NCBI RefSeq assembly: GCF_003945235.1 | Contig: NZ_RSDW01000001.1 | Span: 5,430,001 to 5,462,000 of the forward strand | Direction: 5' to 3' | Length of the DNA stretch: 32,000 nucleotides | Source: Edaphobacter aggregans | Lineage (GTDB): Bacteria > Acidobacteriota > Terriglobia > Terriglobales > Acidobacteriaceae | Part shown: piece after piece, positions 1 to 32,000 of the stretch | Numbering within the stretch: position 1 is the first letter of the stretch | How the letters are laid out: each line of letters opens with the position of its first letter | The notes under the pieces: generated by a model | Seen by the model: the letters and a program-made list of their open reading frames with translations, nothing else | Databases searched by the model: none | Told to the model about the DNA's origin: nothing | Position numbers and translations under genes: made by a program

Positions 1-151
1 CCTGAACGGATGGGGTCGCAGTTTTCTTTGACTGTTTACGATTGGTTGTAGTCGATCGAGTGGTAGTCGATGCAGGCGTCTGGGCCAACGTGGCGGTCGC
101 CAGCATAGCAAAGAGAACGGTAACGAGGGTCAATTTGCGTTGTGTTTTCAT
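1..151 (-). CDS. hypothetical secreted protein, N-terminal part (gene runs off the left edge)
   Basis: ATG at 151 (cat on + strand 149-151) is preceded by GGAGG (cctcc at 156-160). Translation MKTQRKLTLVTVLFAMLATATLAQTPASTTTRS... has a classic n/h/c signal peptide. It is absent from the ORF track because it is truncated to about 50 aa. Confidence 0.45.
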   Translation of the reverse strand, partial: MKTQRKLTLVTVLFAMLATATLAQTPASTTTRSTTTNRKQSKKTATPSVQ

Positions 152-381
152 ATAGCCTCCGACAGAGTCGCGAAACAGAAACTTTTCTTCGAGGGACGTC
201 TTGTGACCTGGTCCTGGATTGTTACTGAACAGAAAGACGTAGGTGTCTCGAGCCGATTCTTTTATCCGTTAGGTATGAATTCAGCCATGAAGACAGTAAG
301 TTTCACAAATGCGAGATGATTCAATTTGGTTACATTGATAATTTGAGAAGTCATATTGTGGCGTGCCGCAAGCAAAATTAG

Positions 382-1803
382 CTAACCTATGGGAACTTCG
401 ATATGACACAGAGCACCAATTGATTGAGCCGCATCGAAATAAATACATCCATGAGTTGTTTCGATCGCAAGCTTTGCGATTGCCAATCCTAACCCGACGC
501 CCTCTCCGCGGGATGAGCGAGCTTCTCCACCGCGAAAGAAACGCTCAAAAACTCGGTTCTGGTCGATAGCAGCGATTCCGGGCCCCTGGTCGAGGATCGA
601 TAAGCGCAGAAATCTCTGTGTGTTTCGTGCGACAGGCTGATAAGAGCAGACGATAATCGAATTGGCAGGCGAGAACTTCACGGCATTGTGAAGCACATTT
701 AAAACACAAGCGCGGAGAAGGGTTCGATCAGCGGTCACATGAGTCTCCGACTCCTCCGGGTTTCGTTGCACAATGGCGATGTCACGTTCCTCTGTGACGA
801 CATCCAGAAGATCAATAATCTCTTCTACGAGCTCGCGGAGGGAGAATGATGTGACGGTCAGCTGAATCTCCCCCGCCTCCGCTTTCGAGATCATGAGTAA
901 ACCCTCTACGGTTTGGTTGAGCCGTGATGTTTCTTCGAGCATGCTGCTAACAGCGTCCCGATATGCTTCTTGACTCTGACCTGAACGAAGAGAGGCTTCG
1001 CCCACCACACGAATCGACGCTAGAGGAGTTTTCAATTCGTGAGCGGCATCGGCGGTAAAGCGTTGCAATTGGAGAAAGGACCTCTCCAAACGTGACAGCA
1101 AAGAGTTTATGACAGCTGCCATTCGGCCCAATTCATCGTGTTCATCTTCAATTTGCAACCGACCGCTTAAATTATTGGCAGTTATTTTCTCAGCGCGTGA
1201 AGCCATCGATTCAAGAGGGGCCAGTGCCCGACAGGCGATACGGTATCCGGCGAACCCCGCAAGGGCTAAAGCAGGTGGCAGAGCCAGCAAGAGCGAAAGT
1301 AGGAATTTCTCTAATCTGGAAGCTAACGGAGATAGGCTGTAACCGAGCCGAATGAGCAGTATTCGACCCGCGACAGGGTGACGGTGACTAATGATCAAAA
1401 CCCAAGTGCCATCTGCAAGGCGTTCTGTCCGGTCATCGAAAGATGTCGCTCCTTCATCTTTTCCCGGAGCCACGCTGCCCAACGGCATTGAATTGAGGGT
1501 GTCGCTTCGATAAAGTACATTTCCCGTGAGCTCGCGAACCTCCATGAGACGATCAACCAGCAAATGGGATTGAGGATGCGAATAATAATCCTGTCGTAGG
1601 CGAAGCACTTCCTGACCGTCGAAGTACAAAAGGCCTTCGACCGTTTCCATGTCCTGAACCATATCGTGGTAGATCTGAGTTCTTAGAATGGTGTACTGGA
1701 AGATACAGACGACGACTATGTAGATCGCCAAAATGGAGGCAAGCACCCCTACATACCAAAGCGTCAATCGCGTGCGCACGCTTTTAGGTCGCAAACGTTT
1801 CAT
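382..1803 (-). CDS. sensor histidine kinase, heavy-metal (CusS/CzcS)-like architecture
   Basis: 473 aa. It has an N-terminal TM (LTLWYVGVLASILAIYIVVVCIF), a ~130-aa periplasmic loop, a second TM and a HAMP-like linker. H-box is AAHELKTPLASIR; N/G boxes are VLHNAVKF, DQGPGI and GVGLGLAIAK. An ATGA start/stop overlap couples it to the upstream response-regulator gene. Confidence 0.9.
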   Translation of the reverse strand: MKRLRPKSVRTRLTLWYVGVLASILAIYIVVVCIFQYTILRTQIYHDMVQDMETVEGLLYFDGQEVLRLRQDYYSHPQSHLLVDRLMEVRELTGNVLYRSDTLNSMPLGSVAPGKDEGATSFDDRTERLADGTWVLIISHRHPVAGRILLIRLGYSLSPLASRLEKFLLSLLLALPPALALAGFAGYRIACRALAPLESMASRAEKITANNLSGRLQIEDEHDELGRMAAVINSLLSRLERSFLQLQRFTADAAHELKTPLASIRVVGEASLRSGQSQEAYRDAVSSMLEETSRLNQTVEGLLMISKAEAGEIQLTVTSFSLRELVEEIIDLLDVVTEERDIAIVQRNPEESETHVTADRTLLRACVLNVLHNAVKFSPANSIIVCSYQPVARNTQRFLRLSILDQGPGIAAIDQNRVFERFFRGGEARSSRGEGVGLGLAIAKLAIETTHGCIYFDAAQSIGALCHIEVPIG

Positions 1804-2504
1804 TCACTGGACTCCCCAAGAATGAAGCCAACTCCCCTCACCGTTCTCAGGAGTTTCTGCGGGTAGGGATCGTCAAGTTTCCTGCGGAGCCGAGTAATTT
1901 GGACATCTATCACGTTATCTATTGGGGTGAACCGAGAGGTTTCGTTCCAAACATCCCGTGCTAGCATTTCACGAGATACGGTCCGTCCTCGGTTCTGAAA
2001 TAAATAGACCAACAGGTCGAATTCTCGCATGGTTAGCTGCAGACTGATTCCAGCACGGAAAGCAGTCCGGGTATCAAGATTAACTTGAAGGTCGGCAAGC
2101 TTGAACTCGGTAAGGGTCGTTGCTTTTCCTCTACGCAAAATAGCTCTTAACCTTGCAGACAGTTCCGGAATGGAGAAGGGCTTGAGGAGAAAGTCGTCGG
2201 CCCCAGCATCGAGCGCAGCAACCCTGTCTTCGATCGAGCTGTTCGAGGTAAGGATGAGCACGGGGATCTGGATACTCATGTTGCGAATCTGCTGAAGCAA
2301 TTCCATTCCGCTGCGACGGGGAAGCCCAAGGTCGAGCACGATCAAATCTGGTTTTAGATTGTGCAGAATGAAGAATGCTTCCTCGCTTGTGGGTGCGGTA
2401 GTGACTTCGTATCCGGCCGCGCGTAGTCCCTCAGCGATCGCGTCAGATATCTTCTGTTCATCTTCAACGACAAGCACTCGGTGCGAGGACGGTGCAGTTC
2501 CCAA
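1800..2504 (-). CDS. OmpR/PhoB-family response regulator (CusR-like)
   Basis: 234 aa. Receiver domain shows VLVVEDE ... DLIVLDLGLP ... LLKPF; the C-terminal winged helix shows LTMREFDLLVYL ... TVRGVGFIL. TTG start at 2504 has a GGGAG SD 8 nt upstream. Confidence 0.92.
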   Translation of the reverse strand: MGTAPSSHRVLVVEDEQKISDAIAEGLRAAGYEVTTAPTSEEAFFILHNLKPDLIVLDLGLPRRSGMELLQQIRNMSIQIPVLILTSNSSIEDRVAALDAGADDFLLKPFSIPELSARLRAILRRGKATTLTEFKLADLQVNLDTRTAFRAGISLQLTMREFDLLVYLFQNRGRTVSREMLARDVWNETSRFTPIDNVIDVQITRLRRKLDDPYPQKLLRTVRGVGFILGESSE

Positions 2505-2564
2505 TTACGATCTCCCAATCCCATCATTGAGCAGATCCGCCTCAATATGCAACAAGTTAGATTG

Positions 2565-2607
2565 CCTTACACGCCGTCGTAAGGTAAATGTCAGAATCCC
2601 GTAAGTG
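2565..2607. promoter_or_regulatory. candidate response-regulator binding region in the divergent promoter
   Basis: Inverted repeat CCTTAC-N8-GTAAGG lies at 2565-2584. CGTAAG occurs as a direct repeat at 2578 and 2600, exactly 22 bp (two helical turns) apart. The region sits 40-80 nt upstream of the ATG at 2647, inside the 142-bp RR/efflux intergenic region. Confidence 0.3.
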
Positions 2608-2646
2608 TCTCTAGTGATTCAATTTGATTTGAGGGACACCGAATTT

Positions 2647-3441
2647 ATGATTCTGAAATCGTTCTTTGCCGTCGCGATCTTCACTGCAAATATGGCATTT
2701 TCACAGATCGCTACCGCGACCCCTGCCCAACCTCTTCCTCCAGCAACCACGATTCCGATCGTCTTCACAAAGAGCATCGATGCCAACCACGTTCACGCGG
2801 GCGATCCGATTATGGCTAAAACAACTCAGCTTGTCATACTCGCCGATGAGCATGTGCTGCCTGCAGGATCCCAGATTGTTGGCCACGTCATCGCGGGAAC
2901 TCCATTCACTTTCGATCCAACGCCCTATGCAAAACAGAGGCAATCTACGTTGGAACTCCAGTTCGATGCCATTGTGGATCACGGCAATAAGATTCCCTTG
3001 TCAGTCTATGTTCGTGCAATTGCTGATCCGCTGAGTTCATGGGATGCAACGAAGCCCAAATCAACGGATCTAGATTCGCTGAGCACCACGACACAAATAG
3101 GCGGCGATTTAGTGACGCCTTCGCAATCTGAGGTGCGATCACAGGAAGATGACGTCGTTGGCTACAAACGTCGGGGAGGAGTTTTCGCTCATCTGATCGC
3201 TGCGAAAGGAAATTCACCTGACGGATGCGATGCTTCCGACACGGAGCAGTCCATGGGAATCTTCTCCGCATCCGCTTGCGGACTGTACGGATTTCCAGAT
3301 ACCACTTTCGTTCGTAGCGGACGCAGCGGCGCTACGAGCACGATCCTTCTGGAATCGCGCCGGCGCCCAATGAAGATTTATTCAAAGAGTAATGCGCTGC
3401 TCGAGGTGACCGACGGCGATATGCATCTGGCAGTCCGATAA
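2647..3441 (+). CDS. hypothetical secreted protein (first gene of the efflux-side transcription unit)
   Basis: The ORF track gives 2605-3441. The in-frame ATG at 2647 yields MILKSFFAVAIFTANMAFSQIATA, a clean signal peptide. I recognise no family. His-containing patches are present (DANHVHAGD, GHVIAG, VDHGNK). Confidence 0.6.
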   Translation: MILKSFFAVAIFTANMAFSQIATATPAQPLPPATTIPIVFTKSIDANHVHAGDPIMAKTTQLVILADEHVLPAGSQIVGHVIAGTPFTFDPTPYAKQRQSTLELQFDAIVDHGNKIPLSVYVRAIADPLSSWDATKPKSTDLDSLSTTTQIGGDLVTPSQSEVRSQEDDVVGYKRRGGVFAHLIAAKGNSPDGCDASDTEQSMGIFSASACGLYGFPDTTFVRSGRSGATSTILLESRRRPMKIYSKSNALLEVTDGDMHLAVR

Positions 3442-3518
3442 CAGGCACCTGTTCCATACCTAAATCATTACCACGATGCAAGCAATACAAGACCATCGAC
3501 TGAATTATCGGAGCACGC

Positions 3519-3872
3519 ATGTTACAAGCAGGACAAGCAGTGAAGGTCACCGTTCATCTCAATCAGGACACCGGGGGTGCAACAGGATTTCTACTTGATG
3601 ACTTGTTCAAATTTCTGCGCGCAAACGGGGTTGAAGGTGCGACAGCATTTCGTGCCTATGCAGGGTTCGGCGCGCACCATCAGTTACACACAACCGGAGC
3701 GGGAGATGTCGCCGGTCTGCATCTGCCCGTAATTCTCTATTTCATCGAAACACGAGAAAAAGTTGACTCGATCCTGACCGAGCTCCTTTCACTTGTAACC
3801 GATGGTCTTGTAGAGGCGCAGCCCACAGAGATCTTAAAGACTGCGACGAGTGTGGGCAGGGTAATTGTTTGA
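3519..3872 (+). CDS. DUF190 (UPF0166) PII-like protein
   Basis: 117 aa. The pattern VKVTVHLNQD..., LFKFLRANGVEGATAFRAYAGFG...H...LPVILYFIETREKVDSILTEL matches the DUF190 layout (beta-alpha-beta, GATVxRGxxGFG, LPVxIExVD). GGAG lies 5 nt upstream of the ATG, and there is a 4-nt overlap with the next gene. Confidence 0.8.
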   Translation: MLQAGQAVKVTVHLNQDTGGATGFLLDDLFKFLRANGVEGATAFRAYAGFGAHHQLHTTGAGDVAGLHLPVILYFIETREKVDSILTELLSLVTDGLVEAQPTEILKTATSVGRVIV

Positions 3873-5191
3873 TGGCTCGCCGAAAGCTAACGTTCTTTGT
3901 TTCTCTATCCCTTGTCACCTCATTTTGCGTACCCGCGTTTCCGCAGGTAACGATACCCCCTTTAAGTCCTCCAATCCTGACACTTGATCAAGCTGAGACA
4001 ACGGCCCTTGCAAACCAACCTCGGCTGCTTGCAGCGCAGTTGAGGGCACGCGCCTTTGCTAAGCGTATTGTTGAAACTCGTTCCGGCTATATGCCGCAGG
4101 TGGCGTTTAATGCGACCGGCGTAAGAGTGGCTGATACAGGCACCTCAACAGCGGCGGGGAACATTACAACGTCCGCGATCTCTGACCGCTTTGCGTACGG
4201 CGGGAATCTGGCTCAGCTTGTCACGGACTTCGGTAGAACGAGCGCACTTGTAAGCAGCGCGCGAGCTACGGCTGACGCGCAAAGTGACATTGCCACGCTC
4301 ACCCGTGCTCAGGTGCGCCTCACTGTCATTGAAGCCTACTACCGCGTCCTGGGATCTGAAGCGGTGCTTCGAGCGGCACAAGCAGCTCAAACAAATCGCC
4401 AGCTTATCTCCCGTAGGTTATCTGCACTTGCCGATAACGAGCTTCGCTCCACTCTCGATGTCAACTTCGCCAAAGTCCTGGAAAGCGAAGCCGACCTTGC
4501 GGTCGTCCGTGCGGAAAGCACAGTCGCACAGCAAAGGGTGAAGCTGGCAACTGCAATGGGAATTTCCGCTCCCGTTACGTCACAGTTGCAGGAACCATCT
4601 GCCTCTTCCGACAGTCTTCCGCCAGATGCGGAATCTTTCATGAAAACGGCGGGAGAGTATCGCGCTGATCTCAACGCGGCTAAAGCACAGCAACTTGCGG
4701 CCAATAAATTCGCGCTTTCGGAGCGAAGAATGAGTTATCCGACACTCAATATCCTGGCGGCTGCCGGACAGGTTCCCTTTCACGATCACACTCTACATGA
4801 CGACTACGCTGCCGCTGGATTCAACCTCAATATTCCGATCTTCAACGGCGGCCGCTTTGCTGCCCGTAGAGGAGAAGCTGAACTCGAAGCAAGCGCGCGA
4901 ACGCGCGATGTTCAAGAGATTCAATTGCAGGTCACAGAACAAGTGCGAGATGCCTGGTATCAGGCCGACGAAGCATACCGCAGTCTCGATGTTACCGCCC
5001 GCCTCGTAGCTCAAAGTAAGGAAGCCCTTCGGCTGGCGCAAGACCGCTACGAGGCTGGCCTGGGAAGCATCGTGGAACTCAATGAAGCGCAACTCAACGA
5101 AACGTCGGCCGAAATAACAAGTGCGGACTCGACCTACACCTACCTACTACGCCGTGCGGAACTCGATTTTGCGGCGGGGTTGTTGAATTGA
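3869..5191 (+). CDS. TolC-family outer-membrane efflux protein
   Basis: 440 aa with a signal peptide (LTFFVSLSLVTSFCVPAFPQ). It contains two OEP repeats with long coiled-coil Ala/Gln/Arg-rich segments and typical motifs such as LTLDQAETTALANQP and LDVNFAKVLES. Confidence 0.9.
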   Translation: MMARRKLTFFVSLSLVTSFCVPAFPQVTIPPLSPPILTLDQAETTALANQPRLLAAQLRARAFAKRIVETRSGYMPQVAFNATGVRVADTGTSTAAGNITTSAISDRFAYGGNLAQLVTDFGRTSALVSSARATADAQSDIATLTRAQVRLTVIEAYYRVLGSEAVLRAAQAAQTNRQLISRRLSALADNELRSTLDVNFAKVLESEADLAVVRAESTVAQQRVKLATAMGISAPVTSQLQEPSASSDSLPPDAESFMKTAGEYRADLNAAKAQQLAANKFALSERRMSYPTLNILAAAGQVPFHDHTLHDDYAAAGFNLNIPIFNGGRFAARRGEAELEASARTRDVQEIQLQVTEQVRDAWYQADEAYRSLDVTARLVAQSKEALRLAQDRYEAGLGSIVELNEAQLNETSAEITSADSTYTYLLRRAELDFAAGLLN

Positions 5192-6420
5192 AAGGGATTG
5201 ACATGGTCTTTAACATGCGTACCCCAATGTTGGGACTGCTTACAGCCGTAGGCGCCAGTATACTGACGTCCTGCACATCGGGCGCGCCCCCGTCGGTAGA
5301 AGCCTCGAGCGTACCGTACGCGACGGTCGAACCATCTACGCTGGCGAATGATCTCACACTGTCTGCTGAGTTTCGCCCGTATCAGGAAGTGGATGTGATG
5401 GCCAAGATCGCGGGCTATGTTAAGGACATCGGCGTCGATATCGGCGATCACGTGCAACAGGGAGAGGTACTTGCTGTACTTGAGGTCCCGGAGATTCAGG
5501 ATGAGTTGGCCAAGGCCAAAGCTGGAGTAGCAACCGCGGATGCCAACATTGTAACCGCTGAGGCGGCGGTCACCCATGCACGAGCGGCGGCAAACATCGC
5601 ACACCTTTCATTTCAACGTATCCATGATGTAGCCACGAGAGACAAGGGCTTGGTGCCGCGACAGGATGTAGATGTTGCACAGTCTCGGGATCTCGAAGCG
5701 GCAGCTGAGCTAGCAAGCGCAAACTCTGCCTTGAAGGCGGCGCAGGAACTCCGGACTGGAGCTGAGTCAGAATATTCGCGTGCTCAAGCCATGTCGCAAT
5801 ATGCGACGATACGGGCGCCCTTCACTGGTGTCATTACCAAACGCTACGCAAATCAGGGATCGATGATCCAAGCGGGCACTTCTTCGCAGTCACAAGCTAT
5901 GCCTGTGGTTCGGATAGCGCAGAACGACACGCTCCGTGTCATCGTACCAGTCCCTGTAAACTCCGTTGCTGGCATCAAAGATGGGCAGCCTGTAGAAGTA
6001 AATGTCACGAACCTTGGAATCATGATTCGCGGTAACGTCACCCGTTACGCAAACGCACTACAAATGACCACGCGGACTATGGATACCGAGATCGACGTAC
6101 CAAACCACGATGGGAAGCTTGTACCAGGCATGTATGCGGAGGTGCATTTGCATCTTGCTGCTCGCCCAGATGTGCTGAGCTTGCCCCTCGACGCCGTGGA
6201 TGGTCTTGGAACTAGCGTGCAGCAGGTCTATCTGGTGCAGGGTGACCTTCTCCGTCTCATAAAAATCACTACCGGACTTCAGACATCCTCGCGGGTTGAG
6301 ATTCTCTCAGGTCTAAAACGCGGAGATAAAGTAGTCGTCGGCCGTCACAGTGGTCTCTCCGATGGGGAGAAGGTGGATGCAAGACCAGCTAGCTACGAAT
6401 CAAACGTCGGTCAAAGCTAG
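5188..6420 (+). CDS. RND efflux periplasmic adaptor (MFP/HlyD family), probable lipoprotein
   Basis: The TTG at 5188 overlaps the TolC stop; ATG at 5203 (MVFNMRTPMLGLLTAVGASILTSC, lipobox LTSC) is the more likely start. Biotinyl-lipoyl-like motif is GYVKDIGVDIGDHVQQGEVLAVLE, followed by a coiled-coil hairpin, IRAPFTGVITKR and beta-barrel/MP domains. Confidence 0.9.
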   Translation: MKGIDMVFNMRTPMLGLLTAVGASILTSCTSGAPPSVEASSVPYATVEPSTLANDLTLSAEFRPYQEVDVMAKIAGYVKDIGVDIGDHVQQGEVLAVLEVPEIQDELAKAKAGVATADANIVTAEAAVTHARAAANIAHLSFQRIHDVATRDKGLVPRQDVDVAQSRDLEAAAELASANSALKAAQELRTGAESEYSRAQAMSQYATIRAPFTGVITKRYANQGSMIQAGTSSQSQAMPVVRIAQNDTLRVIVPVPVNSVAGIKDGQPVEVNVTNLGIMIRGNVTRYANALQMTTRTMDTEIDVPNHDGKLVPGMYAEVHLHLAARPDVLSLPLDAVDGLGTSVQQVYLVQGDLLRLIKITTGLQTSSRVEILSGLKRGDKVVVGRHSGLSDGEKVDARPASYESNVGQS

Positions 6421-6449
6421 ATTTCAGTGAGCAAGGAAGAAGAGGTAGC

Positions 6450-9400
6450 ATGTCCGGATTCTCCATCCGAAATCCATATCTAATTGTTGTGCTTTGCCTG
6501 GTCGTGATGATTCTCGGCGTGGTAAGTGTCTCTGACATGCCTATCGACATGTTTCCCTCGATCAATTTACCGGTGGTCGCAGTGGCGACTTTCTATTCGG
6601 GTATGCCCCCGCAGCAAATCGAGACGAACATCACATACCATCTCGAACGTCAGTTCACCCTGGCGAGCGGTATCGATCACATGGAATCGCGTTCGCTGCC
6701 GGGCGTGAGCCTCATAAAGGTGTTTTTTCGGGCTGGGACGGATCCTGACAGCGCAGCCGCGTCGATCTCTTCACTGGCAATGAGTGATCTGAAGGATATG
6801 CCGCCCGGCACTTACCCGCCGATCATCCTCAAACAAGATGCGTCGAGCATTCCTGTAGCACTTGTACCGCTGTCAGGCTCAGGATTGAGTGAAAGCAAAC
6901 TGAAAGACTTGGGCCAAAACTTTGTCCGTAATCAATTAGCTGGAGTGCAAGGCGCATCAGTGCCCCAGCCATTTGGTGGTACGTGGCGACAAATTCAGCT
7001 TTATGTGGATCCTTACAAGCTCGAAGCAAACCAACTAAGTCCGATGGACGTAGTGCGATCCGTCAATGACACCAATGTCATCCTCCCGGCTGGCGATGCG
7101 CAGATTGGGCGTATTGATTACAACATTTACACGAACTCGATGCTTAAGGGGCCTGAAGATATTGCTCAGGTGCCGATTAAGACGGTGGGGCAATCTACTG
7201 TTCGCGTGGGAGATGTTGCAACTCCCCAAGACTCGTTCGGGCGGCAATACAACATCGTTCGCGTAGACGGTCAGCGTGCAGTGTATCTGCCCATCTTCAA
7301 ACAGGGTGGGGACTCCAATACGATCGCGATTGTCGACGGCGTCCGGGCCACCATCAAGAAGCTCTACGATGTGCCCACTTCCTTGCAAGCCACTGTCGTA
7401 TTCGATCAGGCACGCTTCGTCAGAACTGCGATTGAAACGCTAATTCATGAAGGCGGAATCGGTTTGTTCCTCACTTGCCTCATGATTCTGATCTTCCTCG
7501 GCAGTATGCGCGCGACGTTGGCTGTTTTCTTTTCTATTCCACTATCACTTTTTGCTACATTCATCATCCTGCGTCTATCCGGGAGCTCCATCAACAGCAT
7601 GGTTCTTGGCGGTCTAGCGTTGGCGCTCTCACGACTTATCGACAATTCGGTGGTTGTCCTCGAAAACATTTTTCGTCATCTGGAGGGTGGGGAAGCGCCC
7701 GTAGTTGCGGCAGAAAAGGGTGGTCGTGAAGTTGCACTTCCCGTCCTGGCTGGGACACTCACAACCGTTGTTGTGTTCTTTCCAGTCACCATGCTCTACG
7801 GTGTCAGTCGCTTCCTGTTTTCTTCGCTTGCTCTGGCGGTCGTCATCTCGCTATTTGCCTCTTACTTCGTTGCGCTCACTGTTGTGCCACTTTTTTGCGC
7901 GCGGTTCATCAAAAGTGCTCATGGTGACGTGGTTCACGAATCAGCTGAGACAGAATATGACATACCTGCTAAGGCCGACGCCGGGCAATCGGGTATTTGG
8001 GCTCGATTCAATGCGCACTTTACCAAGGGTTTCGATGGCCTCTTGCGAAGATATGACCAGCTTGTAGAGCGCGTCCTGGAGGTCCCGCGTGCCACGCTCG
8101 CTATCTTCGGATTCATCTTCGTGTTCAGTCTGCTCCTTTTTCCACTTCTTGGACTATCGTTTTTTCCAAGGACGGATGCCGGCCAATTCGTGATCAACTT
8201 CAAAGCACCCTCTGGCACACGGCTCGATGCGACCAACCAGGAGACCGCGAAGTTGGAGGGCATTATTCGCCGTATCGTTTCGAAGCACGATATGGGAATG
8301 ATCGTCTCCAATATCGGCGTCAACCCTGGCTTCTCCGCGTTATATTCCCCAAACTCCGCGATGCATACGGGCTTTACCCAAGTTGCTCTAGCCGCAGATC
8401 ATAAGACCAGTAGTTTTGCATACATCGACGAAGTGAAGCACGCTCTCGCGACTGAGATGCCGGAGCTTCAAACCTTTTTTTCGAGCGGCAGTCTCGTCGA
8501 CGGCGTGCTAAACATGGGTGCTCCTGCTCCGATAGATGTGAGAGTCGCAGGCAATGACATGACAGCGGATTACAACATCGCCCAGTCTATCGCTTCACGG
8601 ATCCGCAAGATCAACGGGATTGCAGATGTATATGTGCCGCAGGATATCGACTACCCGTCTCTACGCATCGCGATCGATCGAAACCGAGCGGGCGAACTCG
8701 GCCTGACGGAGAAGGAAGTCGTCTCGAATCTGATCACGGCTCTCACTTCTAATCAGATGATTGCTCCGAGTATCTGGATCGATCCCAACAGCGGGAACAA
8801 TTACTTCCTGACGGTCATGTACAAGGATGGACAGATTAAGTCACTTGATGATCTGAAGGCAATTCCGCTTCATGGTTCGAATGTTGGTCAAACAACCCGT
8901 CTGGACATGGTTGCAGACCTACAACAATTCAACGCTCCAACCGAACTTGACCACACGCAGATTCGCCGTAATGTCGATATCTATGTACGTCCCCAAAGGG
9001 AAGATTTGGGTAGAATCACGCACGAGATTCAAGTCATCGTTAATTCCGCAGATGTGCCCAAGGGCATGAATGTAACGCTAAGCGGAAGCGTCAACTCAAT
9101 GAATGAGTCATTTCATAGCTTCGCGATCGGGTTGATGCTATCGGTGCTCCTGCTTTATCTCATCCTTGTCGCGCAGTTCCGATCTTTCCTGGATCCTTTC
9201 ATTATCCTTCTTGCCCTCCCCCCAGGCCTCATGGGCGTGATGGTTGCACTTCTGGTCTGGCACACCACGCTTAATGTGATGTCTCTTATGGGTGTAGTGA
9301 TGCTCGCCGGAATCTCGTTGTCGAACAGTATTCTCATCGTGGAGTTTGCTCATCATCTATTAAAGGAAGGAATGAGCGTCCGCGATGCAATTGTCACCTC

Positions 9401-9623
9401 TTGTCGAGTTCGTCTGCGTCCCATTCTGATGACTTCACTCGCTACAATCATCGGACTGCTACCTATGGCTCTTAAGCTAGGAGAGGGCAGCGAGTCCTAT
9501 GCGCCGCTGGCCCAGGCTCTGATCGGTGGTCTTACGCTCTCCGTATTGTTGACTGTCTTTCTGGTTCCAGCCGGATTCTATCTTGCATATCAGCCTAAAA
9601 ATCCTGAGGCTTCCGCGCACTGA
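6450..9623 (+). CDS. RND efflux permease (AcrB/CusA/CzcA superfamily)
   Basis: 1057 aa with 12-TM topology and two large periplasmic loops. The TM4 motif is LIDNSVVVLEN, the TM10 motif is SNSILIVEFA, and the TM11 motif is RLRPILMTSLATIIGLLPMAL. Confidence 0.95.
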   Translation: MSGFSIRNPYLIVVLCLVVMILGVVSVSDMPIDMFPSINLPVVAVATFYSGMPPQQIETNITYHLERQFTLASGIDHMESRSLPGVSLIKVFFRAGTDPDSAAASISSLAMSDLKDMPPGTYPPIILKQDASSIPVALVPLSGSGLSESKLKDLGQNFVRNQLAGVQGASVPQPFGGTWRQIQLYVDPYKLEANQLSPMDVVRSVNDTNVILPAGDAQIGRIDYNIYTNSMLKGPEDIAQVPIKTVGQSTVRVGDVATPQDSFGRQYNIVRVDGQRAVYLPIFKQGGDSNTIAIVDGVRATIKKLYDVPTSLQATVVFDQARFVRTAIETLIHEGGIGLFLTCLMILIFLGSMRATLAVFFSIPLSLFATFIILRLSGSSINSMVLGGLALALSRLIDNSVVVLENIFRHLEGGEAPVVAAEKGGREVALPVLAGTLTTVVVFFPVTMLYGVSRFLFSSLALAVVISLFASYFVALTVVPLFCARFIKSAHGDVVHESAETEYDIPAKADAGQSGIWARFNAHFTKGFDGLLRRYDQLVERVLEVPRATLAIFGFIFVFSLLLFPLLGLSFFPRTDAGQFVINFKAPSGTRLDATNQETAKLEGIIRRIVSKHDMGMIVSNIGVNPGFSALYSPNSAMHTGFTQVALAADHKTSSFAYIDEVKHALATEMPELQTFFSSGSLVDGVLNMGAPAPIDVRVAGNDMTADYNIAQSIASRIRKINGIADVYVPQDIDYPSLRIAIDRNRAGELGLTEKEVVSNLITALTSNQMIAPSIWIDPNSGNNYFLTVMYKDGQIKSLDDLKAIPLHGSNVGQTTRLDMVADLQQFNAPTELDHTQIRRNVDIYVRPQREDLGRITHEIQVIVNSADVPKGMNVTLSGSVNSMNESFHSFAIGLMLSVLLLYLILVAQFRSFLDPFIILLALPPGLMGVMVALLVWHTTLNVMSLMGVVMLAGISLSNSILIVEFAHHLLKEGMSVRDAIVTSCRVRLRPILMTSLATIIGLLPMALKLGEGSESYAPLAQALIGGLTLSVLLTVFLVPAGFYLAYQPKNPEASAH

Positions 9624-9696
9624 GAGGGTTCACTGACCACGAACGTCGTGGAGTTTACATGGGCTTATGATTCACAAATGAGTACGGGGCAAGTAC

Positions 9697-10971
9697 ATGA
9701 ATGGCTGGCTCGACCAACTACATGGTGGTTCGACTGCTTTTCCTCCGGTGGTCACCGCAATCAAACTTGCGGTGGCGTTGGCTATCGGGCTGCTTATTGG
9801 GTTTGAACGTCAGTGGTCTCACAAAGATTTTGGCGTTCGTACCTTCAGCCTTACGGCTCTTCTCGGAGCGTTGACAGCTCTTATTTCGACACCCGTCATG
9901 CTCATGGGAATGCTGGCTACGGTTCTGCTTGCAGTTCTTTTAAACGTGCGGGACATCGTTGCGTCCAGGTCGGTAGAAGGAACGACCTCTGTCGCCTTGG
10001 TGGTCACTTTTGTCCTCGGCGCGCTGATCGGCAACGGGCACATGTTTACTTCGGTCGCCTGCGCAATCGTAGCAACGTGGCTGCTCTCTCTAAAACCCCA
10101 GTTCAAGCAATTTGCAGGAGGGGTACGGGCGGAGGAGATCCGGAGCGCGGTTCTTCTGGGACTTTTCGGATTCGTCATCTGGCCTCTGCTCCCCGATCGT
10201 TACGTCGATCCGTGGAGGCTTTTGGAGCCACGGGAAGCGTGGGTGACTGTTGTTGTCGTGGCCGGCATAGGATTCGCCAACTACGTTCTACTTCGTGTTT
10301 ATGGCAAACGTGGAATTGCCCTCACCGCGATCCTAGGAGGTCTCGTCAATTCGACTGCTGCGGCGGCGGAACTGGCTGCCATCCTTCCTGCCGCAGGACT
10401 CCTCTCGCAAACTGTCCCGGCTGTGCTTCTAACTTCCGTCGCGATGTTCCTTCGGAACGCAGTCTTACTAGGTCTTTTTGGCAGATCGGCGGTCCGGTTC
10501 GCCGTACTTCCATTACTTGCGATGATGGTCGTTGCTACTTATTTTGCCTCCCGGCATCGACAGGTGGATGCAAATCCAAAGGAGTTGGAGCTTCACCTTG
10601 CATCTCCCGTCTCCCTAAAGAGGGTCATCAGTTTCGGATTTCTTTTTATCGCGATCCAAATTGCAGGAACTCTGGCGGTGCGGTGGCTGGGCAACAGTGG
10701 TGTCCTGTTGGTAAGTGTGATCGGGGGAACCGTATCGAGCGCGAGCACGACCGCTGCCGCCGCAAATCTTCTAACCCATGGCAACGTTAGCGCCCAACAA
10801 GCCGGTATCGCGACGGTGTTGACTTCTATAGCGAGTACCACGATGAACCTGCCCATCGTCAAACGGCAGATCAAGGTGCAAGGCGTGATGCGCGAGATCG
10901 TGCTCGCTACGACTCTTCAAGGCATTGTCGGTATAACTATCTTGTTCTGCGAAAGATGGTTTATGCACTAG
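9697..10971 (+). CDS. MgtC/SapB-family membrane protein with DUF4010 C-terminal domain
   Basis: 424 aa and polytopic. The N-terminal MgtC-type motif is AIKLAVALAIGLLIGFERQWSHK..GVRTF, followed by a long hydrophobic DUF4010-like region. Confidence 0.8.
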   Translation: MNGWLDQLHGGSTAFPPVVTAIKLAVALAIGLLIGFERQWSHKDFGVRTFSLTALLGALTALISTPVMLMGMLATVLLAVLLNVRDIVASRSVEGTTSVALVVTFVLGALIGNGHMFTSVACAIVATWLLSLKPQFKQFAGGVRAEEIRSAVLLGLFGFVIWPLLPDRYVDPWRLLEPREAWVTVVVVAGIGFANYVLLRVYGKRGIALTAILGGLVNSTAAAAELAAILPAAGLLSQTVPAVLLTSVAMFLRNAVLLGLFGRSAVRFAVLPLLAMMVVATYFASRHRQVDANPKELELHLASPVSLKRVISFGFLFIAIQIAGTLAVRWLGNSGVLLVSVIGGTVSSASTTAAAANLLTHGNVSAQQAGIATVLTSIASTTMNLPIVKRQIKVQGVMREIVLATTLQGIVGITILFCERWFMH

Positions 10972-11012
10972 GGCTTGCCTGAGCAATATTCATCACATCA
11001 ACCTATATGCAG

Positions 11013-11062
11013 CTTCCGCTGAATAGCACTCGCTAGCAATGAGTGCCACCAGTGATCGGAAG
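11013..11062. terminator. nested hairpin in a convergent gap (possible bidirectional terminator)
   Basis: CTTCCG (11013-18) pairs with CGGAAG (11057-62), enclosing GCACTC (11026-31) paired with GAGTGC (11041-46). It lies between the convergent MgtC-like and MerC-like genes. There is no clear U tract. Confidence 0.3.
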
Positions 11063-11068
11063 CGCCGT

Positions 11069-11512
11069 TTAGCTTGAGTTGCCGCAACTGCAATCGCGAC
11101 AGAATGTGTGATTGGTTCTGTGCGCGGCGATCATGAACCCGCTCCCAACCAGAGTGATGAGAACCTCTGCCCGTGGGACGGCAGACGGGTTGCCCAAATC
11201 TGCGGCGCCGAAGATAAAGGCCAGGCTAACAACCATGAGCACCAGCATGCGCGAAGAGCGAGGGCTCCGGTAACACCTTACCAGCGTAATGGCTCCAAGG
11301 GTGGCGATGGCTACTGCGAGGGTGCGATGTATTCGTTCCTCCGATGGCAGGAAATGAGCCGAGACAGCGGAAAGGGAAAGCAGCACCGGAGTCAGCAGGC
11401 AATGGACCACGCACAGTGTCGATGTCCAGATGCCAATCTGGTCCACTGGAAAAGCTAAAGTCTGGCTTGGGCTGCCCGTCACGGGCGACTCTGGGAGTTG
11501 AGATTCTGTCAT
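11069..11512 (-). CDS. MerC-domain membrane protein (metal permease-like)
   Basis: 147 aa with 4 predicted TMs. The first TM carries CVVHCLLTPVLLSL (the CxxHC pattern of MerC-domain proteins). The C-terminal tail is AAHRTNHTFCRDCSCGNSS (His/Cys cluster). AGGA lies 7 nt before the ATG. Confidence 0.7.
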   Translation of the reverse strand: MTESQLPESPVTGSPSQTLAFPVDQIGIWTSTLCVVHCLLTPVLLSLSAVSAHFLPSEERIHRTLAVAIATLGAITLVRCYRSPRSSRMLVLMVVSLAFIFGAADLGNPSAVPRAEVLITLVGSGFMIAAHRTNHTFCRDCSCGNSS

Positions 11513-11531
11513 GTCAATATCCTATTGAAGT

Positions 11532-11893
11532 TCAACGCCACGGCTCCAGCAAGTGGTCTTTGAATTCACGCGGCAACTCCAATAAATGTCTCGCCTTCAC
11601 CGAGCGGTGCGCCCATTCCACCAGAGACCTGTACTGATTGACGTGAGTGATGTTGCCTAGCCACTGTGATCCAGCCTCTGAATTTATCTCGACAACATTG
11701 GGAAATCGCAAGGACCGACACAGCCGCTCACGGTGAGCTGAAACCGTTTCAGTAGACCGCGCCTACGCCACTCATCTTTTAACCAGTCCACTGGGACTTC
11801 CGGGCGGTCCTTATGGGTCGCTCCGCAGCAGCAGCCATGGCAAACGATCATTTGGCCGATCACACGGCGTTTGGTCCCCAACATTTTCCCCAC
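11532..11893 (-). pseudogene. thioredoxin-like [2Fe-2S] ferredoxin-type Cys-rich protein, interrupted by a 1-nt frameshift
   Basis: Frame 1 (11893/11884 down to 11684) reads (MGK)MLGTKRRVIGQMIVCHGCCCG...LTVSGCVGPCDFP and then stops. A second frame continues without a stop as NVVEINSEAGSQWLGNITHVNQYRSLVEWAHRSVKARHLLELPREFKDHLLEPWR, ending at the stop at 11532-11534. The junction is at a C3/G3 homopolymer (+ strand ATTGGGAAAT, about 11697-11706). Confidence 0.55.
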
Positions 11894-11913
11894 TTCAAAT
11901 CTGAGTCGGGCAA

Positions 11914-11941
11914 AATATACTATAGGGGACTATATTATACC
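11914..11941. promoter_or_regulatory. candidate CsoR/RcnR-family operator (G-tract flanked by AT-rich inverted repeat)
   Basis: Sequence is AATATACTATAG-GGGA-CTATATTATACC. The core TATAG/CTATA arms are perfect and the extended 12-nt arms match 9/12. It is the only palindrome in the 68-bp divergent intergenic region, 21 nt upstream of the repressor TTG start. Confidence 0.4.
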
Positions 11942-11961
11942 TAAGTATTGAGGATCGACAT

Positions 11962-12240
11962 TTGTCTCATACAACAAAAAATAAGGCGAAGACGCTCTCG
12001 CGAGTCCGGCGCATCAAAGGTCAGGTCGAAGCCATCGAACGGGCGCTTGAAGGAGACAGCGAATGCGAGGACATCCTGCAACTCGTTGCTTCGTGCCGCG
12101 GCGCGCTCAACGGATTGATGGCGGAACTGATCGAGGGCCACTTGAAATTTCACGTTTTGGTCGAAGGTCAGAAGACGCTCCCTTCGCAGCGTGAGGCAGC
12201 CGACGAGCTCATAGCAGTAGTCAAGAGGTACTTCAACTAA
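11962..12240 (+). CDS. CsoR/RcnR-family metal-sensing repressor, RcnR-type H-C-H-H fingerprint
   Basis: 92 aa with a TTG start and AGGA 7 nt upstream. Sequence MSHTTKNK...RIKGQVEAIERAL..SEC35EDIL...ELIEGH60LKFH64 places H3, C35, H60 and H64 at exactly the E. coli RcnR Ni/Co-ligand positions. Confidence 0.88.
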   Translation: MSHTTKNKAKTLSRVRRIKGQVEAIERALEGDSECEDILQLVASCRGALNGLMAELIEGHLKFHVLVEGQKTLPSQREAADELIAVVKRYFN

Positions 12241-12256
12241 GGATTCGGAGACGACT

Positions 12257-14221
12257 ATGGCTGTCGTACATGAAAGAAACACACCGGCTGATCTTAGCCA
12301 GATCGCTGAAGCTGGCATCCATCTGCCAGAGCCCACGGATACCCACGAAGAACAGGACGATGAGCACGGTTTTGAAATCGCAGATATTCTCCGTGTCATC
12401 TTTGTAGCGGTTGCCGCCGCAGCGGTGTGGTGCCATCTTTGGGAGCCATTTCATCGGGTCAGCGTAATTGGACTGGCGGCCACGCTGATCGGCGGCTACC
12501 CGATCTTCAAAGAGGCGTTTGAGAACATCATCGAGCGACGCATGACGATGGAGCTTTCCATGACCATTGCGCTCGTCTCCGCGCTGGCAATCGGAGAATT
12601 CTTTACCGCGCTGGTCATTACCGCCTTCGTGTTGGGAGCGGAAATCCTCGAAGGACTCACCGTAGGCCGCGGACGGCGCGCTATTCAGGACATGCTGGAT
12701 TTCCTTTCCCAAATTGCCAGCGTGCTGCGCAATGATCAAGTCATTGAAGTGGACACGAATACGATTCTTCCGGGCGAGATTGTCCTGATTCGGCCCGGCA
12801 GCCGTATTCCAGTTGATGGTCATGTCGTGAGCGGGCACTCCTTTGTCGAACAGGCCGCTATCACCGGCGAGCCGATGCCGAGCGAAAAGACAATAGGCAG
12901 CGAGGTCTACGCCGGCACCATCAATCAGGCGGGTACGCTCCAGGTTCGTGTCGATCGCCTGGGCAAAGAGACGACCTTCGGCAAGATCATTGAAGCGGTC
13001 GAGAATGCCGAGCACTCGCGCGCTCCCATTCAAAAGACGGCGGACCGGCTCGCCGGATATCTGGTCTATTTCGCACTCGGAGCAGCGGTGCTCACCTTCA
13101 TCCTCACCCACAACATCCGATCCACGATCTCCGTCATCATTGTGGCCGGGGCATGCGGTATCGCCGCGGGCACGCCGCTTGCCATCCTGGGCGCGATCGG
13201 GCGCGCTGCACGGCATGGCTCGATCATCAAGGGCGGGATTTATCTGGAAGCACTGGGGCAATTGGATACCGTCTTCCTCGATAAGACAGGCACTTTGACC
13301 TATGGAGTACCTTTGGTCACAAAAATCAGTACCGGGCCGGGAATTTCGGAGCGAACATTGCTCGAAGCAGCGGGCAGCGCTGAAAGAAACTCGGAGCATC
13401 CACTTGGCCGTGCCATTGTCCGGTTCGCCGAGCAGCAGAGGATTACCATCGTCGAGCCCGAGCACTTCGAGTATCGAATTGGCCGCGGCGTGCTGGCCTC
13501 GCTCGATGGCGAACAGGCAGTAGTTGGGAGTCGGGCCTTATTCAAGGAACTCGGAATTGCATTGCCTCAACACGCTGGAACCGCCGACGGAACGGAGATC
13601 CTCGTCGCGCGGGGAGGTCGCTACCATGGTTCTGTGCTGGTCACAGACCAACTGCGCCCCAGTGCCATTGCCGCGGTCAAGGCCCTCCAGGAAATGAAAA
13701 TCAAAGTCATCTTGTTGACAGGAGACACAAGAGGAGCAGCTGAAACCGTAGCCGATCATCTTGGCATCGTTCAGGTCTATCCCGAGTTGCTTCCTCAGCA
13801 GAAGGCAAGTTTCATCGCGGAGCAGGTGCGTAAAGGTCGCACCGTGGCGATGCTCGGAGACGGCATCAACGATGCGCCCGCACTCAGCGAAGCAACTGTC
13901 GGCGTCGCCATGAGCGCGGGTACAGACGTGGCCCGGGAGAGCGCGGATGTCGTGCTGATCGGCAACGATCTGACGAAGTTCGTCGAGACAGTTCAAGTCG
14001 CGCGAAACTGCCGCCGTATCATCCTGCAAAACTTCTACGGGACGCTCATTGTCGATACCGCAGGAATCGGTCTGGCTGCAGCCGGATTCCTCAATCCGCT
14101 TCTAGCGACGTTTATCCATGTTGCATCAGAACTGACATTCATCCTGAATTCGACGCGCCTACTGCCTCCGAGGGAGAAAGGCAAGGTTGCCGACAGTCAG
14201 CAGGAGCCGGCACATGTCTGA
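12257..14221 (+). CDS. heavy-metal translocating P1B-type ATPase with non-canonical TM metal site
   Basis: 654 aa. Motifs present: TGEP (ITGEPMP), DKTGTLT, SEHPLGRAI (HP), GDGINDAPAL and VLTGD-like LLTGD. There is no N-terminal CxxC domain; the acidic/His N-terminus reads THEEQDDEH. The TM4 position reads AGACGIAAGTP where CPC/SPC is expected. Confidence 0.95.
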   Translation: MAVVHERNTPADLSQIAEAGIHLPEPTDTHEEQDDEHGFEIADILRVIFVAVAAAAVWCHLWEPFHRVSVIGLAATLIGGYPIFKEAFENIIERRMTMELSMTIALVSALAIGEFFTALVITAFVLGAEILEGLTVGRGRRAIQDMLDFLSQIASVLRNDQVIEVDTNTILPGEIVLIRPGSRIPVDGHVVSGHSFVEQAAITGEPMPSEKTIGSEVYAGTINQAGTLQVRVDRLGKETTFGKIIEAVENAEHSRAPIQKTADRLAGYLVYFALGAAVLTFILTHNIRSTISVIIVAGACGIAAGTPLAILGAIGRAARHGSIIKGGIYLEALGQLDTVFLDKTGTLTYGVPLVTKISTGPGISERTLLEAAGSAERNSEHPLGRAIVRFAEQQRITIVEPEHFEYRIGRGVLASLDGEQAVVGSRALFKELGIALPQHAGTADGTEILVARGGRYHGSVLVTDQLRPSAIAAVKALQEMKIKVILLTGDTRGAAETVADHLGIVQVYPELLPQQKASFIAEQVRKGRTVAMLGDGINDAPALSEATVGVAMSAGTDVARESADVVLIGNDLTKFVETVQVARNCRRIILQNFYGTLIVDTAGIGLAAAGFLNPLLATFIHVASELTFILNSTRLLPPREKGKVADSQQEPAHV

Positions 14222-14231
14222 GGATTGCTGA

Positions 14232-14357
14232 ATGCGCCAATTTGTCCGATCAGGCATAATGCGGACAATCTTTACTGTTCTGTCATGGATTTTTGTGTTC
14301 CTGTTAGTGCTTTTCTACTTTCGGGTTCTGATGAAGGGATATTTCTGGATGGACTAG
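14232..14357 (+). CDS. possible 41-aa single-TM small protein immediately downstream of the ATPase
   Basis: GAGGA (14220-14224, overlapping the ATPase stop) lies 7 nt before the ATG at 14232. Translation MRQFVRSGIMRTIFTVLSWIFVFLLVLFYFRVLMKGYFWMD contains one aromatic-rich TM helix. It is too short for the ORF track and I recognise no homology. Confidence 0.3.
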   Translation: MRQFVRSGIMRTIFTVLSWIFVFLLVLFYFRVLMKGYFWMD

Positions 14358-14961
14358 CTCTAGTCTCCGCGTAATTTCCAAAGTCGCTAGGGTAGAACGT
14401 AGGTGAAGCCTCAAGGGAGAGGCTGATGGCATTTGCCATAGGCTTGATGGAATGAGCCAAAAGACTAAGGTTTTACCCCTCGCCGTTGTCGCATCGCTGC
14501 TACCTGCTTGTTACGCTGAAAGTGGCTAACATCTCCTACGATCAAGACAAAGGCAAGTATTGTCACTGCACCTGCCTGGGGCTGGCTACTCGAACAAGAC
14601 CACGCGACGAACTCGCTTTGTTTATTAAAGGCTGCGCAATGCCGATCGGCGCCCCCATGGCAGTTGCAATTACCGTGACGGTTCGTTTAGCAAGCTCGAA
14701 CAAAATTTGGTGATTCAGTCGGTATGGCAATCAAGAAATTGTTCGTGACAGCCATACCCCGACAGCAACAGCTAATAATATTAATAGGCATAGAAGCACC
14801 ATGCTCATTCTCTCTCGCGAGCTCCAAGCGATCATTTTTATTCTGCGCCTGCGAGCGCTATTGCTAAAGTGTCTCCATCGGGGATAAGCCATCGACCTTC
14901 CTAGCTCCGACGACGTGTGATTTCCTCTTATGAAACATGAGCGAGCAATCAAGGAGAAGGG

Positions 14962-14987
14962 CGCGGCGCTCTCTGCGGAGTGCCGCG
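14962..14987. terminator. strong GC hairpin between the convergent ATPase and TonB-receptor units
   Basis: CGCGGCGCTC (14962-71) pairs with GAGTGCCGCG (14978-87): a 10-bp stem (one G-U on the + transcript) with hexaloop TCTGCG. It lies 27 nt downstream of the receptor stop (15015). Both sides are moderately U-rich. Confidence 0.45.
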
Positions 14988-15014
14988 TCATTGTTGGCTC
15001 GTTTAGCGATGCGA

Positions 15015-17717
15015 TTAGAAGTTTAAACTTACCTGTCCGGTGAAGGCCCGGGGCGAGACATAGTGGGTTCCCGAGAAGGTGGAGAGGAAGTTGTAGAGGG
15101 CGAATTTATTGGTGACGTTAATTGCGCTAAGACGAAGCCCGACTTTGTATCTGTCGCCATGAAAGAGATTGTCTTCTCCAAGTGCGATGTCAAAGAGGTT
15201 TCGTGGCGCGATTCGCTGCGGGTTGTGGTCATCATCCTCAGTGTTGGGTTTTGGGATATTGATGAGACTTGAGGTGAGACCGTTCGCATCGCACTGCGTA
15301 AAGCCTGAGGTGGGTGTGGCTCTTATGCCGTCGCAGGCCAGTCCTGCCTGGAACTGCTGGTCAGGCGTAAGGCCGCTCAGGTCGATTCCCGGCTGGCCAT
15401 TAGGCAGGGTGATGGAGGTGCTTCCGCAGCCCGTGTTGAGGCCGATAGTGTTGTAGCAGGGCACCGCGCCTGCGACGAGACCGTTGTCATAACGCCAGTT
15501 GAAGCCGAGCCAGGTGCTCTTGCGGAAGGGCAAGGTGTACTGCAGGTGCGTGGTCTGGTTGAATTTCTCGTCGTGATCGATGCGGAACGGCAAGCCGCCT
15601 GGAGTGCTGACGGTTGCGCCTACGCCGCCGATCTGCGGATTGAAGAAGCGCGCCGCTACTGACGACATTACGACGAAGGCGCTGATGCCATGCGTTTCGG
15701 GAACGCTCACACGGAGCGCATAGCCCGGGATCTTCGAGTTATGCCATTCGATGGGGAAGGTAATGGGGGTTGCGCCCAGCACGCTGAAGTCATAGGCGTT
15801 GTGCGTGTACTTCCAGATGTAGTCTCCGCTAAAGACGAGATGCCTGCCGAACGCCTGCTGCAGGCCGGCGTGGAACTCATTCCGGAAGCCCGGATTGAAC
15901 GGCGCCGGAGTGCACTGGCCGAGCGTTTCGAAGACAGCCTGCAGTACAGGATCAACACAGCCCTTAACCGAGAGGACCAGATTCTCATTGAAGGGGGTTT
16001 CCATGGTTCTTGCGTAGGAGAGGCGCAGTACCGTGTTGGTCTGCTTGATGGTGTAGGAGGTTCCGACACGGGGCTGAGCCTGACGCTCGACGGAGAGACC
16101 GTTGTAAAGATCACCGCGAATACCGACATTGAAGACCCAGTTGCCGGCGGTGATCTGATCCTGCACGTACATGGCTAGCTGCTTGACAGCTGTCTGGCCA
16201 TGCCAAGAATAGATGGTGCCACCGCGAGTGAGGTCAATCGGCAGAAGGATTGGATTGAAGCCTGCGTTCGGCTGGTAGCCGAGCGAGGAAGGGCACTTGC
16301 TAGGGTCGTTGAAGCCGATCACCGGATTGCCGTCCGCGTCCAGGCAGGGCGAGTTCAGTGTCGGATCGATGACGCCGATGTTGTTGTTCTCGCGAAGGTA
16401 GGTCTGTTCATACACAGCGCCAAACTTCATGTTGTGGATGCCCTTGATGTACGAGAGATCGGTGCGCAGGCCGGCGTTGGTCAACGAACGGGTCTGTGCG
16501 ACGGTCTCCTGCTGGATGGGGCCGAGATCGGCCAGTGGATTATTGCTGGGGAAGTAGTTGAAGGCGTCCTTGCGGACGAAGCCGCCGAAGTTGAAGATCG
16601 TATCCTTATTGATGATGCGCGTGTAAGTTGGTGCTATGTTGTAGGTCTCGATCTTGGAGCGTTGATCCGCAGGCCCAACCGGGTTGCCGAACTGATCTAA
16701 AACCGCGGATGTGTCGAAGGAATTCGGTGTCTGGAACCAGGAGCGGGTGTATTGCAGGTTGGTGTGGACGGAAGATTTATCCGAGAACTGGTAGTCCACA
16801 CGATCAAAGATGTTTTGTTGGTTGCCCCTACTGTGTATGACCGTGAACTCGGGGCCATCGAGAAAGCGGCCGGTATTCAAACCGCTGACCGCGAGGAAGT
16901 TACCCCAGTGGGTGTTGCCGTATGAGAGATCGCCTCCGCCGTTCGCGCTACCGAAGGTTCCGTAAGAACCGTAGATACTGCCGTGGGGTGTCGTAACACC
17001 CTGGCCGGAGCGGGTGGTGGCAACGATGACGAGGCTGGTTTTGTCTCCGAACTCAGCGGGTGGCGCTCCGCTGATGACCGTGAGCGACTGAACGGCTTCC
17101 ATGGGGAGTTGGTTGGAAAACACCTTGCTCTGCTGGTCCGTGATCGGCTGTCCGTCCACAGAGAAGGAGTTTTGGGCATGATCGCCGAGACCATGGAAGA
17201 GGCCGTTGGAGTCAGCGGCAACACCGGGAGAGGCCAGCGTCACGAGCGAACTGAGTGAAGACGACTGGCTCTCGAGGGGAAGGCGATCGATGATGTGACG
17301 GTCCACATCCGTATGGGCGGTCGGATCGTTCTCGATCAGGTCAGAGCCGGTTTCTACCGTGACGCTGGTGGAAGTCGTCTCGACACCGAGGCGAATTGAC
17401 ACCGTCACAGGCACGCCGGAGGCAATGTCTACCGTTTGAGTCGCGCTGCTGAAGCCGGTCACGTTAAAGACGAGGCGGTAAGGGTTATAGGGGACGTTAT
17501 AGAAGTGATACGTTCCGGCCGCATCCGTCTTCGTTGTGCGTTCGTATCCGCTGACGGGATTCAAAAGCTGAACGGTGACGCCAGGTACAACCGCTCCGCT
17601 GGGGTCTGTCACTGTGCCAGTCAAATTGCCTGAGGTGCCCTGGGCCAGTGCTCCAGTAACAAGAAGAGCCAGTGAGAAAAGAAGTAATGGAAGTCGAGTG
17701 AGAATAGGCCTGCACAT
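15015..17717 (-). CDS. TonB-dependent receptor with N-terminal carboxypeptidase-regulatory-like domain
   Basis: The track ORF extends to 17792, but the ATG at 17717 gives MCRPILTRLPLLLFSLALLVTGALAQ, a signal peptide. This is followed by GNLTGTVTDPSGAVVPGVTVQL...TDAAGTYHFYNVPYNPYRL (CarboxypepD_reg fold), a plug region (DRLPLE...GLGDHAQNSFSVDGQPITD), a long beta-barrel and a C-terminal aromatic ...GQVSLNF. Confidence 0.9.
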   Translation of the reverse strand: MCRPILTRLPLLLFSLALLVTGALAQGTSGNLTGTVTDPSGAVVPGVTVQLLNPVSGYERTTKTDAAGTYHFYNVPYNPYRLVFNVTGFSSATQTVDIASGVPVTVSIRLGVETTSTSVTVETGSDLIENDPTAHTDVDRHIIDRLPLESQSSSLSSLVTLASPGVAADSNGLFHGLGDHAQNSFSVDGQPITDQQSKVFSNQLPMEAVQSLTVISGAPPAEFGDKTSLVIVATTRSGQGVTTPHGSIYGSYGTFGSANGGGDLSYGNTHWGNFLAVSGLNTGRFLDGPEFTVIHSRGNQQNIFDRVDYQFSDKSSVHTNLQYTRSWFQTPNSFDTSAVLDQFGNPVGPADQRSKIETYNIAPTYTRIINKDTIFNFGGFVRKDAFNYFPSNNPLADLGPIQQETVAQTRSLTNAGLRTDLSYIKGIHNMKFGAVYEQTYLRENNNIGVIDPTLNSPCLDADGNPVIGFNDPSKCPSSLGYQPNAGFNPILLPIDLTRGGTIYSWHGQTAVKQLAMYVQDQITAGNWVFNVGIRGDLYNGLSVERQAQPRVGTSYTIKQTNTVLRLSYARTMETPFNENLVLSVKGCVDPVLQAVFETLGQCTPAPFNPGFRNEFHAGLQQAFGRHLVFSGDYIWKYTHNAYDFSVLGATPITFPIEWHNSKIPGYALRVSVPETHGISAFVVMSSVAARFFNPQIGGVGATVSTPGGLPFRIDHDEKFNQTTHLQYTLPFRKSTWLGFNWRYDNGLVAGAVPCYNTIGLNTGCGSTSITLPNGQPGIDLSGLTPDQQFQAGLACDGIRATPTSGFTQCDANGLTSSLINIPKPNTEDDDHNPQRIAPRNLFDIALGEDNLFHGDRYKVGLRLSAINVTNKFALYNFLSTFSGTHYVSPRAFTGQVSLNF

Positions 17718-17845
17718 AGGAATAACTCCTGTCGAGCTCGAATGAGCGTGCTGAAAAGCGCTGTCTCGTGCCAAAGGGGGGCACGAAATCACAGGGAGGA
17801 CAGGTCCTTTAAATTGTTCTGAAGAATCCTGACGCCTGCAGGAAA

Positions 17846-18202
17846 CTAAGCGCAGTTTTGGTCAGCAGGAGGTGGGCGGCTGGCCATCTCGAATCGCCAC
17901 CGGAAGATTCGCTCGGCATCGGCCGCCGCAGAATCCAGGGCGTGGACGAGCAGCATCGGGGTAGGAGCAGAGTGTAGTGACACAGGCAAGGCGGAGTGCA
18001 TCGCTACACAAAGCGGGCAATGGTCGTCCGAGGACGGACCGTTATTGCCAGAGTGCTGCTTTATAGGAGAAAACTGATCATGCGCGTGAAAGGCCTGGAT
18101 CGTACTCATCACGCAGATCATGACGAGGCAGGCAATCGCAAACAGGCGCAGCCATAGCGGCCACTTCCGTTCGTACCATCCGCCTTGGAACATGTTTTGC
18201 AT
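17846..18202 (-). CDS. DUF2946-like membrane-anchored Cys/His protein
   Basis: 118 aa. An N-terminal TM (LWLRLFAIACLVMICVMSTIQAF) is followed by HAHD and DDHCPLCVAMHSALP, then APTPMLL and a C-terminal SRPPP. The HCP(L/F)C...H...LP plus terminal RxPP pattern is what I recall for DUF2946 proteins encoded beside TonB-dependent copper receptors. It lies 128 nt upstream of the receptor gene on the same strand. Confidence 0.6.
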   Translation of the reverse strand: MQNMFQGGWYERKWPLWLRLFAIACLVMICVMSTIQAFHAHDQFSPIKQHSGNNGPSSDDHCPLCVAMHSALPVSLHSAPTPMLLVHALDSAAADAERIFRWRFEMASRPPPADQNCA

Positions 18203-18376
18203 TTATTACCGCTGTTGTCTCACGTTGTAGCATATTTTAGCGGCGATGACTATTCGGAGCACAGTCACCGCCTTTACGACGTCCAATTTCTAGCTCTCCT
18301 GTATTGCTGAGAGGTAGTAATGGGTTTGCAGCCGTACCATCCCAGAAACCGTCGCAACGGGAGTACCCGATGTTTG

Positions 18377-18404
18377 TCGCATATCATTCTGTTCGCATAT
18401 CATT
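18377..18404 (+). repeat. perfect tandem direct repeat TCGCATATCATT-N4-TCGCATATCATT
   Basis: Copies at 18377-18388 and 18393-18404 are identical 12-mers with a 16-bp period. The repeat ends 8 nt before the ATG at 18413. Confidence 0.5.
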
Positions 18405-18412
18405 GTGGATGA

Positions 18413-18757
18413 ATGGAGCGTGGCACTCTCACAATTCGAACCTCTGCTTGGCTGCTTTGCGCGGTTTTGGCGTGCCTGTCGCTCTTTCCTCCTCATTGCG
18501 ATCTCTGCGATGGTGTGCACTCAACGAGCATTGCTGCTTCCTCGCTGCAGTCCACCGCCGACCATCCTGCTCCGATCGCTCCGGATGACTGCAATGGTAT
18601 CTGCGCGTGCTGCGGGTTTCATTGGATGCCGATTCATACCGACCTGCTCATCTCGATGGGATTACTGGGTACATATCCGGCCGCTCCAACACCACTTCCT
18701 GTCCTGATTGCGCCGTCTTCGCAGTTTCGACCACCCCGAACCTCGGTTTCCTCGTAG
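18413..18757 (+). CDS. second DUF2946-like Cys/His-rich membrane-anchored small protein
   Basis: 114 aa. Of three overlapping + frames, this one has a TM/signal (SAWLLCAVLACLSLF) followed by PPHCDLCDGVHS, PDDCNGICACCGFHWMP, AAPTPLPVLI and a C-terminal FRPPR. These parallel the motifs of the 17846-18202 protein. Confidence 0.5.
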   Translation: MERGTLTIRTSAWLLCAVLACLSLFPPHCDLCDGVHSTSIAASSLQSTADHPAPIAPDDCNGICACCGFHWMPIHTDLLISMGLLGTYPAAPTPLPVLIAPSSQFRPPRTSVSS

Positions 18758-18815
18758 CTCGTCGGAGTCGCGCCTTTCCTAGGCGTGGACAACACAGCAC
18801 AAATGGAGCCTTGGT

Positions 18816-19652
18816 ATGCGAGTTCGTATGTTCACGCTCATAGGATCGTGCCTCTTTTCCTTGTCGGTTTTCCCTGCACACGGTCAGTCAGTAGAAGCTG
18901 AGATTCCGACCGCAAATCCCGGTCGTCCAACCGTCTCTACCCCCGCTACCCTGACGCCGATTGGCTATTTGCAGTTTGAAAATGGGACGCTCTACGCTTC
19001 GGACTCTCAAGAATTTTCAAGACGAGCCAGCATTAATCAAGTCACGAAGTTCACGGTGCTGCCTCGCCTTCAACTCCTTGCGCTCACAGAACCTTTCGTC
19101 CACAGCACCGGAAACGGTAACCCAGATAACCGTCCAGGTGAAGTGTTCGCGGGACTTCAGGGAGTGTTGCTCGAAGGCCAGGGGCGGATGCCTACAGTGT
19201 CTATGAGCTACATCCGGCGGCTCTACGAGAGCCCTGCGCCGGAGATCGATATCGGCACCTCTCGCCAGAGCGCTCTCATTCTCATCAGCGAGGATCTGCT
19301 CGGCTTTCACTTCGACGTAAACGGCATAGTGACGGAACAGGCAGATGGAACGATTCGGCGAGCCCAGATAGGCCAAACGCTTTCCATCTCGCATCCGACA
19401 GGGAAGTTCACTCTCTCTGGAGAGTTGTGGCACTTTTCGCAACCGCTCACAGCCGGGAACGCAGTCGGCTCGCTATTCGCCGTTGCCTATCCGGTTAAGC
19501 CTAATCTGGTAGTGGACGCCGGTCTCAATCATGGATGGACGAGTACGAGCACAAAATGGGAAGGTTTCGCTGGGTTCACCTATGTGCTGCCGCATCGATT
19601 CTGGAAGGCGAAGGGAAAGAGTCGGGATAATGATCGTTCCAGCTCGCAGTAG
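18816..19652 (+). CDS. outer-membrane beta-barrel protein, MetA-pathway/transporter (Phenol_MetA_deg-like) family
   Basis: 278 aa with signal peptide MFTLIGSCLFSLSVFPAHGQ. The N-terminal motif NPGRPTVSTPATLTPIGYLQFENG matches the (D)RPGxxxSxxxVxxGxxQxExG family signature. Alternating beta-strand pattern follows, ending FAGFTYVLPHRFW near the C-terminus. Confidence 0.7.
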   Translation: MRVRMFTLIGSCLFSLSVFPAHGQSVEAEIPTANPGRPTVSTPATLTPIGYLQFENGTLYASDSQEFSRRASINQVTKFTVLPRLQLLALTEPFVHSTGNGNPDNRPGEVFAGLQGVLLEGQGRMPTVSMSYIRRLYESPAPEIDIGTSRQSALILISEDLLGFHFDVNGIVTEQADGTIRRAQIGQTLSISHPTGKFTLSGELWHFSQPLTAGNAVGSLFAVAYPVKPNLVVDAGLNHGWTSTSTKWEGFAGFTYVLPHRFWKAKGKSRDNDRSSSQ

Positions 19653-20018
19653 AGCCGATTCCGAAGTTCTACGCCTGCAATTTATAACATTAGGCTGGAT
19701 GCTAATAGAGTCCTCACCTCCGTCAATCCGGTCCGGCAACGAAACGTGCAATCGGTTTGGCCGGGCTAGCGAAAGCTAAGATCCGTGGGCATGATGCATG
19801 CTGGCTGCGGTGCTATTGAGGGAAGAGTCTTCGAGCCATCGGAAGCAGGGAACTAAGGTGCGAGGATTCAGATGCGGGGTCTGCTCATCCACGGCCATGA
19901 TCGAGAACAGAACTTCGTCAAATTCTTCGTCAAATTGTGCGCCCCAGGGACTCCAAATACCCCTGTGCGCTCCTGCTAATCCATTGAAAACACATGTGCT
20001 CCGGCCTTCAGGAACCGC

Positions 20019-20060
20019 CTGTTAACCGATGGGTTGTAGGTTCGAGTCCTACCTCAGGAC
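20019..20060 (+). other. tRNA-Asn(GTT) 3' fragment (anticodon loop to acceptor end), att-like scar
   Basis: The parts are: CTGTTAA (anticodon loop, GTT), CCGAT (3' anticodon stem), GGGTT (variable loop), GTAGG-TTCGAGT-CCTAC (perfect T arm with a canonical T loop) and CTCAGGA (3' acceptor strand). The 75 nt upstream contain no D arm, no complementary acceptor strand TCCTGAG and no ATCGG partner for the anticodon stem. Confidence 0.55.
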
Positions 20061-20374
20061 GGGACCGCCGAAAGATCGCCCGTTGCGTTTTGCTCTTCAA
20101 TAGGAGCGGGTGTGAAGGTGGGAGATATGGAGTGGCCGGGCTTTGAAGCTGACGCTGGCCGGCTGAGATCTACCACGAGCAAGGCTTAATCATTGAGAAC
20201 TGCCTCCTCAACAATTTCGATATTCAGTGGACCCTTTTGGCCGCAGCCTGGGCATTCATACAACTCCGAGAGGCTGTCGCGTCTACTCAACTTCCCTCTT
20301 CGGTGCGAGTTCCTCAACCGGGACACCGATGAACGTCGATCAATAAACGAATTTGGTTCGTTCCATCCCCGTTT

Positions 20375-22846
20375 TCACAGGGATGCTCTTGGCGGGAGAT
20401 CTTCACTCCGTGTCGCCCACTCTTTATTCGGCGCAGCGCCCATTACGAACTCCAGTGTGCCACCCGCCGCAATCTCACTGTGCCGAATCCACGCACGCGA
20501 CAGTGGCTTTCCATTTAACTTTGCACTCTGAATATACGGGTGGTTGGGCGCCTGATTCTCTGCCGTGATCGCAAAAGTTGCTTCCTTGTACCATTTCTTA
20601 TCCAACTGAAGCCTGACTTTCGGAAAAAGTGGACTTCCAAGAATATAGATTCCTTCTCCAGGACACACAGGATAAAAGCCCATTGAGCTTAGGACATACC
20701 AGGCAGACATCTGGCCCACATCGTCATTACCGCAGATTCCATTAACATCGTTGTGGTAAGCATTCGTCAGGATACGGCGTACCCACTTTTGCGTAAGCCA
20801 AGGTTTGCCAGCATAAACAAAGAGGTACGGAGTATGGTGCACAGGTTCATTTGCATGATTGTAGTATTCGTTCCAGCCGAAGGATGACGGGGTCTTTTCA
20901 AAGAACGCCTCCAATTGCTCGGAGAACGACTCCCCGCCCCCCATCAGTTCGATAAGTCCGAAGACATCATGCGGAACGAACCACGTTTGCTGTAGTGGAT
21001 TGCTCTCTGTGCACCCTTGGCCAAATGTAGTCTTGCCCAGCCACGGAATCCAGTCGCCCTTGGCGTTTTTCCCACGCATACTCCCAACGCTCGGATCGTA
21101 GATATTCTTGTAGTTTGCTGCGCGGCCTGCAAACATTTGGGCGTCATCTTTCTTGCCCAACGCCAGAGCCAGACTAGCCATGCACCAATCGAAATATGAG
21201 TTATCCAGGGTCCAGGAAACTCCCGGTGAGGATGGCTGATCTGGCACATACCCATGCTCAATATAAAAACTATTCTCAGGACGGTTAGTAAATCCGTTCG
21301 GCCCCGCGGCTGTCTGCCTAGCTGCGGCGTATGCTTGGTCAATGTCGAATCCCGTGATTCCCTTCGAATATGCATCAAGAATCACAGAGGTTGCCGGATC
21401 CCCATCCATGCACCCGCTATAGGAATTCATAATCTCCCAGCGTTCGAGATATCCCTTCCCGGTGGACTCTGCGAGGTTAACGAGTGAATTAATTTCGTCG
21501 TTGACTATAGTCGCATTGAGCAGAGTCAGAAGCGGGAATTCTCCGCGATAGACATCCCACCCACTAAAGATCGTCCGCGGCGTGTATCTCGTCGCAGTGT
21601 GTATCTTGCCGTCGCCACCCACATAATTGCCGTCGATGTCCGAGATCACACGCGGATCGATCATCGAGTGGTACAGGGCAGTGTAGAAAATCTTGCTTTC
21701 AAACTCCAATGCACCCTCGATCTGTATGGCACTCAATGCGTCATCCCACAGCGCAACGCCCTTGCGGCGCGTCTCTTCGAAATCCCATCCCGGTATCTCG
21801 CGGGCCAAATTCTTGCGAGCGCCGTCCACGCTGACAAAACTGATGCCCGACTTCACCACCACTTTTTCGTCGATGAAAAGCGAAGGAAACTCGGCGAAGA
21901 AGCCGATATGATTGCCTTCATACTCGTTACAACCGCGCAGCACCTCTCCTCGCGTCACAAGGTCCTGATACTCGTCGGTATAGAAATATGACGTCGCCAG
22001 TCCCTGTTGCACGGGAAATGCATTGTCAGGAATGTCGATCTTCCAAACACCGTAGTGTTCAAGTGGCCTTGAGAACTCCATGTGGAAGTAGATGGTGTAG
22101 CTTACATTGCCCTCACCGTTGCCCCAACCGCCACCGGCGGAGGGGCAGCGCATCCAACCCTCGATCGCTCGATCTCCCACCACTTTTACAGACTGGCGTG
22201 TTGAAGTGCCTCCGATCCGGCGCGCCAGATTCAATTGAATGCGCGCCGTCTCATCCTTCGGATAGCTGAAGCGGAGCATTCCCGCGCGGGGCGCTGCAGT
22301 CAGCTCGGCCCGGATTCCATATTTCTCAAGCATTACTGCGTAGTAGTTTGCTTCAGCGCTTTCGTTTGCGTGACTGTAGGTGGAACGCCAGCCCTTATCG
22401 GGATGGTTGATCCGCCCACTGTCCAGTTTCATGGGGCCGGTCGTCGGCATCACCTGCAGATTGCCGAAATCACCATACCACCCCACACCGCTCATGTGCG
22501 TAAAGCTGAAGCCTTCAATCGTTGTGTGTTCGTAAGAGTATCCAGGACCGTTATCGCCTTCGAACGGGTTACCAGGTCCTTTAAGGCCCCCAGTAATCGT
22601 ATCCGGACTGAGTTGTACCATGCCAAATGGCGTCGTGGAACCTGGAAAAGTCTTGCCCGCTCCCAGCAATTCGCTGGTGCTTGCTCCGATGAATGGATTG
22701 ATAAAGCGCGATGCGCGATCCGGCTTTTTCAGGGGTTCCCCACGTAATCGGCACCTTAGCCATGACCCCGCGAGAGCCAAGATGGAGCCCTTCGCAAACG
22801 ATCTCCTCGATATCGACCACTTTTCATGTGGCTTAACGTGCTTCAT
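20375..22846 (-). CDS. GH92-family alpha-mannosidase, Tat-exported
   Basis: 823 aa. Twin-arginine signal is SISRRSFAKGSILALAGS. The GH92 N-terminal signature is FINPFIG...GKTFPGSTTPFGMVQLSPDT. Later conserved blocks include ERWEIMNSYSGCMDGDP and NEPVHHTPYLFVYAG. Confidence 0.92.
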   Translation of the reverse strand: MKHVKPHEKWSISRRSFAKGSILALAGSWLRCRLRGEPLKKPDRASRFINPFIGASTSELLGAGKTFPGSTTPFGMVQLSPDTITGGLKGPGNPFEGDNGPGYSYEHTTIEGFSFTHMSGVGWYGDFGNLQVMPTTGPMKLDSGRINHPDKGWRSTYSHANESAEANYYAVMLEKYGIRAELTAAPRAGMLRFSYPKDETARIQLNLARRIGGTSTRQSVKVVGDRAIEGWMRCPSAGGGWGNGEGNVSYTIYFHMEFSRPLEHYGVWKIDIPDNAFPVQQGLATSYFYTDEYQDLVTRGEVLRGCNEYEGNHIGFFAEFPSLFIDEKVVVKSGISFVSVDGARKNLAREIPGWDFEETRRKGVALWDDALSAIQIEGALEFESKIFYTALYHSMIDPRVISDIDGNYVGGDGKIHTATRYTPRTIFSGWDVYRGEFPLLTLLNATIVNDEINSLVNLAESTGKGYLERWEIMNSYSGCMDGDPATSVILDAYSKGITGFDIDQAYAAARQTAAGPNGFTNRPENSFYIEHGYVPDQPSSPGVSWTLDNSYFDWCMASLALALGKKDDAQMFAGRAANYKNIYDPSVGSMRGKNAKGDWIPWLGKTTFGQGCTESNPLQQTWFVPHDVFGLIELMGGGESFSEQLEAFFEKTPSSFGWNEYYNHANEPVHHTPYLFVYAGKPWLTQKWVRRILTNAYHNDVNGICGNDDVGQMSAWYVLSSMGFYPVCPGEGIYILGSPLFPKVRLQLDKKWYKEATFAITAENQAPNHPYIQSAKLNGKPLSRAWIRHSEIAAGGTLEFVMGAAPNKEWATRSEDLPPRASL

Positions 22847-23050
22847 TGTCTCGATCTCATGCGATCGATTATAGCGAATACAATCATGAACAATGATTTT
22901 ATTTGCATATTCGAATCGTAATATGAGATTCTACATCTCACGTTGTATCGCAGCTGAGGTTCGGGAGGTCGAGTTCCGATGTTTCGGTGTTGTTCGAATC
23001 TAAAACGTATGTTTCAGAAATAAAACGCGCGTTATCTATATATGCGACCT

Positions 23051-23062
23051 TTCGATCATGAT
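23051..23062 (+). promoter_or_regulatory. copy of the TTCGATCATnAT locus motif upstream of the PMI-like gene
   Basis: TTCGATCATGAT lies 54 nt upstream of the GTG at 23116. Degenerate relatives are ATCGATTATAGC (22864) and TTCGAATCGTAAT (22910), nearer the GH92 start. Confidence 0.35.
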
Positions 23063-23115
23063 GAGATCGCCCTGGCCGATTTGATTTCGGTGAAGTACGC
23101 TGAACGGAGTTCGAA

Positions 23116-24915
23116 GTGCTGATGCGACGAGAGACGAACTACGAAAGATTTCCCATCTGTACGGTTAGCCAGTCTGGATCGGAAAGTTGGGAAGGTTGGC
23201 ACAAAATCCTGGAACGGTTAAAGGTTTTCGCTGCGCGAGAACAATGCACAATATTGTTCGAATGTTATCCGGGGGTATTTGAGAAGGCACTTACCAGCGC
23301 CCTGGTGGAGGGCATGCGGCCGTCGGGCCTGATCGTCACCTCGGACCTATTTAAGAGTCATTCTGAAATCGAGTTGATGGTATCGAGCGTGCTAGGCGAC
23401 GATCCTGTATTCGGCAGCATGAATGGATTTGAAATTGAGGATTTTTTCGATGACGCGAAACTCGTCGGCGCACGCGAACAGGTCAAAAACTGGAAACATG
23501 GACTTTTGATCATTGTCGGCACCGGTGCGTCCCTACTTTCTGCAGAACCAAGTCTGCTCGTCTATGCGGATATGACTCGTTGGGAGATCCAGCAGCGACA
23601 ACGACAGAAAACGGTCGGGAATCTAGGAGCCGACAATCTGCAGGAAAGCTCAGGACAGAAATACAAACGGGCGTTTTTCGTCGATTGGCGTGCTGCTGAC
23701 CATCTAAAGAAATCACTATTGGAGAAGATCGATTTTTGGCTTGACACGAACGGAGATATTCCGAAACTCGTGACAGGACGCGCCGTACGGGATGGGCTTA
23801 AACAGATTGCCCATCGCCCATTTCGTGTGGTTCCCTATTTCGATCCAGGGCCGTGGGGCGGCCATTGGATGGAGAAGGTTTGTGGTCTTCCTCCGGGGAT
23901 GCCAAATTATGCGTGGTGTTTCGACTGTGTACCCGAGGAAAACAGTTTGCTGCTCTCCTTCGGAGGGACGTGCATCGAGATTCCAGCCATGAACCTTACT
24001 CTTCTCTATCCGCGCGAGTTATTGGGCGAAGCGGTATTTTCTCGATTCGGCGCCGAATTCCCGATTCGTTTTGATTTCCTAGACACAATGGGCGGTGGAA
24101 ACCTATCGCTTCAGGTTCACCCGAAAACGCAATTTATCCGTGAGCATTTCGGTATGCAATACACGCAGGACGAGAGCTACTATTTACTCGATGCTGGCGA
24201 CGATGCCAGTGTATACCTCGGTCTTAAGACTGATACTGACAGGAAGGCCATGATCCGGGAGTTGAAGACGGCTCAGGACGACCGCGTCTCGTTCGGCGCT
24301 GAGACATACGTAAATCGCTTTCCGGCCAAAAAGCACGACCATTTCCTCATTCCGGCTGGCACCATCCATTGTTCGGGCAGAAACAGCATGGTTCTTGAGA
24401 TAAGCGCAACTCCGTATATTTTCACATTCAAGTTGTGGGACTGGGGCCGGCTGGGCCTGGATGGTTTGCCAAGACCGATTCATCTCGAACACGGCTTGGC
24501 AAACATCGTTTGGAACCGTGACACGGAATGGGTTGGGAAAAACCTGATCAATCGGATCGAACCTATGGGGGAGGGAACAGGTTGGCGCGAGGAGCGCACG
24601 GGGCTCCACGAATTGGAGTTTATTGAAACGCGCAGGCACTGGTTCACGAGTCCGACGCCTCATGATACGTTGGACACAGTTAATGTTCTCAACCTAGTTG
24701 AGGGGGAGGAGGCTATCGTCGAAAGCCCGACGGGAGCCTTCGATCCATTCGTCGTTCACTATGCTGAAACTTTCATTGTCCCGGCTGCAGTTGGCAGATA
24801 TCGAATTTCGCCAATCGGGCGTTCGGACCGAAAGGCCTGTGCAACGATCAAAGCGTTTGTTCGCAACGGGTGGCCTCACGTCCAACCGCTCGCAGAGAGA
24901 TTGTCAAGGCCGTAA
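23116..24915 (+). CDS. class I mannose-6-phosphate isomerase-like cupin protein with long N-terminal extension
   Basis: 599 aa with a GTG start and GGAG 6 nt upstream. The PMI type I core runs from about aa 235: PWGGHWM, FPIRFDFLDT, LSLQVHP, DESYYLLDA, FLIPAGTIHCSG. The first ~230 aa belong to no family I recognise. Confidence 0.8.
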   Translation: MLMRRETNYERFPICTVSQSGSESWEGWHKILERLKVFAAREQCTILFECYPGVFEKALTSALVEGMRPSGLIVTSDLFKSHSEIELMVSSVLGDDPVFGSMNGFEIEDFFDDAKLVGAREQVKNWKHGLLIIVGTGASLLSAEPSLLVYADMTRWEIQQRQRQKTVGNLGADNLQESSGQKYKRAFFVDWRAADHLKKSLLEKIDFWLDTNGDIPKLVTGRAVRDGLKQIAHRPFRVVPYFDPGPWGGHWMEKVCGLPPGMPNYAWCFDCVPEENSLLLSFGGTCIEIPAMNLTLLYPRELLGEAVFSRFGAEFPIRFDFLDTMGGGNLSLQVHPKTQFIREHFGMQYTQDESYYLLDAGDDASVYLGLKTDTDRKAMIRELKTAQDDRVSFGAETYVNRFPAKKHDHFLIPAGTIHCSGRNSMVLEISATPYIFTFKLWDWGRLGLDGLPRPIHLEHGLANIVWNRDTEWVGKNLINRIEPMGEGTGWREERTGLHELEFIETRRHWFTSPTPHDTLDTVNVLNLVEGEEAIVESPTGAFDPFVVHYAETFIVPAAVGRYRISPIGRSDRKACATIKAFVRNGWPHVQPLAERLSRP

Positions 24916-25090
24916 GGTTCCAGATTTTGGTGCTAACTTTAGCCTCCTACTCAGATCGTCGTAGGCTACATGACAGCTACTCGATCTTCACTCTCCTCTA
25001 GAGGACGATTGCGTATGGAGTTCTTCGACACGAAAAAATGAATTATAGATTGTTCCCCGGACGCCAATAAAACTTCCAGCTCTCGCTCCG

Positions 25091-26038
25091 CTACAGGGTC
25101 GGAAGATTTTCCGATAGCAGCGGAACTGCTCCCAGCAACGCAGCGTTTCCGCCCAGCATTGCCGCACACACCCGAGGTATTCCCCACCTCGTCCATGCGT
25201 GCGTTCTCACATGTCCCTCGACGAATGACAGAATGACATCAGCGCTTTGCATGACGCCTCCTCCGAATACGACCACCTCCGGGTCGTAGGCGTGGATGAG
25301 CGCAACCGCGTTAACCGCCCAAATGTTCAAACAATGCTGCTGGACTGCGCCGGCGACTGCATCTCCCTTTCGAGCGGCGGCGAAAAGCGTCTGAAAATCG
25401 ATCTGCGCTGCGCTGGCAAGGCTGGATTTGTCGAATCCCGGTGTCTCCCGCACTATCCGTGGTAATGACCAGCCTGACGCTTCCGCTTCCGCGCACCCAA
25501 CGTTGCCGCACGCGCATTTCTGCCCCCGATAGTTGACCGGCATGTGGCCTCCGAGGCATGCGGCTTGGGCATGGGCGCCGCGCACCAATTTTCCCAGCAT
25601 CATTGCGGCGCCGCCGATTCCGGTGCCGAGCGTGATCATAACGACATCCTGCACGCCTTGAGCTGCCCCCGCATATTGTTCGCCAAGCAGGGCCATCCGA
25701 GCATCGTTCTCGATCCGAAGACCAAGGCCAAATTGCTCAATTGCCCATTGCTTGAGATCGAGATCAATCGCATCTTCATATTTCTTCAGCGTGGAGAGAA
25801 TGCGGCCGTTGCGCACATCCACTATTCCCGGGAACCCGATTGCAATGCCGTCACACCCCTCCGCAGTTACGCCGCTGTCTTTCAAGAGCGTTCTGAGCAC
25901 CTCCGTGATGCGAGGCAGAAGCGATTCGAGCGATCTCGCTCGCTCCGAATCGAGCGATGCTGAACCCAGTAACTCATTGTCCCGGACGACTCCACAGCCA
26001 ATATGTGTACCACCCATGTCAAGGGAGAGAGCGAGCAT
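25091..26038 (-). CDS. ROK-family sugar kinase (probable manno/glucokinase)
   Basis: 315 aa. The N-terminal ATP-binding motif is LSLDMGGTHIGCGVV, with additional motifs ITLGTGIGGA and the ROK zinc motif CACGNVGCAEAEASG. It sits 23 nt downstream of the transporter gene on the same strand. Confidence 0.92.
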   Translation of the reverse strand: MLALSLDMGGTHIGCGVVRDNELLGSASLDSERARSLESLLPRITEVLRTLLKDSGVTAEGCDGIAIGFPGIVDVRNGRILSTLKKYEDAIDLDLKQWAIEQFGLGLRIENDARMALLGEQYAGAAQGVQDVVMITLGTGIGGAAMMLGKLVRGAHAQAACLGGHMPVNYRGQKCACGNVGCAEAEASGWSLPRIVRETPGFDKSSLASAAQIDFQTLFAAARKGDAVAGAVQQHCLNIWAVNAVALIHAYDPEVVVFGGGVMQSADVILSFVEGHVRTHAWTRWGIPRVCAAMLGGNAALLGAVPLLSENLPTL

Positions 26039-26061
26039 CTAAGTGAACTCCAGCTTTGGAA

Positions 26062-27075
26062 TCAGCGCAAATAACGGGTTGAACCAGCCAGGATAAAAAT
26101 CGCTAGCACGAGCACTGTCACACCGGTCCACTGGATGCGGATAGGGAGCGCCCCGCCATCTCTCCACTCGCCCGTGAACATGCCCAATATAGTCGCGGTG
26201 ATCACGATCAGTGACATGAATAAAGGCCATCCAAGGATCGGACCCCAGGCTCCTAGTTGGCTCGCTGCCAGTCCATAAAGCAGGGTGCTTCCAAACCAGA
26301 GGACGGCCATCATCGCCGCCAGTGCCCAATGTGAACGCCCCACTCGGTACTTAGATCCGGAACGATTCCGTTTCATCAGCCATGCACAATACACAACATT
26401 CGGAACTGCACCGGCAAGCATCAGCGGAAACCAAACCGCGTTGATCGCGTTGAGTTCGCTTGCGCCAAAAGAGCGAGCTACTTCAACCAACGGTGTCCCA
26501 AAAGCGACCCCGAAATTCATGAGCGATGCGCAAAGACCACACAGAATAGCAAGCAGCAGCCCTCGCGAGATCCGTTTTTGAGAGGAAGTAGACTGGGCGT
26601 TCGATCTCTCTCGCATCCTTCCGGCCGCGGCACAGAGCATCACGCCCAACAGGATGAGCGCAATTGAACCAAACACCGCATACCCCGCTGTGCTGTTGAG
26701 GGATTCTCGATGCAGAGACACCATCGGGATCAGGCTGCCCACCGCCGCAGATGTTCCTAAGACGATAGAAAATGCGAGTGTAATCCCGATCATATCCACG
26801 GCGACTCCGAAAAATACCTGCGCTACTCCCCAGCCCGCACCGAATCCACAGATTTGAAGGATTATGTTCGGCGACGCGGAGCGGTAAACCATCCACAGAT
26901 TCGGGATGGTTACGAGCGCGGCGGCAAGAGGCAGAACCACGAGCGCGAAAACTGTCCAGACGAGCCAAGTGTTCTCCCAAGCCCATCTGCGGGCGTACTT
27001 CATCGGCATCGTGAAGCTGGCGTTTGTAACACCGGCAATGATGAGGGTTGCGATCCCGCACGACGTACTGCTCAT
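26062..27075 (-). CDS. RhaT-family sugar:H+ symporter
   Basis: 337 aa with about 10 TMs. The N-terminus IAGVTNASFTMPMKYARRWAWENTWLVWTVFALVVLPLAAALVTIPNLWMVY parallels the E. coli RhaT N-terminus (FYAPFKKVKKWSWETMW...LPNFW). AGGA lies 8 nt before the ATG. Confidence 0.8.
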   Translation of the reverse strand: MSSTSCGIATLIIAGVTNASFTMPMKYARRWAWENTWLVWTVFALVVLPLAAALVTIPNLWMVYRSASPNIILQICGFGAGWGVAQVFFGVAVDMIGITLAFSIVLGTSAAVGSLIPMVSLHRESLNSTAGYAVFGSIALILLGVMLCAAAGRMRERSNAQSTSSQKRISRGLLLAILCGLCASLMNFGVAFGTPLVEVARSFGASELNAINAVWFPLMLAGAVPNVVYCAWLMKRNRSGSKYRVGRSHWALAAMMAVLWFGSTLLYGLAASQLGAWGPILGWPLFMSLIVITATILGMFTGEWRDGGALPIRIQWTGVTVLVLAIFILAGSTRYLR

Positions 27076-27240
27076 GAATTGATTCCTTTCGCTCAGCTTT
27101 AGTCGCTACCGGTGTGAAACCTCTCTTGTTGATCACGCCCAAGTCAACGGCCGAAATTTCAAGGACGCGCCCAAAAGCGAACATCGGCGCGTGATAGTCA
27201 GTATCGGATTCTATCATGCTACATAAGCGTATTAAGGTAT

Positions 27241-27274
27241 ATCGATCATAATATGTGATTATTTCGATCATAAT
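27241..27274 (+). promoter_or_regulatory. tandem (A/T)TCGATCATAAT boxes, candidate DeoR-regulator operator
   Basis: ATCGATCATAAT (27241-52) and TTCGATCATAAT (27263-74) are 22 bp apart in the transporter/DeoR divergent intergenic region. A degenerate third copy TTCTATCATGCT lies at 27209-20. Confidence 0.45.
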
Positions 27275-27523
27275 GTTCAGCTTTAAGGCTGCGCCAGAGT
27301 GAGAAGCTTGTGAATGATATCCGGCTTTAAGAAGCCTGCCGCGCGCAGTGGCTGTCGCCGGGGGCAGACTGCAGAAATTTGTGGCGTTTCATTCTTACCA
27401 TTTCTCTCCGATCTCATTGTGATTCTTTTCCACTCTTTCGAGCATATCTGGCGGCTATACGCGCACGGACATGTTATTGTAGGTGCAACAACTATACGAA
27501 TCGCCTTGTTTGGCTAAGGAAAT

Positions 27524-28315
27524 ATGCCCCCAAAGAGTGACAACCTGACTGCACGCCACGAATATATCCTTCAGCGCTTGCAGGCGACAGGCACCGTTGC
27601 TATCGAAGAACTCTGCACGACGCTCGGAGCATCGATCGCCACCATTCGCCGAGATTTAGAAGACCTCGAAAGCCGATCTTTGCTCAGGCGCACACGCGGC
27701 GGCGCAGTACCAATAGGACCACTGTTTTACGAGCCGTTTCGGAATGACACTTCTTTCCAGGACAAAGTAAACAGCTTTGCCGAAGAAAAGCGTCGGATTG
27801 CGCTGACGGCAGCCGGTCTTGTTAGCACGGGACAAACCATTGCCTTAACCGGAGGCACTACAACAACCGAAGTAGTTCGGAGCCTTAAGGTGCTCAGCGA
27901 CATTTCCATCATCACAAATACCGTAAATGTGGCAATGGAATTGAGTAACAGGAAGGACATCGAGGTGATAGTGACGGGAGGGCACCTCCGCGGAAGTTGG
28001 TTCACTCTCGTGGGTCCGCTCGCAACCGCCGCGGCCGAGATGCTTTTCTCCGATATCATGTTCATCGGCGTCGACGGCATCGATGCAAAGAAAGGCTTGA
28101 CCTGCACGAATCCTTCCGAGGCCGAGATCCTGCGGAAACTTGTACACAATGCCAAAATGAAGGTTGTGGTCGCTGATCACAGCAAACTCGGTTCTGTCAG
28201 TAAGTATCTCCTCTGTCCAACAAAGGAAATAGACAAGTTAATTACCGATACGGGTGCGTCTGCTTCAGCAATTGCACCCTTCGAAAAACTCGGAATTGAC
28301 GTCATCCGGGCTTGA
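27524..28315 (+). CDS. DeoR/GlpR-family transcriptional regulator
   Basis: 263 aa. The N-terminal HTH is RHEYILQRLQATGTVAIEELCTTLGASIATIRRDLEDLE. The C-terminal DeoR sugar-phosphate sensor domain shows IALTGGTTT, FIGVDGID and KVVVADHSK. Confidence 0.93.
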   Translation: MPPKSDNLTARHEYILQRLQATGTVAIEELCTTLGASIATIRRDLEDLESRSLLRRTRGGAVPIGPLFYEPFRNDTSFQDKVNSFAEEKRRIALTAAGLVSTGQTIALTGGTTTTEVVRSLKVLSDISIITNTVNVAMELSNRKDIEVIVTGGHLRGSWFTLVGPLATAAAEMLFSDIMFIGVDGIDAKKGLTCTNPSEAEILRKLVHNAKMKVVVADHSKLGSVSKYLLCPTKEIDKLITDTGASASAIAPFEKLGIDVIRA

Positions 28316-28333
28316 AGTCGATTGCATCCGGGC

Positions 28334-31228
28334 CTATGTGTTCAGCGCTTCAATGCGCAGGGTAATCAATTCCCAAGCGGGTACCTCCACTTGTGTACCG
28401 AGTTGTTCAAGCGGTCGCTCGCGGAGGTCGCTACGCCAAACCTTGATAGGTGTGTCATCTGTCCACGTCAGGTTAGCTTTACGGCTCTCTCCCGCGGCGC
28501 CGAAAAGCAGGACAATCCACGCGCTGCCGTCTGCACTTCGCTTGCATTCCTGCAGAAGTATATCTTCCTGATCTATCCGGAGCTTCAGGGCCATTCGAGA
28601 TCGCTGCCCTTGGGCAGAAGCAATAAGGGGCTGTGACATACCAATCGCAAATCGGCTGGCATCTACGGGCTTGTAGCCGCCGTGCGGACGAAGCGCATAC
28701 CGAAACTCGATGGGTCCATCCTGATACGCGCGGTAATTCGTTCCCCAATGATTGTTCATGACCCAGGAATAAAACTTCTGCGTGGGCCCAATATGCCTAC
28801 GCCAGATCTCAGGATGGGTTTGCGAGCCTAGCATGGTGGCCGAAAGATAGCCGATTTCAACCAGAGGCGCATCAAGTGTCGCGCAGGTGACGCCGTACTC
28901 CGCATTTGCTACATCGATCCACCGGCCCACAGGCAACCAGTTCTTGCAAGATCCCGGAAGTTGATCAATCTCAGGACGCATTACTGCAAGAGGAACATCG
29001 ATGTGAATCTGACCGTTCTCAATAGCAAACGGAAAGGCAAATTGCATGCTTTCTTTGGACCCATGTTGAGCAAATTCTACGGCAGGTGCATCTTTGCCCG
29101 GGTGCGGATTTAGCGGTGCGCGTTTCTTATTTACGGTGTTGGATAGTTCAATCCAACCCATATTAGCCTTCAATCGTACGCGACGAACAAGGTCCAAACA
29201 TCCCGGCGCGGAAGACTCGATACGGATCGTGGCAACGAGAGGACCGGGTTCCTCGATTACGATGCGCACAGGCCCGCTCGTGCTCACCTTTGATACATCA
29301 CTGCCTTCAAGGAACAGGTACTTATTTACCGCCTCGCTTGAGCTGGTGTCCACAAGGTTGTGCATGTTCCTGCTGGACATTAGCTCGACGACGTTGCCGT
29401 TCTTGCTGTCGACTTTCGCGCGCACAACACCGTTATCCAAGACTCCGTCCAGCACCGTAACGCGTACTGACGGCGCATGCGGCGCTGCAGCTGAAAGATG
29501 AAAACTCGCACTCCCCAGCGCGGGAACATTCTCCGCGATAAAGGCCAATTCCCCCGTTGAAAGACGTTGCGATGGAACAGATATACCGTGTTCGTTCTTC
29601 ACATGATCTTTGCCCAGGGACCTCTCCTTCGAGATCAGTACAACTTCTGTCCTCGGCCAAGAGCAGGTGTTATGTACATCTACGTTTGAGCTATCGCCGT
29701 CGCTTCCGTATGCGTCGAGCACTTCATCGAGGAGCCTGTTTGATTCATTCTCGGCCTCAACCGCGAATTGGCGTTTAACTTGCCATTGTTGTGCCACAAA
29801 GTGATTCTCAGAGTCCGAGACACTATTCCATGCTCCCCATGTGTGTTCCGAGTACAACAAAACATTTCTCCAGGCTGCGTCAAAATCGGCCTTCTTGTAT
29901 GCCGGCGGTGCGAGGATCGCCGAGAGGGTTGCCGCCTGAGTCAGGCGCTCGGATGCTCTGCGGTTCATCCGTGTCTCTAAAGCCGATGACCCTGCTCCAT
30001 CCTCCCAATAAGAAGTCAAGTCACCCTTCAATTCCGGTAGTTGGTGGCCATGCTGTTTCTCGAATGCCGCAAACGCATCGCTCGTCGTTGAAATGGACAA
30101 GCGGGGCCATTCGTATTCTTCATTCCATTGCTTCACGAACTCGCAAATTTCCGGATCAGGGGGGGCATTGTCGCCTTCGCCCGCCCACCGAACATAAGAG
30201 ATTTGATAGGGGAAACCGACCTCATCTAGTCTCGCTTGATACTTGTTGACCCACATTGTGTCCAGCTTCATGATGTGCGACATCGCATACCCGGTCCACG
30301 GAACCCAGAAAAGCACTCTTTCATGGCCTGAAGGAGAGACCCACCAGAACGGTTTATCCTGCCACTCGACCATAAAGGTCCCTATGCGGTCGAAGTAATT
30401 GGGAGCAGCCGAGAAGAAGCGGATGCCTGCTTGAGCCATAGCCGAGACCGTCCCCCAGGTATACCCGGGAACATCGCTGATCATGGCTGAGTCAACGCGA
30501 ACTCCGCATTGATCGCCTAATTCGGTTGAGTAACGAAACAATTGGAGAAGTTCTTCAGGTCGGCAAAGGCCAGTCAGCTCGTTCGCATACATCCCGTTGA
30601 TCGCGACCCAGCCCTTCTTCACCGCGCTCATCAGCTCTTCGCGCTCTGGCGCAGTCTTAGTTCTCATGAACAGATCCGCTCCCCAGAGAACCTCGAGGTT
30701 CCAAATGAATCGGGCTCCTGGCGGGTAGTTGGCCGTGTTTCGCGCTAGCTCGATTCCCTTGGAGATATTTGCCATTTGTTTTGCTTCAATATTGCTCTGG
30801 AGATCCGTAAATCCAAGGTCATGGTGAGAATGAGGCAAGATGAAGATCTGGACTTTGCGTACCGGTTCTACACGAACTTCGGCCGAATCCGAATTGCCGG
30901 CGATTTCATAGTCGATAAGCACTTGCCTGGCTGTTTCAGCTGGATCGACATAGACGTTGAACGTATGTGTCCCGGAAGACAGAACGCGACGCTCGACTTC
31001 TTGGTGGTCGGCGCGTACGACCAACGTTGCCTCCGTTCCGGCGTGCGCTATCGTCAGTTGGATCGGTTGAACAAGTCTCCCACCCTTATTCGCCATCCCG
31101 CGAATTGGCAAGGCAAAGCTCGACTTCTCCAAAGAGGTCTGATCTTGGCCAAGAGCCAAGGTCAGAGGTCGCGCACAAATGATACCGGCTGCAGACGCAA
31201 TTCCTTTTATGACTTTACGTCTTTCCAT
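28334..31228 (-). CDS. GH38-family alpha-mannosidase, probable Tat signal
   Basis: The track ORF extends to a GTG at 31282. ATG at 31228 gives MERRKVIKGIASAAGIICARPLTLALG, a twin-arginine-type signal. The GH38 N-terminal catalytic signature is FILPHSHHDLGFTD, followed by the central and C-terminal beta-sandwich domains typical of ~1000-aa bacterial GH38 enzymes. Confidence 0.88.
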   Translation of the reverse strand: MERRKVIKGIASAAGIICARPLTLALGQDQTSLEKSSFALPIRGMANKGGRLVQPIQLTIAHAGTEATLVVRADHQEVERRVLSSGTHTFNVYVDPAETARQVLIDYEIAGNSDSAEVRVEPVRKVQIFILPHSHHDLGFTDLQSNIEAKQMANISKGIELARNTANYPPGARFIWNLEVLWGADLFMRTKTAPEREELMSAVKKGWVAINGMYANELTGLCRPEELLQLFRYSTELGDQCGVRVDSAMISDVPGYTWGTVSAMAQAGIRFFSAAPNYFDRIGTFMVEWQDKPFWWVSPSGHERVLFWVPWTGYAMSHIMKLDTMWVNKYQARLDEVGFPYQISYVRWAGEGDNAPPDPEICEFVKQWNEEYEWPRLSISTTSDAFAAFEKQHGHQLPELKGDLTSYWEDGAGSSALETRMNRRASERLTQAATLSAILAPPAYKKADFDAAWRNVLLYSEHTWGAWNSVSDSENHFVAQQWQVKRQFAVEAENESNRLLDEVLDAYGSDGDSSNVDVHNTCSWPRTEVVLISKERSLGKDHVKNEHGISVPSQRLSTGELAFIAENVPALGSASFHLSAAAPHAPSVRVTVLDGVLDNGVVRAKVDSKNGNVVELMSSRNMHNLVDTSSSEAVNKYLFLEGSDVSKVSTSGPVRIVIEEPGPLVATIRIESSAPGCLDLVRRVRLKANMGWIELSNTVNKKRAPLNPHPGKDAPAVEFAQHGSKESMQFAFPFAIENGQIHIDVPLAVMRPEIDQLPGSCKNWLPVGRWIDVANAEYGVTCATLDAPLVEIGYLSATMLGSQTHPEIWRRHIGPTQKFYSWVMNNHWGTNYRAYQDGPIEFRYALRPHGGYKPVDASRFAIGMSQPLIASAQGQRSRMALKLRIDQEDILLQECKRSADGSAWIVLLFGAAGESRKANLTWTDDTPIKVWRSDLRERPLEQLGTQVEVPAWELITLRIEALNT

Positions 31229-31395
31229 ACTCGGTAAGAAATTCCCTTTCTGCCAACGCGAACGGACCCGAACGAGCGACACGCACGTCAGTGTTACATC
31301 CGTTCGAGATCCCGATTAGATAGGGAGGAACGAGAGGACCCTCACATGTCGTCGGTTCAGCTGGAGTGTGGTACCGAGCGAGAACACTAACGAAG

Positions 31396-31407
31396 ATAAT
31401 GATCGAA
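31396..31407 (-). promoter_or_regulatory. copy of the TTCGATCATnAT locus motif (reverse orientation) between GH38 and the receptor gene
   Basis: ATAATGATCGAA is the reverse complement of TTCGATCATTAT. A second related copy, ATGATAATCGAA, lies at 31460-31471. Confidence 0.35.
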
Positions 31408-31720
31408 TATCAATAAAGCAAGCAGTATAAGAGATTGATATACGACATTAGCCGCAGTAATGATAATCGAATCAACGCAGACCTCCTTTCCCGAATTCCG
31501 ATATTTGCGGCACGTAACAGGACTAAGGATCGCTTATGACGATTGTAATGCTAATAAAAGATCAGTTTTACTGATTGACAATCGGCATTTCGCTCACCTA
31601 TGATCCTCGGCAACCAAGAAAGCACAGTGTCAGCGACTTGGAAATCAGGCCGCAACCCCAATGGGTGGCGGCAATTAATCGTGCAAAACCCCGGATCGAA
31701 TTTTTTTGGAGGACGACGTA

Positions 31721-32000
31721 ATGTACAAAGCTTTTCGGAGCGCCAAGATGCGTGAAGATTGGAATCACTGGAGACTGGGCAGGAGAGGATGGCTTGCAAT
31801 TGCAGGATTCGCGTTGTTATGCTGCGGGATCCTGTTTGGCAACTGCCCAGCCTTGCTAGCGCAAAATACGACAGGGTCGTTCAACGGTCACGTTTATGAC
31901 GCGACCGGTTCCGTGGTGGTAGATGCGAAAGTCGCTTTGCACGACGTTCAAACTGGATTGACGCGGAACGCCACGACCAACAGTGACGGCCTCTATGAAT
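31721..32000 (+). CDS. TonB-dependent receptor with carboxypeptidase-regulatory-like domain, N-terminal part (runs off the right edge)
   Basis: GGAGGA (31708-13) lies 7 nt before the ATG at 31721. Translation MYKAFRSAKMREDWNHWRLGRRGWLAIAGFALLCCGILFGNCPALLAQNTTGSFNGHVYDATGSVVVDAKVALHDVQTGLTRNATTNSDGLYE has the same domain signature as the 15015-17717 receptor. Confidence 0.8.
   Translation, partial: MYKAFRSAKMREDWNHWRLGRRGWLAIAGFALLCCGILFGNCPALLAQNTTGSFNGHVYDATGSVVVDAKVALHDVQTGLTRNATTNSDGLYE

What the first reader, a model, noticed from the sequence alone, without database searches (positions are those of the whole stretch)
12257..14221. P1B ATPase without a CPx motif, paired with an RcnR-type sensor
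The pump has all the P-type catalytic motifs. At the TM4 position where P1B pumps carry CPC, CPH, SPC or TPC directly before xLGxxTP, it reads A-G-A-C-G-I-A-A-G-T-P, so only the last Cys is kept and the Pro is lost. The final TM reads HVASELTFILNSTRLL. This resembles, but does not match, the HEGGT...N..RLL motif of Co/Ni/Fe-type P1B-4 pumps or the MxxSS motif of Cu pumps. There is no CxxC domain, only an acidic/His stretch (THEEQDDEH). The gene starts 16 nt after a repressor that has the exact E. coli RcnR ligand set (H3, C35, H60, H64). That argues for a Ni/Co-responsive exporter using a non-standard transmembrane metal site. In E. coli, RcnR controls RcnA rather than an ATPase.
Basis: partly seen in the sequence, partly recalled or inferred. 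Interest (0 to 1): 0.62.

Follow-up and report, generated by a model that had tools for sequence, protein, structure and literature searches.

The report
Proline-less metal pump with nickel/cobalt-type sensor
A metal-sensing repressor of the nickel/cobalt type sits directly in front of a metal-export pump whose ion site reads Gly-Ala-Cys where nearly all such pumps have Cys-Pro-Cys; the pair is a conserved, mobile two-gene module found in many soil microbes and apparently not yet named or tested.

Summary
ORF 12257-14221 is an intact P1B-type ATPase. Two independent profile alignments put G298-A299-C300 exactly where CopA has C-P-C and sCoaT has S-P-C. The gene 16 nt upstream encodes a CsoR/RcnR-family repressor with MSHT, C35, H60 and H64, as in E. 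coli RcnR.

This is not a one-off. They span about 17 phyla, archaea included. These pumps form one clade (support 100), separate from the CPC, SPC and CSC classes. C300, D600, H621, S624 and E625 are invariant or nearly so.

In 63 of 97 loci with upstream DNA, an RcnR-type gene precedes the pump; 57 have the full H-C-H-H set. A conserved G-tract palindrome precedes the regulators. The module is patchy: 3 of 400 other genomes of the phylum, and on plasmids.

Most likely it is a derepressible exporter of a divalent metal, probably Co/Ni. The substrate is inferred, not shown. I found no description in the searchable literature, but the key 2014 classification paper could not be read.

This scan has reported the same module before on other DNA (e1-950959 and two first-reader notes). 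I class it as a new variant of a known kind.

The parts
11915..11940 (.). Candidate operator ATATACTATAGGGGACTATATTATAC. The core palindrome is TATAG-GGGA-CTATA at 11921-11934. It overlaps a -10-like TATACT at 11916-11921.
   Evidence: The sequence was read. The same kind of site (TATA/ATAC arms around a 4-6 G/C tract) lies 10-60 nt upstream of the regulator in nearly all related loci. The promoter-like hexamers come, where the count was not above shuffles.
11962..12240 (+). CsoR/RcnR-family (DUF156) repressor, 92 aa, with ligand set H3-C35-H60-H64 and N-terminus MSHT
   Evidence: PF02583 79.8 bits. NCBIfam FrmR 91.7 and RcnR 75 bits, both below their cut-offs. Aligned to E. coli RcnR and FrmR. 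The same fingerprint is found in 57 of 63 regulators that sit upstream of related pumps.
12257..14221 (+). P1B-type ATPase of the 'GAC' clade, 654 aa, with eight TM helices
   Evidence: AlphaFold2 model with pLDDT 87.5 and pTM 0.83. Best structural match is AfCopA in the E1 state, 7r0g, TM-score 0.79. The clade has support 100 in two trees.
12341..12367 (+). Acidic/His stretch THEEQDDEH (residues 29-37) just before helix MA, in a disordered N-terminus
   Evidence: pLDDT below 50 for residues 1-36. His/Asp/Glu-rich runs at this place are common in the family, with a median of 4 His and 7.5 Asp+Glu; a CxxC occurs in 1 of 72.
13145..13177 (+). TM4 motif A297-G-A-C300-G-I-A-A-G-T-P307, with G-A-C in place of C-P-C
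   Evidence: Alignments. Invariant in 64 diverse members. The model shows the M4 helix broken at 297-299.
13280..13294 (+). Phosphorylation motif DKTGT (D342)
14030..14056 (+). TM5 motif N592-F-x-G-T596-x-x-V-D600. D600 sits where CopA has the Asn of its YN motif.
14117..14161 (+). TM6 motif H621-V-x-S624-E625-x-x-F-I-x-N-S-x-R-L635. H621 aligns with CopA Met and sCoaT His; E625 aligns with CopA Ser and sCoaT Thr.
11532..11893 (-). Divergent small Cys-rich gene resembling a thioredoxin-like [2Fe-2S] ferredoxin, split over two frames in this genome. It is a possible third member of the module in Acidobacteriota.
   Evidence: The frameshift is shown. Intact 128-aa relatives lie within the 8-kb locus of the pump in 25 of 118 loci. 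Weak matches to 2Fe-2S ferredoxin domains.

Best explanation
This is a two-gene, self-regulated metal-efflux module.

Regulation. At low metal, the RcnR-type tetrameric repressor binds the G-tract palindrome at 11915-11940, which overlaps the -10 region, and shuts off its own operon. When a divalent metal fills the site formed by the N-terminal amine, H3, C35, H60 and H64, the repressor leaves the DNA and the regulator and pump are transcribed together.

Transport. The pump is a complete P1B-type ATPase that runs the normal E1/E2 phosphorylation cycle and moves the metal from cytoplasm to periplasm. Its membrane site is not the usual one. TM4 keeps a single thiolate (C300). Two flanking glycines (G298, G301) take over the helix-breaking role of the missing proline. 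The remaining ligands are harder donors: D600 on TM5, and H621, S624 and E625 on TM6. One Cys plus His and carboxylates suits Co(II)/Ni(II), and less probably Zn(II) or Fe(II), rather than Cu(I).

The pump belongs to a distinct clade that spreads horizontally and is distributed patchily.

Shown here: gene integrity, motif register, family-wide conservation, the clade, the pairing and the operator motif. Inferred: repression, the direction of transport and the metal. I put about 0.85 on a functional, repressor-controlled divalent-metal exporter and about 0.55 on Co/Ni as the main substrate.
For: - **Intact pump.** All catalytic motifs are present and the P1B score is above cut-off.
- **Register of G-A-C.** It is fixed by two independent alignments.
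- **Conservation.** A297, G298, A299, C300, G301, G305, T306, P307, N592, G595, T596 and D600 are invariant, and H621, S624, E625, N631, S632 and R634 are at least 90% conserved, in 64 members that are 40-82% identical to the window protein.
- **Ligand positions.** D600, H621 and E625 fall on the known ligand positions of CopA, and H621 and E625 also on those of sCoaT.
- **Structure model.** The AF2 model is confident and shows M4 unwound at 297-299. The fold is a P1B E1 state.
- **Clade.** Support is 100 in FastTree and in IQ-TREE.
- **Pairing.** A regulator lies directly upstream on the same strand in 63 of 97 loci and nearby in 8 more; 57 of the 63 have the complete x-H-C-H-H set. The ligands are identical to E. 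coli RcnR.
- **Operator.** A conserved operator-like palindrome precedes the regulators and overlaps a -10-like hexamer here.
- **Metal-resistance neighbours.** CzcCBA-type RND systems and HupE/UreJ occur on plasmids, a CDF in 4 loci and a Fur-family gene in 8 loci.
- **Copper is already covered.** The genome has a separate canonical CPC/YN/MxxSS copper pump.
- **N-termini.** They are His/acidic-rich and CxxC domains are essentially absent, as in divalent-metal P1B pumps (PMC13677743).
Against:
- The H-C-H-H set is also found in T. thermophilus CsoR, which controls a copper operon and answers to several metals (PMC5057107).
- The regulator scores higher against NCBI's FrmR model than against its RcnR model, and it is below both cut-offs.
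- 26 of 97 loci have no such regulator nearby.
- The neighbouring RND pump in this window scores better as a multidrug type than as a CzcA type.
- Metal specificity of P1B pumps is notoriously hard to read from motifs.
- The AF2 helix break may be inherited from the P1B family signal in the alignment rather than being specific evidence.
Confidence: 0.6

Rival explanations
1. The pump exports Zn(II), Cd(II), Fe(II) or Mn(II) rather than Co/Ni. The H-C-H-H sensor is tuned in vivo to one of these metals.
For: FrmR with the single change E64H, which makes it H-C-H-H-like, becomes Zn- and Co-responsive in cells (PMC4528141, PMC5016687). Fur-family genes, possibly Zur-like, sit within 1.5 kb of the pump in 8 loci, and a CDF in 4 loci. 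The Cys/Asp/His/Glu ligand set would also fit Zn or Fe. P1B-4 pumps with the related H...T motif carry Zn, Cd, Co and Fe (PMC13460109).
Against: All characterised natural H-C-H-H members with the MxHT N-terminus that I know of (RcnR, DmeR) are Co/Ni sensors. HupE/UreJ, a Ni/Co permease family, lies beside the module on two plasmids. There is no ZntR- or SmtB-type sensor at the loci, except one ArsR-like gene.
Confidence: 0.22
2. It is a copper(I) exporter under a CsoR-type copper sensor, as in the Thermus copZ-csoR-copA operon.
For: T. thermophilus CsoR has H-C-H-H and regulates a copper operon (PMC5057107). The closest solved structures by sequence and fold are copper pumps. The operator resembles CsoR boxes (PMC5057107).
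Against: Every Cu(I) signature is missing: CPC, the YN of TM5 and the MxxSS of TM6. Only one thiolate remains and there is no Met. There is no CopZ or HMA domain. The genome has a canonical copper pump elsewhere. The sensor lacks the second Cys of x-C-H-C.
Confidence: 0.07
3. The regulator is a formaldehyde or other electrophile sensor (FrmR-like), and the ATPase handles something other than a transition metal.
For: The best NCBIfam match is FrmR (91.7 bits). The regulator is 44% identical to E. coli FrmR against 40% to RcnR. RefSeq names these proteins 'metal/formaldehyde-sensitive transcriptional repressor'.
Against: FrmR's sensing residue Pro2 is absent: residue 2 is Ser, Ala or Gly across the family, with His3 always present. 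H64, which FrmR lacks, is present. No formaldehyde dehydrogenase lies nearby. The pump is clearly a P1B heavy-metal type.
Confidence: 0.03
4. The pump is a decaying or inactive paralogue whose TM4 lost its motif by drift.
For: Two long-branch members nested in the clade have lost even the Cys (P0138 'SAP' and P0241 'TS'). The neighbouring ferredoxin-like gene in this window is frameshifted.
Against: The GAC motif and about 60 other positions, including all catalytic residues, are invariant across members that are only 40-82% identical to the window protein and come from about 17 phyla. The reading frame is open. The regulator and operator are conserved with it.
Confidence: 0.03

Closest known systems
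P1B-4 ATPases (SPC / HEGxT; e.g. sCoaT of Sulfitobacter, PDB 7qbz; CtpD/CtpJ, CzcP, PfeT)
   Same: Both are divalent-metal P1B pumps without an HMA/CxxC domain and with a His-rich N-terminus. Both have a single Cys at the third position of the TM4 triplet. The TM6 His is at the same position, and the C-terminal motif is xLNSxRLL.
   Different: TM4 has G-A instead of S-P. TM6 reads H-V-x-S-E instead of H-E-G-x-T. TM5 carries an invariant Asp that sCoaT lacks. The two groups are separate clades in both trees. Identity is about 30%.
P1B-6 (SCA) and P1B-7 (CSC) classes of Smith, Smith and Rosenzweig 2014, as summarised in PMC13460109
   Same: These are poorly characterised P1B classes whose TM4 triplet also lacks the proline. 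The spacing from a TM5 polar residue to the TM6 His is similar: D-x20-H here, N-x20-H in CPC/HNxS relatives in my alignment. The CSC/CAC group appeared as a weakly supported neighbour in one tree (support 82).
   Different: The triplet is GAC, not SCA or CSC. TM6 reads H-V/T-x-S-E, not H-N-x-S/T (P1B-6) and not the xxxPD seen in the CSC/CAC proteins. In the IQ-TREE run the GAC clade is separate from all of them. I could not read the 2014 paper or obtain its reference sequences, so the comparison rests on the review's wording.
RcnR-RcnA of E. coli and DmeR-DmeF of Rhizobium/Agrobacterium/Sinorhizobium (Co/Ni efflux under an H-C-H-H DUF156 repressor)
   Same: The sensor family, the ligand set (MSHT, C35, H60, H64), the G-tract operator type and the logic of derepressed efflux are the same (PMC6044271; the operator type of RcnR is from my own knowledge).
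   Different: The controlled exporter is a P-type ATPase, not RcnA or a CDF. The regulator is co-transcribed upstream rather than divergent. It is only 40% identical to RcnR and falls below NCBI's RcnR cut-off.
CsoR-CopA operons, including Thermus thermophilus CsoR with H-C-H-H
   Same: A DUF156 repressor sits next to a P1B ATPase with a palindromic GC-core operator (PMC5057107).
   Different: The pump has no copper signature and the sensor lacks the x-C-H-C set.

Membership tests
P-type ATPase, class P1B (heavy-metal) | Catalytic motifs TGE, DKTGT, TGD and GDGxNDxP, and the P1B nucleotide-domain HP dipeptide | tested here: met
   ITGEP 202-206, DKTGT 342-346, SEHP 379-382, TGD 488-490 and GDGINDAP 534-541. 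TIGR01525 527 bits against a cut-off of 346.
P-type ATPase, class P1B (heavy-metal) | Eight TM helices (MA, MB, M1-M6) | tested here: met
   Helices in the AF2 model are 41-58, 70-92, 98-111, 115-148, 257-284, 287-319 (broken at 297-299), 572-608 and 614-633. TM-score 0.79 to AfCopA.
P-type ATPase, class P1B (heavy-metal) | CPx-type triplet (CPC, CPH, SPC, TPC) with a proline in TM4 | tested here: not met
   G298-A299-C300 aligns to C-P-C of CopA and to S-P-C of sCoaT.
P1B-1 (Cu+) | CPC in TM4, YN in TM5, MxxSS in TM6 | tested here: not met
   The protein has GAC, VD and HVASE at those positions. The P1B-1 proteins form a separate clade that contains the genome's other P1B pump.
P1B-2 (Zn/Cd/Pb) | CPC in TM4, Lys in TM5, DxG in TM6 | tested here: not met
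   Proteins with CPC, K and D(T/M)G lie in another clade.
P1B-4 (Co/Zn/Cd/Fe) | SPC in TM4 and HEGxT in TM6 | tested here: not met
   Only the Cys and the His are shared. The SPC/HEGST proteins form a separate clade.
P1B-6 | SCA in TM4 and N-x18-H-N-x-(S/T) between TM5 and TM6 (as given in PMC13460109) | tested here: inconclusive
   The literal motifs are absent: the protein has GAC and D-x20-H-V-A-S-E. No SCA-type reference sequence and no copy of the 2014 paper were at hand, so register and clade could not be compared directly.
P1B-7 | CSC in TM4 | tested here: not met
   CSC/CAC proteins with QSLPD in TM6 form their own clade.
RcnR/DmeR-type Co/Ni sensor (DUF156) | W-X-Y-Z fingerprint H3-C35-H60-H64 with a free N-terminus MxH | tested here: met
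   Direct count and alignment to E. coli RcnR. The same set is found in 57 of 63 partner regulators.
RcnR/DmeR-type Co/Ni sensor (DUF156) | Whole-protein score above NCBI's RcnR equivalog cut-off | tested here: not met
   75 bits against a cut-off of 138; the Pfam family PF02583 is met with 79.8 bits.
RcnR/DmeR-type Co/Ni sensor (DUF156) | Operator made of a G/C tract flanked by AT-rich inverted repeats in its own promoter | tested here: met
   TATAG-GGGA-CTATA at 11921-11934. Conserved in kind upstream of the partner regulators. Binding itself was not tested.
RcnR/DmeR-type Co/Ni sensor (DUF156) | Release from DNA by Co(II)/Ni(II) | not testable with these tools
   This needs EMSA or reporter assays.
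FrmR (formaldehyde sensor) | Pro2 next to Cys35, and no His at position 64 | tested here: not met
   Ser2 and His64 in this protein. E. coli FrmR has Pro2 and no His64. The FrmR model scores 91.7 bits against a cut-off of 133.

The most novel reading that the evidence does not exclude
The GAC pumps are an eighth, so far unnamed P1B subclass. It has replaced the TM4 proline, otherwise near-universal in P-type ATPases, by a Gly-x-Cys-Gly hinge. It binds its metal through one Cys plus Asp, His and Glu. It travels with its own RcnR-type sensor as a mobile Co/Ni resistance cassette across bacteria and archaea.
Probability: 0.45. Interest if true: 0.65.

Novelty: new variant of a known kind. Interest (0 to 1): 0.56.

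Why it matters
The TM4 proline is usually treated as a hallmark of P-type ATPases, and the CPx triplet gave P1B pumps their old name. A large, conserved clade that works without it, using a glycine-flanked Cys together with Asp, His and Glu, would be a natural experiment. It could show how the ion site is built and how metal selectivity is set.

Dedicated Co/Ni P-type pumps are few and poorly defined. A cassette that carries its own sensor and operator gives a clean system for testing specificity in cultured, harmless hosts. It may also improve the annotation of soil metagenomes, where these genes are currently labelled only as 'cation-translocating P-type ATPase' or even as copper exporters.

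Tried and rejected
- **Literature.** Smith et al. 2014 (PMC4119550) is not held. The part of the 2024 Chem Rev review that treats P1B-6 lies beyond the held text. Searches for P1B-8/9, for 'SCA motif', for FUPA families, and for RcnR or DmeR with P-type ATPases found no description of a GAC-type pump.
- **Protein search in the phylum.** A whole-protein search in 200 genomes of the phylum at E 1e-120 found only the window itself. The motif pattern search was more informative.
- **Other regulators.** The 26 loci without an RcnR-type neighbour show no consistent alternative regulator: one ArsR-like and one AraC-like gene.
- **Window neighbours rejected as module parts.** MerC (11069-11512) recurs in 1 related locus and MgtC/DUF4010 (9697-10971) in none. 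The window's RND system is not clearly a heavy-metal type.
- **Small ORF.** The 41-aa ORF after the pump is not family-wide.
- **P0145.** This SPC pump with GAC-type TM5/6 is not an evolutionary intermediate. It is a chimera, about 85% identical over the last ~110 residues only.
Full report
**1. What is in the window**

ORF 12257-14221 (+) encodes a 654-aa protein. It carries the E1-E2 ATPase and HAD domains. It scores 527 bits on TIGR01525, the heavy-metal P1B ATPase model, against a cut-off of 346. ITGEP, DKTGT (D342), SEHP, TGD and GDGINDAP are all present. No HMA domain is found.

The ATG has GGAG 6 nt upstream and follows the stop of the preceding gene by 16 nt.

That preceding gene, 11962-12240, encodes a 92-aa PF02583 protein. 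It has a TTG start with GAGGA 7 nt upstream.

**2. The register of the odd motif**

HMMER aligns 'isviivAGACGiaaGTPlail' with 'iavlvvACPCafglaTPtalt' of A. fulgidus CopA. A profile of 64 family members aligns 'vAGACGiAaGtPlA' with 'aASPCALAIATPSA' of the P1B-4 pump sCoaT.

The same alignments place three further residues on known ligand positions:
- D600 (TM5) falls on the Asn of CopA's YN motif.
- H621 (TM6) falls on CopA's Met and on the His of sCoaT's HEGST.
- E625 (TM6) falls on CopA's Ser and on sCoaT's Thr.

**3. It is a family, not an accident**

A search of 1.8 billion representative proteins showed the motifs recurring in relatives down to about 40% identity. TM4 'AGACG[IV]AAGTP' recurs together with TM5 'NFxGTxxVD' and TM6 'IH[VT]xSE..F[IM]xNSxRL'. 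More distant hits have CPC, SPC, APC, CSC or CAC.

Of these, 118 hold an in-frame P1B ATPase with the motif. They come from:
- Acidobacteriota (48), Pseudomonadota (25), Actinomycetota (8) and Binatota (5);
- Myxococcota, Planctomycetota, Verrucomicrobiota, Chloroflexota, Bacteroidota, Cyanobacteriota and others;
- three archaea (two Nitrososphaerota and one unclassified archaeon).

In 64 diverse members, 40-82% identical to the window protein, the following residues are invariant or at least 90% conserved:
- TM4: A297, G298, A299, C300, G301, G305, T306 and P307.
- TM5: N592, G595, T596 and D600.
- TM6: H621, S624, E625, N631, S632 and R634.
- M1 and M2: M98, E99, S101, M102 and E132.

**4. 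Phylogeny**

FastTree was run on 165 proteins with the genome's KdpB as outgroup. IQ-TREE was run on 77. Both recover the GAC proteins as one clade with support 100. The clade is separate from four other groups:
- CPC/YN/MxxSS (P1B-1, which includes this genome's other P1B pump);
- CPC/K/DxG (P1B-2);
- SPC/HEGST (P1B-4);
- CSC-CAC/xxxPD.

Its position among these groups is unresolved. Two long-branch members nested inside the clade have lost the Cys. One apparent hybrid, P0145, is a chimera.

**5. Structure**

An AlphaFold2 model built from the family alignment is confident (pLDDT 87.5, pTM 0.83). It has eight TM helices and a disordered N-terminus. M4 is interrupted at residues 297-299, directly before C300. 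Its best structural match is AfCopA in the E1 state (TM-score 0.79).

The break is what the proline produces in other P-type ATPases. That role of the proline is established knowledge, not tested here. In this family the two invariant glycines are the likely substitute, which is an inference.

**6. The sensor and its link to the pump**

Aligned to E. coli K-12 proteins, the regulator shares MSHT, C35, H60 and H64 with RcnR. FrmR has Pro2-Ser3 and no His64. Overall identity is 40% to RcnR and 44% to FrmR, and both NCBIfam cut-offs are missed.

Across the family, 97 loci have at least 400 nt of upstream DNA. A homologous regulator lies directly upstream on the same strand in 63 of them, lies nearby (some divergent) in 8, and is absent in 26. 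Of the 63, 57 have the complete x-H-C-H-H set and N-termini of the form M-(A/S/G)-H-(T/I/L).

Nearly all regulators are preceded, 10-60 nt before the start codon, by a palindrome with ATAC/TATA arms around a run of 4-6 G or C. In the window this is ATATACTATAGGGGACTATATTATAC at 11915-11940, and it overlaps a -10-like TATACT. The site is of the CsoR/RcnR operator kind (PMC5057107; the RcnR TACT-G6-N-AGTA site is from my own knowledge).

**7. Context and mobility**

The module is rare and patchy:
- The motif occurs in 3 of 400 other genomes of the same phylum and in 1 of 13 of the same genus. The reversed control pattern gave none.
- In 30 genomes of the genus, nothing matches 11962-14221 at the DNA level except short P-type motifs.
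- Members lie on plasmids of Rhodanobacter, Novosphingobium (pLA4), Xanthobacter (pXAUT01), Bosea and Methylorubrum extorquens AM1 (p1META1). There they sit next to CzcCBA-type RND systems, HupE/UreJ genes, DUF1289 genes and transposases.

Recurrent neighbours among the genomic loci are listed below.

| Neighbour | Loci |
|---|---|
| Small ferredoxin-like Cys-rich gene | 25 |
| TonB-dependent receptor | 18 (at least 17 from Acidobacteriota, where the source is named) |
| RND pumps | 11-14 |
| Fur-family gene | 8 |
| CDF | 4 |

N-termini are typically His/Asp/Glu-rich just before helix MA, and CxxC is virtually absent.

**8. Reading**

The simplest account is a derepressible efflux cassette for a divalent, borderline-hard metal. 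Several points favour Co/Ni:
- the sensor's ligand set;
- the HupE/UreJ neighbours on two plasmids;
- the single-thiolate site with added N/O donors;
- the presence of a separate canonical copper pump in the genome.

Zn or Fe cannot be excluded. The H-C-H-H set is not strictly diagnostic (PMC5057107, PMC4528141).

**9. Novelty**

Reviews up to 2026 list classes P1B-1 to P1B-7, with PCP, SCA and CSC as the unusual triplets (PMC13460109, PMC7558416, PMC13677743). None that I could search mentions GAC. I could not read the founding paper for P1B-5 to P1B-7, so identity with a subgroup of P1B-6 remains possible.

An earlier follow-up in this scan, on another genome (e1-950959), reached the same reading independently. 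Two first-reader notes (e1-4499774 and e1-4973520) describe the same pair elsewhere.

**10. Verdict**

I class this as a new variant of a known kind, of moderate to good interest.

Noticed in passing
window 11532-11893 (-): The small Cys-rich gene divergent from the regulator is split over two reading frames near 11700. It has CxGCCCG and SGCVGPC motifs and weak similarity to thioredoxin-like [2Fe-2S] ferredoxin domains. Intact 128-aa relatives accompany the pump in 25 of 118 loci, mostly Acidobacteriota. Whether the split is a pseudogene or a sequencing error is unknown.
   Followed up: partly
window 14232-14357 (+): A 41-aa one-helix ORF starts 7 nt after a GAGGA that overlaps the pump's stop codon. 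Similar ORFs ('..SWIL..') follow the pump only in three close relatives (L041, L101, L120). A different small one-helix ORF ending DDLYGLLD follows it in 8 other acidobacterial loci. It is not a family-wide partner.
   Followed up: partly
window 15015-17792 (-) and 17846-18202 (-): A TonB-dependent receptor with a CarboxypepD_reg domain lies downstream of the pump. Relatives lie in the same 8-kb locus as the pump in 18 related loci, at least 17 of them from Acidobacteriota. A paralogue 82% identical in DNA lies at G000:4886887-4890104. Beside it is a small membrane protein with HxH and CxxC motifs and no family match.
   Followed up: partly
protein P0145 (representative library): This is a chimeric P1B ATPase. 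Its body is SPC-type and P1B-4-like, about 38% identical to the window pump. Its last ~110 residues are about 85% identical to the GAC family. It is either a natural recombinant or an assembly artefact.
   Followed up: partly
proteins P0138 and P0241 (representative library): These long-branch members are nested inside the GAC clade and have lost the TM4 cysteine ('SAP' and 'TS'). They may be inactive or repurposed pumps.
   Followed up: no
window 382-9623: A heavy-metal-type two-component system (best NCBIfam hits cztS/cztR-like, below cut-off) is followed by OEP, MFP and RND genes. The RND permease scores better as a multidrug type than as a CusA/CzcA type. Next comes an MgtC/DUF4010 protein (9697-10971) and a MerC-family protein (11069-11512, - strand). 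MerC recurs with the pump in one related locus and MgtC/DUF4010 in none.
   Followed up: partly
L126 (M. extorquens AM1 plasmid p1META1), 5536-9958: The plasmid copy of the regulator-pump pair ends at an IS21-family element (ISMex13). The pump matches the window protein only up to residue 595, so this copy seems to be truncated at its C-terminus.
   Followed up: no

What the first reader, a model, noticed from the sequence alone, without database searches (positions are those of the whole stretch)
15015..19652. Mirror-image module: two DUF2946-like HCxLC proteins, each followed by an outer-membrane barrel
Two divergent transcription units start from a 210-bp intergenic region (18203-18412). 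Each begins with a ~115-aa membrane-anchored Cys/His protein followed by an outer-membrane barrel. On the minus strand this is a 900-aa TonB-dependent receptor; on the plus strand it is a 278-aa MetA-type barrel. The two small proteins share an ordered motif set.
- N-terminal TM in both.
- DDHCPLCVAMHSALP versus PPHCDLCDGVHS and PDDCNGICACCGFHWMP.
- APTPMLL versus AAPTPLPVL.
- C-terminal SRPP versus FRPP.
They therefore look like diverged paralogues. DUF2946 is an uncharacterised family that I recall as linked to TonB-dependent copper uptake. A duplicated, divergently arranged small-protein-plus-barrel design inside a metal cluster is not a described system. It suggests a thiol/His relay handing a metal (Cu?) between outer-membrane channels and the inner membrane.
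Basis: partly seen in the sequence, partly recalled or inferred. Interest (0 to 1): 0.7.

Follow-up and report, generated by a model that had tools for sequence, protein, structure and literature searches.

The report
Two copper-sensing leader peptides, back-to-back
The two small Cys/His proteins are most likely not metal-relay proteins but short regulatory leader peptides of an already described kind (CruR/CutF), which sense copper while being made and stall the ribosome to switch the outer-membrane gene behind them on or off.

Summary
All four ORFs are real and conserved. sp1 (17846-18202, minus strand) is a divergent DUF2946/CruR-type leader. It has one N-terminal export segment, an invariant HCPLC and an invariant C-terminal RPPP. 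The Cys-to-Arg spacing is 47 residues in 50 of 51 relatives. A TonB-dependent receptor gene follows in 53 of 54 genomes.

sp2 (18413-18757, plus strand) belongs to a small separate family that Pfam DUF2946 does not detect. It has the CutF design: export segment, CxxxC cluster, invariant PPR exactly 46 residues later, and a short spacer whose fold can hide the downstream ribosome-binding site.

The 278-aa protein is a roughly 12-stranded outer-membrane barrel. Its closest solved folds are FapF and NanC, and it has no MetA-family HMM hit.

The claim that sp1 and sp2 are paralogues is not statistically supported. The mirror arrangement is rare: the window's own species, E. flagellatus, and a rearranged version in one MAG.

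DUF2946 is no longer uncharacterised. CruR (2022) and CutF (2023, 2025) are copper-responsive arrest-peptide upstream ORFs. The best reading is two independent leader-peptide switches. What is new is an acidobacterial RPPP clade and a second CutF-like family with a new target.

The parts
17846..18202 (-). sp1: 118-aa leader ORF of the CruR/DUF2946 type
   Evidence: There are 179 homologues. 25 of 26 relatives hit PF11162 at E<=1, with a best E-value of 1.2e-5. Invariant positions are H39, H41, D60-H-C-P-x-C65 and R109-P-P-P.
18107..18151 (-). sp1 export signal or anchor (residues 18-32, LRLFAIACLVMICVM)
   Evidence: This is the only hydrophobic segment, with a Kyte-Doolittle 15-residue maximum of 2.63.
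18008..18022 (-). sp1 HCPLC motif (residues 61-65), the putative Cu-binding CxxC
   Evidence: It is invariant in 50 distinct genes while the codons vary synonymously.
17867..17878 (-). sp1 RPPP (residues 109-112), an RxPP-class arrest motif with 6 codons before the stop
   Evidence: C62 to R109 is 47 residues in 50 of 51 loci. The variants RGPP (L033, L034) and RAPP (L057) occur at the same place. RxPP with x = G, A, S or P is arrest-inducing (PMC12992588).
17718..17845 (-). 128-nt sp1-receptor spacer. It holds conserved islands (CCTGCAGG 17835-17842, CCCTGTG 17790-17796, a hairpin at 17767-17785) and the receptor SD GACAGGAG at 17726-17733
   Evidence: Spacer length is mostly 110-140 nt across loci. 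The islands appear in alignment A4. The hairpin is in the MFE fold, z = -2.0. No consensus fold was found and no anti-SD excess over shuffles. The spacers have more C than G, 1503 vs 1100.
15015..17717 (-). 900-aa TonB-dependent-receptor-like outer-membrane protein with an N-terminal CarboxypepD_reg domain
   Evidence: CarboxypepD_reg E=1e-17 and Plug 25.0 bits vs a 23.9 cut-off. Plug is found in 13 of 13 relatives. The profile hits YncD and PqqU at E about 2e-3. The gene follows an sp1 homologue in 53 of 54 loci.
18203..18412 (.). 210-bp divergent promoter region
   Evidence: There is one weak sigma-70-like match at 18374-18403 on the plus strand, no more than chance gives. No inverted repeats were found.
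18413..18757 (+). sp2: 114-aa leader ORF with CutF-like design, from a small family outside Pfam DUF2946
   Evidence: 13 homologues by word search and 104 by profile search. Nearly invariant positions are C29, C32, C60, C64, C66, C67, P107, P108 and R109. N-terminal extensions in homologues are not conserved, so the ATG at 18413 is the start.
18443..18487 (+). sp2 export signal (residues 11-25, SAWLLCAVLACLSLF)
   Evidence: This is the only hydrophobic segment, with a Kyte-Doolittle maximum of 2.26. AF2 predicts a helix at residues 3-24 with high pLDDT.
18494..18508 (+). sp2 HCDLC (residues 28-32), the first Cys pair
   Evidence: C29 and C32 are nearly invariant. The distance to the Pro motif varies between 75 and 77 residues.
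18590..18613 (+). sp2 CNGICACC (residues 60-67), the CxxxCxCC cluster at the CutF-like distance
   Evidence: The offset from C60 to the residue before PPR is 46 in 14 of 14 proteins and in 12 of 12 DNA loci.
18728..18739 (+). sp2 RPPR (residues 106-109). PPR is invariant and 5 codons precede the stop
   Evidence: It resembles the CutF C-terminus GPPPRL.
18745..18810 (+). Candidate RBS-shielding stem-loop. GGTTTCC (18745-18751) pairs with the barrel SD GGAGCC (18805-18810), enclosing a hairpin at 18767-18790
   Evidence: MFE fold. A 7-locus subclade gives an equivalent consensus helix with 3 of 11 compensatory pairs. The window alone is not significant (z = -0.3; duplex p = 0.51).
18816..19652 (+). 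278-aa outer-membrane beta-barrel of an unannotated family: signal peptide plus roughly 12 strands
   Evidence: 3,665 homologues with no Pfam annotation. AF2 gives pLDDT 77 and 12-13 strands. Foldseek's best matches are FapF (E=1e-7, TM 0.58-0.62) and NanC.

Best explanation
The locus holds two independent, divergently transcribed regulatory units. Each is headed by a metal-sensing (most likely copper-sensing) leader ORF whose nascent peptide controls the outer-membrane gene behind it by programmed ribosome arrest.

Unit 1 (sp1, then the TonB-dependent receptor) is an acidobacterial version of the CruR-BfrG system. The nascent chain carries an HCPLC site 47 residues upstream of an RPPP (RxPP-class) arrest motif. 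Whether the ribosome stays stalled there depends on metal binding, and that decides whether the receptor gene, 128 nt downstream, is expressed. By analogy with CruR this would work through Rho access or mRNA structure, and copper would turn the receptor off.

Unit 2 (sp2, then the 278-aa barrel) follows the CutF design. The nascent chain is exported, and a CxxxCxCC cluster lies 46 residues upstream of an invariant PPR. A ribosome paused there would sit on the sequence that otherwise pairs with the barrel gene's Shine-Dalgarno, so stalling would open the ribosome-binding site.

Shown here: coding conservation, the motifs, the fixed spacings, selection at the peptide level, gene order, and the spacer features.

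Inferred by analogy only: the arrest itself, the identity of the metal, the direction of each switch (on or off), and whether Rho or RBS shielding is used.
For: sp1 family:
- Invariant HCPxC and xRPPP, with C-to-R = 47 residues in 50 of 51 genes down to about 36% identity.
- RGPP and the canonical RAPP occur at the same position in relatives.
- Arg is encoded by 6 different codons and the three Pro positions by 4, 4 and 3, so selection is on the peptide.
- DUF2946 is hit by 25 of 26 relatives, best E=1.2e-5.
- The receptor gene is directly downstream in 53 of 54 loci, with spacers mostly 110-140 nt and conserved islands.

sp2 family:
- Only the Cys residues and PPR are nearly invariant across 53 sequences down to about 20% identity.
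- The CxxxC-to-xPPR offset is 46 in 14 of 14 proteins and 12 of 12 loci.
- The ORF always lies 41-87 nt upstream of an exported protein gene.
- The consensus fold of the spacer pairs the SD with the bases just 3' of the stop, with 3 of 11 compensatory pairs. MFE folds do the same in most loci.
- sp2 is predicted to be unstructured after its signal helix.

Literature:
- CruR has CXXC, then 45 residues, then RAPP. It heads TBDT operons across a 162-nt spacer (PMC9426467).
- CutF has a Sec signal, CxxxC, about 45 residues, then GPPPRL, with a stem-loop shielding the cutO RBS (PMC9973294 and bioRxiv 10.1101/2025.02.05.636593).
- RxPP with x = G, A, S or P is arrest-inducing, and CruR arrests in vitro (PMC12992588).
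- Both ORFs meet the rule-based definition of a CutF-like protein.
Against: - No experiment exists on these sequences.
- sp1 itself is below the Pfam threshold (14.2 vs 23.7 bits).
- sp2 has no detectable homology to DUF2946: 1 of 53 members at E=0.048, and hhalign 13.7%.
- sp1 has 43 intervening residues between CxxC and R against 45 in CruR. That is at the edge of the reported tolerance of one or two residues.
- sp2's motif is PPR rather than RxPP or PPP, and its stalling strength is unknown.
- For the sp1 spacer I found no consensus structure and no anti-SD signal above shuffles.
- For the sp2 spacer the window's own fold is not significant (z = -0.3; duplex p = 0.51), and the combined test over seven lineages is weak (p = 0.04).
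- Most barrel genes (57 of 65) have no such leader, so the leader is not needed for the barrel's function.
Confidence: 0.62

Rival explanations
1. sp1 and sp2 are stable, membrane-anchored Cys/His metallochaperones that pass copper or another metal between the outer-membrane channels and the inner membrane.
For: Both have a single N-terminal hydrophobic segment and conserved Cys/His residues. The genes sit next to outer-membrane proteins inside a metal cluster.
Against: - A chaperone has no reason to keep an exact 46-47-residue distance between its Cys site and a C-terminal RxPP or PPR, nor a short fixed tail.
- sp2 is predicted to be unfolded beyond its signal helix.
- The characterised relatives CruR and CutF are undetectable or rapidly degraded and act only in cis.
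- sp2-type ORFs precede two unrelated downstream protein families.
Confidence: 0.12
2. Only sp1 is a regulatory leader. sp2 is a small secreted Cys-rich protein that works together with the barrel, for example as a periplasmic metal-binding partner or plug, and its C-terminal PPR is structural.
For: sp2 has no significant similarity to DUF2946. It has six conserved Cys, more than a sensor needs. The RBS-shielding fold is not significant in the window itself.
Against: The same ORF family sits upstream of a different 171-207-aa protein family. The offset of 46 is invariant, PPR lies 1-5 codons from the stop, and the spacer helix shows covariation. 57 of 65 barrel genes lack it.
Confidence: 0.15
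3. sp2 is a precursor of a ribosomally made, Cys-modified peptide such as a chalkophore-like metal binder, which is exported through the barrel.
For: It has a Cys-rich core (CNGICACCGF) after a leader-like N-terminus. The barrel's closest fold is FapF, a peptide-secretion barrel.
Against: No modification enzymes are adjacent in the window or in L001-L003, L060 or L063-L076. The N-terminus is a classical hydrophobic export segment. The conserved C-terminal PPR and its fixed spacing are unexplained by this model.
Confidence: 0.05
4. One or both small ORFs are chance reading frames in a long divergent promoter region.
For: Gene callers often miss them. For example, neither was called in L060.
Against: There are hundreds of homologues with motif-specific conservation and synonymous codon variation at invariant residues.
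Confidence: 0.01

Closest known systems
CruR (Bordetella pertussis Bp2923; Pfam DUF2946, PF11162) heading cruR-bfrG-bp2921
   Same: sp1 is a small exported ORF in first position. It has a CxxC, a C-terminal Arg-x-Pro-Pro arrest-type motif a few residues before the stop, and a fixed spacing between the two. A long spacer (128 nt here, 162 nt in CruR) separates it from a TonB-dependent receptor gene directly downstream.
   Different: The motif is RPPP instead of RAPP. There are 43 rather than 45 intervening residues and 6 rather than 3 residues after the motif. An extra invariant HxH is present. The host is Acidobacteriaceae rather than Proteobacteria, and the receptor is of the CarboxypepD_reg-plus-Plug type. 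The window protein itself scores below the Pfam threshold. Rho dependence and the response to copper are untested.
CutF (Rhodobacter capsulatus cutFOG) and the 'CutF-like' proteins of Ozturk et al. 2023
   Same: sp2 has an N-terminal export signal and a CxxxC about 45 residues upstream of a C-terminal Pro motif followed by Arg (GPPPRL in CutF, FRPPR here). The spacer is short (58 nt) and its fold can cover the downstream Shine-Dalgarno. sp2 meets all the rule-based CutF-like filters.
   Different: No detectable sequence homology to DUF2946. There is an additional N-proximal HCxLC pair and a CxCC extension. The motif is PPR, not PPP. The downstream gene is an unannotated outer-membrane barrel (or, in relatives, a 171-207-aa exported protein) rather than a multicopper oxidase, RND component or TonB-like protein.
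RAPP/RGPP arrest peptides (ApdA, ApdP, SecM-like; Fujiwara/Chiba, EMBO J 2025)
   Same: A C-terminal RxPP in a small secreted protein encoded upstream of a regulated gene, with an irreplaceable Arg. In the sp1 family that Arg is invariant.
   Different: Those peptides monitor protein export, whereas this one would monitor a metal through Cys/His ligands.
FapF and NanC 12-stranded outer-membrane barrels
   Same: The predicted fold of the 278-aa protein matches them (Foldseek E=1e-7, TM about 0.6).
   Different: Sequence identity is only 9-14%. There is no family HMM hit and no amyloid (fap) genes nearby, so this is a resemblance of fold only.

Membership tests
DUF2946 / CruR (PF11162) | Match to the family HMM above the gathering score | tested here: inconclusive
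   sp1 scores 14.2 bits vs 23.7. However, 25 of 26 close relatives hit at E<=1 (best 1.2e-5), two relatives carry a precomputed PF11162 hit, and one is named 'DUF2946 family protein' by UniRef. For sp2 there is no hit and only 1 of 53 family members at E=0.048.
DUF2946 / CruR (PF11162) | N-terminal export signal or Nin-Cout anchor | tested here: met
   Each protein has a single N-terminal hydrophobic segment preceded by basic residues. This rests on hydropathy only, because no signal-peptide predictor was available.
DUF2946 / CruR (PF11162) | Conserved CXXC motif | tested here: met
   In sp1, C62-P-L-C65 is invariant in 50 genes. In sp2, C29xxC32 is nearly invariant.
DUF2946 / CruR (PF11162) | C-terminal RAPP arrest motif a few residues before the stop | tested here: met
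   For sp1, RPPP belongs to the RxPP class, with 6 residues before the stop. RGPP and RAPP occur in clade members, and RxPP (x = G, A, S, P) is arrest-inducing per PMC12992588. For sp2 this feature is NOT met: its motif is xPPR, with the preceding residue variable among R, H, Q, L and E.
DUF2946 / CruR (PF11162) | CXXC-RAPP spacing of 45 intervening residues, conserved to within 1-2 | tested here: inconclusive
   sp1 has 43 intervening residues (C65 to R109), at the edge of the reported range. 50 of 51 genes in its clade share this spacing.
DUF2946 / CruR (PF11162) | First gene of a unit containing copper-related genes or a TBDT, with a long spacer | tested here: met
   A receptor gene is directly downstream in 53 of 54 loci. 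Spacers are mostly 110-140 nt.
DUF2946 / CruR (PF11162) | Copper-dependent ribosome arrest controlling downstream expression | not testable with these tools
   This needs reporter fusions, toeprinting and growth with and without copper.
CutF-like proteins (rule set of Ozturk et al. 2023) | Fewer than 150 aa, a PP within the last 15 residues, an N-terminal signal, and a same-strand downstream gene within 1 kb | tested here: met
   sp1 is 118 aa with PPP 6 residues from the end and a 128-nt spacer. sp2 is 114 aa with PP 6 residues from the end and a 58-nt spacer.
CutF-like proteins (rule set of Ozturk et al. 2023) | CxxxC metal site about 45 residues upstream of the Pro motif | tested here: met
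   In sp2 the offset from C60xxxC64 to the residue before PPR is 46, in 14 of 14 proteins and 12 of 12 loci.
CutF-like proteins (rule set of Ozturk et al. 2023) | Stem-loop in the spacer that shields the downstream Shine-Dalgarno | tested here: inconclusive
   MFE folds pair the SD with bases 8-14 nt 3' of PPR. A subclade consensus helix has 3 of 11 compensatory pairs. The window alone is not significant, and the combined duplex test gives p = 0.04.
TonB-dependent receptor | Plug domain followed by a large C-terminal beta-barrel | tested here: met
   Plug scores 25.0 bits vs 23.9 and is found in 13 of 13 relatives. The profile hits the plug regions of YncD and PqqU. The barrel HMM (OMP_b-brl_4) is found in only 1 of 13, and the protein ends in Phe. 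The barrel part is inferred from length, and no structure was predicted.
Phenol_MetA_deg-type barrel (PF13557) | Match to the family HMM | tested here: not met
   No Pfam hit at E<=1 for the 278-aa protein or for any of its 32 relatives. The predicted fold is a roughly 12-stranded barrel closest to FapF and NanC.

The most novel reading that the evidence does not exclude
The sp2 family is an independently evolved (or unrecognisably diverged) class of metal-sensing arrest peptide with a double Cys site and a PPR stall motif. It controls a previously unannotated family of 12-stranded outer-membrane barrels. Placed back-to-back with a CruR-type leader, it would form a push-pull switch that shuts the copper-uptake receptor and opens a second outer-membrane channel as copper rises.
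Probability: 0.2. Interest if true: 0.6.

Novelty: new variant of a known kind. Interest (0 to 1): 0.4.

Why it matters
If confirmed, the finding would matter in three ways.

- It would extend copper-responsive arrest-peptide regulation, so far studied only in two Proteobacteria, to soil Acidobacteriota. It would also show that RPPP serves there in place of RAPP.
- It would add a second leader family that current Pfam models miss, which suggests such leaders are under-annotated. Gene callers skipped both of them in E. flagellatus.
- It would give a first functional handle, metal-regulated expression, on a family of more than 3,000 outer-membrane barrels that has no annotation.

It does not reveal a new kind of metal-relay machinery.

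Tried and rejected
- **Anti-SD switch in the sp1-receptor spacer.** The conserved CCTGTC is complementary to the GACAGG of the SD. However, the complementarity is no better than in shuffles in 39 of 39 spacers, and the predicted SD partner is inconsistent. RNAalifold gave no consensus.
- **Direct paralogy of sp1 and sp2.** BLASTP and two profile-profile comparisons were not significant.
- **MetA family for the barrel.** There is no HMM hit in 32 members. A literature search linking FapF to the MetA family found nothing.
- **Single-sequence PDB search with the receptor.** No hits. Only the profile found TBDT plug regions.
- **Operator palindromes in the 210-bp divergent region.** None. The promoter scan was no better than chance.
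- **A third leader ORF upstream of the RND operon, or elsewhere in the window.** None with a Cys motif and Pro tail.
- **The two 278-aa proteins of the window as paralogues.** They are unrelated.
- **My interim conclusion that the mirror layout is unique to this species.** This was corrected when L060 showed the same layout with leaders too diverged for tblastn to detect.

Full report
**What is there.**
- sp1 is at 17846-18202 on the minus strand (118 aa).
- A long ORF at 15015-17792 follows on the same strand. Its real start is almost certainly ATG 17717, giving 900 aa. It has an AGGAG 8 nt upstream, and homologues align from this Met.
- sp2 is at 18413-18757 on the plus strand (114 aa).
- A 278-aa ORF is at 18816-19652.
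- The two small ORFs start 210 bp apart, back-to-back.
- The wider window is a metal cluster. It holds a heavy-metal-type two-component system, a CzcCBA-like RND pump, an MgtC/DUF4010 protein and a P1B heavy-metal ATPase that passes the NCBIfam Cu and Cd subfamily cut-offs.

**Are the small ORFs genes?**
Yes.
- sp1 has 179 homologues in Edaphobacter, Granulicella, Terriglobus and related Acidobacteriaceae.
- sp2 has 13 homologues by word search and 104 by an exhaustive profile search of 1.84 billion representatives.
- In sp2's homologues the called N-terminal extensions are not conserved, so the window's ATG is the true start.
- Invariant residues are encoded by many synonymous codons. Across 50 distinct sp1-family genes, the Arg of RPPP uses six codons and the three Pro positions use four, four and three codons. 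Selection therefore acts on the peptide, not on the RNA.

**Are they paralogues, and are they DUF2946?**
- sp1 itself is below the Pfam threshold for DUF2946 (14.2 vs 23.7 bits).
- However, 25 of 26 relatives hit the model (best E=1.2e-5). Some carry a precomputed PF11162 hit or a UniRef 'DUF2946 family protein' name. One relative (L057) has the canonical RAPP.
- I therefore accept sp1 as a divergent DUF2946 clade.
- sp2 does not hit DUF2946, and only 1 of 53 family members does, at E=0.048.
- The two families are not significantly related. BLASTP gives E=0.057 over 11 residues, and hhalign gives 0.7% and 13.7% probability.
- The shared 'APTP' lies in variable sequence.
- The better of the two weak profile alignments puts sp1's DDHCPLC on sp2's second Cys cluster (PDDCNGIC).

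**The decisive anatomy.**
- In the sp1 family, the first Cys of HCPxC lies exactly 47 residues before the Arg of RPPP in 50 of 51 genes, down to about 36% identity. The motif is followed by 5-6 residues and a stop in most.
- In the sp2 family, the only nearly invariant positions across 53 sequences, down to about 20% identity, are C29, C32, C60, C64, C66, C67 and P107-P108-R109.
- The CxxxC cluster lies exactly 46 residues before the residue preceding PPR, in 14 of 14 proteins and 12 of 12 DNA loci. The HCxLC distance varies between 75 and 77.
- Each protein has one hydrophobic segment, at the N-terminus.
- sp2 is predicted to be unstructured beyond that helix, with pLDDT below 50 for residues 36-96. 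The alignment behind this model is shallow.

**What this matches.**
DUF2946 is no longer uncharacterised.
- *CruR.* Bordetella CruR is an upstream ORF with a CXXC, 45 intervening residues and a C-terminal RAPP arrest motif. It sits 162 nt upstream of the TonB-dependent transporter gene bfrG. Copper sensed by the nascent chain relieves the arrest and lets Rho terminate transcription (PMC9426467).
- *CutF.* Rhodobacter CutF has a Sec signal, a CxxxC, about 45 residues and a C-terminal GPPPRL. Copper prolongs stalling, which melts a stem-loop over the cutO ribosome-binding site (PMC9973294 and bioRxiv 10.1101/2025.02.05.636593).
- *RxPP motifs.* RxPP with x = Gly, Ala, Ser or Pro induces arrest, and the Arg is irreplaceable. 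CruR arrests in vitro at RAPP (PMC12992588).
- sp1 therefore matches the CruR paradigm feature by feature, and sp2 matches the CutF design. Both satisfy the published rule set for 'CutF-like' proteins.

**Gene order in other genomes.**
- Across 54 reference-genome loci encoding sp1 relatives, a homologue of the receptor follows directly in 53. The exception ends at a contig edge. Spacers are mostly 110-140 nt.
- sp2-type ORFs are always 41-87 nt upstream of an exported protein gene. The target is either the 278-aa barrel family (8 of 65 barrel loci with enough upstream sequence) or an unrelated 171-207-aa family.
- The mirror layout is not a conserved module. The barrel lies within 7 kb of sp1 in only 2 of 54 loci: L006, which is essentially the window's own species, and L007, where the units are convergent and about 7 kb apart.
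- The layout does recur once more, in E. flagellatus (L060), with both leaders too diverged for tblastn and not called by gene finders.
- In L108, L116 and L121 the receptor and barrel lie in tandem, and in L108 and L121 the receptor is headed by a single RPPP leader.
- Receptor and barrel are thus loosely but repeatedly linked, while their leaders are independent.

**The downstream proteins.**
- The receptor has a CarboxypepD_reg domain and a Plug domain, the latter in 13 of 13 relatives. Its profile finds the plug regions of YncD and PqqU.
- The 278-aa protein belongs to a family of 3,665 proteins with no Pfam hit.
- AlphaFold predicts a signal peptide plus 12-13 strands at pLDDT 77. Foldseek places it nearest to the 12-stranded barrels FapF and NanC.
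- 'MetA-type' is not supported by any HMM.

**Spacer RNA.**
- *Unit 2.* MFE folds in most loci pair the barrel's Shine-Dalgarno with bases 8-14 nt downstream of the PPR codons, around a conserved hairpin. A ribosome paused at PPR would cover that partner. RNAalifold on the seven sequences that align recovers both helices, with 3 of 11 compensatory pairs.
- The window's own fold is not significant (z = -0.3). A shuffle-controlled duplex test is weak: p = 0.51 for the window and p = 0.04 combined over seven lineages.
- *Unit 1.* The spacer has conserved islands and a hairpin. I found no consensus structure and no anti-SD signal above shuffles. It has more C than G (1503 vs 1100), which is compatible with a Rho-utilisation site but is no proof of one.
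- Which sub-mechanism each unit uses remains open.

**Verdict.**
These are most likely two independent metal-sensing leader-peptide switches of a described kind, not a thiol/His relay and not a duplicated module.

What is new is modest:
- an acidobacterial RPPP clade of CruR-type leaders;
- a second, Pfam-invisible leader family with a double Cys site and PPR;
- a new regulated target family of outer-membrane barrels.

The identity of the metal, the direction of each switch and the arrest itself are all inferred by analogy and need experiments.

Noticed in passing
L001:8556-9113, L002:8384-8899, L003:8565-9188: sp2 homologues in other genomes precede a different conserved family of exported proteins, 171-207 aa long (GAATxW..GGAATFAPN..EAGVSPF), with no Pfam hit. 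Its signal peptide closely resembles that of the window's barrel, although the mature parts are unrelated.
   Followed up: partly
L003:7531-8510 (also L004, L005): Here the sp2 homologue is immediately preceded by a DtxR/MntR-type repressor gene (Fe_dep_repress) and a divergent CarboxypepD_reg receptor. A CsoR-like repressor and a P-type ATPase lie about 6 kb downstream. This suggests a link to other metal regulators.
   Followed up: no
L060:4081-4398 (-) and L060:4593-4931 (+): In E. flagellatus both leader ORFs lie in a 962-nt stretch where the source's gene calls list nothing. The sp2-like ORF there ends EPPVEPPRI: the residue before PPR is Glu rather than Arg, and only one residue follows before the stop.
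   Followed up: partly
window 17846-17848 and alignment A4: The stop codon of sp1-family genes is TAG in almost all of the 29 aligned loci (exceptions include L037, TAA), and in most it is followed within about 10 nt by a conserved GCAGG-containing element (consensus CCTGCAGG). The reason is unknown.
   Followed up: partly
window 2605-3441 (+): A 278-aa protein that looks exported lies between the two-component system and the RND operon. It has no Pfam or NCBIfam hit. It is the same length as the barrel at 18816-19652 but is unrelated to it (BLASTP E=0.09).
   Followed up: partly
window 3519-3872 (+): A 117-aa ORF ends just inside the start of the RND outer-membrane factor gene (4-nt overlap). 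It has no Cys motif and no Pro tail, so it is not a CutF/CzcI-type leader.
   Followed up: no
window 12257-14221 (+): The P1B heavy-metal ATPase has no N-terminal HMA-domain hit. It has a His/Asp/Glu-rich N-terminus instead and scores above the cut-off for both the Cu and Cd subfamily models, so its metal specificity is unclear.
   Followed up: no
L108:360-1061, L121:449-847, L116:1-2842: In these metagenome loci a single RPPP-tailed leader (…SWHYSRPPPLA) heads the receptor gene (L108, L121). The barrel follows on the same strand without a leader of its own, and in L116 it is only 68 nt after the receptor gene.
   Followed up: partly
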